Part shown: one piece after another, positions 1-64,000 of the stretch
Layout: every line of letters begins with the position of its first letter
Position numbering within the stretch: the stretch's first letter is position 1
Origin: Gammaproteobacteria bacterium
GTDB taxonomy: Bacteria > Pseudomonadota > Gammaproteobacteria > CAKMZV01
Direction: 5' to 3'
Assembly (NCBI GenBank): GCA_965277625.1
Contig: OZ255827.1
Coordinates: forward strand, 1,717,057-1,781,056
DNA length: 64,000 nucleotides
Translations under genes and position numbers: made by a program
The notes under the pieces: generated by a model
The model's input: the letters and a program-made list of their open reading frames with translations, nothing else
What the model was told of the DNA's origin: nothing
The model's database searches: none

Positions 1-3000
1 TGCGATTTGTCATAAACGTAGGCAATCCCGCCCGACATGCCCGCGCCAAAATTGAGACCCGTTGCACCCAAGACCACAATCTCACCCCCAGTCATGTATT
101 CACAACCGTGATCGCCCAAGCCTTCCACCACCGCAATGGCGCCAGAGTTGCGCACGCCAAAGCGTTCGCCTGCTGTACCCAAGGCATACAAGGTCCCACC
201 GGTGGCACCGTATAAGCAGGTGTTCCCGACGATGGGCGATAAATAGGGATCAAATTTACCTTCAAGAGGCGGGGTGATCACTATGCGTCCACCCGCCATG
301 CCCTTGCCAACATAGTCATTGGCATCGCCCTTTAGATATAAATGCAATCCACCAGCATTCCATACACCAAAAGACTGACCTGCCACGCCTGTTAAATTAA
401 ATCTGATGGGGGAATCCTCCATGCCTTTGTCACCCCATTGACGAGCGATTTCGCCCGAAACTAGTGCACCAATGCTGCGATCAGTATTGAGAATTTCAAG
501 CGCATAAGTGCCCCCTTTCTTGTGGGCGATTGCTTCTGAAACCATGGCCAACATCGATTGTGCTTTTTCCCCTTTATCCCAAGGGTCATTGGCAGGCGAC
601 TGACAATAATTTGGCTTGCTCTTTATTTGTTCGTTCTGATGCAATAAATCAGATAGGTCAATGTTGCTCTGTTTTTCTGTGGTGCCAGCGCGTTGCTTTA
701 AATATTGGGTTTGACCAATGAGTTCATTCAAAGAGCGAACGCCAATAGAAGCCATGATTTCTCGGACTTCCTGAGCGACAAACTGAAAGTAGTGCATGAC
801 CATTTCAGGCAAGCCAATAAAATGTTCTTTTCGTAATCGTTCGTTTTGAGTGGCGACCCCAACGGCACAGGTATTTAAATGGCAAATTCTGAGGTATTTG
901 CAACCCAATGCAATCATGGGGGCTGTGCCAAAACCAAAAGATTCTGCGCCGAGCATGGCCGCCTTCACCACGTCTAAACCTGTTTTTAATCCACCATCCG
1001 TCTGCACCCGCACCTTGCCTCGTAGATCATTGGCTTGTAAGACTTTGTGCGTTTCTGCCAAGCCCAATTCAAATGGCACGCCAGCGTATTTAACCGATGT
1101 TAAAGGACTGGCGCCAGTCCCACCATCATAGCCCGCAATGGTGATCAAATCAGCGTAGGCTTTGACAACACCTGCGGCAATGGTACCCACACCTGGGGCA
1201 GCAACCAATTTTACTGAAACCAATGCCTTTGGATTAACCTGCTTTAAGTCATAAATGAGTTGGGCCAAGTCCTCAATTGAATAGATGTCATGATGCGGTG
1301 GCGGAGAAATCAGCGTGACCCCTTCATTGGCATGGCGTAATTTGGCAATGTAGGCATCCACTTTATGGCCTGGCAGTTGCCCACCTTCACCCGGTTTTGC
1401 CCCCTGAGCCACCTTGATTTGAATGACTTCGGCGTTGACCAAGTAGTGCGGCGTTACCCCAAATCGCCCTGATGCCACTTGCTTTATTTTGGACATTTTT
1501 TCAGTACCATAGCGCAGAGGGTCTTCGCCACCTTCGCCAGAATTTGAGCGTGCACCCAATCGGTTCATGGCAATGGCCAATGATTCGTGCGCTTCAGGTG
1601 ACAACGCCCCCAGCGAGATGCCGGCTGAATCAAAGCGCTGAATGATGTTTTCAATGCTTTCTACTTCCTCAATGGGCACGGGTTCTTTGGGGACGATTTC
1701 TAATAAATCTCTGAGAACCAGCGGATTCCGCTCATTGACAAAGGTTGCAAATTGATGGTAGGCATTGACATCATTATGTTGGACCGCCTTGCGTAAATTT
1801 TCAACCACATCGGGATTAAAAGCGTGGGCTTCACCACCGTGAATGTATTTAAACAACCCGCCTTGAGCGATGGTTTTACGCGGATTAAACGCTAAGTCAT
1901 GGAGATACTGCTGATCATTATGAAAATGTTTGAATTTGCTCCCTTTGATACGGCTCGGCGTACCGTTGAAGCACATTCTAATGATCTCTTTGGACAAGCC
2001 AACGGCTTCAAACAATTGTGCCCCGCGATAAGAGGCAATCGTTGAAATGCCCATCTTCGATAAAATTTTGAATAAGCCCTTGTTAATCCCACGAATGTAA
2101 TTCTCTATGTAGGGGCCGAGGGCAATGGCTGAATCTAAGCCACGGTTTTCATGCATGTCTTTAATGACTCTATAAGCCAGCCAAGGATAAATGGCTGTTG
2201 CGCCGTAACCCAATAACACAGCATAGTGATGAGAGTCTCGAACTGTGGCTGTACTGATGACCAAGTTTGCATCGGTACGAAGCCCTCGAGATATGAGGCG
2301 GTGATGAACAGCGCCTGTGGCTAAGCAAGCGTGAATGGTCAAATAATCGGGTTGAATGGATTCATCGCTTAAAATCAGAATGGTGTGCCCTTTCTCCACC
2401 ATGGCCTCAGCCATATCACACAGATTGCCAATCGCATGACTCAATCCCACATCTGGGTTGTAGTGCAAAGACAACTCAACACTGCTTAAGGAATCCTGCG
2501 TATTAGAGATTTTGAGCATGTCGTGATAGCTGTTCGGCGATAACACGGGGGTATCGACCACAATTCTGCGAGCATGATTACGAGTCTCGTGGAAGATGCT
2601 CAACTCACACCCTAAGATGGTTGATAACGACATCACTATGGACTCTCTCAAGGGATCAATGGCTGGATTGGTCACTTGGGCAAACACTTGCCGAAAATAA
2701 TCGAATATGGACCTTGGTTGCCTGGACATGACCGCCAATGGTGCATCGTCGCCCATTGAGGCTGTGGGTTCTTGAGCGTCCTCCGCTAAAATCCGAATAA
2801 CTTGATCGCGTTCTTCAAAAGTTACCTGGAATAATTTTTGCGCCTTATGACATTCATCATCGGACAGTTGCAGATACTGAGCATCATTTTGGTGATCAGC
2901 CGTAATCTTGATGACGTGGTCATTGAGCCATTTTTGGTAAGGATTGCCTTTAGATGAAAGGACATTAACCTCGTTCGGCTTTAAGAAAACACCACGCTTT

Positions 3001-4256
3001 AAGTCCACTGCAACAATTTGACCCGCTTTGATTCGCCCTTTGAAGACCACATCCGCTGGATCATAATCGAACACGCCGATCTCAGAGGCAAAGGTGATGT
3101 TTCTGTCTTTGGTAATGACGTAGCGGGTGGGACGCAAACCATTGCGATCCAATGCACAAATGGCATAATCGCCATTGTTGATGACGAGCGCTGCCGGTCC
3201 ATCCCAAGGCTCCATGTGCATCGATTGAAATTCAAATAAAGCCCGCATTTCTGGCCCCAAAGCCTCAATATTTTGCCAAGCGGGTGGAATCAGCAGGCGG
3301 ATGGAGCGTAAGACATCGCTGCCACCCATCATGAGCACTTCAAGCATATTATCTAAACTGGCAGAATCTGAACCGCGCATTGAAACCAGCGGATTGATGT
3401 GTTCAATTTCTGGCAATATATCTGAGTTCATTTTTTTACGCCGAGCGTTTGCCCAATTGCGGTTGCCTTGAATGGTGTTGAGTTCACCATTGTGCGCCAA
3501 AAATCGGAATGGCTGTGCCAAACGCCATTGTGGCAGAGTATTGGTCGAAAATCTTTGATGATAGGAACACACAGAAATCGCAAAATCTGGCTGATTGAGA
3601 TCGTCAAAAAATCGGGCCAAATCGGCAGGCACCATCAGTCCTTTATAGCCGATGATCTTTGAATGCAGAGACACCACATAAAAATCAGGGTCATCTTCAA
3701 GTAGCATCTCACTGAATCGCCTGGCCACAAATAAATGCCGATTAAAAGCATCATCATCCATATCTTCGGCGGCATTAATAAACACATATTCAATGCGAGG
3801 CAAGCTGTTCAGCGCCTGTTCGCCTAAGACCTCAGGGTGAATTGGTACTTCGTGCCAGCCCAAAACATTCAAGCCCCTTAATGCCAATTTTTTGTTGAGT
3901 GTCAATCGTGCAACGCGTGCTAATGACTCTTGCTGGTTTAAAAACACCATACCAACAGCGTACTTGTCACCCAATGACATGTTGAGCGAAGCGGCTTTTT
4001 TGCGAAAAAACTGATCCGGTTTGGATAAAAGCAAACCACAGCCATCACCTGAGCGACCGTCTGCTGCCAAACCACCTCGATGCGTCATCCGACACAGTGA
4101 TACGATGGCCGTTTTCAGAATGTCATGCGAAGCCTTGTTATCCAAATTTGCAATCATCCCAAACCCGCAATTTTCTTTTTCAAAATCGGGCGAGTAGAGA
4201 CCGGAAAGGGTCTCTAATGGATGTTGTTTTATGTCTTTTTTCATTGGCTTTTGCAT
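1..4256 (-). CDS. gltB: Glutamate synthase large subunit (3' end runs off the window)
   Basis: It is not in the ORF track because no stop lies inside the window. Manual minus-strand translation from ATG at 4256 gives MQKPMKKDIKQHPLETLSGLYSPDFEKENCGFGMIANLDNKASHDIL...RMTHRGG, the amidotransferase N-terminus. Positions 3-430 give GMEDSPIRFNLTGVAGQSFGVWNAGGLHLYLKGDANDYVGKGMAGGRIVI...GERFGVRNSGAIAVVEGLGDHGCEYMTGG, the GXGXG C-terminal domain. Both ends are in the same frame (4254 nt = 1418 codons), and the track lists no stop-bounded ORF in that frame. Confidence 0.9.
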   Translation of the reverse strand, partial: MQKPMKKDIKQHPLETLSGLYSPDFEKENCGFGMIANLDNKASHDILKTAIVSLCRMTHRGGLAADGRSGDGCGLLLSKPDQFFRKKAASLNMSLGDKYAVGMVFLNQQESLARVARLTLNKKLALRGLNVLGWHEVPIHPEVLGEQALNSLPRIEYVFINAAEDMDDDAFNRHLFVARRFSEMLLEDDPDFYVVSLHSKIIGYKGLMVPADLARFFDDLNQPDFAISVCSYHQRFSTNTLPQWRLAQPFRFLAHNGELNTIQGNRNWANARRKKMNSDILPEIEHINPLVSMRGSDSASLDNMLEVLMMGGSDVLRSIRLLIPPAWQNIEALGPEMRALFEFQSMHMEPWDGPAALVINNGDYAICALDRNGLRPTRYVITKDRNITFASEIGVFDYDPADVVFKGRIKAGQIVAVDLKRGVFLKPNEVNVLSSKGNPYQKWLNDHVIKITADHQNDAQYLQLSDDECHKAQKLFQVTFEERDQVIRILAEDAQEPTASMGDDAPLAVMSRQPRSIFDYFRQVFAQVTNPAIDPLRESIVMSLSTILGCELSIFHETRNHARRIVVDTPVLSPNSYHDMLKISNTQDSLSSVELSLHYNPDVGLSHAIGNLCDMAEAMVEKGHTILILSDESIQPDYLTIHACLATGAVHHRLISRGLRTDANLVISTATVRDSHHYAVLLGYGATAIYPWLAYRVIKDMHENRGLDSAIALGPYIENYIRGINKGLFKILSKMGISTIASYRGAQLFEAVGLSKEIIRMCFNGTPSRIKGSKFKHFHNDQQYLHDLAFNPRKTIAQGGLFKYIHGGEAHAFNPDVVENLRKAVQHNDVNAYHQFATFVNERNPLVLRDLLEIVPKEPVPIEEVESIENIIQRFDSAGISLGALSPEAHESLAIAMNRLGARSNSGEGGEDPLRYGTEKMSKIKQVASGRFGVTPHYLVNAEVIQIKVAQGAKPGEGGQLPGHKVDAYIAKLRHANEGVTLISPPPHHDIYSIEDLAQLIYDLKQVNPKALVSVKLVAAPGVGTIAAGVVKAYADLITIAGYDGGTGASPLTSVKYAGVPFELGLAETHKVLQANDLRGKVRVQTDGGLKTGLDVVKAAMLGAESFGFGTAPMIALGCKYLRICHLNTCAVGVATQNERLRKEHFIGLPEMVMHYFQFVAQEVREIMASIGVRSLNELIGQTQYLKQRAGTTEKQSNIDLSDLLHQNEQIKSKPNYCQSPANDPWDKGEKAQSMLAMVSEAIAHKKGGTYALEILNTDRSIGALVSGEIARQWGDKGMEDSPIRFNLTGVAGQSFGVWNAGGLHLYLKGDANDYVGKGMAGGRIVITPPLEGKFDPYLSPIVGNTCLYGATGGTLYALGTAGERFGVRNSGAIAVVEGLGDHGCEYMTGGEIVVLGATGLNFGAGMSGGIAYVYDKS

Positions 4257-4547
4257 ATTATTTGACGCTTTTAAATTCATGCGCTCTAACAGTCTTATTG
4301 ATAAGAAGTCATGTCGTTTGCGCAGACATATATCTGTGAAACCACACGTCTATTGCACAGAATTTTTAAATCTCACGGATTGCCTCAGAGACGGTCTATC
4401 ATTGTACCATATAAAGAAATACCTCCAATCACGACAGCTGTTCTCTGAATACCACTTTTTAAAATTATGGACGTGAGTATTTATAAAAATAATGCTTTTA
4501 ATGTTTGATTAAATGAACGTTTTGCACTATTATTTCACGTCTATAGA

Positions 4548-4574
4548 AGGCACATAAATTATTGACGTGTGCCT
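4548..4574. promoter_or_regulatory. Inverted repeat AGGCACA-N13-TGTGCCT in the gltB/ABC-operon divergent region (candidate operator)
   Basis: AGGCACA (4548-4554) and TGTGCCT (4568-4574) are exact reverse complements. The repeat sits 37 nt upstream of ATG 4611. The related motif CACACGTC recurs at 4343-4350. Confidence 0.3.
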
Positions 4575-4610
4575 AAACTGTTATTTTTCATATACTTAAA
4601 GGAGTTACTG

Positions 4611-5606
4611 ATGAAAAAAATCTCACAACAATTGTTTATTGCTCTAACACTGACGGGGCTATTATTTGCAAAAAATGCTTCAGCACTTGATGAGCTAAAT
4701 ATTGCATATTTCTTAGAATGGCCTTCAGCGAACCAAGTCGCTCAAATTGAAAAAACTTATGATCAGCGCATGGGTCTTAAAGTCAACTGGAAAGCTTTTG
4801 ATAATGGTAACGCCATGACTGCTGCGATGGTTGCTGGTGACATTGACATTGCTTATTCACAAGGTTTTATTCCATTTGTTGTTGCCGTCAGCAAAGGCGT
4901 CGATCTTAAACTCGTCGGTGTGGCCATGACTTATGCTGAAAATGACAACTGTGTTGTTCGTAAAGGAACAGGTATTACCAAAGCAAATGCCAAGCAGTTA
5001 GAAGGCAAAAAAGTTGGTAGCCCTCAAGGTAATGTCACACACTACAAATTGCTTAAAACATTGAAACATCTTGGTGTTGATGCAAAGAAAGTTAAAATTC
5101 TAAGCATGCAGAACAGTGATGTTGCGGCCGCTTTAGCCCGTGGTGATGTCGATATGGCTTGTGGATTCGGTGGTTCTTTGATTCGCATGAAAGAACACGG
5201 ATCGGTACTAATGACCGGTGCAGAACAAGAAGCTATTGGCCTTAAAGTTTTTGACATCGTTTCAGTCACAGGTGATTTCGCCAGAAAAAATCCTGAAATT
5301 GTGACCCAATTTATGCAAATCACTGAAGATGCGAATCTTGCCTACAATCGCTATCCTTCAAGATTTTATAAAACCCTATCTAAAGCCTCAGGAATGGATA
5401 TGGATGGCACAATCAGTACACTGAACAAATTCAAGTTTTTAACACGCTCAGAACAGTTGTCTAAACAGTGGATGAATGGAGGCGTTCAGGACTTCACCAA
5501 AGAAGTCGCTGATTTTTTTGTGACCGAGAAACAATTGCCTAAAGCGCTTTCAAAAGCAGAATACAGCAAATCAATTGATGCGAGTTTCCTAGAGAAAGTT
5601 AAGTAA
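4611..5606 (+). CDS. Periplasmic substrate-binding protein, NitT/TauT ABC family (TauA-like; substrate unproven)
   Basis: Track ORF 4569..5606. The preferred start is ATG 4611, preceded by AAGGAG (4599-4604). The signal peptide is MKKISQQLFIALTLTGLLFAKNASA. The block WKAFDNGNAMTAAMVAGDIDIAYSQG resembles taurine/sulfonate-binding proteins. A matching ATPase and permease follow. Confidence 0.75.
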   Translation: MKKISQQLFIALTLTGLLFAKNASALDELNIAYFLEWPSANQVAQIEKTYDQRMGLKVNWKAFDNGNAMTAAMVAGDIDIAYSQGFIPFVVAVSKGVDLKLVGVAMTYAENDNCVVRKGTGITKANAKQLEGKKVGSPQGNVTHYKLLKTLKHLGVDAKKVKILSMQNSDVAAALARGDVDMACGFGGSLIRMKEHGSVLMTGAEQEAIGLKVFDIVSVTGDFARKNPEIVTQFMQITEDANLAYNRYPSRFYKTLSKASGMDMDGTISTLNKFKFLTRSEQLSKQWMNGGVQDFTKEVADFFVTEKQLPKALSKAEYSKSIDASFLEKVK

Positions 5607-5625
5607 TTTATTGATGAAATCTAAA

Positions 5626-5656
5626 GGGCTACAATACTTTATTGTGGCCCTTTTTT
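5626..5656 (+). terminator. Stem-loop plus T-run between the binding-protein and ATPase genes (partial terminator/attenuator)
   Basis: GGGCTACAAT (5626-5635) pairs with ATTGTGGCCC (5641-5650, one G-U pair). The loop is 5 nt and is followed by TTTTTT (5651-5656). Confidence 0.5.
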
Positions 5657-5666
5657 GGAGGATAAT

Positions 5667-6470
5667 ATGTCGGGTCTAAATGTTAAAAATGTATCGATGG
5701 TTTACGAGCTGCCGCGCGGCGGTTCTGTTGATGCGCTCAAAGATGTTTCATTTGATTTAGAACCAGGTGAGTTGCTCACCATTCTGGGTCCATCCGGGTG
5801 TGGTAAAACCACTCTGCTGAACATCTTGGCTGGGTTTCTTGCACCGACCGCTGGAGACATTGTTTTTGAAGGCAATGAAGTCTTAGGTCCCGATCCTCAA
5901 CGAGGTATGGTATTTCAGCAGGGCGCTCTTTTTGAATGGCTAACTGTTGCTGAAAATGTCGGTTTTGGTCCGAAAATGTCCAACAAGCCGAGCAACGAAA
6001 TTAAAACATTAACCCAACGCTGGTTAGACATCGTTGGATTGTCTGACTTTGGCGAAAAATCCACTTACGAATTATCTGGCGGTATGCAACAAAGGGTTGC
6101 ATTGGCACGGTGTTTGGCCAATGAACCTGATTTAATACTGATGGATGAACCATTGGGTGCATTGGATGCCTTGACCCGAGAAAAAATGCAAGGCCTAATT
6201 TTGAAACTTTGGAAAGATACAGGCAAAACCATTGTACTCATCACACACAGTGTTGAGGAAGCAATGATTTTAGGAAATCGCTTATTTATTATGGCACCAA
6301 GGCCTGGCCGTTTAGAAAAAGAATACAAGCTCCCGTTCGCTGAAATGGGACTTTCTGGCAATACCAGAGACATCAAAAAACAAATAGATTTTGTTGAAAC
6401 ACGTGAAGAAATTTTGACTATGATTTGGGACATGGAAGAAGAAATCATGGGCAGACAAGGAGAAGAGTAA
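5667..6470 (+). CDS. ABC transporter ATP-binding protein (TauB/SsuB-like)
   Basis: Track ORF 5655..6470; ATG 5667 follows GGAGG. It has Walker A GPSGCGKTT, the signature LSGGMQQRVALAR and Walker B LILMDEP. Confidence 0.85.
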   Translation: MSGLNVKNVSMVYELPRGGSVDALKDVSFDLEPGELLTILGPSGCGKTTLLNILAGFLAPTAGDIVFEGNEVLGPDPQRGMVFQQGALFEWLTVAENVGFGPKMSNKPSNEIKTLTQRWLDIVGLSDFGEKSTYELSGGMQQRVALARCLANEPDLILMDEPLGALDALTREKMQGLILKLWKDTGKTIVLITHSVEEAMILGNRLFIMAPRPGRLEKEYKLPFAEMGLSGNTRDIKKQIDFVETREEILTMIWDMEEEIMGRQGEE

Positions 6471-7318
6471 TGAGAGAACTATTGATTAAATTGGGCTTAG
6501 CTGACCCAAATGTAGCAAGAAAAACGGTTACTTTTGGCGATGCATCCGTGGTGGCCGCCAAGGGCGCACGCGGCTGGACTTTCTTGTCCATCGGTGTCCT
6601 ACTCCTCATTTGGTTTTTAGCAGGCGTTTTTGATTGGGTGAGTCCAATCTTCTGGCCTTCAATGGGATCAGTTTGGGATCAATTTACCTTGATTTCAACC
6701 GAAGGTTATCGTAACTTCACACTCTACGAACATATTGGATTCAGCCTCTATAGGGTACTGTTAGGATTCTTCATCGGCTGTCTTGTTGGCATCCCATTGG
6801 GCTTTGCTCTGGCATTATCACGCATCATGAATCGCTTATTTGACCCCATTGTTGAGTTTTTCCGTCCCATGCCCCCATTGGCGCTCATTCCATTGGTTAT
6901 TCTATGGTTGGGGATTGGCGAAGAAGCAAAGGTATTTTTGCTATTCCTTGCCGCTGTTTGGATTATGGCTCTGGCCACCCGTTCAGGTGCATTGGCGACA
7001 AAAATTGCTAAAATCCACGCCGCTTACACCCTCAATGCCACAAAAACTCAGATCTTACTTCGCGTTATTTTACCAAATGCACTACCTGAAATATTTACCG
7101 GCATGCGCGTTTGTATGGGCGTGTGTTGGGGGACAGTGGTTGCTGCCGAACTCGTGGCTGCGGAAGCAGGCGTTGGCATGATGATCATGGTTGCCAGTAA
7201 ATTCTTAGCAACTGATATTGTTGTATTGGGCATTATTCTCATCGGTGTCATTGCTTACGCCATCGATCTTTTTATGCGCTTTCTCGAAGATAAACTCATC
7301 CCTTGGCGTGGAAAATAA
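6470..7318 (+). CDS. ABC transporter permease (TauC/SsuC-like, BPD_transp_1 type)
   Basis: Track ORF 6425..7318. ATG 6470 overlaps the upstream TAA by 1 nt (TAATG). The protein is multi-span hydrophobic and carries an EAA-like loop, ATRSGALATKIAKIHAAYTLNATKTQILLRVILPNALPEI. Confidence 0.8.
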   Translation: MRELLIKLGLADPNVARKTVTFGDASVVAAKGARGWTFLSIGVLLLIWFLAGVFDWVSPIFWPSMGSVWDQFTLISTEGYRNFTLYEHIGFSLYRVLLGFFIGCLVGIPLGFALALSRIMNRLFDPIVEFFRPMPPLALIPLVILWLGIGEEAKVFLLFLAAVWIMALATRSGALATKIAKIHAAYTLNATKTQILLRVILPNALPEIFTGMRVCMGVCWGTVVAAELVAAEAGVGMMIMVASKFLATDIVVLGIILIGVIAYAIDLFMRFLEDKLIPWRGK

Positions 7319-7399
7319 GAGGCTATTTTTACGATTGCACCTTGAAGTCAGTTCTATTGATCGGCGCCTAAGCATTCACTCTGAACACAGGTTCCAATA

Positions 7400-8407
7400 A
7401 TGTCTGTGGTTGAGGACATAGTTGCTCAAGCAAAACAGGGACAAAACGATCGCCTGGCTTTTTCTGAGGGTCAAGATCCTCGAATCATCCAAGCGGCGGT
7501 TCGATTACACCAAGAAAAAATTGCCCAGCCCATCTTGCTTGGCGATCCTGAAACGATCAGAAGCGTGGCATCTGAATGCGCTGTTTCAATCGATGGCATT
7601 CAACTCATAGCGCCTAAATTATCCAAAGACCTCCCTGATTTTACTGATAAACTGCACCAGTTGAGACAACACAAAGGGGTGACGCGATCACAAGCAGAGC
7701 AAATGGTTTTACAACCCCTAGTATTCAGTTATATGTTGTTGGCCACGGGGCAAGTCGATGGTTGCGTCAATGGTGCTGTCCATTCAACGGCCGATGTGGT
7801 CAAAAACGCCTTGCAAATAATTGGTGTTCATTCGAACCACGACATTGTTTCAAGCTTTTTCATCATGGTTTTGAATGAGGATCATGCGCTGGCGCAGAAA
7901 AAATATTTATTCTCAGATTGTGCTCTGATCGTGGATCCATCAGCCAAGGAATTGGCAACCATTGCACAAATGTCGGCCTTAAATGCCTCGCTATTTTTAC
8001 AAGAACAACCTATGGTCGCCATGTTGTCTTTCTCTACCCAGGGCAGCGCTCAACATCCTTTTGCAACCAAGGTTCAAGAGGCGGTTGCCATTTTGAAAGC
8101 GCGCGTTCCAACGCTTTGTGTTGACGGTGAAATCCAATTTGATGCGGCCATAGTACCTAAAATTGCGCGCGATAAAATGCAAAATACGCAAACTGCTGGA
8201 CGGGCAAATGTTTTGGTTTTCCCCAATTTAGACGCTGGCAATATTGGCTATAAAATTGCGCAACGAATGGGACGTGCCACAGCCATTGGTCCCATACTTC
8301 AGGGGCTGAAAAAACCAGCCAATGATTTGTCTCGCGGTTGTTCTGTAGAAGATGTGTTCTTAGTCAGCGCGGCCACAGTAATCCAAGCTTCTAATCTTGC
8401 CTTATGA
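7400..8407 (+). CDS. pta: Phosphate acetyltransferase, short (PTA_PTB-domain-only) form
   Basis: 335 aa. Blocks typical of Pta: RLAFSEGQDPRIIQAA, GQVDGCVNGAVHSTADV, FSDCALIVDPSAKELA, NVLVFPNLDAGNIGYKIAQR and ANDLSRGCSVEDV. Confidence 0.85.
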   Translation: MSVVEDIVAQAKQGQNDRLAFSEGQDPRIIQAAVRLHQEKIAQPILLGDPETIRSVASECAVSIDGIQLIAPKLSKDLPDFTDKLHQLRQHKGVTRSQAEQMVLQPLVFSYMLLATGQVDGCVNGAVHSTADVVKNALQIIGVHSNHDIVSSFFIMVLNEDHALAQKKYLFSDCALIVDPSAKELATIAQMSALNASLFLQEQPMVAMLSFSTQGSAQHPFATKVQEAVAILKARVPTLCVDGEIQFDAAIVPKIARDKMQNTQTAGRANVLVFPNLDAGNIGYKIAQRMGRATAIGPILQGLKKPANDLSRGCSVEDVFLVSAATVIQASNLAL

Positions 8408-9378
8408 TGAACGACGATATTGCCAACAAAATAATCTCTATCAAAGACCTATTTAGTTTTGAATCCGACCTCAAGGTTCGGGGATTCGATGCGCCAAACG
8501 AATACGTCCCAGAAATCAACCCCAATTATCATTTTGATAAAACCACAACCTTGTCAATCTTAGCCGGATTCAGCCACAATCAAAGAGTATTGGTTCAGGG
8601 ATTACACGGCACTGGAAAATCATCACACATAGAACAGGTCGCGGCGCGATTAAATTGGCCCTGTATTCGAGTCAACCTTGACGGCAATATCAGCCGTCTT
8701 GATTTGATTGGCAAAGATACTTTAAAAATTCAAGCTGGGAAACAAGTGACTCAATTTGAATTGGGCATTGTTCCTTGGGCATTGCAGCGACCAATCGCTT
8801 TGGTGTTTGACGAATACGACGCAGGCCGACCCGAAGTGATGTTTATCATCCAAAGGCTGTTGGAGCAAGAAGGCAAATTCACTTTGCTTGACCAAAATAA
8901 GACCATTAAACAACATCCGAATTTTCGGCTTTTTGCCACAGCCAATACGCTTGGCTTGGGCAATATCCACAATCTCTATCACGGCACGCATCTTCTAAAT
9001 CATGCTCAATTGGACCGTTGGAATATCGTCGCTTCTTTGAATTTTTTATCGCCAACTGATGAGGCTAAAATCATCACGGCTCACGTTCCTGAACTGTCGG
9101 CCAAAAACCACACTGAAACCCTTAACGGCATGATTGCATTGGCAAATTTCACAAGAGACAGCCTCAAAATGGGCGATTTATCCAATTTAATGTCTCCGAG
9201 AACGCTCATATCTTGGGCGCAAAATTTTTTAATATTCAAAGATTTACAATTTGCTTTTCGCTTATCTTTTCTCAACAAATGTGATGAATCCGAGCGTGCG
9301 CTCATCGCTGAGTTATATCAGAGAGTATTTGGGCAAGAATTAGAAGAATCGCTCATACATTTGAACTCTGATGAATGA
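8404..9378 (+). CDS. cobS: CobS-like AAA+ ATPase (aerobic cobaltochelatase small-subunit family)
   Basis: 324 aa; the start overlaps the pta stop (ATGA). Walker A is GLHGTGKSS and Walker B is LVFDEYD. Long blocks match CobS as I remember it: TTLSILAGFSHNQRVLVQGLHGTGKSSHIEQVAARLNWPCIRVNLD, FRLFATANT, YHGT..LNHAQLDRWNIV. Confidence 0.8.
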   Translation: MMNDDIANKIISIKDLFSFESDLKVRGFDAPNEYVPEINPNYHFDKTTTLSILAGFSHNQRVLVQGLHGTGKSSHIEQVAARLNWPCIRVNLDGNISRLDLIGKDTLKIQAGKQVTQFELGIVPWALQRPIALVFDEYDAGRPEVMFIIQRLLEQEGKFTLLDQNKTIKQHPNFRLFATANTLGLGNIHNLYHGTHLLNHAQLDRWNIVASLNFLSPTDEAKIITAHVPELSAKNHTETLNGMIALANFTRDSLKMGDLSNLMSPRTLISWAQNFLIFKDLQFAFRLSFLNKCDESERALIAELYQRVFGQELEESLIHLNSDE

Positions 9379-11029
9379 AGGCGTGGTCAATCTGCTTCAC
9401 GGTGCCACAATCCGTGCGCTGAGCAATCAATCCGCACTGGCCGTTTACGGCTCTGATGTGTATTTCCACCATCAAAAACAAATGGCACCCTGCCATTTAC
9501 GTTTTGATGCATCTTTTGAGAGTAGTAATAGACTGAAAAGAGGCAAGTTTGATGCTATGGCACAAAGGAAGCGTTATTCAGACCCAATGCTGCATGCTCA
9601 ATTACAACCCGAAGAGCCCATTGCGCGCCTGATTTTCGATGCCTTAGAACAATTGAGAACCGAAGCCCTGTATTCGAAAGCGCACAAAGGTTTAAAAGCC
9701 AACCTAAGGCATAATTTCCATCATTGGTCTGTGCACCCATCCACCGCTAAATTGTTTGATGACCAAGTTGGCGTGTTGCTGTTTACAGTCATACAAATCA
9801 TTTGGTCTCGCTTAAACGGGCACTCGGTTTTCACCGATGTAGAAGAGATTGTTGAGGTCACGCGTGCGGGCATTGCCCCTTTGATTGGTCATGCACTGAA
9901 GTGCCTGAATAAACAAACCAGAGATCAAATGAAATTTGCCGAACATGCGCTTGAAATCGCCCACATCATCAATGATTTAGTCCAGCAGGAGCAGGTCAGT
10001 AAAAATGAAAACAAAAAAGTGCCGACTGCACTCAATTTTTGGTTTGACGATGAACAAGCTTCTGAATTCTTAGATGCCTTAACGACTCAGTCGTCGAAAA
10101 CCCAAGCTAAGAATGCCAACCATTATCAGATTTTCACCACCGACTTTGACATTGAAACAGACATTACCTCAATGGTGCGCCCTGAGGCTTTGATAAAATT
10201 CAGAAAACAGCTCAGCGATTTTCAACAATTGAACCCCATAAATACCATGTGGTTAAGCAAACAATTACGAGATATTTTTCAAGTACACCCTGAACCTTAT
10301 TTGCAATCAGGTCATACTGCAGGTTATGTGGACGGTGCAAAATTAAATCAAGTTGTATTCTCACCCCTGCAACAAGATGTTTTTAAGTACCCAGAAAATC
10401 AACTCATAACCCAAGCACATCTTTGCCTGCTCGTTGATTGTTCAGGGTCAATCAAAGCACATCGCACCTGGATTGCCAGTTGGATTGACTACTTTATTCA
10501 AGCGGCAGAAGCTGCGGGTATAAAAACCGAAGTTTTAGGCTTTACAACCACAACATGGCAAGGCGGCAGAGTTCGAGAAGCGTGGCAAAAATCTGGATCA
10601 CCGCCCAATCCTGGCAGATTAAACGAACTATGTCACATTTGTTTTAAGTCAGAACACACCCCTTGGCGCAAGGCAAAGAAAGCACTGGCCGGTTTGCTCA
10701 AAGCCGACCTGTATAAAGAAAGCATCGATGGAGAGAGCATTGAATGGGCTTGTAAACGCGCACTCACAAAAGCAACCAAACCCCATTTGTTGATCATTTC
10801 TGATCAATGTCCTATGGATTCCTTTACCCTGTCGCATAATCCAGCCAACCTCTTAACCAACCATATTATTGAAGTTTTGAACCGTTATCAAAATCAGCTA
10901 AATATTTGTGGCATTGGTGTCGGTGAAGCGCTTCCTGAATACTATAATCGGCAGTTGACTTACGAAGATACAACCAACTTAAACAATCGCCACTATAAAC
11001 AACTCCTTAACCAACTGATAAGCAGATAA
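9371..11029 (+). CDS. cobT: CobT-like protein with C-terminal VWA-type domain
   Basis: 552 aa, overlapping cobS by 8 nt. The N-terminus (RGKFDAMAQRKRYSDPMLHAQLQPEEPIARLIFDALEQLRTEAL) follows the CobT N-domain pattern. The C-terminal LCLLVDCSGSI... is a MIDAS-like DxSxS motif of VWA domains. Confidence 0.7.
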   Translation: MNEGVVNLLHGATIRALSNQSALAVYGSDVYFHHQKQMAPCHLRFDASFESSNRLKRGKFDAMAQRKRYSDPMLHAQLQPEEPIARLIFDALEQLRTEALYSKAHKGLKANLRHNFHHWSVHPSTAKLFDDQVGVLLFTVIQIIWSRLNGHSVFTDVEEIVEVTRAGIAPLIGHALKCLNKQTRDQMKFAEHALEIAHIINDLVQQEQVSKNENKKVPTALNFWFDDEQASEFLDALTTQSSKTQAKNANHYQIFTTDFDIETDITSMVRPEALIKFRKQLSDFQQLNPINTMWLSKQLRDIFQVHPEPYLQSGHTAGYVDGAKLNQVVFSPLQQDVFKYPENQLITQAHLCLLVDCSGSIKAHRTWIASWIDYFIQAAEAAGIKTEVLGFTTTTWQGGRVREAWQKSGSPPNPGRLNELCHICFKSEHTPWRKAKKALAGLLKADLYKESIDGESIEWACKRALTKATKPHLLIISDQCPMDSFTLSHNPANLLTNHIIEVLNRYQNQLNICGIGVGEALPEYYNRQLTYEDTTNLNNRHYKQLLNQLISR

Positions 11030-11818
11030 ATGGACTGGATCCCTCAAGAATTTTTTGATGTTACGCTCATAAAAGCCCTAATCACCGGTATTATTATTGC
11101 TTTCTTAATCAATTTGACTGGCGTTGGTGGGGGTATTATCATCATTCCAGTGCTCACTTCTGTTTTTGGATTACCCGTCTCTATTGCCATTGGAACGGCC
11201 AGCATTTATTCAACCATTACCAAGGTTTTAACATGTGGCAATCACATTAATCGAGGCAATGTTCATTTCAAACACTGTTTTTCTGTTCTGAAAATCACAC
11301 TCCCCACCGTTGTAATCAGTGCCATTGCTGTCAATTACGCTTTGAAAGTCTCGCCCCAAATCAATCAAATCGTGCAGGAGATCTTAACCTATCTGGTATT
11401 TAGCATTATGATTTTGTCATGTTGGCTGATTTACAGACAAATCAAACCTGTGGAAAGAACGTATTTGACTAAAACCAAAAGATGGTTGGCTTGTGTGATC
11501 GTCGGAATTATTATGGGTGCGACTGGCATTGGCGGTGGTGTTTTACTCATCCCATTATTGTTATCCATCAATGAAGATTCAATGAAACAGGTCGTGGGCA
11601 ATTCCATTCTTATCGCATTGGTGTTATCCGCGGCAACAGCATTCATTTATTCTGGCGGTGGACAAACTGATTTTAATATTTTGGCCGCTATGCTCATCGG
11701 ATCGATCATTGCCGTCATTCCTTCGGGAAGACTGGGTCAAAAACTATCAAATCAAACATTAAGCTACCTTTCAATTACTCTGATTCTGTGCTCGGGGATA
11801 TTGATGCTCTCTACGTAA
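11030..11818 (+). CDS. TauE/SafE (DUF81) family anion exporter, putative sulfite/sulfonate exporter
   Basis: 262 aa with about 8 hydrophobic spans. It has the duplicated glycine motifs of the family: LTGVGGGIIIIPVL and ATGIGGGVLLIPLL. The ATG abuts the cobT TAA. Confidence 0.75.
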   Translation: MDWIPQEFFDVTLIKALITGIIIAFLINLTGVGGGIIIIPVLTSVFGLPVSIAIGTASIYSTITKVLTCGNHINRGNVHFKHCFSVLKITLPTVVISAIAVNYALKVSPQINQIVQEILTYLVFSIMILSCWLIYRQIKPVERTYLTKTKRWLACVIVGIIMGATGIGGGVLLIPLLLSINEDSMKQVVGNSILIALVLSAATAFIYSGGGQTDFNILAAMLIGSIIAVIPSGRLGQKLSNQTLSYLSITLILCSGILMLST

Positions 11819-12172
11819 TAAATTTCATACAGCTTTAACATCTTATATGGACTTGTCTCATAAGCATGCGTCATTTGGGTGCTTGTTATAGTTTGCCGTT
11901 ATTTGATATGATTGAAGGTTTGCTCATTTCAAACTGTATTATTGAATTTCAATACAATTTTCCGAAAAATACTAAGGGGCACTAAATCTTGTCTTTCGTG
12001 GTCCTAAACGCTTTTTATAATGGTTATAATGTGCCACATTTTTATTTTGTTGAACAAGGTATAATAAGCACGTTTTGAAGTTGGTTTGATTTCCATTGCA
12101 AAACAATAAAACCCCCTTAATGATTAAATACTGCATGATTAATATAACTCAATCATCTCTAAACCATAATCA

Positions 12173-13147
12173 ATGATTCTAAAATTCAATCAGACCATTG
12201 CCTTTATTGTCACCAGTCTGTTGCTGGCGGTGCTCGCGCATCAGACCAGCAAGACACTTTGGTCTTTTTATTATCCTGTCACTCCGTCCATTTTGACCGA
12301 TCAAACCCTGAAACAATCGACCTCAGAAGATTCGATTGACTATAGCCAACTTAGAAAGTTCGCCTTATTTGGCACCCCACCAGTAAAACCTGTTGCGCCA
12401 CCGCCCAAGAAAGTAAAGAAAGAGGTGATAAAGAAGCCCGTTATTACCTTATCTGTCATAGGCATAGTCTCCTACGGAGATATCTTTTTCGCCATCATCC
12501 GGCATTCTGGTCTGGAAGAAACCTATGGCATTGGAGAGTACATTGGACGATTGCTGCTTGAAAAAATTGAAAAAGATACCATCTACATTCTTGACACCGA
12601 TGGTGAAAGATACACGATTTTCTTAAATCAAAATAACGTTGAAATTGGCGGCGAACCGCCAGCGCCACTGCCCACAGATGCAAAGCCCGAAGAAATCTCT
12701 GTAACACCTGAAACTCAGGACAACATACCCAAAGCAAAAGACACCAATAATGTGGTCAAAAAGACGCCTGAAGAATCTGCAAACACCCCAGCAGTCAAAA
12801 CGGTTAAAGTCAACAAAGCACAAAAAGAAAAATTACTCGGTTTCAAGAAGATAATGGCCACAAACCCCTTGCAAATGTTGGGTAAAATTGCTTTTGTACC
12901 CTATAAAGAAGGTGGAAAATTGATTGGTTTTCAAGTCTCACCCGGCAGTGAAAAAGAATTATTTTTTGCGCTTCAACTCCGACCTGGAGACATTGTCACG
13001 AATATTAATGGGCAAGATCTATCTGCCATCAGTAGCTTCAAAGTAGGTGTGCAATTTATGAACAAACTCAGTTCTCATAATGTACTGAACATGATAATAA
13101 GACGACAAGGAAACCAGGAAAACATTGTCATACATCTCAATTCTTAG
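12173..13147 (+). CDS. gspC: Type II secretion system protein C (N-terminal TM, Pro/Lys linker, C-terminal PDZ)
   Basis: It has an N-terminal anchor (IAFIVTSLLLAVLA) and a PDZ-like end (GFQVSPGSEKELFFALQLRPGDIVTNINGQDLS). It lies immediately upstream of gspD. Confidence 0.6.
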   Translation: MILKFNQTIAFIVTSLLLAVLAHQTSKTLWSFYYPVTPSILTDQTLKQSTSEDSIDYSQLRKFALFGTPPVKPVAPPPKKVKKEVIKKPVITLSVIGIVSYGDIFFAIIRHSGLEETYGIGEYIGRLLLEKIEKDTIYILDTDGERYTIFLNQNNVEIGGEPPAPLPTDAKPEEISVTPETQDNIPKAKDTNNVVKKTPEESANTPAVKTVKVNKAQKEKLLGFKKIMATNPLQMLGKIAFVPYKEGGKLIGFQVSPGSEKELFFALQLRPGDIVTNINGQDLSAISSFKVGVQFMNKLSSHNVLNMIIRRQGNQENIVIHLNS

Positions 13148-13194
13148 CCTTCTATGAATGGCTCTATAACAACTTTAATATAATATATTACACC

Positions 13195-15174
13195 ATGAAT
13201 CCACTTAAGAAACAAAGCATCAGTGCTATACTCACTGTATTAATCAGCCTACAGCATGTTGGTGTTCTTTTATTCAGTCCGGCGGTTGCCGCTGCAACTC
13301 TCAATTTGAATAATGTTGACATTCGAAGTTTGATCAACACGGTTTCAAAAATAACCAATACCAATTTTATTATTGATCCCCGAGTCAACGGCCGTGTCAC
13401 CGTTCTTATTGCGCAAGACTTACCCCCTGAAGCGCTGTATCAAGTGTTTTTGTCTATCTTGAACGTCCATGGATATGTTGTGATCGAAGGCGAACACGTG
13501 ACCAAAATTCTACCCGCTTCACAAAGTAAAAGCGCCAGTTCATTCACCACATCAGAATTTCCAGATAATCTGTCAACAACCGTCATTCCCATCAAACATA
13601 TCAATGCCCAACAAATCATCCCAGTGCTCAGACCATTTGTTGCGCCAACCGCCTTTTTAAGCGTCTATGCACCCACGAATGTGCTCATCATTCACGATAC
13701 CAGTGCCAACATAGAACGTTTGCGAGGGATCATAGCCAAGATTGACAGACCCCTAAGCAGTAGTTATGAAGTCGTCGAATTGCAACACGCCAGCGCCTCA
13801 GAAATGGCCAAAATCATTACGACTTTCATTGCCAAGAATAAAAATGATCCGGCTTCAAGCGAAGTTAAAATTGCCTCTGACATAAGAACCAATCGACTCA
13901 TAATCAGTGCCAGTGAGAATCAACGTTTAAAAATTCGAGCGCTCGTTGCCGATCTTGATGTTGGCGAGGAACAAGGCAATACGAATGTCATTTATTTGCG
14001 CTACTCAGACGCCACCGAATTATTGCCTATCTTACAAGGTGTGATTGGGGCAGCAACCAAAGCCAAGGGGGCACAACCTGCCGCCGCCGCTGCAGGGAGT
14101 AACTCAATTTCCATTCAAGCGGATAAACCGACCAATGCCATTGTGATCACAGCCTCACAAGACCAAGCGAATCAAGTAAATTCAATAAAAAGTGTTATAC
14201 GACGATTAGACATCCGTCGCGCTCAAGTGCTCATTGAAGCGATCATTGCTGAAGTCAATACAGACATTACTGATCAACTCGGCGTTCAGTATCTTTCAAA
14301 TACCAATAATGCCGTTGGTATTGTTAATTTTAACAATCAAATTCCTTCCCTTGCTGGATCTGTCTCTGCAGGCACCCCCCCGTCTGTGCCCTTAGGATCC
14401 TCTGTGCTATTTGGACAAGTGGATGATCGACAGTCACTGCGAGGCTTTGGTGCCGTCCTTAATGCCTTAGAAAGCAACGGCAATGTCAATATTCTTTCCA
14501 CGCCGGCTCTGGTCACTCTGGACAATCAGGAAGCCAGCATTCTCGTTGGTCGTGAAGTGCCATTTATTAGCAATACACAACTTTCTGCCAGTAACACCAA
14601 CCCGTTTCAAAATTTTGAAAGAAGAGATGTCGGGATAACGCTCAAGGTTAAACCACAAATCAATGAAGGGGACACCGTTCATCTGGACATAGAACAGGAA
14701 ATTTCCAGTGTTTTACCCACAGCTCAAGCCGTTGACACGGTCACTTCAAAACGTACGTTAAAAACCACCGTATTAGTGGAAGATGGCAAAATATTGGTTT
14801 TAGGCGGTTTGATCGATGAACAAGAAAGCGAAAATAATCAAAGCATCCCATTACTCGGTGACCTGCCGCTCATTGGATTTCTATTCCGTTTTGATACAGA
14901 AAGAAGCACCAAACGTAACTTAATGATCTTTATTAAACCGACCATTCTCAGAGATGAATTAGATCGTGAACATGTCACATCGGGCAAATATAATTTTATT
15001 CGCGCACAACAAATTAGAATGCGCGATGAAGGCAGTTTAGAAAGCAGTAAAGGAAGCATTCTCGGGCCGTTTGATGTGCTCAAACAATCAACACAAACGG
15101 ATGAACCGACCCCAGAAAAACCAAAGCCCCAAAAAGACCTTTCCAATAAACATTCTGCACTCAACGCTAAATAA
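13195..15174 (+). CDS. gspD: Type II secretion system secretin
   Basis: 659 aa with a signal peptide and N-domains (FIIDPRVNGRVTV...). The secretin core reads NILSTPALVTLDNQEASILVGREVPF...VLGGLI...IPLLGDLPLIGFLFR. Confidence 0.9.
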   Translation: MNPLKKQSISAILTVLISLQHVGVLLFSPAVAAATLNLNNVDIRSLINTVSKITNTNFIIDPRVNGRVTVLIAQDLPPEALYQVFLSILNVHGYVVIEGEHVTKILPASQSKSASSFTTSEFPDNLSTTVIPIKHINAQQIIPVLRPFVAPTAFLSVYAPTNVLIIHDTSANIERLRGIIAKIDRPLSSSYEVVELQHASASEMAKIITTFIAKNKNDPASSEVKIASDIRTNRLIISASENQRLKIRALVADLDVGEEQGNTNVIYLRYSDATELLPILQGVIGAATKAKGAQPAAAAAGSNSISIQADKPTNAIVITASQDQANQVNSIKSVIRRLDIRRAQVLIEAIIAEVNTDITDQLGVQYLSNTNNAVGIVNFNNQIPSLAGSVSAGTPPSVPLGSSVLFGQVDDRQSLRGFGAVLNALESNGNVNILSTPALVTLDNQEASILVGREVPFISNTQLSASNTNPFQNFERRDVGITLKVKPQINEGDTVHLDIEQEISSVLPTAQAVDTVTSKRTLKTTVLVEDGKILVLGGLIDEQESENNQSIPLLGDLPLIGFLFRFDTERSTKRNLMIFIKPTILRDELDREHVTSGKYNFIRAQQIRMRDEGSLESSKGSILGPFDVLKQSTQTDEPTPEKPKPQKDLSNKHSALNAK

Positions 15175-15183
15175 CTGACGCCT

Positions 15184-16662
15184 GTGTTAACTTTTTCATT
15201 TGCCAACCGCCATAAAGTCATTGTTCTCAATGATGAGGGTCATTACGAATTACAGTATTCAGGTGATTTGTCTTTGCCTGTTTTTATGGAAATTCAACGT
15301 ACTTTAAGCGACATAGACTTCAAGATTACCAAAGTCGATGGCGCTGAATTTGAACGAACCATGCAACACCATTTTTCTCAAGGCTCGCAAGAACTGGGTT
15401 CATTAGGTAATTCTTTGGACGGCTCAGAAGATTTTAGTACTTTGATCGAACAAATGGATGAGCCAGAAGATTTATTAGAAAGTGACGATGATGCCCCCAT
15501 CATAAAATTACTGAACGCCCTTTTCACTGAAGCGATTAAAAAGAATGCCTCGGACATTCACGTTGAATCATACGAACAGCGTACACGCATTCGATTTCGC
15601 ATCGATGGTGTCATGAGCGAAGTGATGGAACCCAATCGAAAATTAGCACCCCAGCTGATTTCAAGAATTAAAGTCATGGCGAAATTAGATATTGCTGAAA
15701 AACGCATGCCGCAAGATGGTCGAATTTCGCTGAAATTGGGTGGCCGTTCTGTTGACTTGAGAATTTCAACCCTGCCTTCTGCAACTGGTGAGCGTGTCGT
15801 TATGCGACTGCTTGATAAAAAAGCGGGGAGTTTGGAGCTTGAACACTTGGGCATGCCTGCACATTACTTAGAGCAAATTGACGAATTAATTCGCAACCCC
15901 TATGGCATCATCTTAGTAACCGGTCCAACGGGTTCAGGTAAAACCACCTCATTATACGCCTCCTTGATTCGCCTCAATGATCATCAACGTAACATCATGA
16001 CCGTTGAGGATCCGATTGAATATCATATTGATGGGATCAACCAAACACAAACCAATACCAAAATTGACATGACGTTTGCCCGCGGTTTACGGGCCATTCT
16101 GCGACAAGACCCTGATATTGTGATGATTGGAGAAATCCGAGACACCGAAACCGCTCAAATTGCGGTTCAAGCCTCTCTAACAGGGCATTTGGTACTGTCC
16201 ACATTGCATACCAATACCGCCGTTGGTGCGATTACACGTTTGAGAGACATGTCGGTCGAATCGTTTCTGCTCTCTTCCAGTTTGCTCGTTGTGATTTCGC
16301 AAAGACTAACCCGCCGACTCTGTCACAAGTGTCGTGAGGCCTATGAGCCGACCTCAAGAGAACTCGACGCCCTCCAGTGCCCACCACTCGCAGAAGGTGA
16401 ACTATTTTACCGACCACACGCTAAAGGGTGTGGCTCTTGTAACTTCACTGGCTATCAAGGTCGAACTGGCATTTACGAATTATTGCCCATTGATGATGTG
16501 GTTCGCAAAATGATCCATGAAGAGGCCTCAGAGGAAGTCATCTTAGAGCATGTGCGGAAAAAATACCCCAGCTTGCGTGAGGAAGGCATTCGCTTGATCA
16601 AAGAAGGCGAAACTTCTGTTGAAGAAGTCTTGCGCGTCATTCAAAACTTAGGTGAACGCTGA
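15184..16662 (+). CDS. gspE: Type II secretion system ATPase
   Basis: 492 aa with a GTG start. Walker A is GPTGSGKTT, followed by the Asp box, Walker B and His box (IVMIGEIRD, TGHLVLSTLHTN). It also has the tetracysteine motif CHKC...CGSC. Confidence 0.9.
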   Translation: MLTFSFANRHKVIVLNDEGHYELQYSGDLSLPVFMEIQRTLSDIDFKITKVDGAEFERTMQHHFSQGSQELGSLGNSLDGSEDFSTLIEQMDEPEDLLESDDDAPIIKLLNALFTEAIKKNASDIHVESYEQRTRIRFRIDGVMSEVMEPNRKLAPQLISRIKVMAKLDIAEKRMPQDGRISLKLGGRSVDLRISTLPSATGERVVMRLLDKKAGSLELEHLGMPAHYLEQIDELIRNPYGIILVTGPTGSGKTTSLYASLIRLNDHQRNIMTVEDPIEYHIDGINQTQTNTKIDMTFARGLRAILRQDPDIVMIGEIRDTETAQIAVQASLTGHLVLSTLHTNTAVGAITRLRDMSVESFLLSSSLLVVISQRLTRRLCHKCREAYEPTSRELDALQCPPLAEGELFYRPHAKGCGSCNFTGYQGRTGIYELLPIDDVVRKMIHEEASEEVILEHVRKKYPSLREEGIRLIKEGETSVEEVLRVIQNLGER

Positions 16663-17864
16663 TGCCCGTTTTTGAATACCAAGCCATTGACCTTAAAGGT
16701 GGTGGCAAAAAAGGCATCATTGAAGCGGATTCAGAACGCCATGCACGACAGTTACTCCGAGATAAAAAACTCCTCCCAAACGTTTTAAAACAGATTAAAA
16801 AAAAAGAAGGCAAGCGTTCTTTCTCGCCCTTTGCCGCCAAACTGAGCACTCGTGAAAAGGTCGCCATTACTCGTCAATTAGCCAACCTCATTCGAGCTGC
16901 ACTGCCTGTTGAAGAAGCTTTGAGAACCATTGCTGAACATAATAACAGCAACATACGACGCTTCTTATCAACCACACGGTCCAGAGTAGTTGAAGGCATG
17001 TCCCTCAGTCAAGCCCTGCAAGAACAAGGGGTTTTTGAAAAAGAATACACCGCCACCATTGCAGCCGGTGAAACCAGTGGTGAGTTGACAACCGTTTTGG
17101 AAAAATTGGCCAATGATGTTGAGCGCAGAGAAAAGTTCAACCGAAGCATCACCAGTGCTATGATCTATCCTGCAGTCCTACTTGTGGTTGCCCTCAGCGT
17201 TATCATTGCTCTATTGACTTTTGTGGTACCAGAGGTGGTCGATGCATTTGTCAGCACCCAAAGAGAACTGCCTCAGCTAACCAAAGGCATGATTATTGTC
17301 AGCACTTTTTTACAAGACCATGGCTTTACCATGGCTTTGGTTCTGTTGGGGATGCTCTTAGTCTTTAATCTCGCCTTAAGAAAAATTTCTTTTAAACGAT
17401 CTTGGCATCGTTTTCTGATGAAGACCCCTTTGGTTGGCAAGGTTTTTATCGCCAATAATAATGCCCAATTTGCCCGCAATTTCAGTTTGATGCAATCATC
17501 TGGGGTGACTGTATTAGACGCCCTCCGCTCAACCGCACAAATCATTTCGTGTTTGCCCATGCAAGAAGCCATCCTCAAATCGACCGAGGAGATTCGTGAA
17601 GGGTCAAGTATTTTTCGGGCCTTGGAAAAACATAAAGCGCTCCCGCCTATGACACTTTATATGTTAGCCAGTGGTGAAGCCAGTGGCAATTTAGCAGACA
17701 TGTTAGAACGTGCCGCCGTCGCTCAAGAGCATGAATTAGAAGATTTCACCTCTAGCTTGTTAAGTATCATTGCGCCCATCATCGTTTTGATAATGGGGGG
17801 CTTCGTCTTACTCATTGTGTTATCGATTTTGCTGCCAATATTTGAATTAAACTCGATTACGTAA
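16662..17864 (+). CDS. gspF: Type II secretion system inner-membrane platform protein
   Basis: 400 aa with the duplicated T2SSF domain architecture. It starts MPVFEYQAIDLKGGGKKGIIEADSERHARQLLR. The start overlaps the gspE stop (TGATG). Confidence 0.9.
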   Translation: MPVFEYQAIDLKGGGKKGIIEADSERHARQLLRDKKLLPNVLKQIKKKEGKRSFSPFAAKLSTREKVAITRQLANLIRAALPVEEALRTIAEHNNSNIRRFLSTTRSRVVEGMSLSQALQEQGVFEKEYTATIAAGETSGELTTVLEKLANDVERREKFNRSITSAMIYPAVLLVVALSVIIALLTFVVPEVVDAFVSTQRELPQLTKGMIIVSTFLQDHGFTMALVLLGMLLVFNLALRKISFKRSWHRFLMKTPLVGKVFIANNNAQFARNFSLMQSSGVTVLDALRSTAQIISCLPMQEAILKSTEEIREGSSIFRALEKHKALPPMTLYMLASGEASGNLADMLERAAVAQEHELEDFTSSLLSIIAPIIVLIMGGFVLLIVLSILLPIFELNSIT

Positions 17865-18174
17865 TTCGCTGTAGCTGATTTTCTATTGTAATTCTGCCCA
17901 TCTTTTCGATCCGTAAGAACTGAGTATTCGCACGGGTTGATTTGACCGTAAATCACGGTGCTTTCCTGCTTGAATAACCTAAAAACTCAGAGTGATAAAC
18001 GCTTGTTAGTTCATCTAGTTTCAACCATTTAGTCTATAATAAGGCGCATTGAAGTCCCTATAAACCGATTAGGATCATCGCTTAATCGGCTTATAAACAC
18101 ACGATCTCACATCTGACATAGATGACAGCCAAAGACAAGTATCATAAGCATTTTATAATTTAGATAAGGCCAGT

Positions 18175-19428
18175 ATGTATCAAAAAATTCAAGTACCATC
18201 TCAGGGCGAAAAAATCACCCTTAATGCTGACCACAGCATCAATGTCCCTAACAATCCTATCATTCCATACATCGAAGGTGATGGCATAGGGGTTGATATT
18301 ACACCTGTGATGATTGATGTGATTGACGCTGCCGTAAACAAAGCATATGGTGGGCAACGAAAAATCCATTGGATGGAAATTTTTGCTGGCGAGAAATCAA
18401 CCAAAACCTATGATCCTGATACTTGGTTGCCCGATGAAACCTTGGATGCCATAAAAGAATTTGTCGTCACCATAAAAGGCCCCTTAACCACACCTGTGGG
18501 TGGCGGATTTCGATCTTTGAATGTCACATTAAGACAAAAATTAGATTTGTTTATTTGCATCAGACCCGTACGATATTTTGAAGGCATCCCTTCACCGTTG
18601 CGCCACCCTGAGCAAACCAGCATGACCATTTTTCGTGAAAACTCCGAAGACATTTATGCAGGCATTGAATGGGCCGCAAACTCCGAAGAAGCAAGAAAAA
18701 TCATTGCATTCATGAGAGATGAACTGAATGTCAAAAAATTAAGATTCCCCGAAACTTCAGGCATTGGCATTAAACCCGTTTCCGAACAAGGCACAAAACG
18801 ATTTGCCTCTAAAGCCATTCAATACGCCATTGATCATGACCAACCTTCGGTCACCATTGTGCATAAAGGCAATATCATGAAATTCACCGAAGGGGCATTT
18901 AGAGAATGGTCTTACCAAGTAGCTGAGCAAGAATTTGGTGCCACCTTACTCGATGGTGGGCCTTGGATGACGTTCAAAAATCCAAAGACTGGCAACGACA
19001 TCATCATCAAAGACGTTATTGCCGATGCATTTTTACAACAAATCTTATTAAGGCCAACAGAATATGCCGTTATTGCCACTTTGAATTTGAATGGCGACTA
19101 CATTTCTGACGCACTCGCGGCGCAGGTGGGTGGCATTGGTATTGCGCCTGGGGCGAACCTCTCGAGTCAAGTGGCTGTGTTTGAAGCCACACATGGTACG
19201 GCGCCCAAATATGCTGGTCAAGACAAGGTCAATCCAGGGTCGCTGATTCTTTCTGCCGAAATGATGCTGCGTCATCTGAATTGGGCAGAAGCGGCCGATT
19301 TAATCATTGAAGCCATGTCCAAAACCATATTAGAGCAAAAAGTAACTTATGATTTGGCACGTTTAATGCCCGATTCAACCGAAGTCAGCACATCGTCTTT
19401 TGGTCAAGCCATGATTAATAATTTATGA
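18175..19428 (+). CDS. icd: NADP-dependent isocitrate dehydrogenase (homodimeric type)
   Basis: 417 aa. Blocks typical of Icd: [55 protein letters not shown] and [12 protein letters not shown]. Confidence 0.9.
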
Positions 19429-19435
19429 GACCTGC

Positions 19436-19663
19436 ATGACCAATATTGTTTTGACCGTTGATGCCTCAGGGTTGATGTGTCCCATGCCGACGCTGAGAGC
19501 GAAACAAGCCATGCTAAAACTCAACAAGGGAGAGCGTTTAAAACTGATCAGCACTGATCGCTCCTCTGTCCATGACATTCCTGTATTCTGTGCTCAAAAT
19601 GCTTTCAAATTGATTGAAGTGATTGAGCAATCTGATGCTTGGCTGTTTATTATTGAAAAATAA
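19436..19663 (+). CDS. TusA-family sulfurtransferase
   Basis: 75 aa with the conserved DASGLMCPMPTLRAK (CPxP) active-site motif. It lies 7 nt after the icd stop. Confidence 0.75.
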   Translation: MTNIVLTVDASGLMCPMPTLRAKQAMLKLNKGERLKLISTDRSSVHDIPVFCAQNAFKLIEVIEQSDAWLFIIEK

Positions 19664-19794
19664 TCCCCAGCGAAGAGGAAGATTTATATATAATTAAATC
19701 AATACTTTGTACGCTTTTATAAAAATTCACTTGAGAATTCAAGGATGCATCTATAATAGCAACGAAAAACAATCCTTTTCTCTATAGTGAACAA

Positions 19795-20196
19795 ATGACA
19801 CAGCCATCCATTGAAAATTTAGAGTTTATTTTCTTAGGCCAATCTTACAAAATACGATGCCCTCGTGAAAATCAAATGCTGCTTGAGATGGCCTCTGAGA
19901 AATTGCAAGATCAGCTAGACAAGCTTTCCAGTAAAAACACCCCTTATGAGAAACAAGCCATCATGGCTGGACTGTTGTTGGCTTTCGATTCATTGAAAAT
20001 GCAGAATGAAATCCGCGCCACGCTGCAGGAACTTCAAGCATTAAAAAAAGAATTATTAAGTCTTAATTTAAATCACACAGAAACCAGTGATCAGAATCCT
20101 GACGATTCTAACAACGCCTCAGTGGCTGAATCTATGCCACTGTCAGAAATCGAGTCAACCGATTTGCCTGAATACCAAATTAATGCGGATAAATAA
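19795..20196 (+). CDS. zapA: Cell division protein ZapA with an acidic C-terminal extension
   Basis: FIFLGQSYKIRCPRENQMLLEMASEKLQDQLDKL follows the ZapA pattern. At 133 aa it is longer than the roughly 105 aa typical, because of a D/E/S/N-rich tail. Confidence 0.7.
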   Translation: MTQPSIENLEFIFLGQSYKIRCPRENQMLLEMASEKLQDQLDKLSSKNTPYEKQAIMAGLLLAFDSLKMQNEIRATLQELQALKKELLSLNLNHTETSDQNPDDSNNASVAESMPLSEIESTDLPEYQINADK

Positions 20197-20374
20197 GCAC
20201 AATCACCATCTGAAATATTGAGTTGTTTCCCCGCCCCAATCACTGCTAAAAACAATAAATTACGTTACAATTTACCGATTCTTTAAGTCGCTTAAAGGCT
20301 TATAAATATGATCATTGGCGTTTCATTGCAAGCGCTTCCAATGCAATTTAACCCTTTTTAACCCACCTCAACCT

Positions 20375-21583
20375 ATGAATGCTTCAATAAAAAAAATTGT
20401 TCTCGCCTACTCTGGCGGACTCGATACTTCAGTGATTGCCAAATGGCTTCAACAAACCTACAACGCCGAAGTGGTCACTTTCACCGCTGATATAGGTCAA
20501 GGCGAGGAAATTGAACCGGCGCGATTAAAGGCCCAAGCCTTGGGTATAGAGCAAATTTACATTGAAAACTTATGTGAGGAATTCGCAAAAGACTATATTT
20601 TCCCTATGTTTCGATGCAATGCCCTGTACGAAGGTGAATATTTATTAGGCACTTCCATTGCTCGTCCATTGATCGCTAAAAGACTCATTGAAATTGCGCA
20701 AGAGGTGGGCGCAGATGCCATTGCACATGGGGCAACTGGCAAAGGCAATGATCAAGTTCGATTTGAATTGAGTGCCTATGCTTTGATGCCCAATATCCAC
20801 ATCATTGCGCCGTGGAGAGAATGGGATCTCAATTCTCGTGAAAAGCTATTGGAATATGCGGCCAAGTGGGACATAAAGATTGAAACCAAGCCACAACAAA
20901 AATCACCTTACTCAATGGATGCCAATCTCCTACACATATCTTATGAAGGGGGCGTCTTAGAAGACCCATGGACAGAGCCAGAAGAGGATATGTGGTTGTG
21001 GACAACTGCACCCACCGATGCACCACAAACTGGAGAAGCATTAACCATTTCTTTTGAACAAGGTGACCCTTGTGCCGTAAATGGGCAAGCTTTATCCCCC
21101 GCAACTTTGATGCTTGAATTAAATAAGATTGCTGGCAGAAATGGCATCGGACGAACAGACATTGTTGAAAATCGATTTGTTGGCATGAAATCACGCGGTT
21201 GCTATGAAACGCCAGCGGGCACCGTTTTATTACGAGCGCATCGTGCGATGGAATCGATTACCCTCGACCGTGAAGCTGGACACATCAAAGACAGCATCAT
21301 GCCAAAGTATGCAGAACTTATTTATAACGGTTTTTGGTTCAGCCCAGAACGTCAAGCGCTCCAAGCCTTAATCGATGATACTCAACAAAAAGTATCTGGT
21401 GACGTCAAGCTGTTCCTTTACAAAGGCAATGTGACCGTATTGGGCAGACGCTCCAAGCACTCTCTCTTTGATGAGAATATCGCCACTTTTGAAGACGATG
21501 GCGGCGCCTATAATCAACAAGATGCTGAAGGTTTTATAAAATTGAATGCCCTACGTTTGAAAAATATTAAAAATCAATCCTAA
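20375..21583 (+). CDS. argG: Argininosuccinate synthase
   Basis: Track ORF 20315..21583. The homologous N-terminus starts at ATG 20375 ([19 protein letters not shown]). Other blocks are [13 protein letters not shown] and [18 protein letters not shown]. Confidence 0.9.
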
Positions 21584-21584
21584 T

Positions 21585-22061
21585 ATGCAATGCCGACCCA
21601 ACCGCTGGTATCACTGGATAGCCTGTGGATTTGGTAGTGGACTATCGCCGATTGCACCAGGAACGGCTGGCAGCATCGCCGCTTTGGTTATTTGGTGGCT
21701 TGTGCTACGCGATCTCTCATTTTTGGTCATGGGCAGCATTTGTGTCGTGGGTTTATTTTTGGGCGTCTATCTTTGCAAAACCACGGCCAAAGATTGGCAA
21801 ACGGCTGACCCATCAGCCATAGTCTGGGATGAATTTATTGGTCTATGGGTTGCACTACTGCCCTTGCAAATGAGCACGGGTATCCTTGGTCCAGCCATGG
21901 CTTTTATACTATTCAGAGTATTCGACATTAGCAAGCCTTCAATCATCAAAAAATCTGAAACTCAGCTCCCGCCAGGCTGGGACATCATGATGGATGACGT
22001 ACTCTCTGGTATCATTTCTGCCATAATTTTAGTACTGGCGATTTTGGTTTTTAACCAATGA
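21585..22061 (+). CDS. pgpA: Phosphatidylglycerophosphatase A
   Basis: 158 aa with GFGSGLSPIAPGTAGS, IVWDEFIG and FRVFDISKP blocks. Confidence 0.8.
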   Translation: MQCRPNRWYHWIACGFGSGLSPIAPGTAGSIAALVIWWLVLRDLSFLVMGSICVVGLFLGVYLCKTTAKDWQTADPSAIVWDEFIGLWVALLPLQMSTGILGPAMAFILFRVFDISKPSIIKKSETQLPPGWDIMMDDVLSGIISAIILVLAILVFNQ

Positions 22062-22100
22062 CACCTTATAATCATCCATAACATAATTGCAAGGAAACAT

Positions 22101-22391
22101 ATGAAAATTAATTATCAAGAAGCAAAAAAACTCATCGATGAAGAGCAAGCCCAATTTGTTGATGTCCGAACCCCTGAAGAATTTAAAGAACTGGGCATTG
22201 CAGGCTCAATCAATATGCCTTTACAAGTTTTACCCGATGATCATGATCAGCATCTGGATCAAGACAAAACCAGACCTGTCATTCTATTTTGTCGCTCGGG
22301 TGTGCGCTCAAATGACGCGCTGAACATTTTAAAAGATTTGGGATATACGCGTTTATACGACATGGGCAGTTATTTAGAATGGCAAGGATAG
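22101..22391 (+). CDS. Single-domain rhodanese-like sulfurtransferase
   Basis: 96 aa with the active-site loop FCRSGVRS (CRxGxR). Confidence 0.75.
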   Translation: MKINYQEAKKLIDEEQAQFVDVRTPEEFKELGIAGSINMPLQVLPDDHDQHLDQDKTRPVILFCRSGVRSNDALNILKDLGYTRLYDMGSYLEWQG

Positions 22392-23833
22392 GAGCCCGAT
22401 GGCGTCTTTGGGTCTTATTGACGTTCCTATTAATAGGCCATCCGCCTGTGATGACCGCTCAAATCCAGTCTCATGGTCTTGAGCACGAGCACTTTGAATT
22501 AAACCAAAGTACAAGCTCCCCTGAGCTCAATTCAAACACCTTACCAAATCTTGGGAATCCTGAACGTATCTCTTTCAGCCGACGCGATGAAATGATTGCC
22601 GGATTCACATTCTTACGACAAATATTCTCCGTTTTACACATTCTTGATGATCCCATCATTAACCAATACATCAGTGATCTGGGTTCACAAATCACCAATG
22701 TTAGTCAACACAATGAGCGTCAGTTCAGGTTTTTTCTAATCTATAACAATACCATCAATGCATTTGCAGGCCCCGATGGTCACATTGGCATTCATACTGG
22801 GCTGATCCTCAAAACAAAATCAGAAGAAGAATTGATTTCGGTTATCGCTCATGAGGTGGCGCACGTCACCCAAAACCACTTAGCTCGGACCATAAAGAAT
22901 GCCAATGAAAGCCAGACATCTTCGATGTTAGCAGGTCTGGCCATCGTGCTGGCTGGTATTTATTCTGACAATTCACAAGTGGCTGGTGCTGGCCTATATA
23001 CCAGCATTGCTCGCCAGCATCAATCATTTTTGGCCAACTCTCGAACATTTGAAAACGAAGCAGACGCCATTGGTCAAAAATATTTACAACGCGCTCAATA
23101 CTCCACTTTGGCTATGCCCATTTTTTTTTCAAGGCTCAGCGAGTTAGAGGGGCAATCAGGCATTCCTGAGTATCTTAAAACCCATCCACTGAGTCTCACA
23201 AGACTCAGCAATGCGCTATCCAGAGCCAACTTAGTGGCGCAACCTGAGCCTAAAGAATCTTTAACTTTTCAATTGATCCAAGCACGAGTGGCTTACCTAA
23301 CAGGCATTCCTTTGGATCAAACCCACCGAAAAATAGCGCATGAATATTACCAAGCGCTTCAATGGCAATCTAAAAATAATCCCAAACTGGATCCGTGGTT
23401 AGAGCCTAACAAAGATAAGCATTTGTATTTTAAATTGCTCTATATTAATCGAAATCTTTCTGCTAACAAAGTATTGGCACGTCAGGCATTTAATGAAGTG
23501 AAGGTTGACAATCCTCGTCACTTAGCCGTTCAGAAATTGATGTTGGATTTTGAAAACGATGATACAGAAAAACTGGTCGTAGAACTCAAACAGCTAGCGA
23601 CCGTTTCAGCACAACCGCATTTGACCTATGAATGGATTGCAAAGCTTTATGCACAGAAAGATAATAGAACGGCTAATTTATTTTATAAAGCCTTGTCAAT
23701 TGAAAACAAAGGCTTAATTAGAAATGCCCTAACTTTGCTCGAATTAGCGAGAAAATCGACTGAGAAACAATCAGAGAAAGACAATATTCAACATGAAATT
23801 GATCGCCTGACTCAGATAGCCGCTGATTTATGA
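22379..23833 (+). CDS. bepA: Periplasmic M48 metalloprotease with TPR C-terminus (BepA/YfgC-like)
   Basis: 484 aa with an N-terminal signal-like segment, the HEXXH motif (VIAHEVAHVTQNH), a downstream ENEADAIG and a helical repeat C-terminus. Confidence 0.65.
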   Translation: MARIGARWRLWVLLTFLLIGHPPVMTAQIQSHGLEHEHFELNQSTSSPELNSNTLPNLGNPERISFSRRDEMIAGFTFLRQIFSVLHILDDPIINQYISDLGSQITNVSQHNERQFRFFLIYNNTINAFAGPDGHIGIHTGLILKTKSEEELISVIAHEVAHVTQNHLARTIKNANESQTSSMLAGLAIVLAGIYSDNSQVAGAGLYTSIARQHQSFLANSRTFENEADAIGQKYLQRAQYSTLAMPIFFSRLSELEGQSGIPEYLKTHPLSLTRLSNALSRANLVAQPEPKESLTFQLIQARVAYLTGIPLDQTHRKIAHEYYQALQWQSKNNPKLDPWLEPNKDKHLYFKLLYINRNLSANKVLARQAFNEVKVDNPRHLAVQKLMLDFENDDTEKLVVELKQLATVSAQPHLTYEWIAKLYAQKDNRTANLFYKALSIENKGLIRNALTLLELARKSTEKQSEKDNIQHEIDRLTQIAADL

Positions 23834-23861
23834 TTGGTCAGCCTCTGACAATTTAAAGACT

Positions 23862-24611
23862 TCAAGCATCTTCTGAGGATTCTTTTTCAGTCTTAAGTTT
23901 TTGCAAATTGGGCAATTCACCAAGATCTATGAGTGGCAACTTGTTATCTTTTAATATTTGATTGAATTCAACCAGTTTTTCATCAATCAATTTTAAATGA
24001 TCAACCATCGCAGAAAAAGCTTCTGCTTGAGGATCTGGTGTGTCCATACTGATTCCGTAAGCTTCAAAACCAGATTGCTTAACCAAATCTTTCTTGGCGC
24101 TCACCAGCCGTCCAGGCACCCCAATAACCGTGACATTGTCTGGTACAGGTTTAACGACCACGGCGTTTGATCCCACGCGCGCGTTTTCACCAATTTCAAT
24201 GGGTCCCAATATTTTTGCACCAGCACCCACAATAACACCATTGTGTAAGGTGGGATGGCGTTTACCTTCACTCCAACTGGTGCCACCCAAAGTCACGCCT
24301 TGATAAATGGTACACTCATCACCCACTTCTGTGGTCTCTCCAATCACAATGCCCATGCCATGATCGATAAAAAAATGTTTGCCTATCTTTGCCCCAGGGT
24401 GAATTTCAATGCCGGTCCACCAGCGCGCGAATCCAGAAAGCCAGCGCGCCATATATTTAACACCCATGTTCCAAAGCCGATGATTGAGCCTATAAAAAAT
24501 CATGGCATGAACGCCTGGATAGGTCGTAATGACCTCGAACACATTGCGAGCGGCAGGGTCGCGCTCAAAAACACATAGAACGTCTGCCTTCCATTCTTGA
24601 AAAATATTCAT
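23862..24611 (-). CDS. cysE: Serine O-acetyltransferase
   Basis: 249 aa with hexapeptide repeats ([44 protein letters not shown]) and the SATase N-terminal domain. Confidence 0.85.
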
Positions 24612-25141
24612 AAGTTTTGGGCGTTGTACCGCTCGATACCCGACTCTATTTCAGCATGAGCCGCCTTAACATCAGCCCAACCATCAATGTTAACCCACTT
24701 GCCCGGTTCTAATTCTTTGTAATGTTTGAAAAAATGCTCAATTTGTTCTTTGATGAGTGGTATGTCTTCAACTTTCTCAACATGATTATAGAGTGGCGTC
24801 AATTTTTTAACGGGCACTGCAACCACTTTGGCATCATTGCCACCATCGTCGCTCATCATCAAAACCCCTATTGGACGGGCTTTAATGATAGAACCAATCA
24901 TCAGTGGATAAGGCGCTATAACCAAAACATCCACAGGATCGCCATCTTCGGCCAAAGTATTGTTCAAATAACCATAATTTGCTGGATAAAACATGGGCGA
25001 CGACATGAATCGATCAACCCAAACACTGTTGGTCTCTTTATCCACTTCATATTTTATGGGTGACGCATTGGCTGGGATTTCAATAATCACATTGACATTG
25101 GATGGAATATCACTGCCCACACTGATTGCATTTAAGCTCAT
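24608..25141 (-). CDS. ppa: Inorganic pyrophosphatase (family I)
   Basis: 177 aa with [40 protein letters not shown] and DAKVVAV blocks. Its stop overlaps the cysE start (ATGA). Confidence 0.9.
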
Positions 25142-25603
25142 AGATGACTCGTTTATTAGAAATTAAAGGTAAACAGCAAATTGCTTATTTAAGATATTCC
25201 CGTATATATCATTTAAAAATATTTAAACAAAAAACAATTTGTGCATTCAGGTTTGGATTATACCAAACTGGCACGCCCTTGATTCATGAGCTTAATGTCA
25301 AAATTCTCTAAATAATATCAACCGCATCATCCGTCAAAGCGGACGTTTTAGCACATATGGGCATAGATTTTGATGCGGTGTTGACGGTTTCAAATTGGTT
25401 GCAGGCCATGCCTTTATTCAATAAATATTCATCAATAATCACATTAAATAATCCACAACCAAATAAGTTTATTTCTATCAAAAGTCATTTTTTACAGATT
25501 ATTTTTGATTTTTTAGCTAAAATACCCGACAGATTGAACTTTAAGGTTACAAATTTGCCTTAAAAGTTTTATAAATTTTAATATTCTAAAGGAGTTACGT
25601 ATC

Positions 25604-26671
25604 ATGAAAAAATGGTCTACATTACTTTATTCTCTGGTCGCCCTCGCAGTGGTCGCAGGATGTTCTCAACAAGCCCCTGAACAAATGGCGGCACCAGAAG
25701 CCCCGATGGTTGAAGAAACAAAATCAACATTAGCGACAGTTCAAGAAAAAGGCTTTGTTCAATGCGGTATTAATACTGGATTGACAGGCTTCGCAACTGC
25801 AGGTGACAACGGTCAATGGAATGGCTTAGATGTTCAATATTGTCAAGCCGTTGCAGCAGCCATTTTTGGTGATGCCAGCAAAGTTAAATTTACGCAATTG
25901 ACTGCCAAGGAACGTTTTACAGCACTTTCATCTGGCGAAATCGACTTGCTCAATCGCAATACAACATGGACAATGCTTCGTGATACACAATTGGGTATTA
26001 CATTTGCCGGTGTGAGTTATTATGATGGACAAGGATTCCTCGTTAAAAAAGCACTGAATGTGACCAATGCCAATCAACTTAATGGCGCAACATTCTGTAT
26101 TCAAGCAGGTACAACAACCGAGTTGAACTTGTCTGACTACTTCCGTTCTAATAACATGAAGTACACAGCTGTCACTTATGATACCTCTCAACAAACCAAA
26201 GATGGTTTTGATCAAGGTCGTTGTAATGTTTTGACTTCGGATCAATCTCAGTTAGCGGCACTACGTTCTCAATTGAGCGATCCTAACTCTGCGGTTGTAT
26301 TATCTCAAGTCATTTCAAAAGAACCCTTAGGACCTGTTGTTCGTCAAGGCGACGATCAGTGGTTAAAAATTGTTCGTTGGGTTCACTTCGCGCTTCTTAA
26401 TGCTGAAGAATTGGGTGTCACTCAAGGCAATGTTGAACAAATGAAAGGGTCTTCTAATCCAAATATTCGCCGTCTGCTTGGTCAAGAAGGTGACTTTGGT
26501 GTTAAATTGGGGCTTGATAATAATTGGGCCGCTAACGCTATCGCAGCTGTAGGCAACTACGGTGAAGTTTTCGATAGAAATGTTGGCAAAGATTCTCTTT
26601 TGAATCTTCCTCGTGGCATCAACAATCTTTGGACAAACGGTGGCGTTCAGTACGCAGCTCCCGTACGTTAA
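25604..26671 (+). CDS. aapJ: General L-amino acid ABC transporter substrate-binding protein (AapJ/BztA-like)
   Basis: 355 aa. AAGGAG lies upstream of ATG 25604. It has a lipoprotein/signal sequence (LVALAVVAGCSQ). Size and sequence fit the polar-amino-acid family, and a two-permease/one-ATPase set follows. Confidence 0.7.
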   Translation: MKKWSTLLYSLVALAVVAGCSQQAPEQMAAPEAPMVEETKSTLATVQEKGFVQCGINTGLTGFATAGDNGQWNGLDVQYCQAVAAAIFGDASKVKFTQLTAKERFTALSSGEIDLLNRNTTWTMLRDTQLGITFAGVSYYDGQGFLVKKALNVTNANQLNGATFCIQAGTTTELNLSDYFRSNNMKYTAVTYDTSQQTKDGFDQGRCNVLTSDQSQLAALRSQLSDPNSAVVLSQVISKEPLGPVVRQGDDQWLKIVRWVHFALLNAEELGVTQGNVEQMKGSSNPNIRRLLGQEGDFGVKLGLDNNWAANAIAAVGNYGEVFDRNVGKDSLLNLPRGINNLWTNGGVQYAAPVR

Positions 26672-26685
26672 AATATTTTGATTCA

Positions 26686-26713
26686 GTGCTGGGTCGATGA
26701 ATTGGCCCAGCAC
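26686..26713 (+). promoter_or_regulatory. Intercistronic stem-loop after the binding-protein gene
   Basis: GTGCTGGGTC (26686-26695) pairs with GGCCCAGCAC (26704-26713, one G-U pair). The loop is 8 nt and no T-run follows. Confidence 0.35.
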
Positions 26714-26721
26714 ACTTTCAG

Positions 26722-27894
26722 ATGTTCAATTCCATAAAATCATTTTTGAATAACGAGCGTGTCCGCGCGATACTGTCTCAAGTATTCTTAGTTGTTTTTG
26801 TTGCGCTTTCAGCTCTGTGGTTGTTTAACAACACCCTCAGTAATATGGAAGCAAGAGGCATTTCCGCTGGATTTGGCTTCTTAAGTTCTACCGCAGGCTT
26901 TGGCATCTTGTTCAGCCCCTTTACCGATTTCAATCCATCGGTTAGCACTTATTTAGATACTTTTTGGATCGGCATTGGCAATACTTTGCTGGTCACCGTC
27001 ATGGGGGTCATTTCTTCAACCCTTGTCGGACTTTTAGTTGGTATTTCAAGACTTTCTACCAACTGGCTGATCAGCCGACTTGCGCTGACTTACATTGAAG
27101 TCTTTAGAAACATCCCGCTTTTATTGCAAATCATGTTTTGGTACTTTGCTATATTGGTACCAACCTTACCGAATTTTGAAAATTCCATGCTGTTTTTGAA
27201 CGAATCAATCGTTCTTAACAGCTCAGGCATGTACTTCCCAGAACCCGTTAATCAAGGTGCTGGTCTATTTTGGATCATCGTTTTAGTCTTGATTGTTGCA
27301 TCAGCCTTATTTCATCGCCACACAGTTAAAAAACAAAAAGAAACGGGTGATCAAATTCCTTTCTGGAGAATCACAATCATTGCTTGGATTGTTGCCCTCG
27401 TGCTACTCAGCATGGTGCTACAACCTTATCAATTTGTTGATGCAGTTAAAAGTCGATTTGGTTATGAAGGGGGGTGGGTTATCATCCCTGAATTGGCCGC
27501 ATTATGGTTTGCATTAACCATTTACACCAGCGCCTTTATTGCGGAAATTGTTCGTGCGGGCATTGAGTCTGTCCCCAAAGGCCAAACTGAAGCGGCCAAA
27601 TCATTAGGTTTGAAGAACAGTTTAACGCTGAGAATGATTATTATTCCCCAAGCGCTTCGTTTGATCATACCACCTCAAACCAGCCAATACTTAAATTTGG
27701 CTAAAAATTCATCATTGGCAACAGCCATTGGCTACCCTGACTTAGTCGCCCTTTTTGCCGGCACTGTACTAAACCAGGTCGGCAGAGCTGTTGAAATCAT
27801 TTCAATGACCATGTTGGTCTATTTAACCATCAGCCTTTCAATTTCCATGCTGATGAATTGGTATAACAAAAAAATGGCTTTGATTGAAAGATGA
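26722..27894 (+). CDS. aapQ: Amino acid ABC transporter permease (AapQ/BztB-like)
   Basis: 390 aa multi-span protein with the His/Glu/Gln/Arg-type permease core (FIAEIVRAGIESVPKGQTEAAKSLGL). Confidence 0.75.
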   Translation: MFNSIKSFLNNERVRAILSQVFLVVFVALSALWLFNNTLSNMEARGISAGFGFLSSTAGFGILFSPFTDFNPSVSTYLDTFWIGIGNTLLVTVMGVISSTLVGLLVGISRLSTNWLISRLALTYIEVFRNIPLLLQIMFWYFAILVPTLPNFENSMLFLNESIVLNSSGMYFPEPVNQGAGLFWIIVLVLIVASALFHRHTVKKQKETGDQIPFWRITIIAWIVALVLLSMVLQPYQFVDAVKSRFGYEGGWVIIPELAALWFALTIYTSAFIAEIVRAGIESVPKGQTEAAKSLGLKNSLTLRMIIIPQALRLIIPPQTSQYLNLAKNSSLATAIGYPDLVALFAGTVLNQVGRAVEIISMTMLVYLTISLSISMLMNWYNKKMALIER

Positions 27895-28985
27895 TGAATT
27901 TATATCAATGGCAATCCTACATCATTCGCCAAACAGGCTGGTACGGCTGGGTATTGAAGAATTTATTTTCTTCACCGCTCAACGCACTCTTTTCAGTCCT
28001 GATCATAGGCTCAATACTCTATTATGTTCCGACACTATTAAATTGGTCCATTTTTAGTGCCAGCTGGACTGGTGACCACCCTTCAGATTGTAATCGTGAT
28101 GCAGCTTGTTGGGTCTTCGTTAAAGAACGAATTAATCTAATCATATTTGGTTTTTACCCACAAGAATCGTTGTGGCGTCCAATCTTAGTCTTTGTCTCAA
28201 CAGCTGTTTTCCTATTCGCCTATAAATTACCCATACCGCGAAAAGGCAAAATTGCACTGACTTTTTATCTTTTGATTCTACACCCCTTTGTCGGCGCGAC
28301 CTTTTTGTACGGATCAATGTTTGGCATCCAGTTTTTTGAAATTGTCGGGACGGATCAATGGGGCGGACTAATGTTGACATTAGTGCTTTCATCCGTTGGC
28401 ATTGTGGCTTCTATACCCTTAGGTATTTTATTGGCCTTAGGTCGTCGCTCAGAGAATATGCCTTTGGTTCGAACATTCTGTGTCATATTCATTGAATTCT
28501 GGCGCGGCGTTCCTCTAATCACCGTATTGTTTATGGCTTCTGTTATGTTGCCACTGTTCTTACCGCCTGGTTCAGATTTCACAAAATTATCAAGAGCGCT
28601 GATTGGCATTACCTTGTTTGAAGCCGCATACATGGCTGAGGTGATTCGCGGCGGTCTTCAATCCATTCCCAAAGGTCAATATGAAGCTTGTGATGCCTTA
28701 GGACTGGGATATTGGAAAAAGATGGGTCTGGTCATTTTGCCCCAGGCATTGAAACTCGTTATACCTGGCATGGTCAACACCTGTATTGCGCTCTTTAAAG
28801 ACACTTCCTTAGTTTCAATCATTGGCTTATGGGATTTACTCAACGCCGCTTATAACGCAACACGCGATCCTCTGTGGTTGCAATACACCATAGAAGGCTT
28901 TGTCTTTACTGCCTTAGTTTACTTCTTATTCTGCTTTGGCATGTCTCAGTACAGTCAGGCCTTAGAACGCAGACTTAAAACTTAA
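27891..28985 (+). CDS. aapM: Amino acid ABC transporter permease (AapM/BztC-like)
   Basis: 364 aa with an ATGA overlap with aapQ. It has the motif YMAEVIRGGLQSIPKGQYEACDALGL. Confidence 0.75.
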   Translation: MMNLYQWQSYIIRQTGWYGWVLKNLFSSPLNALFSVLIIGSILYYVPTLLNWSIFSASWTGDHPSDCNRDAACWVFVKERINLIIFGFYPQESLWRPILVFVSTAVFLFAYKLPIPRKGKIALTFYLLILHPFVGATFLYGSMFGIQFFEIVGTDQWGGLMLTLVLSSVGIVASIPLGILLALGRRSENMPLVRTFCVIFIEFWRGVPLITVLFMASVMLPLFLPPGSDFTKLSRALIGITLFEAAYMAEVIRGGLQSIPKGQYEACDALGLGYWKKMGLVILPQALKLVIPGMVNTCIALFKDTSLVSIIGLWDLLNAAYNATRDPLWLQYTIEGFVFTALVYFLFCFGMSQYSQALERRLKT

Positions 28986-29006
28986 CGACACCACTCAGGT
29001 TTAATT

Positions 29007-29753
29007 ATGGAAACAAAACAGTCAATCATCACTCTGAGAAATATGAACAAATGGTACGGAGAGTTCCATGTACTAAAAGACGTCAATTTAGAAGTCTTTA
29101 AAGGCGAAAAAATCGTCATTTGTGGACCTTCAGGCTCAGGAAAATCAACGCTCATACGCTGTATTAACCGCTTGGAAACCCACCAAGAAGGTAATATTAT
29201 TGTCTATGATAGAGAATTAACCGAAGACGTTAAGTCCATTGAACACGTCCGTCGCCATGTCGGCATGGTATTTCAATCATTCAACCTGTTCCCGCATTTA
29301 ACGGTCATGCAGAACCTGATACTCGCACCACAATGGGTCCTTAAAATACCCGAAGAAGAAGCGAGAGAAACCGCAATAAAGTATCTTAAACGGGTTCAAA
29401 TTTCCGAACAATCAGACAAATATCCAAATCAACTATCTGGCGGACAGCAACAACGTGTTGCCATTGCCCGATCACTTTGTATGGATCCAGACATTATGCT
29501 TTTTGATGAACCAACGTCTGCTTTAGACCCAGAAATCATTAATGAAGTGCTCGACGTCATGGTCGAATTGGCTGAAGGTGGCATGACCATGCTTGTTGTG
29601 ACCCATGAAATGGGCTTTGCCCGCAAAGTGGCAGACTGTGTCATATTTATGGATGCTGGAGAAATCGTTGAACGTGCCTCACCTGAACAATTCTTCACTG
29701 CACCTGAAAGTCCAAGAACTCAGAAGTTTTTACAACAAATCATTACTCATTAA
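29007..29753 (+). CDS. aapP: Amino acid ABC transporter ATP-binding protein
   Basis: 248 aa with Walker [10 protein letters not shown], the signature [13 protein letters not shown] and Walker [13 protein letters not shown]. Confidence 0.85.
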
Positions 29754-29808
29754 GACGCCACACGCGTTCTAATACGGCGTGCTTTTATAGCAACAGCTGT
29801 TGTACGCC

Positions 29809-30435
29809 TCAGGTTTTATTCAATCCTTGACGGATTAACCAATCAACCAAATATTCGGCCACTTTATCTTTTGCCATTGGCTCTAACGGCGTCTGAGTGC
29901 TTTTTGTTATGATGGTTAGAGCGTTCTGTTCTGCGCCCATATATTTCACATCGTTTGCAACCATCACATCGACTTGTTTCTTGAGTCGCTTCTGTTCTGC
30001 ATGCCAGAGCAATTGTTCTGATTCGGCGGCAAATCCAACTGTAAACACATGCGGATAACGCTGCGCAACATCCGATAGGATGTCTGGTGCCAGGTCAAAC
30101 TGTAGCTGTAGGCCCAAATGTTTTTTAAGCTTCTGCGTCGATTCAACGGGAATGAAATCTGATACGGCGGCACACGCCACAAAACAATTGGGTTGAACTT
30201 CATCTATGGTTTGCAAAACACTGCGGTGCATGTCTCGACTGCTTTTGGCAAAAGTGCCGTGACAGCCCTTGGGCAATCCCACCTCAGAATAGGCGTGTAC
30301 CACCCAAACTTCACACTGTTTGTCGATAAAGGCCTGCGCTAACGCCATGCCCATCCGACCACTGCTTTGGTTTGAAATATAGCGGACAGGGTCAATGATC
30401 TCGCGTGTTGCGCCAACCGTTAACAGGACTTTCAC
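29809..30435 (-). CDS. coaB: Phosphopantothenate-cysteine ligase (CoaB domain as a separate ORF)
   Basis: 208 aa with a GTG start. (M)KVLLTVGATREIIDPVRYISNQSSGRMG matches the start of the CoaB half of Dfp/CoaBC. It makes a GTGA overlap with the upstream coaC stop. Confidence 0.75.
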   Translation of the reverse strand: MKVLLTVGATREIIDPVRYISNQSSGRMGMALAQAFIDKQCEVWVVHAYSEVGLPKGCHGTFAKSSRDMHRSVLQTIDEVQPNCFVACAAVSDFIPVESTQKLKKHLGLQLQFDLAPDILSDVAQRYPHVFTVGFAAESEQLLWHAEQKRLKKQVDVMVANDVKYMGAEQNALTIITKSTQTPLEPMAKDKVAEYLVDWLIRQGLNKT

Positions 30436-30956
30436 AAGGGCAGAGCCAAGATGTTGTCAAACAATGTTTGCGCCTCTAACATGCGACCCGAGCCGTGTTC
30501 GCCACACGCTTGATCGCCAGTGGCTGGTCCCCAAATCTCAACCCTATCTTGCTCAAGTTGTTGCAGATTTCTTTGGGTTGCTGGGTGTTGGTACATGGCG
30601 ACATTCATCGCCGGTGATATAGCGATGGGAACACGGGCGGCCAATAAACAATTACTTAACAAATCATCGGCCAGGCCATGGGTCATTTTGCCAATAATAT
30701 TGGCCGTTGCTGGTGCAACCAATATAAAATTTGCCCAGCGACTGAGTTCAATGTGCGCCATGCCTTCATCGGCTTGCCAAAGGTTCTCATAGACGCCTTC
30801 AGCGCCTAATGATCTAAAGCTCAGTGGGGTCACAAACTGCTGCGCCCCTTGACTCATGACCACTTTCACCGAATATTGCGCTTTGCTCAACAATCGAACC
30901 AAGGCCAAACTTTTATAAACGGCAACACTGCCCGTTACACCCAAAAGAATATTCAC
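30432..30956 (-). CDS. coaC: Phosphopantothenoylcysteine decarboxylase flavoprotein (CoaC domain as a separate ORF)
   Basis: 174 aa with a GTG start. NILLGVTGSVAVYKS...VAPATANIIGKMTHGLADDLL...PAMN is the flavoprotein (CoaC) half of Dfp. It makes a GTGA overlap with the upstream ORF. Confidence 0.75.
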   Translation of the reverse strand: MNILLGVTGSVAVYKSLALVRLLSKAQYSVKVVMSQGAQQFVTPLSFRSLGAEGVYENLWQADEGMAHIELSRWANFILVAPATANIIGKMTHGLADDLLSNCLLAARVPIAISPAMNVAMYQHPATQRNLQQLEQDRVEIWGPATGDQACGEHGSGRMLEAQTLFDNILALPL

Positions 30957-31708
30957 TTCACTACCTCGCGCATGGTTGGTACCATTACTTTAAATTGATC
31001 TGCTTGTTCAAGCGCCCTTGATCGCCGATCTAAGGCACTTCTACCGCAACAAACATGATCCCAATCGCTCTCAAAAGCTTCCAATAAAGGTTGTTGAAAG
31101 TCCTGCCATAAAAAATGTTGTTTACAGATTTTTGACTGAATGTTAAGCACTTCTTGGGCGACCGCTTCAAACAAATCGTGTTGTTGATAAAGGTCGCGCA
31201 CTGTGGCTTGGTCTTTTAACGCCAAACCCGCCACATTGGTTGTCACTATGTATAAATTTTTTAAGACCAACTGTTGTAACAGTGCCGCCTCAGAGTCCAA
31301 CTGTCTGCAAGGCAAATCAACTGCATTGAGCAATTGTTGCACCAAGGGGGCGTGATTTCCAAAAACAATGCTCGGCATCAGCGGTTTGGCTAATCGTCCT
31401 TTTTTCTTCTCAAACCAAATTGAAGCCACTGTTGGCGACAATCCCAAAGTGGTCCAATCGTGAAATAACAATTCATTTTGAATCAATATAATTCGGTTTT
31501 TCCACGGTGTGGGAAAATCGACCAACACCTGGTTTAAATCCTTTTCACCCACAGCCACAATGACCGCTATTGGTTGAATTTGAGCGATAAAAAGGTTTTC
31601 ACCTCGCCTTATCGGATAAACCGCATAACCCAGCTTCAATGCACCCACAGAAAATATCTGGCCTAATTGCCCCATGCCAATCGTCACAAGTTGTTGCATT
31701 TCTGTCAA
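30953..31708 (-). CDS. Uncharacterised Rossmann-fold protein, translationally coupled to coaC-coaB (candidate ketopantoate-reductase-like enzyme)
   Basis: 251 aa with an N-terminal dinucleotide-binding signature, VTIGMGQLGQIF. I recognise no other family signature. Its stop overlaps the coaC start. Confidence 0.35.
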   Translation of the reverse strand: MTEMQQLVTIGMGQLGQIFSVGALKLGYAVYPIRRGENLFIAQIQPIAVIVAVGEKDLNQVLVDFPTPWKNRIILIQNELLFHDWTTLGLSPTVASIWFEKKKGRLAKPLMPSIVFGNHAPLVQQLLNAVDLPCRQLDSEAALLQQLVLKNLYIVTTNVAGLALKDQATVRDLYQQHDLFEAVAQEVLNIQSKICKQHFLWQDFQQPLLEAFESDWDHVCCGRSALDRRSRALEQADQFKVMVPTMREVVK

Positions 31709-31951
31709 AATCTGTCCGCCTTTGTTATTTAACTTGCGTCATTCATCACCAGTGAATGTTTAGATAAGGCATTTTATCACCTGACCTGACCCCCAAACAC
31801 AACTTCCATGATTAAAGCGCCTGATGGCTGTGATGCTGTGGATTTAAAATCCTCTACCAATTTTTGTTTTATCAGCTTGTCAACCCTTTTATTCTCCTTC
31901 ACAGCGCCCCATATTGGGGAATAAACAACGGATTAGAGGTAAAATACGCCT

Positions 31952-33214
31952 ATGCTCTATGGTCTGGGAATTAATCATGAAACGGCTCCGATTGATATTC
32001 GTGAGAACGTCGCTTTTTCTAATGAAAAGTTGACCAGTGCTTTACACGGGCTCATCAATCAACGAGGCATAGAAGAAGCCGTTGTCCTATCGACCTGTAA
32101 TCGCACAGAAGTCTATTGCCATCTCAGCGCCCCCAAAGACCAAGACATCCGCCAATGGTTACACCAAGTCAATCAATTGACCTTGGATAAACTCAATCCC
32201 TATATTTATCAATTGCACGATATTGAACTGGTTAAACATATCATGAGAGTCGCTTCGGGTCTCAATTCTATGATTTTGGGCGAACCACAAATATTGGGTC
32301 AATTAAAACAAGCGCACCAGCACGCGCTCAAAGCGGGTACCGTCCATGGTCAATTGGACCGTTTATTTCAAAACACCTATCAAGCCGCCAAATACATTCG
32401 CAGCAAAACAACCATCGGCACAGAATCCGTTTCAGTCGCTTTTGCAGCCACACGCCTGGCAAAACAAATTTTTGATGATTTAGAGTCCCATACCGCTCTG
32501 GTCATTGGCGGGGGTGAAACGGCTGAATTGGTGTCGAAGCACTTAAAAGAACAAAACATTGGCAATATCATCATTGCCAATCGTACTCTAGAAACCGCTC
32601 AACAATTGGCAACAAAATTTTCTGGATACGCCATTACCTTGAAAGAGTTGCATCAGCATCTGAGTGAAGCGGACATCATCATTTCTTCAACCGCATCACC
32701 GACCCCCATTTTGGGCAAAGGGGCGATTGAAACCACACTTAAAAAACGACAAAACAAACCCATTTTTCTGGTCGATCTGGCGGTGCCAAGAGACATAGAA
32801 CAGGAAGCGGGTTCACTGCCCAATGTTTATCTCTACACTGTGGATGATTTGAATAGCATCATTCAAACCAACTACAAAAAACGAAAACAAGCTGCGCAAG
32901 AGGCTGAGGTCATCATTCAATCCTACGGTGATCAATTTATGCAGTGGATACAAAGTCGTGAGATCACCCCCCTGCTATGCAACATTAGAAACTATGGTGA
33001 TACCATTCGACAGCACAGTGTGAAACAAGCCACACGACAATTAAAAAATGGCCAAGACCCTGAAACCATCATTGAACAAATGGCTCAACAGCTGACCAAT
33101 AAATTCTTACATCTGCCCACCACATCCATCAAGCGAGCGGCAGAAAACAATGACTTTGAACAAGCCAGTCTTATTGAATCCATCTACACAAATGAAAACC
33201 TCAATAAGAAATAA
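31952..33214 (+). CDS. hemA: Glutamyl-tRNA reductase
   Basis: 420 aa with LGINHETAPIDIRE, VVLSTCNRTEVY and GEPQILGQLK blocks, plus the NADPH domain motif VIGGGETAEL. Confidence 0.9.
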   Translation: MLYGLGINHETAPIDIRENVAFSNEKLTSALHGLINQRGIEEAVVLSTCNRTEVYCHLSAPKDQDIRQWLHQVNQLTLDKLNPYIYQLHDIELVKHIMRVASGLNSMILGEPQILGQLKQAHQHALKAGTVHGQLDRLFQNTYQAAKYIRSKTTIGTESVSVAFAATRLAKQIFDDLESHTALVIGGGETAELVSKHLKEQNIGNIIIANRTLETAQQLATKFSGYAITLKELHQHLSEADIIISSTASPTPILGKGAIETTLKKRQNKPIFLVDLAVPRDIEQEAGSLPNVYLYTVDDLNSIIQTNYKKRKQAAQEAEVIIQSYGDQFMQWIQSREITPLLCNIRNYGDTIRQHSVKQATRQLKNGQDPETIIEQMAQQLTNKFLHLPTTSIKRAAENNDFEQASLIESIYTNENLNKK

Positions 33215-34274
33215 ATTATCCACGCTGGATGAACGCTTTGAGCAATTGAACGGCCTGCTTGCAACGCCTGAGGTCATCCATGATCAAAATAAGTTCCGTG
33301 AAATCTCCAAAGAGCACGCTTCGTTAAACGACTTGATCAACGCTTGGCGCCGCCATTTGGATGTTGAAAACGCCCTGTCTGAAGCGCAGACACTGTGTCA
33401 GGAAGGCGAAAGTGATATGAAAGAAATGGCTGAAGAAGAGGTTTTAACGCTCAAACAACATTTGGCTTCGATTCAAGCTGAAATTGATGTCTTATTATTG
33501 CCGCAAGACCCTCATGATCAAAGCAATATATTCATTGAAATTCGTGCCGGCACGGGCGGCAATGAAGCCTCTTTATTCGCTGGCGATCTATTCAGAATGT
33601 ACACCAAATACGCCGAAATCCAAGGCTGGAAAATGGAAATCTTAAGCATCAGTGGCGGTGAAGTGGGCGGCTATAAAGAAGTGATTACACGCATTGTTGG
33701 CAAAAATGCTTATGCCCAATTGAAATTTGAATCTGGTGCCCATCGGGTTCAACGCGTTCCAACCACAGAGTCTCAAGGTCGTGTTCATACATCGGCCTGC
33801 ACGGTTGCGGTGATTCCAGAGCCCAACGAAGCAGAAGCCATTGAAATTGAAACCAAAGACTTACGCATAGACACTTTTAGGGCCTCTGGCGCGGGTGGGC
33901 AACACGTCAACAAAACGGATTCTGCCATCCGCATCACCCATTTACCAACGGGGCTGGCTGTTGAATGCCAACAAGGCCGTTCACAGCACCAAAATAAAGC
34001 CAAAGCATTGGCCATTTTACAAGCGCGATTGATCGATGACCAACAAAGAAAAGCCTTGGCTGAGCAAACAGCACAGCGCAAAAGTTTGGTGGGTTCCGGC
34101 GACCGTTCAGAACGCATCCGTACTTATAATTTTCCCCAAGGTCGGGTCACCGATCATCGGATAAATTTAACCGAATATAAACTACAGCAAATGTTAGAAG
34201 GCGAGATGGATTGTATTTTAGAGCCTTTGATTCGGGAGCATCAAGCCGAATTGATGGCACAAATGGATGATTAA
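33192..34274 (+). CDS. prfA: Peptide chain release factor 1
   Basis: Track ORF 33150..34274. The RF1-length product starts at ATG 33192 (MKTSIRNKL...), overlapping the hemA 3' end by 23 nt. It carries PTTES (RF1 PxT-type) and GGQHVNKTDSAIRITHLPTG (GGQ). Confidence 0.9.
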   Translation: MKTSIRNKLSTLDERFEQLNGLLATPEVIHDQNKFREISKEHASLNDLINAWRRHLDVENALSEAQTLCQEGESDMKEMAEEEVLTLKQHLASIQAEIDVLLLPQDPHDQSNIFIEIRAGTGGNEASLFAGDLFRMYTKYAEIQGWKMEILSISGGEVGGYKEVITRIVGKNAYAQLKFESGAHRVQRVPTTESQGRVHTSACTVAVIPEPNEAEAIEIETKDLRIDTFRASGAGGQHVNKTDSAIRITHLPTGLAVECQQGRSQHQNKAKALAILQARLIDDQQRKALAEQTAQRKSLVGSGDRSERIRTYNFPQGRVTDHRINLTEYKLQQMLEGEMDCILEPLIREHQAELMAQMDD

Positions 34275-34331
34275 AGGGCCCTTATAAAATCCACCTCAGA
34301 ATTCATTGATCTTTTGTTAGAACGCTTTTGG

Positions 34332-35327
34332 ATGACAAAGACTTGCAAAGCCATTCTACTCATAGGGTGTCTGGTTCAAATCAGCGCGTGCTCAGAACGG
34401 GTGTACAAATTTGATCAATACATTTTTGGTAGTAAAATTCAAATTGAATTTACCAGCCAGTCTGGCGAAGCCGAAGAAATTAAAGATACGATCAGACGAT
34501 CTTTTGAACAGTTTCATCATCAATGGCACGCCTGGGAACAAGGCGGTTTGTTAAGCACCATCAATCAAAACATCGCCGCTACCCAGCCTACGTTAGTCTC
34601 GACTGAGGTTAAATCCTTGATCGTCGATATTCAAAAACTTTCAAAATCAACCGATGGTTATTTTAATCCTGCCATGGGTAAGCTCATTGATGGCTGGGGA
34701 TTTCACAAGCATATTATCGAGTCAAATCCCCCACCACAAGTGGTCATTCAGAACCATTTGACCCAAAACCCTTCAATGGCGGATATTGTTTGGCAAGGAC
34801 ATCTTTTGAGCAGTACTAACCCCTATGTGCAGTTTGATTTTGGCGGCGTTGCCAAAGGCTATGCCGCTGATTTAATTAGCCAAATTTTGAATCAATATCA
34901 AGTGACTTCCGCCATCATCAACTTGGGTGGTGACATTAAGGTGTTGGGACAAAATGGTGCGGACAATTGGCAAATTGGCATCAGAAACCCCAAAAAAGAA
35001 GGCCAATCCCTTTTAAATTTTGAACTATGCTCTGATGAAAGCGCGTTCACCTCTGGCACCTATGAACGTTTTTACCAATTCAAAGGGCAACATTATCATC
35101 ACATCATCAATCCTAAAACTGGCTACCCCAGCAATGAGTTGATTTCTGCTACGGTGGTTGACAACAGCGCACTGCGTGCTGATGTAGCAGCTACAGCACT
35201 AATCGCTGCAGGGGCTCAGTGGCACAAAGTCATAGAAAGAATGCACATTCAATCCTATGTGGTGATCGATCAAAACCTTCAGATCATAAAATCAGATCAC
35301 TGGGATCGTAGATCATGTGGAAGCTGA
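34332..35327 (+). CDS. apbE: FAD:protein FMN transferase (ApbE family lipoprotein)
   Basis: ATG 34332 gives MTKTCKAILLIGCLVQISAC (lipobox). The ApbE motifs are FDFGGVAKGYAAD, NLGGDI and SGTYERF. Confidence 0.8.
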   Translation: MTKTCKAILLIGCLVQISACSERVYKFDQYIFGSKIQIEFTSQSGEAEEIKDTIRRSFEQFHHQWHAWEQGGLLSTINQNIAATQPTLVSTEVKSLIVDIQKLSKSTDGYFNPAMGKLIDGWGFHKHIIESNPPPQVVIQNHLTQNPSMADIVWQGHLLSSTNPYVQFDFGGVAKGYAADLISQILNQYQVTSAIINLGGDIKVLGQNGADNWQIGIRNPKKEGQSLLNFELCSDESAFTSGTYERFYQFKGQHYHHIINPKTGYPSNELISATVVDNSALRADVAATALIAAGAQWHKVIERMHIQSYVVIDQNLQIIKSDHWDRRSCGS

Positions 35328-35460
35328 TGCGACAATTCAATCTTGTTGATTCTTGACTATCAAAAGAACGAAAATACCGCTCTTGCAGTGGGTTTATCTA
35401 GTATCTTACGTTCAATATAGAAACAACGATTTTATAAACAATTTACAATCCAAAGACATT

Positions 35461-35622
35461 ATGTTTAATCCCATAAAAATTCTTCTCATAGGCATCGCTC
35501 TGCTTTCACTTATCTCTTGTGGTTCCAACGTCAAACCGACTAATAACAGTAGCAATGATGTACGAACTCAAGGATCATTTGAGGGTATCCCTGTTAGATT
35601 CATAAGATTATCACCCAGATAA
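35461..35622 (+). CDS. Small predicted lipoprotein (53 aa)
   Basis: Internal ATG of track ORF 35353..35622. MFNPIKILLIGIALLSLISCGS is a signal peptide II/lipobox. I recognise no homology. Confidence 0.4.
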   Translation: MFNPIKILLIGIALLSLISCGSNVKPTNNSSNDVRTQGSFEGIPVRFIRLSPR

Positions 35623-35726
35623 ATCCAATCACAAGCGCTTAAGCAGTCAGCATGGCTGTTAAGAAATGGGTTCAAGTGCGTCCATTTTCTTTTATACTAC
35701 GCTTTTAATATTCACACGAGGTGATT

Positions 35727-36917
35727 ATGCAAGCTGTCTATATTGTCGCTGCCAAACGTACAGCCATTGGCACATTTAATGGTGCCCTGTCCAAACAAGA
35801 AGCGCCCAAACTCGGTGCTGCGACGATTGAGGCGGTATTGGCTGACGCGCAGTTAGAGGGACAACACATTGATGAAGTCATCATGGGGCAAGTTCTTACA
35901 GCTGGCAGTGGTCAAAATCCAGCCAGACAAGCAGCGCACTTGTCGGGTATCCCCGTATCAGTCCCCAGTTTTACCCTCAACAAGGTTTGTGGCTCTGGCA
36001 TGAAAGCCATAGCCTTAGCCGCTCAGAACATTCGATTAGGGGATTCTGAGTTAATGATTGCAGGCGGACAAGAAAATATGTCATTGGCCCCCCATCTGCT
36101 GATGAACGGGCGCAGTGGGCAAAAATTAGGGCAATGGCCACTGCAAGACAGTGTCCTGACAGATGGACTAAGTTGTGCCTTATCCAATGGCATCCACATG
36201 GGCATTACCGCTGAAAATTTGGCCAAAAAATATCAAATCTCGCGTGAAGATCAGGATGCATTTGCTCTATGTTCTCAACAAAAAGCACAAGCCGCAATTC
36301 AGTCAGACGCCTTTAAAGCCGAAATTGTTGGTCTTCAATTGCACGATCGCAAAAACCAAGTTGCCATGTTTGACACAGATGAACACCCCCGCCTCACGTC
36401 CATAGAAAAGTTAAGCCAATTAAAGCCCGCTTTTGACCCGACGGGCACTGTGACTGCGGGCAATGCCTCGGGCATCAATGATGGCGCAGCGGTTGTCCTC
36501 TTGGCTTCTAAATCTGCTGTAGAAAAATATGATTTGCCTGTGCTTGCCAAGATTATTGGATTTTCGGCGGCCGCCATTGATCCGACCATAATGGGCATTG
36601 GACCTGTCGCCGCCACCCAAAAATTGTTCGATCAAATTGGCTGGCAGCTGAGTGACGTCGATTTGATTGAGTCAAATGAAGCATTTGCCGCACAAAGCCT
36701 CAGTGTCATTAAATTATTGGAGTTGGATCCAGTAAAAGTAAACATCCACGGTGGTGCCATTGCTTTGGGTCATCCCATAGGGGCTTCGGGCGCTCGTATA
36801 GTCGTCACCCTACTACACGCCTTGTTGCAGCACAAATTAAAACGAGGGCTAGCTACCATGTGCATTGGTGGTGGACAAGGCGTTGCCCTAGCGATTGAGA
36901 CTTGCTCAACATCTTGA
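35727..36917 (+). CDS. Acetyl-CoA C-acetyltransferase (thiolase II)
   Basis: ATG 35727 follows GAGGTG. It has the active-site Cys in LNKVCGSGMKAI, plus NEAFAAQ, GGAIALGHPIGASGARI and CIGGGQGVALAIE. Confidence 0.9.
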   Translation: MQAVYIVAAKRTAIGTFNGALSKQEAPKLGAATIEAVLADAQLEGQHIDEVIMGQVLTAGSGQNPARQAAHLSGIPVSVPSFTLNKVCGSGMKAIALAAQNIRLGDSELMIAGGQENMSLAPHLLMNGRSGQKLGQWPLQDSVLTDGLSCALSNGIHMGITAENLAKKYQISREDQDAFALCSQQKAQAAIQSDAFKAEIVGLQLHDRKNQVAMFDTDEHPRLTSIEKLSQLKPAFDPTGTVTAGNASGINDGAAVVLLASKSAVEKYDLPVLAKIIGFSAAAIDPTIMGIGPVAATQKLFDQIGWQLSDVDLIESNEAFAAQSLSVIKLLELDPVKVNIHGGAIALGHPIGASGARIVVTLLHALLQHKLKRGLATMCIGGGQGVALAIETCSTS

Positions 36918-37030
36918 TTACCACAACATCGTTGATGCCTGCTTGAGCCAATTATAGAAACCCCTGCATTGATATAGCCGTTAAATCAGCCTTTGAAAGG
37001 CAATTTTAAGCGCATTAATGCAATAAATGG

Positions 37031-37059
37031 TTGCAATACAATGGGGTGTCTTGGATAAT
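37031..37059 (+). promoter_or_regulatory. Sigma70-like promoter for rpmB-rpmG
   Basis: TTGCAA (37031-37036), a 17-nt spacer, then GATAAT (37054-37059). This is 55 nt upstream of the rpmB ATG. Confidence 0.45.
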
Positions 37060-37113
37060 ACCAGCCTCTCAAAACAGCAGAATTGTTATACACCTTTTAT
37101 CATTGTAGAAAGT

Positions 37114-37350
37114 ATGTCAAAAATTTGTCAAATTACTGGAAAGCGTCCCATGACCGGCAATAATGTCTCGCACTCCAAACGTCGGACCAAGCGTCGCTTT
37201 ATGCCAAATTTACAGTCCCATCGCTTTTGGGTTGAAAGTGAAAATCGTTGGATTAAACTTAAAATATCAACCAAAGGGATGCGCATCATTGATAAAAATG
37301 GCATCGACTCCGTACTCGCTGATTTGCGTAAAAAAGGCGTAAAAATTTAA
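37114..37350 (+). CDS. rpmB: 50S ribosomal protein L28
   Basis: Track ORF 37027..37350. The L28-length product starts at ATG 37114: [39 protein letters not shown]... Confidence 0.9.
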
Positions 37351-37359
37351 AGGTTTATT

Positions 37360-37518
37360 ATGCGTGAAAAAATCAAATTAGAATCAACAGAAGGCACAGG
37401 CCATTTCTATACAACCGTTAAAAACAAACGAAACTCGCCTGATAAGATGCAAATTAAGAAGTACGATCCCGTCGTTCGCAAGCATGTGATGTATAAGGAA
37501 ACTAAGTTAAAATCTTAA
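37360..37518 (+). CDS. rpmG: 50S ribosomal protein L33
   Basis: Below the track cutoff. Manual translation gives [52 protein letters not shown] (52 aa) with TAA at 37516-37518. It matches the L33 consensus ([16 protein letters not shown]). Confidence 0.9.
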
Positions 37519-37542
37519 TTTTCTCTTTTTCTTGGGCGCTTA

Positions 37543-38367
37543 ATGCCTGAACTGCCAGAAGTTGAAACCACTTTAAGGGGCATAGCACCTTTCATTAAAG
37601 GCAAACGACTAAAAGATTGCGTGATTCGCAATCCAAACCTGCGTTGGCCTGTTCCCGAAAATCTACCCAAAACACTCATCGGCCAGAAGCTAACTGACAT
37701 TCAACGCCGAGGGAAATTTCTCATCTGTCGTTTTGAAAGCGACGTTTGTCTCATTCATTTGGGCATGTCTGGTCACCTAAGCCTCAACCAAAAGCCAGAT
37801 TGTTGGCATAAACACGATCATTGGCAGTGGGATTTTGGTACATACCGCCTTAAGTACAATGACCCTAGACGGTTTGGCTGCCTTGTATGGTCACAGAGTC
37901 ATCAATCCTTTATAGATCAACTGGGTCCCGAACCCTTATCAGAGCAATTCAATTCTGAATTTCTCTATAAGCGATTGCGCACCATGCAACAATCGATCAA
38001 ACTTGCCATTATGCGTCAAGACATTGTCGTCGGCGTGGGCAATATTTATGCCAATGAGAGTTTATTCAAATCGGGCATCCATCCCCAAACCCACAGCCAT
38101 TTATTAACCCGAAAAAAATGCACACTGTTGGTTGAAGCCATCAAACAAACGTTGAATGATGCCATTCAACAAGGCGGGACGAGCCTGCGTGATTTTGTTG
38201 ACCCTCAAGGTCAGTTGGGCTATTTTGGTCACACTTTATTCGTTTATAACCGCGCGGACCAACCTTGCACCATCTGTCAATGTCCAATCAAGAAGATCAT
38301 CATGGCGCAAAGGGCCACTTATTATTGTTCTAAGTGCCAAAAACTCAAGCGGCAACCCACCGTTTGA
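37543..38367 (+). CDS. mutM: Formamidopyrimidine-DNA glycosylase
   Basis: It has the MPELPEVET N-terminus and the C-terminal zinc finger CTICQCPI...YYCSKCQ. Confidence 0.9.
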   Translation: MPELPEVETTLRGIAPFIKGKRLKDCVIRNPNLRWPVPENLPKTLIGQKLTDIQRRGKFLICRFESDVCLIHLGMSGHLSLNQKPDCWHKHDHWQWDFGTYRLKYNDPRRFGCLVWSQSHQSFIDQLGPEPLSEQFNSEFLYKRLRTMQQSIKLAIMRQDIVVGVGNIYANESLFKSGIHPQTHSHLLTRKKCTLLVEAIKQTLNDAIQQGGTSLRDFVDPQGQLGYFGHTLFVYNRADQPCTICQCPIKKIIMAQRATYYCSKCQKLKRQPTV

Positions 38368-38427
38368 TCACCATTTCTGTGGGATATTCTGATGCTAATA
38401 GTCAATTCAGTGTAGAATTTTGCCATC

Positions 38428-38913
38428 ATGACTGATAAACAATCCTTGCCTAAAATTGATGAGACTGACAAGCAAATATTGAAGTTATTGCAGCACGATG
38501 CCTCACAATCGATAGAAGCCATTGCCAAAACACTCAATCTTTCCACAGCGCCAGTCTGGCGACGCATCAACGTCCTAAAGCAACAAGGATTGATTAAACA
38601 AGTGGTCAGTTTGCTTGAGTTTGATATGTTAAATCTTGACGTTGAGGTGTTTATTCAAATAGAAATCACCGATCATCACGTTCAACTGGCTCAACAGTTT
38701 ATCGATAGCACAACAAAACAAGCGAATGTTATTGGTTTCTATCGCACCATGGGTGCCACAGATTATTTGGTACATGCCGTCTTTCAAAACATGAGCGAAT
38801 ACGACAGTTTTTATCAACTACTGGCCACTTCTCCCATAGTGCAAAAAGTGACAGCCACACTGGTATTAGACCGCATCAAAAACCAAACCGCCTTACCCAT
38901 CAATCAACTATAG
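38428..38913 (+). CDS. Lrp/AsnC family transcriptional regulator
   Basis: 161 aa with an N-terminal HTH (DKQILKLLQHDASQSIEAIAKTLNLSTAPVWRRINVLKQQGLI) and a C-terminal RAM-like domain. Confidence 0.8.
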   Translation: MTDKQSLPKIDETDKQILKLLQHDASQSIEAIAKTLNLSTAPVWRRINVLKQQGLIKQVVSLLEFDMLNLDVEVFIQIEITDHHVQLAQQFIDSTTKQANVIGFYRTMGATDYLVHAVFQNMSEYDSFYQLLATSPIVQKVTATLVLDRIKNQTALPINQL

Positions 38914-38941
38914 GCGTTGGCTAAACATGGGTGGCAAAAGC

Positions 38942-39412
38942 CTATAGCCCGCGTTTAGCCAAATAATGTTGATGATAATCTTCGGCCACCCAAAAATCAG
39001 ACATGGCCGTCATTTCAGTCACAATAGGGTTACGCCACTGACCTGAACGATTCCATTTTTCAATTGAAGCCATTGCCAAGTTTTTTTGATCTTCGCTGTA
39101 ATAATAAATGGCTGAACGATATTGTGAGCCGTAGTCTGGTCCCTGGCGATTGGGTGTTGTTGGATCGTGCATTTGCCAAAATGCCTCCAATAAGTCGTCA
39201 AAACTGACCTTCATTTCATCGTATTGCACCTCACACACCTCTGCGTGATTGGTGGTGCCTGTGCAGACTTCTTTATAGGTTGGATGCGATTTGTGCCCAC
39301 CACTGTAGCCCACTCTGGTATCAACCACACCTGCTATGCGATGAAATTTTTGTTGAATGCCCCAGAAGCACCCTGCTCCAAAACACGCTGTTTTAATTTG
39401 ATCTGTCATCAA
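38942..39412 (-). CDS. msrA: Peptide methionine (S)-S-oxide reductase
   Basis: 156 aa with the GAGCFWG active site, plus GYSGG and HAEV blocks. Confidence 0.9.
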   Translation of the reverse strand: MMTDQIKTACFGAGCFWGIQQKFHRIAGVVDTRVGYSGGHKSHPTYKEVCTGTTNHAEVCEVQYDEMKVSFDDLLEAFWQMHDPTTPNRQGPDYGSQYRSAIYYYSEDQKNLAMASIEKWNRSGQWRNPIVTEMTAMSDFWVAEDYHQHYLAKRGL

Positions 39413-39574
39413 TAATCTCTCTTTTTTGCATTTGAATCTTCACCCAGCTTGTATATGATAGGGTGACCCCGCTTTTTTGTCTATCATTTTTTAAATTATA
39501 AAACCTAGATAAGTCCTTATGGTTTTAAAATCATAGGGTAGAATGACAAAATCAATAAAAAACCCGAATAAAGC

Positions 39575-41863
39575 ATGATGAAAAAAGATTTATTAGACAA
39601 ACAAGCCCTTGAATATCATCGCTCCAACCCGCCAGGAAAATTAGCGATACAAGCAACCAAGCCGTTAAATACCCAGCATGATTTATCATTGGCTTATTCC
39701 CCTGGTGTGGCTGCCCCGTGTGAATTAATCAAACAAGACAATGCCTATGCTCGTGAATTTACTGGGCGTAACAATCTGGTCGGGGTTGTCACCAACGGGT
39801 CTTCTGTGCTCGGCTTAGGCAATATCGGCCCACTCGCCTCCAAGCCCGTAATGGAAGGCAAAGCCGTGTTATTTAAACGATTTAGTAACATCAATGTTTT
39901 TGACATCGAGATTGATGAAACCGATGTGGACAAATTTTGTGACATTGTGGCGTCACTTGAGCCAACCTTTGGTGGCATTAACTTAGAAGACATTAAGGCG
40001 CCAGAGTGCTTTGAAATTGAACGTATTTTGAACGAAAGGATGAACATTCCTGTGTTTCATGATGACCAACATGGAACTGCCATTACCGCTTCAGCAGCGC
40101 TGATCAATGCCTTGTATTTGACAGAGAAAAAAATCGAAGACATAAACATTGTTTGTAATGGCGCCGGTTCCGCTGGACTCGCCTGTTTAGACATGTTTGT
40201 ATGCTTGGGCGCACAGAAAAAGAACATCACGCTGTGCGACTCTAAAGGGGTCATTTACAAAGGGCGCACTGAGGGTATGAACCCCTACAAAGAAGCCTAT
40301 GCACAAGCACATAAAACCAGAACCTTAGAAGAAGCGTTTGTTGATGCCGATGTGTTTCTTGGGGTTTCTCGACCCAATTTGGTTACCAAAAAAATGATGT
40401 TGTCAATGGCCAAACAACCCATCATATTCGCCATGGCCAATCCTGAACCTGAAATTTTGCCCGAAGAAGCAAAAGCCATTCGCCCCGACGCCATTTGTGC
40501 AACGGGTCGATCAGATTATCCCAATCAAGTGAATAACGTGCTTTGCTTCCCTTTCTTGTTTAGGGGCGCATTAGACGTGGGTGCCATTGCCATCAATCAA
40601 GAAATGAAAATCGCCTGTGTACATGCCATTGCCAATTTGGCCAAAAGAGAGACTGACGATTCGGTACAAAAAGCCTATGCGGGTGAAGATTTACGCTTTG
40701 GCGCAGAAATGCTCATTCCCAAACCGTTCGACCCCCGATTGATGACTTCGATTCCACCAGCCATTGCAGAGAGTGCTATGAAGAGTGGCGTTGCAACACG
40801 TCCCATATCGGATATGAACGCGTACCGACACCAATTAGAGAGTATGGTGCACCGTTCGACTGGCGTCATGCAACCCATATTCGCAGCGGCACACAATGAA
40901 CCCAAACGCGTTGCCTTTGCCGATGCTGAAGATTACCGTGTGCTATCTGCCGTTCAAATGGCTGTGGATGAAGGCTTTGTCAAACCCATTTTAGTTGGAC
41001 GGCGTCGTGTTTTAGAAATCTTCAGCAAACGCGCAAATTTACGATTGGATTTGCAAAACGATGTTGAAATTGTCGATCCTGAAGACGATCCACGGTTTCG
41101 TGAATACCATAGTCTATACCATCATTTGATGGCTCGTAAAGGCATCAGCATCAACCAAAGTAAACTCATTGTGCGCACCGATACCACGGTCATCTCAGCA
41201 TTGATGCTAAAACGCTTAGAATGCGATGCCGTTATTTGTGGATTAAGTGGCACAGTACGTGACAATCTGAGACACATTAAAAACCTCATTGGCACCCAAG
41301 ACGATATAAAAAATGTCGTTGGAGTACACGGTGTGCTTATTAATGGTCGTTCAGTATTTTTGGCCGATACGGTTTATTACGACAACCCTACGGCTGAAGA
41401 GCTCGTAGAAATCATTAAAATGTCTGCCCAAGTCGTGAAATGTTTTGGGCTTGAACCGAGAATAGCGCTGCTTTCTCATTCAAATTTTGGCAGTTCCTAC
41501 TTACCCTGCGCACGCAAGATGAACAAAGCGCTTAAACTCGCCATGGCACAAATGCCTGATTATAAGATTGATGGTGAAATGCAAGCCGATGCCGCCTTAG
41601 ATGAATACGCTCGCAGAAATTTCATTAATGATGTGAAGTTTGAAGGCGCAGCCAATTTATTGATTATGCCCAACATTGATGCTTCGAGTATTGCTTACCG
41701 TTTACTCAAAAGCGCGTCCGAAGGTTTTACCATTGGACCCATACTGACTGGCACAGCCCAACCCATTCATTTGATGAATAGCACCACCAGTGTTCGTAGT
41801 ATTTATAATATGATTGCTTATGCGGTTGCAGAAGCACAAAAAACCACACACTTACCGTTTTAA
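39575..41863 (+). CDS. maeB: NADP-dependent malic enzyme with C-terminal PTA-like domain (MaeB type)
   Basis: 762 aa. The N-terminal malic enzyme blocks are [36 protein letters not shown] and NGAGSAG. About 330 aa of phosphotransacetylase-like C-terminus follow. Confidence 0.9.
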
Positions 41864-41925
41864 ATCTAAGATTAAACTCCTAAGCAACGTATTTGACAGA
41901 CGTTGGGTATTTAAGTCAGATTGTT

Positions 41926-42420
41926 TTAGCGACTTTCTTGTTCGCTTTCTTCTGAGGTAGCTTCTTCAGCAGCAACTTCTTCAGCAACCACTTCTTCAGC
42001 AACCACTTCTTCAGCAGCAGCTTCTTCAGCAACCACTTCTTCAGTGGCAACTGCTTCAGCAACAGTGGCTTCTACAGCAACAGTTTCTGCAACCTTTTTA
42101 GATTTTGATTCAGGTTTGACCGTTTCCGTTGGTTTTTTCGTTATTTTTTCTAAACGTGCAGGTAAGTCTTGATGATCATTACGAGCGGATAATTTATACA
42201 ACGACGCAACTCTGTCCGATGGCTGTGCGCCCTGCGATACCCAATGTTGATAACGACTGGCATTTAAGCTAAGCGATATTTCCTGCCCTCTTGCAATGAC
42301 GTTATAAAAACCCAATTTTTCAATGAATTTACCATCTCTGCTTCTACGCTTATCTGCAACGACAATTGTATAAAAAGGACGCTTTTTAGCACCGCCCCTT
42401 GCCAAACGAATAACTACCAT
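41926..42420 (-). CDS. rpsP: 30S ribosomal protein S16 with an ~80-aa acidic Ala/Glu/Val-rich C-terminal extension
   Basis: The N-terminal [40 protein letters not shown] is canonical S16. At 164 aa it is about double the usual size, and the tail reads ...[45 protein letters not shown]. Confidence 0.85.
41961..42080. repeat. In-frame tandem 15-nt repeat (about 8 units) encoding the S16 tail
   Basis: Units read off the plus strand at 41961, 41976, 41991, 42006, 42021, 42036, 42051 and 42066: CTTCTTCAGCARCMA and degenerate copies. The three units at 41976, 41991 and 42021 are identical (CTTCTTCAGCAACCA). Confidence 0.8.
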
Positions 42421-42532
42421 TCAAACTCCGATTATTTAGTGATCTCTTAAGGTGCAAAGAACACCCCAGATTAGAGGGATGGCATTATACCCAAAAGCGG
42501 GACAATGAACCGTTATTCTGTACTAAGAAAGC

Positions 42533-42556
42533 ACAATTATTCGTATAAATAATTGT
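42533..42556. promoter_or_regulatory. Perfect 9-bp inverted repeat ACAATTATT-N6-AATAATTGT (candidate operator) in the rpsP/SRPBCC divergent region
   Basis: The arms at 42533-42541 and 42548-42556 are exact reverse complements. A third half-site-like ACAATTG follows at about 42565. Confidence 0.3.
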
Positions 42557-42639
42557 CAAACACGACAATTGCCTCATAAATCCCCTTTTCTGATATAGTA
42601 TAGCGTCAAACAACTGTATAAAACCTAATGGAGGTTCCT

Positions 42640-43629
42640 ATGACAATCTTATGGATTATTGTTGCCATTTTTGGGATTGGTTTAATTTATTTAGCGAGCA
42701 AACCCGGCAAATTTAATGTTTCTGAAAGCATCACTGTTAAAGCACCTGTTGGCGATGTGTTTAACAAAATATTGGATTTAAAAACCTGGGCGAATTGGAG
42801 TCCATGGGTGATGCACGAACCCGATGTGAAGTTGAATTTCAGCGACGACATCGATCAAGAAGGTGGCCACTACAGCTGGGATGGCGCACACATTGGCAGC
42901 GGCAAGCTCATGCACGTTAAACTTGAAACCAATGCCCGCATCCTCCAAAAAATCACCTTTTTAAAACCTTTTAAAAATACCGCCGATATTGAGTGGTCAT
43001 TTGCTGAAGAAACAGAGGGGACTAAACTGACTTGGCAAATGCATGGTTCAATGCCCTTTTTCTTTCGCTGGATGGTGCCTATGATGATTCGGATGATCAG
43101 CAGTGACTACAAGGTTGGTTTGCGCTTATTAAATCAATTACTAGACCCATCGGCGCCCAAATTTCAAGTGCAATTTGACGGGGCGGTTGATCGAGAAGCA
43201 TTATCAGGCATCAGTCAGCATTTCCAAGGGTCGTTTGAGCAGTTACCGCAAGCGATGGAAAAATCCTTCACCCATTTATTGGGCAAGGTTGAATCAGAAA
43301 ATTTGAAAATATCATCACATTTTTTTGCTGCTTATTCCAAAACCGATATCAAAAAGATGACTACCCAGTGTGATATGGTCGTCCCCATTGAATCCTTGGA
43401 TGAGATCGATGCCGAGAAATACACGGCGCCGGCAGGAAAATACTTTAAGATTACCTACAACGGACGCTATGATTATTTGGAACAAGTTTGGTTCAGCGCT
43501 GCTTCACACTTAAGAATGCACAAAATTAAATGGGATACCAACAGACCTTCTTTGGAAATTTATATAGCCGATCCCAGGAATGCAGAGCCCGATCAGCTGG
43601 TTACAGAATTATATTTGCCCATACGTTAG
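42640..43629 (+). CDS. Membrane-anchored SRPBCC (polyketide_cyc2-like) plus GyrI-like small-molecule-binding fusion protein
   Basis: Track ORF 42628..43629; GGAGG (42630-42634) favours ATG 42640. It has an N-terminal TM segment (ILWIIVAIFGIGLIYL). The SRPBCC-like part includes VFNKILDLKTWANWSPW. The C-terminus (AGKYFKITYNGRYDYLEQVW...PSLEIYI...TELYLPI) looks like the GyrI/AraC-effector fold. Confidence 0.5.
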   Translation: MTILWIIVAIFGIGLIYLASKPGKFNVSESITVKAPVGDVFNKILDLKTWANWSPWVMHEPDVKLNFSDDIDQEGGHYSWDGAHIGSGKLMHVKLETNARILQKITFLKPFKNTADIEWSFAEETEGTKLTWQMHGSMPFFFRWMVPMMIRMISSDYKVGLRLLNQLLDPSAPKFQVQFDGAVDREALSGISQHFQGSFEQLPQAMEKSFTHLLGKVESENLKISSHFFAAYSKTDIKKMTTQCDMVVPIESLDEIDAEKYTAPAGKYFKITYNGRYDYLEQVWFSAASHLRMHKIKWDTNRPSLEIYIADPRNAEPDQLVTELYLPIR

Positions 43630-43658
43630 AGGTGGCGCATCGATGCAAAGCGCAATAG

Positions 43659-44177
43659 TCACGAGGCGCTTTCGTTGATCACATCTTCTAATAGCGACTC
43701 TGTGACAGGTCCTGCCCGCTGATAAACTAATTGACCCTTTGGGTCTAATACGTAGGTGCTGGGCAATCCAACCAATTGGCCAAAGGGCGTTTTTCCTTCA
43801 AGGTTATTGGCAAAAGCCAGAGGAAAGTTGATGAAATAATTATCGGCAAAGGCTTCAATCTTTGTCACATTGGGCTCTTCATAATTTATACCAAGCACCA
43901 CCGCTTTTACTTTGCTCTGAGCATCATCTTGGTGTTTATCATGAAAAGTTTGTAGCTCTGGCATCTCAGCAACACAGGGCGGACACCATGTTGCCCAGTA
44001 ATTTATGACCACCCACTGACCTCTATACGCCTCTAAATCAATGGTTTGACCATCAATGCCTTGCCATTGAGCATTCACTGGATTTGACTGAGAGCAGGCG
44101 TTGCCAACGACGGCCAGCAACACAACGCAGAATAGCTTTGCTGATGTCAGCCCACGCTTTGCCATGAGTTTGTACAT
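43659..44177 (-). CDS. TlpA/ResA-like thiol:disulfide oxidoreductase lipoprotein
   Basis: 172 aa with the lipobox VVGNAC and the thioredoxin motif WATWCPPCVAEMPEL. Confidence 0.8.
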   Translation of the reverse strand: MYKLMAKRGLTSAKLFCVVLLAVVGNACSQSNPVNAQWQGIDGQTIDLEAYRGQWVVINYWATWCPPCVAEMPELQTFHDKHQDDAQSKVKAVVLGINYEEPNVTKIEAFADNYFINFPLAFANNLEGKTPFGQLVGLPSTYVLDPKGQLVYQRAGPVTESLLEDVINESAS

Positions 44178-44374
44178 GTATGATTCTCCTTTATGATTTC
44201 ATCAATCCAACATTTAAATATCCGACGGCATCCAAAAACAACAAGAATAATGGGCTATAACCGTCACCTTATTATCGCTTACAATAAACCATAATATTAA
44301 AGGTTTGCTTAGGGTCTTAAGCAGGTCTTTATACAACGAACCTCAATAGAGTCCCTTTAAATACTCATTTAAAT

Positions 44375-44737
44375 ATGAACACTTCCTGGCTGATAATTTG
44401 GAGAGCAATGAGTGGCCTTGCCATCGCTTGGGTTTTGTTGTGGTTTTTAGTGTGGCAACCCTCTACGCTCTTTAATCCATTGGCTATTTTAAGTTGGGTC
44501 ATATTCCCTTGGCTGTACATTTTTTATGCAACGCGCAAAGGCCATTATAAACCCCTTTTTTTGGCGCTCATTGTAACATTATTTTTCAGTATAATAAGCA
44601 TGAGCTACCTAAGTAGCCAGGACTGGTATTATGCACTTCCTTCCTTCATTTTATGGTTCTCGGCCTTTTATTGTGGATACAAGCACTTGAAAACCATCAA
44701 ACAAACCCTAATTAACACAACGCAAAAAAATGACTGA
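44375..44737 (+). CDS. Small integral membrane protein, unknown function
   Basis: 120 aa, Trp-rich, with about 4 hydrophobic spans. It overlaps the purB start by 8 nt. I recognise no family. Confidence 0.4.
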   Translation: MNTSWLIIWRAMSGLAIAWVLLWFLVWQPSTLFNPLAILSWVIFPWLYIFYATRKGHYKPLFLALIVTLFFSIISMSYLSSQDWYYALPSFILWFSAFYCGYKHLKTIKQTLINTTQKND

Positions 44738-46097
44738 TCACGCCTCTTTAACGGCACTTTCTCCGCTTGATGGCCGTTACCTAAACCAAAGTTTGGTCTT
44801 ACAGAAATATTTTAGCGAATACGCTTTGATCCATAATCGAGTACGCGTTGAAATTGAATGGTTGATTGCATTAGCCAACCACTCTGGCATTGCAGAAGTG
44901 CCTGAATTTAATGATGATGAGCTGGCATATTTAAAAGATATTGCCCTCAAGTTCACTGTTGATGAAGCACTCAAGGTCAAAGCGCACGAAGCCACAACCA
45001 ATCACGATGTTAAAGCCGTTGAATACTACCTAAAAGATCGATTATTGGCGCATAAAACCTTGGCCAAAACTGTGGAATTTATACACTTTGGCTGCACCTC
45101 AGAAGACATTAACAACCTTGCTTATGCTTTGAGCCTAGCTGAAGTGCGCCCACTGCTTGTTGCGCATCTTACGACGTTGCAAACCTTGTTAAAGCAATTT
45201 GCCAACGAATTTTCAGCCATTCCCATGTTATCCAAAACCCATGGACAATCTGCCTCTCCAACCACAGTGGGCAAAGAGTTTGCCAATGTTCATGAACGAT
45301 TAAAGCGCCAGATAAATGGTTTAGAGCAAGTGATTGTGCTTGGCAAAATGAATGGCGCCGTGGGTAATTTTAATGCCCATTTATGCGCTTACCCAGAAGT
45401 TGATTGGGATCAAATGTCCGCCTCGTTTATAGCGGGATTAGGGTTGACTGATAACCCCTACACCACCCAAATAGAACCGCATGATTATTGCGCTGAATAT
45501 TTTCACGCATTGTGTCGCATCAATACAGTGCTCATCGATTTGAGTCGCGATATTTGGGGCTATATTTCTTTTGCTTATTTCCGTCAGAAAACCAAAGCTG
45601 GCGAAGTTGGGTCTTCAACCATGCCGCACAAAGTTAATCCGATTGATTTTGAAAATGCTGAGGGCAACTTGGGCATGGCCAATGCATTGCTAAGCCATTT
45701 TGCAGAAAAATTACCCATTTCGAGATTTCAACGAGATTTGTCCGATTCAACCGTACAACGAAATATTGGCATGGCAATAGGATACAGTCTAGTGGCGTGG
45801 ACATCGCTCAAAAAAGGTTTGAACAAACTGCAAGTCAATCACTCGGCCTTACAAGCAGATCTTGATAATAATCCTGAAGTCTTGGCTGAAGCCGTGCAAA
45901 CGGTTATGAGAAGGTACGGCATTGAAAAACCGTATGAAAAACTCAAATCATTAACGCGCGGACAACGAATTACACTGAACGATCTACATCAATTCATCCA
46001 AACCTTAGACATTCCAAACGATGCAAAACAACGTTTACTGCAATTAAAGCCTGATAACTATCTGGGTAATGCCATAAACAAATCAGATATAATTTAA
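44730..46097 (+). CDS. purB: Adenylosuccinate lyase
   Basis: 455 aa with LSPLDGRY, the signature GSSTMPHKVNPIDFEN and QRDLSDS. Confidence 0.9.
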   Translation: MTDHASLTALSPLDGRYLNQSLVLQKYFSEYALIHNRVRVEIEWLIALANHSGIAEVPEFNDDELAYLKDIALKFTVDEALKVKAHEATTNHDVKAVEYYLKDRLLAHKTLAKTVEFIHFGCTSEDINNLAYALSLAEVRPLLVAHLTTLQTLLKQFANEFSAIPMLSKTHGQSASPTTVGKEFANVHERLKRQINGLEQVIVLGKMNGAVGNFNAHLCAYPEVDWDQMSASFIAGLGLTDNPYTTQIEPHDYCAEYFHALCRINTVLIDLSRDIWGYISFAYFRQKTKAGEVGSSTMPHKVNPIDFENAEGNLGMANALLSHFAEKLPISRFQRDLSDSTVQRNIGMAIGYSLVAWTSLKKGLNKLQVNHSALQADLDNNPEVLAEAVQTVMRRYGIEKPYEKLKSLTRGQRITLNDLHQFIQTLDIPNDAKQRLLQLKPDNYLGNAINKSDII

Positions 46098-46146
46098 TCT
46101 TATTTTATCTATTTAAAAATCATCTGTTATTCAAAACTCATCTTCT

Positions 46147-46509
46147 ATGCTAAAACATGCGCTTCTCTTGACGGTTATTATTTTTATTCAAGCTTGTTCA
46201 ACAACGCCAAAATACATTGTCGATACCAAATATCTCGATAAAGCGGAATTTGACCAAGATGTGTTGGAATGCGAAGCCATTGCAGAACAAGTTGATGTGA
46301 GCGGTGAAGCAGGTGAATCTGCTTTGGAAGGTGCCGCAGTCGGAGGTGTTATCGGTGCGATTGCAGGCGGAGACACTGAAACTGCTGGTCGCGGTGCGGC
46401 GATTGGCGGTGCTTTAGGTCTATTAGGCGGCGTCGGTGAAGCCGAACAGCAGAAATATAATATCGCCAGAAAATGCCTACAAAATAGAGGCTACGAACTC
46501 CTTAATTAA
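46147..46509 (+). CDS. Glycine-zipper lipoprotein
   Basis: 120 aa with the lipobox FIQAC and a Gly-zipper region, GAAVGGVIGAIAGG...GAAIGGALGLLGGVG. Confidence 0.6.
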   Translation: MLKHALLLTVIIFIQACSTTPKYIVDTKYLDKAEFDQDVLECEAIAEQVDVSGEAGESALEGAAVGGVIGAIAGGDTETAGRGAAIGGALGLLGGVGEAEQQKYNIARKCLQNRGYELLN

Positions 46510-46551
46510 AAAAGTGACCATGACGGGTCTGACTTGCTTATAGTCCCTGTG

Positions 46552-47736
46552 TTATTCCACCTTAATGGTGGCAAATTTTCGTTTGCCAACTTGAAATATG
46601 CCTGATTTCCCTGAATCAATTGTTTCTAATGAAGTGATTTTTTCACCTTCAAATTTAACAGCGCCTTGACCAATAAGCCTTCTTGCTTCAGAGGTTGTTG
46701 CACATAATTGTGCGGCCACCAATAAGTTGGGCAAAGGTTGGCTCGCTAAGGTAAAAACGGGCATGTCCTCTGGGGGTTTGTTGTGTCGAAATTGACCAGT
46801 AAATGCCTGCTCTGATGACACTGCCGTGGCTTCATCATAAAACCGCGCCACAATTTCTCGACCTAATAGCGCCTTTATATCCCGAGGATTTTCACCCTTG
46901 TCTATCTGGTCTTTATACGATTGAATCACCTCAGAAGATTGAAAACTGAGCAGTTCATAATAGCGCCACATCAGTTCATCGGAAACCGACATGATTTTGG
47001 CAAATATATCATTTGGCGCATCATCAATGCCTATGTAATTGTGCAAGGATTTTGACATCTTTTGCACCCCATCCAACCCTTCTAACAATGGCAAGGTCAT
47101 AATCACTTGGGGGTCTTGACCCACCTGTTTTTGTAAGTCCCGACCCATCAATAAATTAAATTTTTGGTCTGTACCGCCCAACTCGACATCGGCTTGCATT
47201 TCGACAGAGTCCCAGCCCTGCACCAAAGGATATAAAAATTCATGGATGGCAATGGGTTGATTGTTTTGATAGCGTTTGGAAAAATCATCCCGCTCCAACA
47301 TGCGTGCTACTGTTTCTCTCGAGGCCAAGCGTACCAAATCTGCCGCGCTTTTTTTGCCGTGCCAGCTGGCATTAAAAAGTATTTGTGTTTTTTCTGGGTC
47401 TAAGATTTTAAAAACTTGATCGGCGTAGGATTTGGCATTTTGTTCTATGTCTTCATCACTCAAAGGCGGGCGCGTTTTATTCTTGCCGCTTGGGTCTCCA
47501 ATTCGACCGGTAAAGTCACCAATGAGAAACAGCACCTCGTGCCCCAAATCTTGAAATTGACGAAGTTTGTTGATGAGGACTGTGTGCCCCAAGTGTAAAT
47601 CAGGGGCTGTGGGGTCAAATCCGGCTTTGATTCTTAACGGTCGGCCCAGTTTTAATTTTTCAATAAAGGCTTCGCGTGGAATGATTTCATCTGCGCCACG
47701 AAATAATAATTCAAAATCTTTCTCTATTTCACTCAT
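46552..47736 (-). CDS. tyrS: Tyrosine--tRNA ligase (type 2)
   Basis: Track ORF 46552..47829. The homologous product starts at ATG 47736 ([11 protein letters not shown]...), overlapping the hisE stop by 8 nt. It has HIGH (DLHLGH), KMSKS (KMSKSL) and a C-terminal S4-like domain. Confidence 0.9.
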
Positions 47737-48055
47737 GGTTTTTACGCCCTGCTTTTTCAACCAACCCAGAAACCCCTTCTCGCCTGGCCAATTCACGCAA
47801 CAGATCATCGAGGGTTTTGTCGTGTGCATTCAATAAAACCAAACTGTGAAACCACAAATCTGCCACTTCATAAACCAAGTGATTCGCATCGCCAGATTGG
47901 CTTGCTTCGACACATTCACGGGCTTCCTCAATCATTTTATCATTGATTTTTGTCGGTCCTGCTTGTAACAACGAAGCCACATACGATTTTTCTGTAGCCC
48001 CTGCCTTACGGTTTTGAATGGTTTGTTGTAATGATTGAAGTATCTGATTATCCAT
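47729..48055 (-). CDS. hisE: Phosphoribosyl-ATP pyrophosphatase (stand-alone HisE)
   Basis: 108 aa with SYVASLL, the EEARE.VEA pattern and [16 protein letters not shown]. Confidence 0.85.
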
Positions 48056-48070
48056 CGCTGATTGTCCTCA

Positions 48071-48871
48071 CTATGTTTGACTCAATGACATCCGTCTCAA
48101 AATTGGGTTCTCTACAGGTCTAACAGCAATGCCTTGTTCAGACATATACTGTTTGGCTTCACTGAGCGTGTACTCGGAAAAATGAAATATACTGGCCGCC
48201 AACACAGCGTCTGCTTTACCGATTAAAATGCCTTCGGCCAAATGCTGTAAATTGCCAACGCCACCAGAAGCTATGACCGGAATGGTTACGGCTTCGCTCA
48301 CGCTTTGGCACAGCTTCAAATCGAAGCCATTTTTGGTGCCATCTTGATCCATGCTCGTTAATAGTAATTCACCGGCGCCATATTGTGCCATTTTTTCGGC
48401 CCATGCAACTGCGTCAATGCCTGTGGCTTGCCGACCGCCATGGGTATAAACTTCCCATTGGTTATCACCAACTTGTCTAGCATCAATGGCCACAACAATG
48501 CATTGAGCACCGTAGTGGTCTGCCACTTGTTTAATCATGTCCGGATTGCTAATGGCTGCAGTATTTATGCCGACCTTATCTGCCCCTGCTTGCAACATCC
48601 GCGCCACATCGCCAATGCTTTTAATACCGCCGCCCACCGTCAGAGGGATGAATACCTGCTCTGCAACTTTGGTCACCATGGCATAGGTGCTGTCTCGGCC
48701 GTCGCTCGAAGCGGTGATGTCCAAAAACACCAATTCATCGGCACCCATTCTGGCATAGCGGGCTGCAACTGAGACGGGGTCGCCAGCATCCCTTAAATTC
48801 AGGAAATTGACGCCTTTAACAACTCGGCCACCGTCCACATCCAGACAGGGTATTAAACGTTTGGTAAACAT
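48071..48871 (-). CDS. hisF: Imidazole glycerol phosphate synthase cyclase subunit
   Basis: 266 aa with [28 protein letters not shown] and ASGG blocks. Confidence 0.9.
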
Positions 48872-48875
48872 CGCT

Positions 48876-49619
48876 TCAATGTTGTTTCATGCGCGCATCA
48901 GCGTATTGTTGAGCCGCTTGTAAATCCAAATCACCGGTATAAATGGCACGACCAGTGATGGCGCCCTTAATACCGCTGCTGGCCACAGCGCACAATGCCT
49001 CTATGTCTTCCAGATTTTTGACACCACCAGAAGCAATCACTGGGCATTCTGACACTTGTGCGATTTTTTGAGTGGCAGTGACGTTGACGCCGCTTAACAT
49101 GCCATCGCGTGAAATATCTGTGTAAACAATGCTGTCCAAAGCCAGACCGTGGCATTTTTGCGCCAAGTCTAAGGCGCTGATGCTGGCCACTTCTGCCCAT
49201 CCGTCAACCGCAACCATGCCATTCTTGGCATCAATGCCAAGCATAATTTTGCCTGGGTACTGCGCACAAGCTTCAACCAGAAATTCAAAAGATTCTATGG
49301 CTTTGGTCCCCATGATGCACCAACCTATGCCCAAATCAAAATAATGCGCCAAAGTTGCCATAGAGCGAATCCCACCTCCTACTTGAATGGGCAGATTCGG
49401 CAAGGCTTGACATATGTCGGCAATCACTTCATGATTACGCGGCTGAGCGGCAAAAGCACCGTCCAAATCGACAATGTGTAAGCGCCGAGCGCCGAGTTCA
49501 TTCCAATGCTTGGCGACAGAAACCGCATCTTCACCATAGACATCGGCCTTATTCATATCCCCTTGCTGTAAGCGCACACACTGTCCGGCTTTCAAATCAA
49601 TGGCTGGAATAATAATCAT
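48876..49619 (-). CDS. hisA: ProFAR isomerase
   Basis: 247 aa with [33 protein letters not shown] and ASGGV. Confidence 0.9.
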
Positions 49620-49622
49620 GGC

Positions 49623-50237
49623 TTATACAGATTGGCAAAAATTGGTCAGTAAACGTAGCCCCGACTCGCCGCTTTTTTCAGGATGTGCTTGAATGGCAAA
49701 CAGTTGATTTTTGGCAACCGCACTGCAAAACGATTCGCCGTATTCACTGAGGGCAACCACTTCATCGGCTCGACTGGGTTGAACATAGTAACTGTGTACA
49801 AAGTAAAAAAATGCCGCTTTTAAACCATGCAACAAAGGATGATCCCATTGGGCATGAAGACGATTCCAACCAATTTGAGGAATCTTTAAATCTTTGGATT
49901 CAAAGCGTTTGACCCGACCTTCAATGATGCCCAAACCTTCAACCCCGCCATCTTCTTCGCTATAATCCATTAAGACTTGCAAACCCATACAAATGCCCAA
50001 AAATGGTTTCTCATTGATGGCTTTTTGAATCAAGTTGTCTAACTCATACTTCTGCAAAGCAAGCATACATTGTCTGGCAGCACCCTGCCCAGGGAATACA
50101 ATTGCGTCGGCTTGTTCAATCACATCAGCATCTCGACTCACAATAACCCTATGTGGACAAACATGACGAACCGCCCGTTCTACTGAATATAAGTTGCCCG
50201 AGTCATAATCTATAATGACTACAGATTTCACAAACAA
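49623..50237 (-). CDS. hisH: Imidazole glycerol phosphate synthase glutaminase subunit
   Basis: 204 aa with [10 protein letters not shown], the catalytic GICMGLQ and FVHSY...QAHPEKS. Confidence 0.9.
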
Positions 50238-50815
50238 CCTTTGGTTGACGGTATTTTTCCTTTGTTTTGAGTGTCGTGTGCGACGGCCATGCGGATGGCA
50301 CGACCCAAGGCTTTAAACAAGGTTTCAGCAATATGATGCGCGTTCGAACCAGAAAGCGTTGTTGCATGTAGTGTTACTTTTGCATGGCTGGCAAACGCCT
50401 GAAAAAATTCTTCGACTAATTGAGCATCGAATTGCCCAATTTTTCCCACAGTAAAAGTGCTGTTAAAAACCAACAGAGGCCGACCAGAAAAATCAATGAC
50501 CACACGTGACAATGCTTCGTCCAAAGGCACATAAGCATGGCCATAGCGGTTAATGCCCGCTTTGTCGCCTAAGGCTTGTTGAAAGGCCATTCCTAAGGCA
50601 ATACCAACATCTTCAACCGTGTGGTGATCATCGATGTGCCGATCGCCTTGGCATTCAATGTCTAAGTCTAACATGCCGTGCCGGCAAACTTGATCTAACA
50701 TGTGATCAAAGAAACCAACGCCTGTTGAAATTTTGGATTGTCCAGTGCCATCTAATTGAACAATCAAGTGTATGTTCGTTTCGGCGGTTTGACGCTCTAT
50801 AGTAGTTTTACGCAT
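50228..50815 (-). CDS. hisB: Imidazoleglycerol-phosphate dehydratase (monofunctional)
   Basis: Track ORF 50228..50890. The IGPD-length product (195 aa) starts at ATG 50815 ([15 protein letters not shown]...). It has the DHHTVED and NAHHIAE motifs and no HolPase domain. Confidence 0.9.
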
Positions 50816-50930
50816 AATTTTTACTGAGTGTGATGTGACGTTTATCAAATGACGAAGAGATCGAGCTCCCACGAAAATCGTAAACCTCAATGATCAAAAT
50901 ATAAAGTGCCTATTTTACCGAATTCAGCTC

Positions 50931-50960
50931 AAAACTATCACAAGGATATCGTCATCCTTG
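50931..50960 (-). terminator. Weak intrinsic-terminator-like hairpin after the DUF3726-like gene
   Basis: On the minus strand, CAAGGAT-GACGAT-ATCCTTG (plus coordinates 50941-50960) begins directly after the TAG at 50961-50963. TGATAGTTTT follows. It may separate the three-gene module from the his genes. Confidence 0.35.
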
Positions 50961-51707
50961 CTATGAGCTGATTAAAATGTCTTCATCATCTATTTGATCT
51001 GCTGATTCACCAGCATTTGTTCTGGAAATATGACTTTCTTTGACCAAGATTTGGTGACCGATTCTTTTAAGCGTTTTCCAAGCAGAGGTTTCAATGCTAA
51101 GCCCATGGCTTAGGCTATGAACGAGGGTTTGTTGATGCTGCTGATGATTCTGTTGTTGTTCAATATTTTCAACGCCAAGACTGTCATCCTTGGTGGCGAT
51201 TTTAATGAAACTCGTTGCAGAAGGTTGAGGCGGCACAGTGTATGACCATTCTGGATGGGCATATTGGGGGTTCAATAGGGCAACCATCACCCGTCCAGTA
51301 CGTGCATCAATGGTTTCAAAATGCACTGGTCTTACGGCTTTTTTTAACAACTCTGGCAACAACAAAATCCCGTCATCAACCCGATCAAGCACCACAGTGC
51401 CCTCTGGTTCATCTTCTAAATGTTCAGTGATCATCCCACTACAAACCGCCAAATGATGAAGACAGGTTGAATGATTAAAATCCAATACCAAGTGATTAGA
51501 ATTTGATTGCGATAAAGTCAACGAATTCTGCCAATTTTGACTAGGGTGGCAGTTGTCAATAAAATGATGCAATGCTTGAAAACCGATGGATTCCAACATT
51601 GTAATCGACTGGGCAATGGATTCACAAACCCCCATGGGCAAACCGAGTCCCTCAGAAGCCTTGTACAGCTTCATCTCCAACTCATTTAAGGAAATTGTTG
51701 TCCTCAT
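50961..51707 (-). CDS. DUF3726-like protein (unknown function)
   Basis: The track ORF extends to 51719 (TTG), but ATG 51707 gives MRTTISLNELEMKLYKASEGLGLPMGVCESIAQSITMLES. The C-terminus is ...GLSIETSAWKTLKRIGHQILVKESHISRTNAGES. Both ends resemble the DUF3726 pattern as I remember it: SLNELE..A.GaGl.wG at the N-terminus and W..L....VP.se.SR..GAG at the C-terminus. There is a Gln/His-rich linker. Confidence 0.45.
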   Translation of the reverse strand: MRTTISLNELEMKLYKASEGLGLPMGVCESIAQSITMLESIGFQALHHFIDNCHPSQNWQNSLTLSQSNSNHLVLDFNHSTCLHHLAVCSGMITEHLEDEPEGTVVLDRVDDGILLLPELLKKAVRPVHFETIDARTGRVMVALLNPQYAHPEWSYTVPPQPSATSFIKIATKDDSLGVENIEQQQNHQQHQQTLVHSLSHGLSIETSAWKTLKRIGHQILVKESHISRTNAGESADQIDDEDILISS

Positions 51708-51728
51708 TGACAATGCCAAATGAAATAT

Positions 51729-53396
51729 TTAATCATTGTATAAAAACCAATCATCTGGCGGTGCTAAGTAACCTTGATCATTCAGCAAGGGGGCGCCCTG
51801 AAACAAGGTAATACGCAACCATTTATCTGATTTTGGGTCAAATTTGCCCGCACCAAAAAAAGAAAGTTTTAAGCGCAAAATATCAATGGGATAGAAATTT
51901 TTGTCTAAGACGTTGCTGCGGATTTCGCCGTAGGGATTTTGTGCATATTGCCACACCCTTCTAACAATACCGCTGTATTGGGGTTGATCAAATAAAAATC
52001 GACTGACCCGCATGTTGAGATCAGATGATTGTGCTTTTACTAAGGCTTCATAGAGCTGATTAACGGCTCTGCCTATGTCTATTTTCATCTCTTGATTCGG
52101 CTGTGGTTTTTCAACAAACCGATCGCCTAAACGGGGTTCCTCTTTATCTTCGGCGACGTACCAATATTTAAAAATGGTATTTTCATCAGTCAGGTCCAAG
52201 CGAATGGCCCAGTGATAATTCTGTTCAATTTCACTGATCAGATCGCTGATGGTCGCGTGGCTGTGTCCATCGAGTTTGAGCTTTACCGGCTGGAAATTGG
52301 CATATTTGTCAGCAATGTCTGGTGTGACCTCTAACAAGACATTCAGGAGCAATTCTTTGACTTCTTGACAGAACGCTTGGGTATTGATCTCCTGCCACAG
52401 AGGCATCCAACTCTGCGCTTGGAGCACCGATGTTAAAGACATTTGTTTGATTTTGTCCAAATCGAGCAGCAATTGTTTATTTTTAGCCGTTTGCATGGGG
52501 TCTGGTACGCTTATGGCCCCAAAATACTGCTGCGCTCTGTCAAAGTAGTGCTGCACGGTATTTATGGTGTCTTTGGTGGGCTTCGATTGATGAATCACTT
52601 CAAACAATGCTTGCTCGCGTTGACTCACCCACGAATGAATGATTTGCGGGTGTTTGATGAGATATGGCCCCATACCCAAACCTGTAGAATTGCCTACGCC
52701 AATGGAACGTTTGATCGAGTCGGACAGTGGCACAGCATTTTGACCGCCTCGCTTAGTGGCCATGTGATCCACCCATTCAAATGAAAACCAACGAACCATA
52801 TAAACCATCAACATTTGCACACGAAATTGATCGGACAAAGCCGTCCCTTGCAAACGTTGATAATCTGCCATACCGAACTTTCCATTGCCATAGACCGCCG
52901 TTGTTCGGACAAAATAACTGCATTTGCGAATTTCATCCATTTCTGGCTGATCGCCTCGACTCAAGCAATCAATCACATAAGAAAATAGACGCATGCTTTT
53001 ATTGGCGCGCGACAGACAAATCACATTCGGGTTATAGCGCCCTTTTTCCTGCTTTGGGACATTTTTGGACAGCATTTCGATGTTGTGTTGATCAATTTCA
53101 CCCAACCAAATACAGCATGTCACATCCCACTTTTCCGCAATCACACGATCATTGCGTTCTTCATCTTCAATGAATTGAGCGAAAAATACCGCATGGCAAA
53201 TCAAGCCCGCCAACTCAATGCGATAAACAGCCGTACCATAGCCATCATCATCAAGATCAAATCTGGCACGTTTTATTAACCAAGACTGATTCAGCATGGT
53301 TCGGACCAAGCTGCGCGAAAAACTGAGGTAAGAACTATGAAATGCGCCCAACTTTGGCGCGCTCATAATTTCTTCTGGACAACGCAGATGATTCAT
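51729..53396 (-). CDS. Hypothetical 555-aa protein, no recognisable family
   Basis: The ORF is clean. GAGG lies 8 nt upstream of ATG 53396. It sits 36 nt after the upstream gene and 21 nt before the downstream gene. By eye there is no signal peptide, TM segment, nucleotide-binding motif or metal motif. Confidence 0.6.
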   Translation of the reverse strand: MNHLRCPEEIMSAPKLGAFHSSYLSFSRSLVRTMLNQSWLIKRARFDLDDDGYGTAVYRIELAGLICHAVFFAQFIEDEERNDRVIAEKWDVTCCIWLGEIDQHNIEMLSKNVPKQEKGRYNPNVICLSRANKSMRLFSYVIDCLSRGDQPEMDEIRKCSYFVRTTAVYGNGKFGMADYQRLQGTALSDQFRVQMLMVYMVRWFSFEWVDHMATKRGGQNAVPLSDSIKRSIGVGNSTGLGMGPYLIKHPQIIHSWVSQREQALFEVIHQSKPTKDTINTVQHYFDRAQQYFGAISVPDPMQTAKNKQLLLDLDKIKQMSLTSVLQAQSWMPLWQEINTQAFCQEVKELLLNVLLEVTPDIADKYANFQPVKLKLDGHSHATISDLISEIEQNYHWAIRLDLTDENTIFKYWYVAEDKEEPRLGDRFVEKPQPNQEMKIDIGRAVNQLYEALVKAQSSDLNMRVSRFLFDQPQYSGIVRRVWQYAQNPYGEIRSNVLDKNFYPIDILRLKLSFFGAGKFDPKSDKWLRITLFQGAPLLNDQGYLAPPDDWFLYND

Positions 53397-53432
53397 GATT
53401 GCAACCTCATAGTTAGGACTGTCATTAGAACG

Positions 53433-54437
53433 TCAGCCGTTAAGCCCACTCTGAGGAGTCAATGATTGTGCAAAATACCGCATCCAGTTTCCACCCATGA
53501 TTTTGGCGGAGTCTTCTGCCCCAATACCATGATCAACCATGGCCGATTGCAAATGCGCAAAATCAGCCACTCTGCTAAACCATTTAGGCGGCGCTGGCCA
53601 GCCACTCTGATCTTTTGAACCTTCACCGTAGTCCATCTCTTTGGTCCAGTGGCCATTCCGCATATACTCAACAACCGCAACTTCTCTGCCTTGACAAATA
53701 TCTGTGCCAATGGCGATGGTGTCAACACCGATTAAATCGATCAATCTTTTGATCTCATCCATGAGGTCACTGAGTTGACAATCTGAGGTGTTTTTTAGAT
53801 GGAATGGATAAAAACTGAGACCGAAGATGCCGCCAGATTCTGCTAACAACTTCAACACATCATCGCCCTTATTTCTTAGAGCTGGTTGGAAATGCAAACT
53901 TTGTGCGTGACTAATGGTAATAGGTCTTTGTGAGGCTTCAATCGCCTCAATGGTCGCTTGTCTTGAGCTGTGAGACATATCGATGATCATACCCACACGA
54001 TTCATTTCCTTGACCGCTGCGCGCCCGAACCGACTGAGACCTATGTCGGCTTGTTCATAGCAACCGCCGCACAAATGCGACTGGTTATTGTAAGACAATT
54101 GCATCACACCAACGTTCAAGCGGCGATATAACTCAATCATATCGATGTTATTTTCAATCGATGAACAGTTTTGAAAACCAAATACAACCCCTATCCGAGC
54201 ATCATCCAACTTTGGCTCAAAACCATCCACAGACGTTGCAGGATATAACAAATCTGCATGGGCATCAAATAAGCGAAACCAATCACCCAACAGCGTCATA
54301 GTTTCATGAATATTTTCCCAAAATACCACAGTGACGTGGATGATGTCTAAACCCGCATCGCGCGCTTCTTCAAAATAAGCTCGAGTGGGTAATGCATACT
54401 GCAACCCATCAACATAGACCGACTGTTTCTTTACCAT
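53433..54437 (-). CDS. Peptidase M19 (renal/membrane dipeptidase) family protein, atypical N-terminal motifs
   Basis: 334 aa. M19-like blocks: GVMQLSYNNQSHLCGGCYE, MNRVGMIIDMSHSS, PITISHAQS and IAIGTDICQG. The usual N-terminal xDGHNDxP reads VDGLQYAL. Confidence 0.7.
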   Translation of the reverse strand: MVKKQSVYVDGLQYALPTRAYFEEARDAGLDIIHVTVVFWENIHETMTLLGDWFRLFDAHADLLYPATSVDGFEPKLDDARIGVVFGFQNCSSIENNIDMIELYRRLNVGVMQLSYNNQSHLCGGCYEQADIGLSRFGRAAVKEMNRVGMIIDMSHSSRQATIEAIEASQRPITISHAQSLHFQPALRNKGDDVLKLLAESGGIFGLSFYPFHLKNTSDCQLSDLMDEIKRLIDLIGVDTIAIGTDICQGREVAVVEYMRNGHWTKEMDYGEGSKDQSGWPAPPKWFSRVADFAHLQSAMVDHGIGAEDSAKIMGGNWMRYFAQSLTPQSGLNG

Positions 54438-54673
54438 AGTATTCTCAATATAATAATTTTGTAACGATCATGAAATCACAGATAGATGGAGTGCCCTTCA
54501 ATGACAGCCCAATAAAACCGTTAAATTTTAATTCCATTTGCTCTTCATTATCCATGATATTTTTTTAACAGATTTGAGTTTATGTCCTGAACCGATCAAT
54601 TCCCCCAAAATGCGTACCGCTTTAGCTTTGCTCTTGCTCAGCGAAGAACAATGGCAGGGCTTTCACTACTGCT

Positions 54674-55804
54674 TTACAGAGGGCCTTTTAAGGCCAAAGC
54701 CACATCTTGCCAGCTGTTTACTCGGTAATCCATATCATCTTTGTGCGGATCATATTCTCTTGCATGGTCCATGGCGGACTTCATACTAATCACATCATTA
54801 GGTTGATAATAAAAAGTGTTATTTCTATGGGTCTTTAGAAACTCTGGCGTGATAATTGGAATCCGACAATAACAAAATTGCATCACTTTAAGCGTGTCCG
54901 TGAAGGTCTCAGCGCCCTGAGACCATGCTCGACAATTGAGCCCTGCGTCTGCATGTTGAACGTAAGGAATGGTGGTTTCAAAAGGCACCTCACCATACAT
55001 GGTCACATTTTCTTTGTCGATCATGTCTATGGGGCCGAGGTAATGGAAATGCCAATCAGGACATTGATCTGGGGCTTGGCGCAGAAAATCATAATCAATG
55101 TCACCCACGCCCACAAAAACGGCATTTTTTTGTTTTGACTTGGGATAAGGGGATGGATTTTTTTGATCAAACAAAGCCTTCTCAATACCATGATAATCGA
55201 GTGAAACCGAAGCTTCAGTGTTTAGAGCTTGTAATTTCTTTTGTAGCGCCGCATTGGTGCAACTGACAAAATCAAAATCTTGCATGTGATCCTGTTGAAA
55301 TGCTTTAGTATCGGAATGTACCCTAAGCACATCCAAATCATCTGAAACGCGATAAACATAGCGTGCGCTTTGATTCACTTGTTTAAACTGAGGCATGAGT
55401 TCCAATGATGGCGTGCTTTCAAAAATAATCAAATCGGCTGATTTTACAAAGTCCGTGCTTTCACCCAATATCAATTGCTGAGTACGCATCACTGGGGCAA
55501 ATAACAATCGCGTTAGTTGCCCCAACCATTTTTGCTTGAACGCTTTGGTTAGATCAACTTTGTGCCATTGGGTATAGTGCACATACGAAAAAAAATTGGG
55601 TTTTTTTTCGATCAATTGATGCTTTTCATCTAACAACCCATACTGTAGTCGGTTGTCTTTGTTAAGACGAGAAATTAGGCTGACTGGCGATGTGAAAAAT
55701 AATACTTGCCAGCCCATTTGATGAAAAGCGTTGGCCACCCAAAAAAAACCAGTACGTCTTTTTTGATCAAAATAATGGGGCGTGATCAGTACAACCTTTT
55801 TCAT
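54674..55804 (-). CDS. Hypothetical protein, possible GT-B-fold glycosyltransferase
   Basis: 376 aa. The call rests on the N-terminal MKKVVLITPHYFDQKRRTGFFWVANAFHQMGWQVLFFT (Rossmann-like GT-B start) and the position in the polysaccharide locus. I could not assign a family by eye. Confidence 0.35.
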   Translation of the reverse strand: MKKVVLITPHYFDQKRRTGFFWVANAFHQMGWQVLFFTSPVSLISRLNKDNRLQYGLLDEKHQLIEKKPNFFSYVHYTQWHKVDLTKAFKQKWLGQLTRLLFAPVMRTQQLILGESTDFVKSADLIIFESTPSLELMPQFKQVNQSARYVYRVSDDLDVLRVHSDTKAFQQDHMQDFDFVSCTNAALQKKLQALNTEASVSLDYHGIEKALFDQKNPSPYPKSKQKNAVFVGVGDIDYDFLRQAPDQCPDWHFHYLGPIDMIDKENVTMYGEVPFETTIPYVQHADAGLNCRAWSQGAETFTDTLKVMQFCYCRIPIITPEFLKTHRNNTFYYQPNDVISMKSAMDHAREYDPHKDDMDYRVNSWQDVALALKGPL

Positions 55805-55814
55805 GACGAACCCT

Positions 55815-56927
55815 TCATCTTCTAACAGCTTTTGCTAAGGCGCGCAAAAATTTTGAAGCCTGAGGGTATTTGTGAACATCAGTGACCATGCCTTCAGGAT
55901 TAAAGGCAAATTTTTTGGCCGTTTCAGGGGGATAGAAATATTTATCTTGGCAAGCTTTTACATAAAATTCTTCAAAACTGTCGGCCATTTTAGCCACCGT
56001 TAGAGTTGATTGGTAAGCGTGTTTTGACATCTCTATGCGTTCTTCTTCGCTTTTTGAAAAATGCTGTTTTAACTGACTTAATGCCTCAGAATAAGTTGAA
56101 GCCACATAACCATTTTCACCATCTGTGATGAATTCAGCCATAAAACCATTGGGTGAAACAATGGCAGGTGTGCCACTCGCCATGGATTCGTGTATTGCAT
56201 TGGCACAAGGTTCTATCCAATTTACAATGTAAAAAAGGAGCGCTGATTCTCTGAGCAATTTCGCTTTAATCTCGCCGTCAATCATTCCGCAAGGATGTAC
56301 GAATTTATTAAACTTTTGTGGGCTTAATAAAATATCAGGCGTCCAAGCTTTTGGCGATTTGAGCAGGTCACCCCCTGCGAGTTTAAGCGTGATTTGCCCA
56401 TCGATTGCCAGACTGATGGCCGATGAAGCATTTTTCGCCCACCAGTTCAGTAGCGCCAAATAAAGCATTTGTGGTTTTTTGTCTTCCGAATACTGATAAG
56501 CGGTTCGGTCCACCCCCCCATAAACATACATGCTTTGTTGCGCACCGTGGGCTTTTGCATGGAGACTGCTAACAAACAAGGTGTTTGGACAATATTCTAC
56601 GCCTGCTTTACCATTACAACCTTCGGTGAATAAATACGGCTTGGTCGGTAATTTCGCCGTTGCTGAAAGATGGTTGGGGTGGCGAAAAAAATGAACCACA
56701 TCAATGAAATCTGGAATGACGTCATCAATACTTTCATGGGATTCTGGCGGGCGAATCCATTTGATTTTTGGATTTTCTTTAAAAATGAGACTATCACGAT
56801 GAACCATCAAAAAAACATCATGGTCACGAGATGACAGTTCATTGGCCAACCAATACATTTTTCTTTGCGTGCCGCCATAGCCATTAGGTGGCACAAAGGT
56901 ATCTTTATAAATTAAAAGTATTTTCAT
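55815..56927 (-). CDS. Glycosyltransferase, GT4/group 1 type
   Basis: Track ORF 55815..56996. ATG 56927 (MKILLIYKD...GGTQRK) overlaps the upstream stop (ATGA). The C-terminal EX7E-type region is EPCANAIHESMASGTPAIVSPNGFMAEFITDGENGYV. Confidence 0.75.
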   Translation of the reverse strand: MKILLIYKDTFVPPNGYGGTQRKMYWLANELSSRDHDVFLMVHRDSLIFKENPKIKWIRPPESHESIDDVIPDFIDVVHFFRHPNHLSATAKLPTKPYLFTEGCNGKAGVEYCPNTLFVSSLHAKAHGAQQSMYVYGGVDRTAYQYSEDKKPQMLYLALLNWWAKNASSAISLAIDGQITLKLAGGDLLKSPKAWTPDILLSPQKFNKFVHPCGMIDGEIKAKLLRESALLFYIVNWIEPCANAIHESMASGTPAIVSPNGFMAEFITDGENGYVASTYSEALSQLKQHFSKSEEERIEMSKHAYQSTLTVAKMADSFEEFYVKACQDKYFYPPETAKKFAFNPEGMVTDVHKYPQASKFLRALAKAVRR

Positions 56928-57907
56928 GCGACTTGTTTGATTTTTGATGGATCGATTTTCGATAAATCCACCCATGAGCCCATTTGTTGATCCCATTTAA
57001 AAGGTGTAATAATATCGAAGCCACCGCCTTGATAAAAGGTTAACTCACCAAAATAAATGCGATTCTCAATCGAGTACAGATCAACGCGTACATATACGAA
57101 AGGCGCTGAGAGTTTCCTCGCAATCTCTAACAGGGCATCTAAATTTTGGGGTTTTTCTTTTGACTCAGTTGAATTGATTGAATCACCGTATTGTGTTCTT
57201 TTGGCCTTTGAGGCCCACACTACAGGCAGGTGGTTCCAATCACAATCATATATATCACGTTTGCTGTCACCTTCTCTATCAGAAGTGACATAAATAATTT
57301 TTGGTTCACCGTGAAAACAATGGAACTTGTAATCATTAGGTAATGTCCCATTTTTATTCAACAGCAATTTTTCAACCACTATGCCCGGTTTAAGGTTTTT
57401 ATAAGGCCATTCCTTGGTTTTAGTATAATAATTACGATTAAGCCACTTTTGCATTTCTTTATATTTTTCCAACCAATTGACGGTCAATTTATCCCTGACA
57501 ATAAAATAAGAGCCACTGTCATGACTGGCTTTTATGATGACGGGCGCCTCTGGCAAACACGCCTGATTGATGGAATGAGGGTTGTCTGTGTAATGCAATA
57601 ATTCAATTAAATATGAATCCCCAATCGTTTTACTAACATAAGATCTGGCTTCATACTTATCCGCACAAATCGCATACAAAGGATCACGCACATGGATCTT
57701 CATCCATTGAATTTTTTCATTTAACGTCCCAACTTTTTTAAAGTTTAAAGCATAACCGTGTGCTCTTTTAAATTGAAGGTTTATCAGCACCTTTGTAGGC
57801 AGGCAATGGAATAGGAAAAAAAAATACAGGGCTTTAAAAGGCGCGCCAATCGTTTGGAGTATGGGATGAGCATAATATATTTTTTTCAAAATAAAATGAA
57901 CTTGCAT
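56924..57907 (-). CDS. TupA-like ATP-grasp protein (candidate uronate:amine amidoligase)
   Basis: Track ORF 56924..57943; ATG 57907 lies 2 nt after the HAD gene stop. Blocks matching the ATPgrasp_TupA pattern: LNEKIQWMKIHVRDPLYAICADKYEARSYV, IKASHDSGS, DYKFHCFHGEPKII, YDCDW and YVRVDLY...IYFGELTFYQGGG. Confidence 0.75.
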   Translation of the reverse strand: MQVHFILKKIYYAHPILQTIGAPFKALYFFFLFHCLPTKVLINLQFKRAHGYALNFKKVGTLNEKIQWMKIHVRDPLYAICADKYEARSYVSKTIGDSYLIELLHYTDNPHSINQACLPEAPVIIKASHDSGSYFIVRDKLTVNWLEKYKEMQKWLNRNYYTKTKEWPYKNLKPGIVVEKLLLNKNGTLPNDYKFHCFHGEPKIIYVTSDREGDSKRDIYDCDWNHLPVVWASKAKRTQYGDSINSTESKEKPQNLDALLEIARKLSAPFVYVRVDLYSIENRIYFGELTFYQGGGFDIITPFKWDQQMGSWVDLSKIDPSKIKQVA

Positions 57908-57909
57908 AC

Positions 57910-58572
57910 TTACCACCAGATCGGTTGATGCTTGTCTATCCAAGCGGGCAATGATTTATGACTTTTTTTGTTCAAAACAACAAACGTCTGATCGGCTAAA
58001 TTGAACAGAGGCAGGTCACTGACACTGTCTGAGTAAACGACTATTTGAGATCGATCATAGGATTCAATGTCTATTGTTTTTTGTAAGAAGGTGATTTTTT
58101 CTTCACCAATACAATCTACTGTTTCAAATGCACCCTGACATATATCCTTTTTATAGGCTAAGTTTGTACAGACCAATTCAATATCAAATTGATTAGTGAA
58201 AAATTGTAAATAATCATAATACCCTGCTGAAACTATGATGACCCGATCGGCTTTTGCTAAATGTTCTTTAAGGTAAACCATCGTATCTGAAATTAAATTG
58301 GGGCAGATTTGCTCATCATGAAATTGCTGCGAAACCTGTCTGATTTCTGCTCTTGTGAAACCTGACAATGTTTTCAATTTAATGCTTTTCCCATAACTTT
58401 TTTTAATGCCCAGAATTTTGAACATTAAAAAATCAACGACCCTTGCATAAAAGTTAAAGAGAAGCCAGCGAGTGTGGCATTTTTTTTGGCCAAAGTACTT
58501 AACAAATGCATCAGCCGATTGAAATGATACGAGCGTTTCACAAAAATCAAACAACACCAAATTTTTCATCAT
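57910..58572 (-). CDS. HAD-IB-like hydrolase (candidate phosphatase) with variant motif I
   Basis: Track ORF 57910..58593. ATG 58572 overlaps the upstream TAA by 1 nt. Motif I reads LFDFCETL (DxCxT rather than DxDxT). It also has IIVSAGY and motif IV VYSDSVSDLPLF. Confidence 0.65.
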   Translation of the reverse strand: MMKNLVLFDFCETLVSFQSADAFVKYFGQKKCHTRWLLFNFYARVVDFLMFKILGIKKSYGKSIKLKTLSGFTRAEIRQVSQQFHDEQICPNLISDTMVYLKEHLAKADRVIIVSAGYYDYLQFFTNQFDIELVCTNLAYKKDICQGAFETVDCIGEEKITFLQKTIDIESYDRSQIVVYSDSVSDLPLFNLADQTFVVLNKKSHKSLPAWIDKHQPIWW

Positions 58573-59651
58573 TATTTGGGGAAATAATAGCAACTCAAAG
58601 TTGCTTCTAATTGTTCCATTTTTTTCATCGTACCTAAGGTGATGCGGACGAAATCCGAAAAGCCTTCAATGTGCTTAAAATCCCTAATAAAAACGTTTTG
58701 GGCGTTTAAAAGCGTGATCAATTGATCTTTATTGCCTTGAATAACTTTAATGAATACAAAATTGCCATGTCCAGCATAAATTTGCAGTTTGTCTTTATAC
58801 TTACCTTGGATGCACTTGATTAAAAAACTTTTTGATTGATCGATCTTTTCAACGTATTCATTCATGTAATCGATGTCTTTCAACGCTGCTAATGCCGCTA
58901 CTTGAGCCGGCATACTGACGCTCTTCGCGTTTCGCACTAAATTGATTTTTTTAATGTTCTCACTGTCTGATAAAACATATCCCATACGAAGTGATGCAAG
59001 ACCGAATGCTTTTGAAAATGTCCTGGTAATGATTAGATTTTTATATTTTTTAATAAGCTCTGACGCACTGTTCTTGCCAAATTCATAATATGCCTCATCA
59101 ACAAGATAATGACAGTGGGGGGTTGCTTTTAATAGCATTTCGATGTCCTTGACAGAAACCATCATACCTGTGGGATTGTTCGGATTACAAAGATACACCA
59201 TCGACGCTTTAACCGAATGTACTCGGTCAATTAAAGATTGTATATTAAGGTTTTCCCACGGTTCACTAACGTTAAAAAAGTCTATTTTCAAATCATTGCT
59301 CTCGACCACAATACGAAAATTGTCATACGTTGGTCCGACCATAATAACCGCATCACCACTTTGGCACATGACCTTGACTATATACTCATGGGCACCATCT
59401 GATCCGTTAAAATATTGTACGCATTGAACATTAATCGAAGCATAGATTGATAACTGTTTTAACAGTTCATCATTATTCGCATCAGGGTACCAATTCAGCG
59501 GATAATGACTAATAAAATCAATCAAACTTTCTTTGACTCGGGGTGAAGGGCTAATGTCCGATTCATTCCAATCAAGTTTTGCAACACTCGACTTATCTTG
59601 AATTTCCCATGCCTTGTGTGAAGTAAGAGAGTAGGGTTTAAATGGATTCAT
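58572..59651 (-). CDS. Class I/II PLP-dependent enzyme of the HisC/CobD family (aminotransferase or phospho-amino-acid decarboxylase)
   Basis: 359 aa with LCNPNNPTG and the PLP-lysine region RTFSKAFGLASLRMGY. It sits inside the sugar locus, not next to the his genes. Confidence 0.75.
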   Translation of the reverse strand: MNPFKPYSLTSHKAWEIQDKSSVAKLDWNESDISPSPRVKESLIDFISHYPLNWYPDANNDELLKQLSIYASINVQCVQYFNGSDGAHEYIVKVMCQSGDAVIMVGPTYDNFRIVVESNDLKIDFFNVSEPWENLNIQSLIDRVHSVKASMVYLCNPNNPTGMMVSVKDIEMLLKATPHCHYLVDEAYYEFGKNSASELIKKYKNLIITRTFSKAFGLASLRMGYVLSDSENIKKINLVRNAKSVSMPAQVAALAALKDIDYMNEYVEKIDQSKSFLIKCIQGKYKDKLQIYAGHGNFVFIKVIQGNKDQLITLLNAQNVFIRDFKHIEGFSDFVRITLGTMKKMEQLEATLSCYYFPK

Positions 59652-59877
59652 AACACAATCTACTTATTATTTGAATTTCTGGTTGATTAAACAGTCATTG
59701 ATGATCAAATATTTTCATCCACAACTAACGAGGGCATCACAAGCGTCCAATCTACCCGTTTTTCGGTCGTAACAAAGCCGTGCATTATAAATGGAGAAAT
59801 ACTGTCAGATAAACTTTCTATTCGGGTGTTTTTAAATAACGGCCAATGTACATAAAATCAGGTGTCATGGTATCTAT

Positions 59878-60912
59878 TCAATGCTCTAAATTTATACCAT
59901 AATAGCGACAATACCAATGAACAAACTGCTCGATGCCATAGTCTATGGACGTTGATGGTCTGTAGCCAACTGCATTTTCTAAGGCCGAACAATCAGCGCT
60001 GGTTGCATGTACATCGCCTTTTTGCATGGGCAAGAGGTTGCGGATGGCAATTTTACCGACTTTCTCCTCTATTGTTTTAATATAAACATCTAACTTAACT
60101 GGGTTGTTATTCCCAATATTATAAATTCTAAAAGGCGCGTTACTGCTAGAGGGGTCCGGATTGTTGCTGTCCCAATCAGCATTGGGTTGGGCAGGCTGAT
60201 TGCTGGCTCTTATAACGCCCTCTGTGATATCATCGATATAGGTGAAATCTCTTAGGTGATCACCATTATTGAACACATCAATCGGCTTTTCTTCTATGAT
60301 GTTTTTGGTGAACTTAAATAAGGCCATATCCGGTCGACCCCAAGGCCCGTAAACTGTGAAAAATCTCAATCCTGTTGTCGGCAAAGCATAGAGATGGCTG
60401 TAACTGTGCGCCATCACTTCATTAGATATTTTGGATGCCGCATAGAGTTGCAGGGGGTGGTTAACACTATGGTGTTCACTAAACGGCATGGTCGTGTTTG
60501 CGCCATACACACTGCTTGAGCTCGCATAAGTTAAATGGGCAATGCCATTTTGACGACAAGCCTCTAAGACATTCAAAAAACCAACAACGTTACTTTCAAT
60601 GTACGAACGGGGATTTATTAGAGAGTATCGCACGCCTGCTTGAGCGGCCAAGTGGATAACTTTTTTAATTTTATGTTCAGCAAAACATCGATCAACCGCT
60701 GCATGATCGGCAAGATTTGATTGGTCGAAGAAAAACGCTTTTTGGTGTTTTTGCGCAAATTCGGATAAATCTTTGATACGATCTTGTTTGAGTTTTACAT
60801 CGTAGTAATCATTCAAAACATCCAAACCGACAACCGTTTCACCTCTCTCTAATAATTGTTTGGCAACATGATAGCCAATAAAGCCTGCAGCGCCTGTCAC
60901 TAAGATGGTCAT
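59878..60912 (-). CDS. NAD-dependent nucleotide-sugar epimerase, UDP-glucuronate 4-epimerase-like
   Basis: 344 aa with [25 protein letters not shown] and the YAASK catalytic motif. It is adjacent to ugd. Confidence 0.75.
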
Positions 60913-60975
60913 GTTTTTATTTTGTTTTCGATTAGGGGTTTAACTTTAAGATGATTAAGTAATGTGATAAATGGA

Positions 60976-62142
60976 TCAACTTTCACCAAATAAATCTCGA
61001 GTATAGACTTTATCCATAACATCTTTGATTTCATCAGAAAGGCGATTACAAATAATCACATCTGATTGTTTTTTAAAATCATCCAATGATGTGATCACTT
61101 TGGAATTGAAAAATTCGCTTTCTTGCAAAGTGGGTTCATACACAATTACCTCTATGCCTTTGGCTTTAATGCGTTTCATAATGCCTTGAATGGCAGATGC
61201 GCGGAAATTATCAGAATTTTGTTTCATCACCAAACGGTAAATGCCAACCTTTTGGGGATTTCTCTTCAGAATTTGATCCGCAATGAATTGCTTACGAGTT
61301 TGGTTCGCTGCAACAATGGCATCGATGAGGTTATTGGGAACATCGCTATAATTTGCCATCAGTTGTTTGGTATCCTTTGGCAAACAATAGCCACCGTATC
61401 CAAAAGATGGATTATTGTAGCCTGCACCTATGCGCGAATCTAAGCAAACCCCCTTAATGATTTCACGTGTTTTCAAATCATGGACTTCACAAAAACTATC
61501 TAACTCATTGAAATATGCGACGCGCATGGCAAGATAGGTATTAGAAAACAGCTTAATCGCTTCTGCTTCTGTTGAATCGGTATATAAAATGTCAATGTCT
61601 TTTTTTATGGCACCTTGCACCAGTAATTGTGCAAATTGCTCAGCGCGTTCAGATTTTTCTCCAATGATGATTCTCGAAGGGTATAAATTATCTTGCAAAG
61701 CATGCCCTTCTCGCAAAAACTCGGGTGAGAAAATAATATTTTCACTGTTAAACTGCGCCCTGACTTTTCGTACATAGCCCACAGGAACCGTTGATTTTAT
61801 GACAATCACTGCTTTGGGATTGATTGCCTGAGTGGCTTGAATGGTGGTTTCAATGGATTGGGTATTAAAATAATTCTCGACAGGGTCATAATCTGTTGGC
61901 GTAGCAATGACCACAAAAGTAGCGCCAGTCAATGCCTCTACAGAGTCTAAGGTGGCTTTGAAGGTCAAAGATTTTTCCTTTAAAAATCGTTCAACTTCTG
62001 CATCAACAATTGGACTTTCGCCGCGATTCAGCTGGTCTATTTTCTCAGGGTCAATATCAAGGGCCACAACTTCATTATGCTGAGCCAATATCATCGACAT
62101 GGACAATCCGACATAGCCCGTCCCAACCACTGCTATTTTCAT
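60976..62142 (-). CDS. ugd: UDP-glucose 6-dehydrogenase
   Basis: 388 aa with [23 protein letters not shown] and the catalytic-Cys region [11 protein letters not shown]. Confidence 0.9.
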
Positions 62143-62173
62143 CGGTTTACATCCATTAAAAGAATAGAATAAT

Positions 62174-63055
62174 TCAACGATTTACCCACTGTTTATAAGC
62201 CTTGCCAAGCTCTTTATGTTGACAAGCGAAATGGTGACTTGCTTTTAAAAAACCAAGGCGATTACCACAATCATGAACGTCATTTAACGCGCCCCAGCCG
62301 TTTAGACCTTCTTCTCGGCAAAGGCCTTTTAAAGCATCTGTCAATTGAAACTCACCATGTTTATCTTGGCGCACAGTCTGCAAATAATCAAATATGCTCG
62401 CTGGCAACACATAACGCCCGCTTAATGCCCAATTTGATGGCGCTGCTTTTTGAGTAGGTTTTTCAACCACAGTCTTAATTTTATCGCTCATACCTGGTTT
62501 AAATGCCGCCCCTCCGAGATCGGCAATGCCATAATTTTGAACTTCATTATCGGGCACATGTTGGAGCATCACCTGTCCTGTTTGGTTTTTTTCAAAAGCG
62601 GTAATCATCTTTCGCAAATCTTCACCTGTTTGGTCCGCCATAATCACATCGGGCAAAATAACTGCGACATTCGATTGGTGAACGATCGGAGCCGCTTGTA
62701 ATACAGCATGCCCTAAACCCAAAGGTTCATTTTGTAGGACAGTGACAAATTGAACATCTCGGGGGGTGGTTTGTTCTAAACGATTTAACAGGTCATTTTT
62801 GCCTTCTCTGAGCAACTCATTTGACAACTCAGTCATGGGTGAAAAATGCCGTTCAATTCGACCTTGCTTTACTGGATTATCAACAAAAATTATTTGTTTT
62901 ATGCCCGCACAGATGATTTCTTCAACCACATATTGAACCAAGGGTTTATCCACCAATACCAGCAATTCTTTGGGGACAACTTTCGTTGCAGGCAAGAGCC
63001 TTGACCCCAGTCCAGCAACAGGGATGATGGCGATATTTACAGACTGTTGATCCAT
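62174..63055 (-). CDS. galU: UTP--glucose-1-phosphate uridylyltransferase
   Basis: 293 aa with [30 protein letters not shown] and VEKP blocks. Confidence 0.9.
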
Positions 63056-63194
63056 GTGATTGTTATCGTGTCTAACTATTCGTTATAAAGAGAAGAAGGC
63101 ATTTTCAGTGGGCTGTGTAAATGCCCAACGTCCCCCTCAGCAACTGGGTCAATATTGTATCACTTCCATGGTTAAAAACCCTTCTGAAAAACGA

Positions 63195-64000
63195 TCATGC
63201 CCCTGTGGCCTGAATTAAATTTTTCCAACGTAGGAACGATGCAATGCGCCATTTCATGTCCGTTGTAAGCTGATCTTTGGTTTTGTGGAAGGCGTTTTCG
63301 TCGATAAATGGAATCTCTTTGATATCCTCAAACATTTTTTCATACCAAATATTCAGCTCGGTATTCCACTGCGGTGGTGTGTGAAAACCATTTTTATCTT
63401 TTCTATCCATCACGATTTGTGGAATGACCCCCTGACCTAAAGCTTTTAACATATGCTTGGGTTCAGCATTTTCAACCAGATATGCCTCTGGTAGAGACAG
63501 AGCATATTCAACCAGTGGTGTCGTTAGGAATGGGACCCGACTTTCAATGGATGAACGCATTGAAGCTCGGTCAGAATATCTCAGAAGCCAAATCAATTTT
63601 TGACTTGGCAACTCAGATGCCATTCTGTTTTTAAGCGCATTTTTTCCTTGAAATTGCTGGGGATAAAGCCATTCAATTTTAATATCCAATGTTTTGAGCG
63701 CATCCTGATTGATAAATTTGGGTGTGACAGATTTTTTCATCCATTGCCGACCCATTCTCCAGATACTTGGAGGTGTTTTACTTAGAAAATATTGCATTAA
63801 ACGCAACACAACGTCTTTACTCGATCTACCCGCATATTGCCCAGATGCTTGCAGAAATTTAAAAGCGCTGATTAACTTGCCTTGTTTGAGTAAGCTGAGC
63901 AATCGATACTCAGGGTAGCCCCAGTAACCTGCCCAGCTTTCATCGGCGCCTTGACCTTCTAAAAGCACGGTAATGCCTTGTTTTTTGGCTTCTTTAAAAA
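63195..64000 (-). CDS. Asparagine synthase (glutamine-hydrolysing) family amidotransferase, C-terminal part; 5' end outside the window
   Basis: Track ORF 63195..63968 starts at an internal GTG. The frame stays open to 64000 (...AKKQGITVLLEGQGADE, the synthetase-domain motif). Only the C-terminal portion is visible. Confidence 0.7.
   Translation of the reverse strand, partial: FKEAKKQGITVLLEGQGADESWAGYWGYPEYRLLSLLKQGKLISAFKFLQASGQYAGRSSKDVVLRLMQYFLSKTPPSIWRMGRQWMKKSVTPKFINQDALKTLDIKIEWLYPQQFQGKNALKNRMASELPSQKLIWLLRYSDRASMRSSIESRVPFLTTPLVEYALSLPEAYLVENAEPKHMLKALGQGVIPQIVMDRKDKNGFHTPPQWNTELNIWYEKMFEDIKEIPFIDENAFHKTKDQLTTDMKWRIASFLRWKNLIQATGA

Follow-up and report, generated by a model that had tools for sequence, protein, structure and literature searches.

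Genes of the cobS/cobT type are usually annotated as subunits of the vitamin B12 cobalt chelatase. Gene clusters for taurine and sulfoacetate (tauABC, tauXY or tpa, xsc, pta, tauE, and sauSTU) have reportedly been described by the Cook laboratory in Cupriavidus necator, Paracoccus denitrificans, and other organisms. As far as we found, published descriptions of C2-sulfonate clusters do not mention a cobS/cobT-like pair such as the one described here, and our literature search found no paper linking xsc with cobS or cobT. In the solved CobNST complex (PDB: 9ujv and 9uka; preprint 10.64898/2026.07.21.739949), the AAA+ protein CobS is combined with CobT, which carries an N-terminal domain and a VWA/MIDAS domain, and CobN contacts CobT alone, not CobS. 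The NorQ/NorD, CbbQ/CbbO, and CoxD/CoxE pairs are likewise encoded by an AAA+ gene with a VWA/MIDAS gene immediately after it. Passages in several papers (PMC9976466, PMC13036017, PMC4660213, and PMC3471820) describe AAA+/VWA pairs of this MoxR type as performing ATP-driven remodelling or cofactor handling, which serves as our working analogy.

The locus analyzed here lies in a 64-kb stretch of DNA, hereafter the window, and combines features of all three systems. It shares a TauABC-like importer, Pta, and a TauE-family exporter with the taurine and sulfoacetate clusters, and Xsc and SauS are encoded in the same genome; unlike in those clusters, the pathway genes are divided between two loci far apart, and a cobS/cobT-like pair sits within the window operon. 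This pair has the folds and the cobS-then-cobT order of the cobalt chelatase, but in the genomes surveyed it is found within or beside xsc/pta sulfonate clusters and not among cobalamin genes. We favor, with a probability of roughly 0.55, the reading that the window genes form one arm of a two-locus C2-sulfonate pathway and that the pair, instead of being a cobaltochelatase, uses ATP to assist the Xsc step.

Organization of the window operon

The ORF list and direct reading of the sequence place seven coding sequences on the same (+) strand at 4611-11818, with two candidate regulatory features:

4505..4533, + strand: sigma-70-like promoter candidate 5' of tauA (TTGATT-17-TATTAT; weak consensus match)
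4611..5606, + strand: TauA-like, NitT/TauT-family periplasmic substrate-binding protein whose N-terminus resembles a signal peptide (Pfam NMT1, 68 bits)
5623..5656, + strand: 14-bp hairpin followed by U6 in the tauA-tauB gap, terminator- or attenuator-like (folding against shuffles)
5667..6470, + strand: TauB-like ABC ATPase (ABC_tran, 120 bits)
6470..7318, + strand: TauC-like ABC permease (TauC model NF007545 as the top NCBIfam model)
7400..8407, + strand: Pta, short-form phosphate acetyltransferase (TIGR00651, 358 bits)
8404..9378, + strand: CobS-like AAA+ ATPase, the putative motor (TIGR01650, 443 bits; Walker A/B)
9371..11029, + strand: CobT-like putative adaptor, CobT domain at the N-terminus and VWA domain at the C-terminus (CobT_C, 126 bits; CobT, 84 bits)
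11030..11818, + strand: TauE/SafE-family membrane protein, putative sulfite or sulfonate exporter (PF01925, 118 bits)

The tauB stop and tauC start overlap (TAATG, 6468-6472), tauC and pta are separated by 81 nt (7319-7399), the pta stop overlaps the cobS start (ATGA, 8404-8407), cobS and cobT overlap by 8 nt (ATGAATGA at 9371-9378), and the cobT stop abuts the tauE start (TAAATG, 11027-11032). The seven-gene, same-strand layout and every junction given in the original prediction are borne out. As read from the junctions, the translational partners of the pair are pta and tauE; xsc is not among them. Compared with a 98%-identical relative (L082), the seven ORFs are all intact and free of stop codons, with 99 synonymous versus 19 non-synonymous differences and dN/dS values of 0-0.27, so that in this comparison purifying selection acts on all of them.

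The family assignments made at the outset also stand, with Pta passing its model (TIGR00651, cut-off 311 bits), the TauE-family protein far above the PF01925 cut-off of 32.6 bits, and the CobS, CobT, and TauABC models matched below their cut-offs. Taurine models are the best NCBIfam matches for all three importer subunits, and all three fall under the equivalog cut-offs: TIGR01729 (taurine-binding) for TauA at 174 bits versus 304, NF008421 (taurine ATP-binding subunit) for TauB at 260 versus 357, and NF007545 for TauC at 226 versus 342. The window TauA is 75% identical to TauA of locus L081, a member of a tauABC-tauXY operon. A profile-HMM assignment of the binding protein had been suggested as a check, and these two matches put it on the TauA/SsuA side. 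Taurine itself is an uncertain substrate, given that TauA scores below the equivalog level, that the best 120 TauY matches include none of this lineage, and that SauS at the xsc locus points to sulfoacetate instead. The window Pta is 46-52% identical to Pta proteins encoded downstream of xsc in loci of Burkholderiales and Vibrio. A phmmer search did not link the window TauE to the TauE proteins encoded downstream of pta at 44 other loci, and, judged by its sequence, the protein belongs to a divergent subfamily.

No xsc or tauXY match was obtained by tblastn in the 64-kb window, and Pfam scans of its other large ORFs returned no thiamine-diphosphate enzyme, cobN, or other cob gene. These searches agree with the original prediction that xsc and the deaminating enzymes (tpa, tauXY) are absent from the window. 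An Rfam scan of the window found no riboswitch, including the cobalamin type. No taurine-deaminating enzyme was found either by the TauXY search of the window or among the best 120 TauY matches listed, which include none of this lineage.

The CobS-like and CobT-like proteins

The CobS-like protein scores 442.9 bits on TIGR01650, under the equivalog cut-off of 558.55, and matches CobS of PDB entry 9ujv at 416 bits over residues 8-318. Walker A (GLHGTGKS, residue 66) and Walker B (LVFDEYD) are both intact, AAA_5 is matched at 43.5 bits, and a CobS_N match falls just short of the Pfam threshold (20.6 versus 22.2 bits). Its similarity to the MoxR-type ATPases is only distant: 29 bits (E = 6e-6) to CbbQ, 25 bits (E = 1e-4) to NorQ, and 21.9 bits on the MoxR-type Pfam model AAA_3, whose cut-off is 27. 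CobS is assigned to AAA+ clade 6, in contrast to BchI/ChlI, which are of the clade-7 type.

The CobT-like protein reaches 241.7 bits on TIGR01651, aligned chiefly over its C-terminal half and well under the cut-off of 759.05, and matches solved CobT at 211 bits. Pfam detects the N-terminal CobT domain (PF06213, 84 bits) and CobT_C (PF11775, 126 bits). The protein has an intact MIDAS motif, DCSGS (residue 356), which lines up with the DxSxS of all CobT proteins compared. Xsc-linked relatives behave similarly, scoring 441.6 and 486.5 bits on TIGR01650 and 187-252 bits on TIGR01651. By contrast, the alpha-type pair of a Pandoraea plasmid reaches 584.8 bits for CobS, which passes TIGR01650, and 716 bits for CobT. 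With all three motifs intact and the low dN/dS values given above, the two window proteins look functional.

The two proteins differ in how far they have moved from the cobalt chelatase. The CobS-like protein is 58-66% identical to CobS of every clade compared, whereas the CobT-like protein is 32-38% identical to xsc-linked CobT and just 24-28% to the alpha type. In a neighbor-joining tree, which also took in loci from the Xsc search that carry xsc by construction, the CobS-seeded beta- and gammaproteobacterial CobS proteins are mostly xsc-linked and separate from the alpha clade, and the window protein groups with that of xsc-linked L081. A conserved CobS and a diverged CobT would thus define a distinct beta/gamma subfamily. 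Because CobN contacts CobT only, divergence restricted to the adaptor fits a changed client. As a separate observation, the CobS-like protein is still ~60% identical to genuine CobS, including that of alphaproteobacteria, a point against an accessory role in the Xsc step.

Linkage of the pair to xsc in other genomes

A survey seeded with CobS found xsc within 10 kb in 27 of 37 beta- and gammaproteobacterial loci, compared with 0 of 43 alphaproteobacterial or other loci. Conversely, cobS and cobT both lie within 10 kb of xsc in 60 of the 79 loci of a survey seeded with Xsc. Xsc is securely identified, with 1043-1066 bits on TIGR03457 (cut-off 676). By far the most constant neighbor in the CobS-seeded beta/gamma set is xsc (27), followed by IclR (18), tauXY (11), pta (8), a ptb-like gene (7), tauE (6), and tauABC (3). 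The phosphotransacylase adjoining the pair comes from two different families across loci, while Xsc is constant. The remaining ten of the 37 loci, including those of Marinobacterium, SAR86, and Oceanisphaera, carry the pair without xsc within 10 kb, which speaks against a role in the Xsc step; in three of these ten (L006, L014, and L046), the contig ends less than 5 kb from cobS on at least one side.

The linkage occurs in at least four arrangements: divergent cobS and xsc; xsc-pta convergent with cobT; co-directional xsc-(ptb)-cobS-cobT; and tauABC-tauXY-pta-cobS-cobT. The order xsc-pta-tauE is common to many of the surveyed loci. Since at least four arrangements are spread over many genera, simple inherited synteny is insufficient to account for the link between the pair and xsc. 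This CobS/CobT subfamily and xsc are therefore joined by a strong and widespread genomic link. The window-type adjacency, whose recurrence in related genomes had been raised as a check, is found again in the relatives L081, L082, and L247, and at least two further assemblies, including a closed genome, show exactly the window arrangement. The original interpretation is supported in part: the pair goes with C2-sulfonate metabolism and not with cobalamin genes. Its proximity to xsc across dozens of other bacteria suggests a previously undescribed helper function independent of B12.

A second locus encoding Xsc

The original prediction placed the desulfonating enzyme elsewhere in the genome, and it is indeed found there. 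The window CobS is identical to database protein P0122, and P0122 and the Xsc protein P0133 are each recorded on one 2,106,115-bp contig; Xsc is encoded in the same genome (~2.1 Mb), outside the window. In a sibling circular genome, both loci are seen directly, with xsc (TIGR03457, 1046 bits) lying ~0.65 Mb from the window-type locus. There, its neighbors are sauS, a CoA ligase gene, tctABC, and genes for a SoeABC-like molybdoenzyme.

Discussion

In the reading that we favor, the TauABC-like importer of the window locus would serve uptake, Xsc from the second locus would cleave sulfoacetaldehyde to acetyl phosphate and sulfite, the window Pta would convert acetyl phosphate to acetyl-CoA, and the TauE-family protein would export sulfite or a sulfonate. 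From the neighborhood and the analogy with AAA+/VWA pairs, we infer that the CobS/CobT-like pair acts as an accessory to this sulfoacetaldehyde (Xsc/Pta) pathway and probably remodels Xsc at the expense of ATP. The motor would be a CobS hexamer driving the diverged CobT adaptor, which would bind the client through its MIDAS/VWA face and N-terminal domain. The most likely client is the thiamine-diphosphate enzyme Xsc, as opposed to the metalloenzymes or Rubisco served by MoxR-type pairs, and it would be assembled, activated, or reactivated, much as CbbQ/CbbO act on Rubisco and NorQ/NorD on nitric oxide reductase. MoxR-type pairs adjoin the gene of their client, which is mirrored by the proximity of xsc in relatives (27/37 and 60/79), but not in the window genome, where xsc is distant. 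A point against this reading is that Xsc purified in the Cook laboratory was reportedly active, and no such factor is known to have been reported.

A more specific version, which we put forward tentatively and hold to be possible, is that the pair acts as an ATP-dependent activase or repair chaperone of Xsc, for example by reopening the enzyme after turnover-linked inactivation with its product sulfite. If true, a thiamine-diphosphate enzyme would for the first time have an AAA+/VWA remodeller assigned to it, CobS/CobT homologs would gain a first concrete function outside cobalt chelation, and the presence of CobS/CobT in bacteria and phages that do not have CobN could become easier to explain.

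Because the window pair is coupled to pta and tauE and does not lie beside xsc, another client is possible. The pair could mature a sulfite-oxidizing SoeABC-like molybdoenzyme, help to assemble the TauE exporter, or serve Pta or the taurine dehydrogenase TauXY. A SoeA-like molybdoenzyme gene adjoins xsc in L081, L248, and several Burkholderiaceae loci, tauXY adjoins cobS in L023, where xsc does not, and CoxD/CoxE-type pairs mature molybdoenzymes according to a passage in PMC3471820. However, none of these components accompanies the pair as xsc does (27/37, versus 11 for tauXY, 8 and 7 for pta and ptb-like genes, and 6 for tauE), the adjoining phosphotransacylase changes family while Xsc does not, and many pair-bearing loci have no molybdoenzyme within 10 kb. 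We thus consider a client other than Xsc unlikely.

It is more improbable still that the two proteins are genuine small and medium subunits of an aerobic cobaltochelatase, with CobN encoded elsewhere and their position in a sulfonate cluster meaningless. The matches to solved CobS (416 bits) and CobT (211 bits), the Pfam CobT and CobT_C domains, and the sub-threshold CobS_N match would all fit such a role. Against it, both proteins score under the NCBIfam cut-offs, most clearly CobT (242 versus 759), while the Pandoraea alpha-type pair reaches 585 and 716 bits. Two given genes share a 20-kb span in far less than 1% of a 2-6 Mb genome, so that an xsc adjacency repeated, and rearranged, over dozens of genera is far beyond chance. 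In addition, the window contains neither cob genes nor a B12 riboswitch, the genome measures only ~2.1 Mb, Pseudomonas, as looked at in Pseudomonas aeruginosa, uses ChlI/ChlD-type subunits, and no Vibrio carrier is known to make B12 aerobically.

That the cluster is a decaying taurine-operon remnant, with tauXY and xsc lost and cobST left without a current role, is very unlikely. In its favor, the tauXY genes that L081 has between tauC and pta are absent, with only the 81-nt gap in their place, xsc is no longer divergent from tauA, and TauY of this lineage is not among the best 120 matches listed. Against it, none of the seven ORFs is disrupted and all show purifying selection (99 synonymous versus 19 non-synonymous differences from L082), the identical arrangement occurs in at least two other assemblies, and xsc is retained elsewhere in the genome.

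Two candidate regulatory features flank tauA. Promoter-like matches in the region upstream of tauA, where the candidate at 4505..4533 lies, are no more numerous than in shuffled sequence. The tauA-tauB hairpin with its U6 tract (5623-5656), which did not feature in the original prediction, has a minimum free energy of -19.8 kcal/mol (z = -4.64), and none of 200 shuffled sequences folds equally well. Its position between tauA and tauB may therefore result in uneven expression of the seven genes or in an interrupted transcript.

Layout of the seven-gene cluster

The cluster at 4611-11818 comprises seven open reading frames, all on the + strand, as established from the ORF list and by direct reading of the sequence, in the order tauA, tauB, tauC, pta, cobS-like, cobT-like, tauE. 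The gene junctions of the original prediction are all borne out by direct reading:

6468-6472, + strand: tauB/tauC junction, TAATG
81 nt, + strand: tauC-pta spacer, from sequence reading
8404-8407, + strand: pta/cobS junction, ATGA overlap
9371-9378, + strand: cobS/cobT junction, ATGAATGA
11027-11032, + strand: cobT/tauE junction, TAAATG

On reading the sequence, no obvious ribosome-binding sequence of their own precedes cobS, cobT, or tauE, which fits translational coupling of these genes. The 60-nt spacer between tauA and tauB contains a feature that the original prediction did not mention, a 14-bp perfect hairpin followed by U6 (5623-5656; z = -4.6 by folding). Attenuating terminators are frequent 3' of binding-protein genes, and this hairpin is likely to be one. 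The seven genes may therefore be expressed unevenly or as more than one uninterrupted transcript. A consensus scan of the region for promoters and terminators returned sites no more numerous than in shuffled sequence and was left out of the evidence; the hairpin was assessed by the separate folding analysis.

Pta scores above its NCBIfam equivalog cut-off, and TauE matches PF01925 with 118 bits. For TauA, TauB, and TauC, the top models are the taurine ones, yet each protein falls under its equivalog cut-off. The CobS-like protein scores 443 bits against the CobS equivalog model TIGR01650 (cut-off 558.55) and the CobT-like protein 242 bits against the CobT model TIGR01651 (cut-off 759). Walker A and Walker B are intact in the former and the VWA MIDAS in the latter, and among solved structures, the CobS and CobT chains of cobaltochelatase come nearest, with CbbQ and NorQ matching weakly. 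The window TauE was dropped as a marker for tracing the cluster, having no match to the TauE genes 3' of pta at other loci.

Linkage of cobS and cobT to xsc

A survey seeded with CobS returned 80 loci from species-representative genomes, 37 beta- or gammaproteobacterial and 43 alphaproteobacterial or other. The gene for sulfoacetaldehyde acetyltransferase, xsc, lies within 10 kb of cobS at 27 of the 37 beta/gamma loci and at none of the 43 others. It is the most constant neighbor at the 37 loci, followed by IclR-family genes (18), tauXY (11), pta (8), a butyryltransferase-like phosphotransacylase (7), tauE (6), and tauABC (3). In the reverse direction, an Xsc-seeded survey finds both cobS and cobT within 10 kb at 60 of 79 loci, and many of the loci lacking them are short contigs or second xsc copies in genomes where the other copy is linked.

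The linkage takes several forms. A cobT-cobS pair diverges from xsc in Vibrio, Cupriavidus, Thauera, Azoarcus, and Sulfuritalea; xsc-pta(-tauE) converges with cobT-cobS in Pandoraea, Paraburkholderia, Burkholderia, and Advenella; a co-directional xsc-(ptb)-cobS-cobT order is found in an uncultured Pseudomonadales genome and others; and iclR-cobS-cobT adjoins xsc at Variovorax-type loci. Annotated and Pfam-labeled examples display the same linkage, as in Caballeronia sp. NK8, where the two genes directly beside xsc-pta bear the NCBI names "AAA family ATPase" and "cobalt chelatase". In a genome of 2-6 Mb, the chance that two given genes fall within one 20-kb span is well under 1%, yet this linkage recurs in different gene orders, and we regard it as strong genomic evidence for a functional tie between cobST and xsc.

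An IclR-family gene lies directly upstream of cobS, often abutting it, in the same orientation and opposite to xsc, at locus L011 (9150-10001) and likewise at L013, L014, L017, L024, L032, L035, L037, L048, L051, and L053; this placement suggests that iclR-cobS-cobT forms a transcription unit at Comamonadaceae-type loci. Two contigs labeled as Actinobacteria, L215 (Rhodococcus sp. NPDC057529) and L051 (Paeniglutamicibacter sp. MACA_103), carry an xsc of proteobacterial type, at 76-82% identity, adjoined by cobS and cobT, reflecting either horizontal transfer or assembly contamination. Streamlined marine genomes retain both cobS and cobT and lack xsc within 10 kb of them (L060, L077, and L080 from Pelagibacteraceae; L025 and L046 from SAR86); SAR11 is not known to make B12.

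A conserved motor with a diverged adaptor

In a neighbor-joining tree of CobS, the alphaproteobacterial sequences form a separate clade with zero xsc linkage. Most of the CobS-seeded beta/gamma sequences are linked to xsc, and the window CobS groups with that of its next relative, L081, and then with SAR86. The tree also holds loci from the Xsc search, at which xsc is present by construction; the unbiased linkage figure is accordingly 27/37. The CobS motor retains 58-66% identity across clades. For the CobT adaptor, identity is 32-38% within the xsc-linked type and falls to 24-28% against the alphaproteobacterial type, or else the likeness is confined to the VWA domain. In the cryo-EM structure of CobSTN, CobN touches CobT only and never CobS, and the 2026 preprint mentions no role beyond cobaltochelatase (10.64898/2026.07.21.739949). 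Because the client contacts the adaptor rather than the motor, a change of client would be expected to leave the motor conserved and let the adaptor diverge.

From genome context and homology, we propose that CobS would act as an ATP-driven ring, and that the diverged CobT would dock, via its VWA/MIDAS face and N-terminal domain, onto an enzyme of the pathway, most probably Xsc. By analogy with CbbQ/CbbO, NorQ/NorD, and CoxD/CoxE, the docked pair would then assemble, activate, or reactivate Xsc. The data themselves show the gene content, the intactness of the motifs, the purifying selection on the genes, both of the loci described below, and the xsc linkage. Why Xsc would need a helper is a matter of speculation: turnover-linked inactivation is plausible, since sulfite, its product, reacts aggressively with thiamine. 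A ThiG-like TIM-barrel gene (PF05690) lies within 10 kb of xsc at 11 loci (L246 5067-5876, L004, L014, L034, L037, L173, L176, L196, L202, L224, and L231); it was dropped as a sign of cofactor repair, the protein matching no NCBIfam thiazole-synthase model.

The client could instead be the SoeABC-like enzyme described below, TauE, Pta, or TauXY, as the coupling of the window pair to pta and tauE might indicate; each of these neighbors is, however, far less constant than xsc, and we consider such a client rather unlikely. That the pair are genuine cobaltochelatase subunits, as their nearest structures would have it, is distinctly improbable, as this role accounts for none of the xsc linkage. 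Recruitment to Xsc may also have a parallel. On the Pandoraea oxalativorans plasmid pPO70-1 (L243; NZ_CP011518.2 432377-435214), an alpha-type pair, whose CobS passes TIGR01650 with 585 bits and whose CobT nearly passes TIGR01651 with 716 bits, sits within a urease gene cluster, with ureG overlapping the cobS start. This motor may have come to serve urease maturation there, a second hint that such motors can be recruited to enzymes other than CobN.

Close relatives and the separate xsc locus

The adjacency on which the original prediction depended holds in relatives, the same seven-gene order being present in L082, a 98%-identical contig, and in L247, the cluster locus of a closed 2.06-Mb circular sibling genome (ctg127079_101x_c from ERZ26858995). 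Between the window and L082, the seven genes differ by 99 synonymous and 19 non-synonymous changes (dN/dS 0-0.27), from which we conclude that purifying selection acts on all of them. A decaying operon, the least probable reading of the cluster, is contradicted both by this selection and by the conserved arrangement. Per-gene synonymous divergence is 0.005 for tauA, 0.011 for cobT, 0.147 for tauC, and 0.125 for tauE, and this ~30-fold spread within the cluster suggests inter-strain recombination.

In L081 (genome 1.92 Mb), CobS is 66% identical to the window CobS and the order is tauABC, a small SnoaL-like gene and a DAO-type gene (tauXY), pta, cobS, cobT, with the same pta-cobS ATGA overlap as in the window. 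The divergent strand carries eamA, a bona fide xsc (TIGR03457, 1043 bits), and a molybdoenzyme. Given this gene order, the window cluster looks like a derived form of the L081 arrangement, minus tauXY and xsc and plus a TauE gene.

The desulfonating enzyme is indeed missing from the window, as originally noted, with no tblastn match to xsc or tauXY, and Pfam scans of the other large ORFs detect no thiamine-diphosphate enzyme or cob genes in the 64 kb. The window CobS is identical to a CobS record (P0122) on a single 2,106,115-bp contig, and the L081 Xsc retrieves three 86%-identical Xsc proteins on single contigs of 2,106,115, 2,064,107, and 2,083,442 bp, the sizes of contigs with this lineage's CobS. 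In the closed sibling genome, where both loci were read directly, tau-pta-cobST-tauE occupies 1.80-1.82 Mb and xsc 0.39-0.41 Mb, ~0.65 Mb apart around the circle. Hence, the pathway is complete at the genome level and divided between two loci.

One flank of the sibling xsc carries iclR, tctABC, SauS (acylating sulfoacetaldehyde dehydrogenase; NF047625, 641 bits, cut-off 600), and an AMP-forming CoA ligase. Directly after xsc on the other flank is a DmsABC-type molybdoenzyme with subunits of 975, 246, and 300 amino acids (L248, the sibling xsc locus, 10001-16366), which is named by no NCBIfam model and which we take to be like the cytoplasmic sulfite dehydrogenase SoeABC. A DmsABC-type molybdoenzyme also adjoins xsc in L081 (1-2859), and SoeA-like matches occur near xsc in several Burkholderiaceae loci. 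The gene content points to sulfoacetate, at least, as a substrate. A TauY search yielded none from this lineage among the top 120 matches, a weak negative.

Significance

What we rate as new is the joining of a CobS/CobT-type motor-adaptor pair to a different pathway. In a literature search that left aside ~1.7 million PubMed Central articles and most subscription journals, such that an earlier mention is possible, we found no paper with both xsc and cobS, and within the same scope nothing tying sulfoacetaldehyde acetyltransferase to a chelatase, a von Willebrand domain, or an AAA+ activase. The routine annotation for CobS and CobT is vitamin-B12 synthesis; should one subfamily serve sulfonate degradation instead, many genome-based predictions of B12 production would be wrong in beta- and gammaproteobacteria. 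The widely studied Xsc pathway, important for how taurine and sulfonates are cycled in the sea and the gut, would then have an unrecognized component. The old puzzle of CobS/CobT homologs in organisms without CobN would also gain a testable example, in culturable and genetically tractable hosts (Cupriavidus, Paraburkholderia, Vibrio, and Pseudomonas).

Other features of the window

The surroundings of the cluster are housekeeping genes:

upstream of the cluster, running off the window start, - strand: gltB, seen via L082
downstream of the cluster: gspCDEF, icd, argG, his genes, polysaccharide genes, and others

Rfam gives zero matches in the 64-kb window. Within 50961-54437 on the minus strand lies a 555-aa ORF (51729-53396) without a Pfam match, flanked by genes for a DUF3726 protein and for an M19 membrane dipeptidase. 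CoaBC (Dfp) is usually one fused protein; in the window, its halves are two minus-strand ORFs with a 4-nt overlap, a Flavoprotein domain and a DFP domain (29809-30435 and 30432-30956), representing either a truly split gene or a frameshift.

What the first reader, a model, noticed from the sequence alone, without database searches (positions are those of the whole stretch)
56924..59651. ATP-grasp, HAD phosphatase and HisC-family PLP enzyme cassette predicts an amino-alcohol-amidated uronic acid in the surface polysaccharide
Seen in sequence: three tightly packed genes (2-nt gap, 1-nt overlap, and an ATGA overlap into the next glycosyltransferase) encode a TupA-like ATP-grasp, a HAD-IB-like hydrolase and a HisC/CobD-family PLP enzyme. 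Immediately upstream are a UDP-glucuronate-4-epimerase-like gene, ugd and galU, which supply UDP-GlcA/GalA. Established knowledge (from memory of the biochemical work on the Campylobacter jejuni HS:2 capsule): HisC-like PLP enzymes (Cj1437 transaminase, Cj1436 decarboxylase) make serinol phosphate or ethanolamine phosphate. The ATP-grasp C-terminal domain of Cj1438 ligates that amine to the carboxylate of glucuronate. The HAD phosphatase Cj1435 then removes the phosphate, giving a glucuronamide. Inference: this locus encodes the same three-step logic as free-standing genes in an unrelated organism. It should decorate GlcA or GalA with ethanolamine, serinol or a related amino alcohol. The single PLP enzyme leaves the identity of the amine open.
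Basis: partly seen in the sequence, partly recalled or inferred. Interest (0 to 1): 0.6.

Follow-up and report, generated by a model that had tools for sequence, protein, structure and literature searches.

The report
Amino-alcohol amide cassette for acidic sugars
Three tightly packed genes in an uncultured marine gammaproteobacterium are a horizontally acquired copy of a widespread module that most likely caps a surface uronic acid with a small amino alcohol (probably serinol), as shown biochemically in Campylobacter jejuni, so this is a new carrier of a known pathway.

Summary
Three minus-strand genes at 59651-56924 encode a HisC-family PLP enzyme, a HAD-IB hydrolase and a TupA-like ATP-grasp ligase. 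The junctions are as described. They lie behind galU, ugd and a UDP-glucuronate 4-epimerase.

The reading is supported in kind:
- The same PLP-HAD-ligase trio recurs in at least 12 of 79 unrelated loci.
- The ligases that sit in such trios form one clade.
- The trio PLP enzymes form a clade apart from true HisC and CobD.
- PLP-HAD fusions exist.

The histidine-pathway alternative fails. The genome has two better HisC genes and a better histidinol-phosphatase candidate elsewhere, and a sister species lacks the cassette.

New context: the cassette, with the epimerase and a GT4, is a low-G+C five-gene insert. It splits a galU-ugd-GumK-like glucuronosyltransferase operon that is contiguous in that sister species.

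Two points stay open. I could not obtain the Cj1435-Cj1438 sequences, so direct similarity rests on a Campylobacter stand-in. The amine is undetermined (serinol favoured over ethanolamine).

An unexplained detail: this HAD subfamily carries Cys where HAD phosphatases have their acid/base Asp.

The scan has found this module before on other DNA (E. coli O143, Bacteroidota). Verdict: new member of a known kind, modest interest.

The parts
58572..59651 (-). HisC-family PLP enzyme (359 aa), predicted maker of the amino-alcohol phosphate (serinol phosphate favoured)
   Evidence: PF00155 3e-49. TIGR01141 hisC 255.4 bits, below its 276.55 cut-off; CobD model 154.8, below 290.55. The alignment to E. 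coli HisC 1fg3 keeps the PLP lysine (SKAF), DEAY, NPNNPTG and both C-terminal arginines (IRD, VRITLG). It lies in the clade of cassette PLP enzymes, apart from the genome's own HisC copies and from CobD.
57910..58572 (-). HAD-IB hydrolase (220 aa), predicted phosphatase acting on the phosphorylated amide; motif I is D-F-C-E-T
   Evidence: PF12710 2.3e-20; TIGR01490 104.7 bits, above its 98.3 cut-off. Its start shares one base with the PLP stop. Cys at Asp+2 is conserved in all 11 cassette HADs and in at least 138 of the 150 best cluster representatives.
56924..57907 (-). TupA-like ATP-grasp amidoligase (327 aa)
   Evidence: PF14305 4.8e-48. The AlphaFold model has pLDDT 93.6, and its PDB matches are all ATP-grasp ligases: Ddl, PsnB, LysX/ArgX. 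It is 35% identical to the TupA domain of a Campylobacter sp. capsule glycosyltransferase, E 1e-35. It lies in the clade of ligases that sit next to PLP+HAD.
55815..56927 (-). GT4 glycosyltransferase (370 aa from the ATG at 56927), coupled to the ligase by an ATGA overlap; part of the insert
   Evidence: PF00534 1.8e-10; overlap seen. Not found in the 20-kb stretch fetched around the sister species G002's galU-ugd-gumK-like operon.
59878..60912 (-). UDP-glucuronate 4-epimerase-type SDR (344 aa), first gene of the insert
   Evidence: PF01370 9.6e-57. PDB relatives: 5u4q at 1e-126, B. cereus UDP-GlcA 4-epimerase 6zl6 at 1.6e-39, and MoeE5. Missing between ugd and gumK-like in G002.
60976..62142 (-). 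UDP-glucose 6-dehydrogenase (ugd)
   Evidence: Three UDPG_MGDP_dh domains; 66% identical copy in the G002 operon.
62174..63055 (-). UTP-glucose-1-phosphate uridylyltransferase (galU)
   Evidence: PF00483 3.3e-31; 58% identical copy in the G002 operon.
54674..55804 (-). GumK-like (GT70) glucuronosyltransferase, last gene of the operon
   Evidence: PF22059 GumK_N 9.8e-40. Full-length match to Xanthomonas GumK 2hy7, 5e-19. Found in all four family genomes searched at 49-99% identity.
63195..64000 (-). C-terminal part of an AsnB-like glutamine amidotransferase at the head of the gene row (continues beyond the window)
   Evidence: PF00733 1.8e-28. The N-terminal GATase_7 and Asn_synthase parts lie in L010. 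It is a 634-aa gene in the 97% relative.

Best explanation
The three genes are a self-contained decoration module for an acidic sugar.

(1) The HisC-family PLP enzyme makes a phosphorylated amino alcohol. The most likely route is (S)-serinol phosphate from dihydroxyacetone phosphate plus glutamate. Less likely is ethanolamine phosphate from phosphoserine.

(2) The TupA-like ATP-grasp ligase uses ATP to join that amine, as an amide, to the C6 carboxylate of a glucuronic or galacturonic acid residue. That residue has already been transferred to the growing glycan by the neighbouring GumK-like or GT4 transferase.

(3) The HAD-IB enzyme removes the phosphate, leaving a neutral uronamide.

The module arrived by horizontal transfer together with a UDP-GlcA 4-epimerase and a GT4. 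It was inserted into an older galU-ugd-glucuronosyltransferase operon.

Shown here: gene content, family membership, fold, module co-inheritance, the insertion, and the existence of separate histidine-pathway genes. Inferred: every catalytic step, the amine, and the acceptor.
For: Family and fold. The junctions imply co-translation.

Module co-inheritance:
- tblastn of the three proteins on 79 loci carrying TupA-like ligases finds PLP, HAD and ligase adjacent in 11 loci. Ten have the same order; L042 has another order. A twelfth, L016, is cut at the contig end. They come from Bacteroidota, Elusimicrobiota and Melainabacteria.
- The 13 trio-linked ligases, window included, are one side of a single branch among 81 ligases (1 change; 0 of 500 label shuffles as low).
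- The trio PLP enzymes form one clade (SH-aLRT 97) apart from this genome's two HisC copies and from CobD.
- PLP and HAD are fused in L067. A 630-aa protein, P0319, carries the HAD at 415-622.
- Searched from the HAD side, the nearest relatives again sit beside Aminotran_1_2, and in L120 also beside a TupA gene.

Uronate context: the ugd, epimerase and GumK-like genes flank the cassette. Many other TupA loci carry ugd or the epimerase within 10 kb.

Published biochemistry of the model system: PMC11800397, PMC11800379, PMC13276843.

Insertion and transfer:
- G002 (same genus) has galU-ugd-gumK-like contiguous and no cassette. Only 2 of 41 related genomes carry the ligase.
- The cassette is 36.5% G+C against 42.9% for the window.
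- The closest ligase homologues outside the genus are about 45% identical, and those that carry a name are Bacteroidota.
Against: No direct comparison with Cj1435, Cj1436, Cj1437 or Cj1438 was possible.

The HAD lacks the canonical Asp+2 acid/base residue (D-x-C-x-T), so its phosphatase chemistry is not guaranteed.

The window's PLP enzyme is only 37-40% identical to the other cassette PLP enzymes and is their deepest branch. Its substrate could therefore differ.

No flippase, polymerase or export genes lie in this gene row, so the acceptor is unknown.

One TupA-like protein (CfmP of Klebsiella) is reported to act on a fimbrial protein rather than a polysaccharide (PMC13419641).
Confidence: 0.72

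Rival explanations
1. Same module and same ligation logic, but the PLP enzyme is a decarboxylase (Cj1436- or CobD-like). The amide would then carry ethanolamine (from phosphoserine) or 1-aminopropan-2-ol (from phosphothreonine) rather than serinol.
For: Sequence alone cannot separate the transaminase from the decarboxylase in this fold. C. jejuni uses both routes (PMC11800397). The CobD model still scores 154.8 bits.
Against: The enzyme scores far better on the HisC model than on the CobD model (255 v 155 bits). Its best solved relatives are all histidinol-phosphate aminotransferases (1e-34 to 1e-29), while the CobD-type decarboxylases score 5e-15 to 1e-9. In the tree, CobD sits on a very long separate branch. 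It keeps the HisC N-terminal P-Y arm, which the aligned CobDs lack.
Confidence: 0.18
2. The PLP enzyme and the HAD are spare histidine-pathway enzymes (histidinol-phosphate aminotransferase and histidinol phosphatase). They would have been placed here because hisB-H-A-F-E lie about 4 kb downstream of the operon's last gene, and the ligase would be unrelated to them.
For: hisBHAFE lie at 50890-47729 (annotation of the 97% relative). The HisC model is the best NCBIfam hit. The HAD gives weak hits to two HAD-IB histidinol-phosphatase models. hisB here is IGPD only.
Against: The genome has two HisC genes above the model's cut-off (352 and 351 bits). It also has a HAD-IB gene scoring 220 bits on the histidinol-phosphatase model, found in all five family genomes, whereas the cassette HAD scores 53. 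The cassette is missing from the sister species G002 and from 39 of 41 relatives. PLP and HAD are co-inherited with the ligase across phyla, inside polysaccharide loci. An unrelated three-gene unit separates the operon from the his genes (note e1-4550647).
Confidence: 0.04
3. The ligase amidates something other than a uronic acid in a glycan: another carboxylate (Kdo, a pyruvyl or lactyl group) or a protein side chain.
For: A TupA-like protein (CfmP) acts independently of surface polysaccharides (PMC13419641). Several trio loci have no ugd within 10 kb. No polymerase or flippase lies in this operon.
Against: Here the cassette was inserted, together with a UDP-GlcA 4-epimerase, between ugd and a glucuronosyltransferase. 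The Alistipes trio has the same epimerase (56% identical) and ugd just upstream. The characterised members act on GlcA.
Confidence: 0.06

Closest known systems
Campylobacter jejuni HS:2 and HS:19 capsule glucuronamide pathway: Cj1437 (DHAP to (S)-serinol-P), Cj1436 (Ser-P to ethanolamine-P), Cj1438 C-terminal TupA-like ATP-grasp amidoligase, Cj1435 / HS19.09 HAD phosphatase
   Same: The same three enzyme classes, next to a ugd gene and glycosyltransferases. The ligase belongs to the same Pfam family that the authors assign to Cj1438C. It is 35% identical to the TupA domain of a Campylobacter sp. capsule enzyme. The expected order of events is: sugar added, amidated, dephosphorylated, then extended.
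   Different: The ligase is free-standing, not fused to a GT2. There is one PLP enzyme, not two. There is no kps-type capsule export locus. The host is an uncultured marine gammaproteobacterium with a 2.1-Mb genome. A UDP-GlcA 4-epimerase is present, so the acid may be GalA.
PLP-HAD-TupA trios in Bacteroidota, Elusimicrobiota and Melainabacteria polysaccharide loci (L012, L015, L019, L022, L032, L040, L042, L045, L067)
   Same: Homologous genes (PLP 37-40%, HAD 25-37%, ligase 38-48% identity) in the same order in ten loci. Shared signatures: P-Y-x-x-x-S-H-K-x-W and Y-D-N-F-R in the PLP enzyme, and D-F-C-x-T in the HAD.
   Different: Those trios sit in ordinary Wzx/Wzy-type capsule loci with a flippase and an initiating transferase. 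This one sits in a short operon without them. The window's three proteins are the most divergent members of each clade.
E. coli O143 / Shigella boydii type 8 O-antigen three-gene module
   Same: According to that note, it has the same three enzyme classes at the head of an O-antigen cluster whose sugar chain is known to carry a serinol amide.
   Different: Not tested here. I could not obtain those sequences, and the E. coli O-antigen review I read (PMC7685785) does not discuss these genes.
TupA / WemR-type stand-alone ATP-grasp amidoligases of O-antigen and teichuronopeptide loci (PF14305)
   Same: Same family and fold, and often next to ugd and the uronate epimerase.
   Different: Most of them (66 of the 79 sampled loci) have no PLP or HAD partner. 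They are thought to add amino acids (PMC13419641). The trio-linked ligases are a separate clade.
Histidinol-phosphate aminotransferase HisC and HAD-IB histidinol phosphatase
   Same: Same folds. The PLP lysine and both phosphate- or carboxylate-binding arginines are kept.
   Different: Both score below the equivalog cut-offs. Separate, better copies exist in the genome. The cassette proteins are a distinct clade, and the HAD has a different motif I.

Membership tests
TupA-like ATP-grasp amidoligases (Pfam PF14305) | Profile match above the gathering score over the whole domain | tested here: met
   164.2 bits against a cut-off of 25, covering profile positions 1-238 of 241.
TupA-like ATP-grasp amidoligases (Pfam PF14305) | ATP-grasp fold | tested here: met
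   The model has pLDDT 93.6. The listed Foldseek PDB matches are nearly all ATP-grasp ligases or carboxylases (plus the ATP-grasp C domain of synapsin), with E down to 1e-6 but only moderate TM (0.32-0.41).
TupA-like ATP-grasp amidoligases (Pfam PF14305) | Residues invariant across close homologues are present | tested here: met
   29 invariant columns in 31 sequences (for example K126, K140, E166, R274, D276, E288), all present in the window protein. Their roles were not assigned.
C. jejuni-type uronamide module (Cj1435-Cj1438) | Significant similarity of the ligase to the Cj1438 C-terminal domain | tested here: inconclusive
   The Cj1438 sequence could not be obtained. The stand-in P0152 (a Campylobacter sp. 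GT2-TupA fusion lying after ugd, a GT2 gene and glf) gives 35% identity over 85% of the query, E 1e-35. The literature calls Cj1438C a TupA-like ATP-grasp.
C. jejuni-type uronamide module (Cj1435-Cj1438) | HisC/CobD-fold PLP enzyme, HAD hydrolase and ligase encoded together and inherited together | tested here: met
   Adjacent and overlapping here. The trio recurs in 12 of 79 loci. The trio ligases and the trio PLP enzymes are each one clade. PLP-HAD fusions exist.
C. jejuni-type uronamide module (Cj1435-Cj1438) | UDP-glucuronate supply and a uronosyl transferase in the same locus | tested here: met
   galU, ugd, the epimerase and the GumK-like GT70 lie in one gene row.
C. jejuni-type uronamide module (Cj1435-Cj1438) | HAD phosphatase with the catalytic motif I D-x-D-x-T | tested here: inconclusive
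   The nucleophile Asp is present, but Asp+2 is Cys (D-F-C-E-T). Motifs II-IV are kept. Whether Cj1435 shares this is unknown to me.
C. jejuni-type uronamide module (Cj1435-Cj1438) | Catalytic activities (amine-phosphate synthesis, ATP-dependent amidation, dephosphorylation) | not testable with these tools
   Needs enzyme assays.
Histidinol-phosphate transaminase HisC (TIGR01141 equivalog) | Score above the curated cut-off | tested here: not met
   255.4 bits against 276.55. Two other genes in the genome score 352 and 351.
Threonine-phosphate decarboxylase CobD (TIGR01140 equivalog) | Score above the curated cut-off | tested here: not met
   154.8 bits against 290.55. It is separated from true CobDs by a long branch.
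HAD-IB histidinol phosphatase (NF052360) | Score near the curated cut-off and conservation with the his pathway | tested here: not met
   About 53-54 bits against a cut-off of 280. Another gene scores 220 bits and is present in all five family genomes.

The most novel reading that the evidence does not exclude
The decorated sugar is not part of a capsule or O-antigen. It would be a glucuronic or galacturonic acid that a stand-alone GumK-like transferase, found in all the family genomes searched, puts on a core envelope molecule such as LPS core, lipid A or a glycolipid. In that case this lineage acquired a portable kit that neutralises an envelope charge with an amino alcohol. In addition, the HAD subfamily with Cys in place of the acid/base Asp would dephosphorylate by a mechanism not described for HAD phosphatases, and the divergent PLP enzyme might supply an amine other than serinol or ethanolamine.
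Probability: 0.15. Interest if true: 0.55.

Novelty: new member of a known kind. Interest (0 to 1): 0.33.

Why it matters
It extends a pathway shown biochemically only in Campylobacter to a free-living or host-associated marine gammaproteobacterium. It also shows the pathway behaving as a mobile, co-inherited three-gene unit across several phyla.

The sister-species comparison gives a clean natural before-and-after pair (galU-ugd-GT70 with and without the insert). That pair could be used to find the acceptor and to test what amidation does to surface charge.

The conserved Cys at the HAD acid/base position gives enzymologists a concrete question to address.

None of this changes what is known in principle.

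Tried and rejected
1. Obtaining the real Cj1435-Cj1438 sequences failed by every route:
- The 'longer' and 'shorter' homologue searches returned a Campylobacter sp. fusion but not Cj1438.
- Cluster look-ups carried no names.
- P0269 turned out to lie in a non-capsule locus.
- The Campylobacter genome behind L008 is not held.
- The three original Raushel papers are not held.

2. No TupA-like protein, and no entry named as one of the Cj enzymes, is in the PDB by sequence.

3. Promoter and terminator scans gave no more sites than shuffled sequence, so no internal promoter is claimed for the 226-bp gap at 59652-59877.

4. The ESM Atlas search with the HAD returned only generic HAD clusters.

5. 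The E. coli O-antigen review does not discuss the O143 genes.

6. The histidine-pathway reading was considered and rejected.

Full report
**What is there.** All genes discussed are on the minus strand. In order of transcription they are:
- an AsnB-like amidotransferase (from beyond the window to 63195)
- galU (63055-62174)
- ugd (62142-60976)
- an SDR epimerase (60912-59878)
- a 226-bp gap
- a HisC-family PLP enzyme (59651-58572)
- a HAD-IB hydrolase (58572-57910)
- a TupA-like ATP-grasp protein (57907-56924)
- a GT4 glycosyltransferase (56927-55815)
- a GumK-like glycosyltransferase (55804-54674)

The PLP stop and the HAD start share one base (TAATG). The HAD and the ligase are 2 nt apart. 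The ligase and the GT4 overlap in ATGA.

Pfam and NCBIfam confirm every assignment. The epimerase's solved relatives include the Bacillus cereus UDP-glucuronate 4-epimerase and MoeE5. The last gene matches Xanthomonas GumK, a glucuronosyltransferase, over its full length.

**The ligase.**
- It matches PF14305 at 4.8e-48.
- No member of this family has a solved structure by sequence search.
- A model built on 31 homologues is confident (pLDDT 93.6). The listed PDB matches are nearly all ATP-grasp ligases such as D-Ala-D-Ala ligase, PsnB and LysX/ArgX, though the TM-scores are moderate.
- NCBI names its homologues 'ATP-grasp fold amidoligase family protein'.
- The C. jejuni literature describes the Cj1438 C-terminal domain (residues 453-776) as a TupA-like ATP-grasp that amidates the C6 carboxylate of GlcA with (S)-serinol phosphate or ethanolamine phosphate, after which Cj1435 removes the phosphate (PMC11800379; PMC11800397; PMC13276843).

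I could not obtain the Cj1438 sequence itself. The best stand-in is a 1656-aa Campylobacter sp. RM12640 protein that carries GT2 domains and a TupA domain. Its gene follows ugd, a GT2 gene and glf, and a Capsule_synth (PF05159) gene lies about 2.4 kb downstream. From memory, that gene order mirrors the one around Cj1438. The window's ligase is 35% identical to it over 85% of its length, E 1e-35.

**The trio is a module, not a coincidence.** A scan of species-representative genomes with an alignment of ligase homologues returned 79 loci. tblastn with the window's proteins found PLP, HAD and ligase adjacent in L012, L013, L015, L017, L019, L022, L032, L040, L045 and L067, all in the same order. 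L042 has another order, and L016 is cut off at the contig end. These loci come from Flavobacteriaceae, Chitinophagaceae, Rikenellaceae, Prevotellaceae, Elusimicrobiaceae and Gastranaerophilales.
- On a tree of 81 ligases, the 13 that sit in a trio (window included) fall on one side of a single branch. That is 1 change of label, local support 90, and none of 500 shuffles is as low.
- The trio PLP enzymes form one clade (SH-aLRT 97), apart from this genome's two HisC copies and from true CobDs, which sit on a very long branch.
- In L067 the PLP and HAD domains are one 909-aa polypeptide. A 630-aa protein, P0319, has the HAD at 415-622.
- Starting from the HAD instead, its nearest relatives again lie next to an Aminotran_1_2 gene, and in L120 also next to a TupA gene.
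- In the Alistipes locus, the trio sits in an ordinary capsule locus with a flippase, GT2 genes, a Stealth protein and an initiating transferase. It is preceded by ugd and by an epimerase 56% identical to the window's.

**The histidine alternative.** hisB, hisH, hisA, hisF and hisE lie at 50890-47729. hisB is IGPD only. The HAD weakly resembles two HAD-IB histidinol-phosphatase models. This rival needed testing, and it fails on four counts:
- The genome has two HisC genes at 352 and 351 bits, above the 276.55 cut-off. The cassette enzyme scores 255.
- A different HAD-IB gene (G000:C1:738880-739527) scores 220 bits on the histidinol-phosphatase model and is present in all five genomes of the family. 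The cassette HAD scores 53 and occurs only in G000 and G001.
- The ligase is found in 2 of 41 related genomes.

**An insertion into an older operon.** The GumK-like transferase is present in all four other genomes of the family that I searched, at 49-99% identity. In G002, a species of the same genus, galU, ugd and the GumK-like gene are contiguous with nothing between them. In G000 and G001, five genes (epimerase, PLP, HAD, ligase, GT4) lie between ugd and the GumK-like gene.

The three cassette genes have 36.5% G+C against 42.9% for the window. That places them among the three lowest of 246 sliding windows of the same size. The closest ligase homologues outside the genus are about 45% identical, and those that carry a name are Bacteroidota. 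I infer horizontal acquisition of the block.

The operon has no flippase, polymerase or exporter. In G004 the GumK-like gene stands alone. The acceptor could therefore be a core envelope molecule rather than a polymer. This is inference only.

**Which amine?**
- The PLP enzyme aligns with E. coli HisC (1fg3) almost position for position. It keeps the SKAF lysine, DEAY, NPNNPTG, P-T-Y and both C-terminal arginines, in I-R-D and V-R-I-T-L-G. In HisC, by my recollection of the published structures, those arginines hold the phosphate of histidinol phosphate. A small phosphorylated substrate is therefore likely.
- The enzyme is much nearer to HisC than to CobD by model score (255 v 155 bits), by solved relatives and by tree distance. 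It also keeps the HisC N-terminal P-Y arm, which the aligned CobDs lack.
- This favours a transaminase making serinol phosphate from DHAP, as Cj1437 does. It does not exclude a decarboxylase.
- Subfamily signatures are P-Y-x-x-x-S-H-K-x-W, L-D-W-N-E-(A/S), (T/S)-Y-D-N-F-R and R-N-(A/P)-K.
- The window's enzyme is the deepest branch of the cassette clade, at 37-40% identity.

My split within the module reading is roughly: serinol 0.6, ethanolamine or aminopropanol 0.25, other 0.15.

**An unexplained detail.** All 11 cassette HADs have motif I as F-D-F-C-(E/G/N)-T. That puts Cys at the Asp+2 position, which serves as general acid/base in HAD phosphatases (established knowledge of the superfamily). 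The genome's housekeeping HAD-IB has the canonical F-D-L-D-D-T. Motifs II, III and IV are kept.

In an exhaustive search, 473 cluster representatives match at E up to 1e-10. Of the best 150, at least 138 have D-x-C-x-T and only 2 have D-x-D-x-T. It is therefore a large, coherent subfamily. I do not know whether Cj1435 belongs to it.

**Comparison and verdict.** In kind, this is the C. jejuni HS:2/HS:19 glucuronamide logic carried by free-standing genes.

Membership in PF14305 and in the co-inherited PLP-HAD-ligase module is met. Direct similarity to the four Cj proteins is untested except through a stand-in. HisC, CobD and histidinol-phosphatase equivalog memberships are not met.

Earlier notes of this scan describe the same module in E. 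coli O143/S. boydii, in Bacteroidota and in a gut alphaproteobacterium. Those are leads, not evidence, but they show that this is not a first sighting.

I rate it a new member of a known kind, interest about 0.33. The insertion into a conserved galU-ugd-GT70 operon and the Cys-type HAD are the parts worth a follow-up.

Noticed in passing
window 57910-58572 (motif at residues 9-13); also L012, L013, L015, L019, L022, L032, L040, L042, L045, L067: The cassette HAD subfamily has Cys at the Asp+2 acid/base position of HAD motif I (D-F-C-x-T). This holds in at least 138 of the 150 best cluster representatives. The housekeeping HAD-IB of the same genome has D-L-D-D-T.
   Followed up: partly
window 63195-64000 and L010 2-1156: An AsnB-like glutamine amidotransferase (GATase_7 + Asn_synthase, 634 aa in the relative) heads the gene row. 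Such enzymes are proposed to turn uronic acids into primary amides, so the same glycan might carry a second kind of amide. It was not found in the 20 kb fetched around G002's galU-ugd-gumK-like operon.
   Followed up: no
L009 4483-6919 (the 97% relative, G001): Between ugd and the epimerase, the close relative carries an extra 581-aa carbamoyltransferase gene and a stretch 33% identical to part of the epimerase. The window lacks both, so the spot between ugd and the insert is variable.
   Followed up: no
L099 9787-13082 (G002); L100 11712-12878 (G004): A GumK-like (GT70) glucuronosyltransferase is conserved in this family of small-genome gammaproteobacteria. It occurs as a three-gene galU-ugd-GT operon in G002 and as a lone gene in G004, with no polysaccharide export genes nearby. 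Its acceptor is unknown.
   Followed up: partly
L067 7188-9917: In a Gastranaerophilales genome, the PLP enzyme and the HAD are fused behind an N-terminal stretch of about 330 aa that has no Pfam match. Two methyltransferase genes and an SDR gene flank the trio.
   Followed up: partly
L120 224-4017: A metagenomic contig has an ornithine cyclodeaminase/mu-crystallin family gene directly before TupA-HAD-PLP and a flippase. This suggests that some versions of the module tailor the amine further.
   Followed up: no
L013 (contig labelled Bifidobacterium breve MAG): This 4.4-kb contig carries a trio whose ligase branches within the Flavobacteriaceae clade, next to L019. The contig is probably mis-binned.
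   Followed up: no
window 59878-60912: The best solved relative of the epimerase (5u4q, E 1e-126) is deposited under the name dTDP-glucose 4,6-dehydratase. The next relatives are UDP-glucuronate 4-epimerases, so the deposited name may not describe its function.
   Followed up: no
G000:C1:738880-739527 (L104), outside the window: The likely housekeeping histidinol phosphatase of this genome is a HAD-IB protein scoring 220 bits on NF052360, below its 280 cut-off. It is found in all five family genomes searched. hisB in the window is IGPD only.
   Followed up: partly
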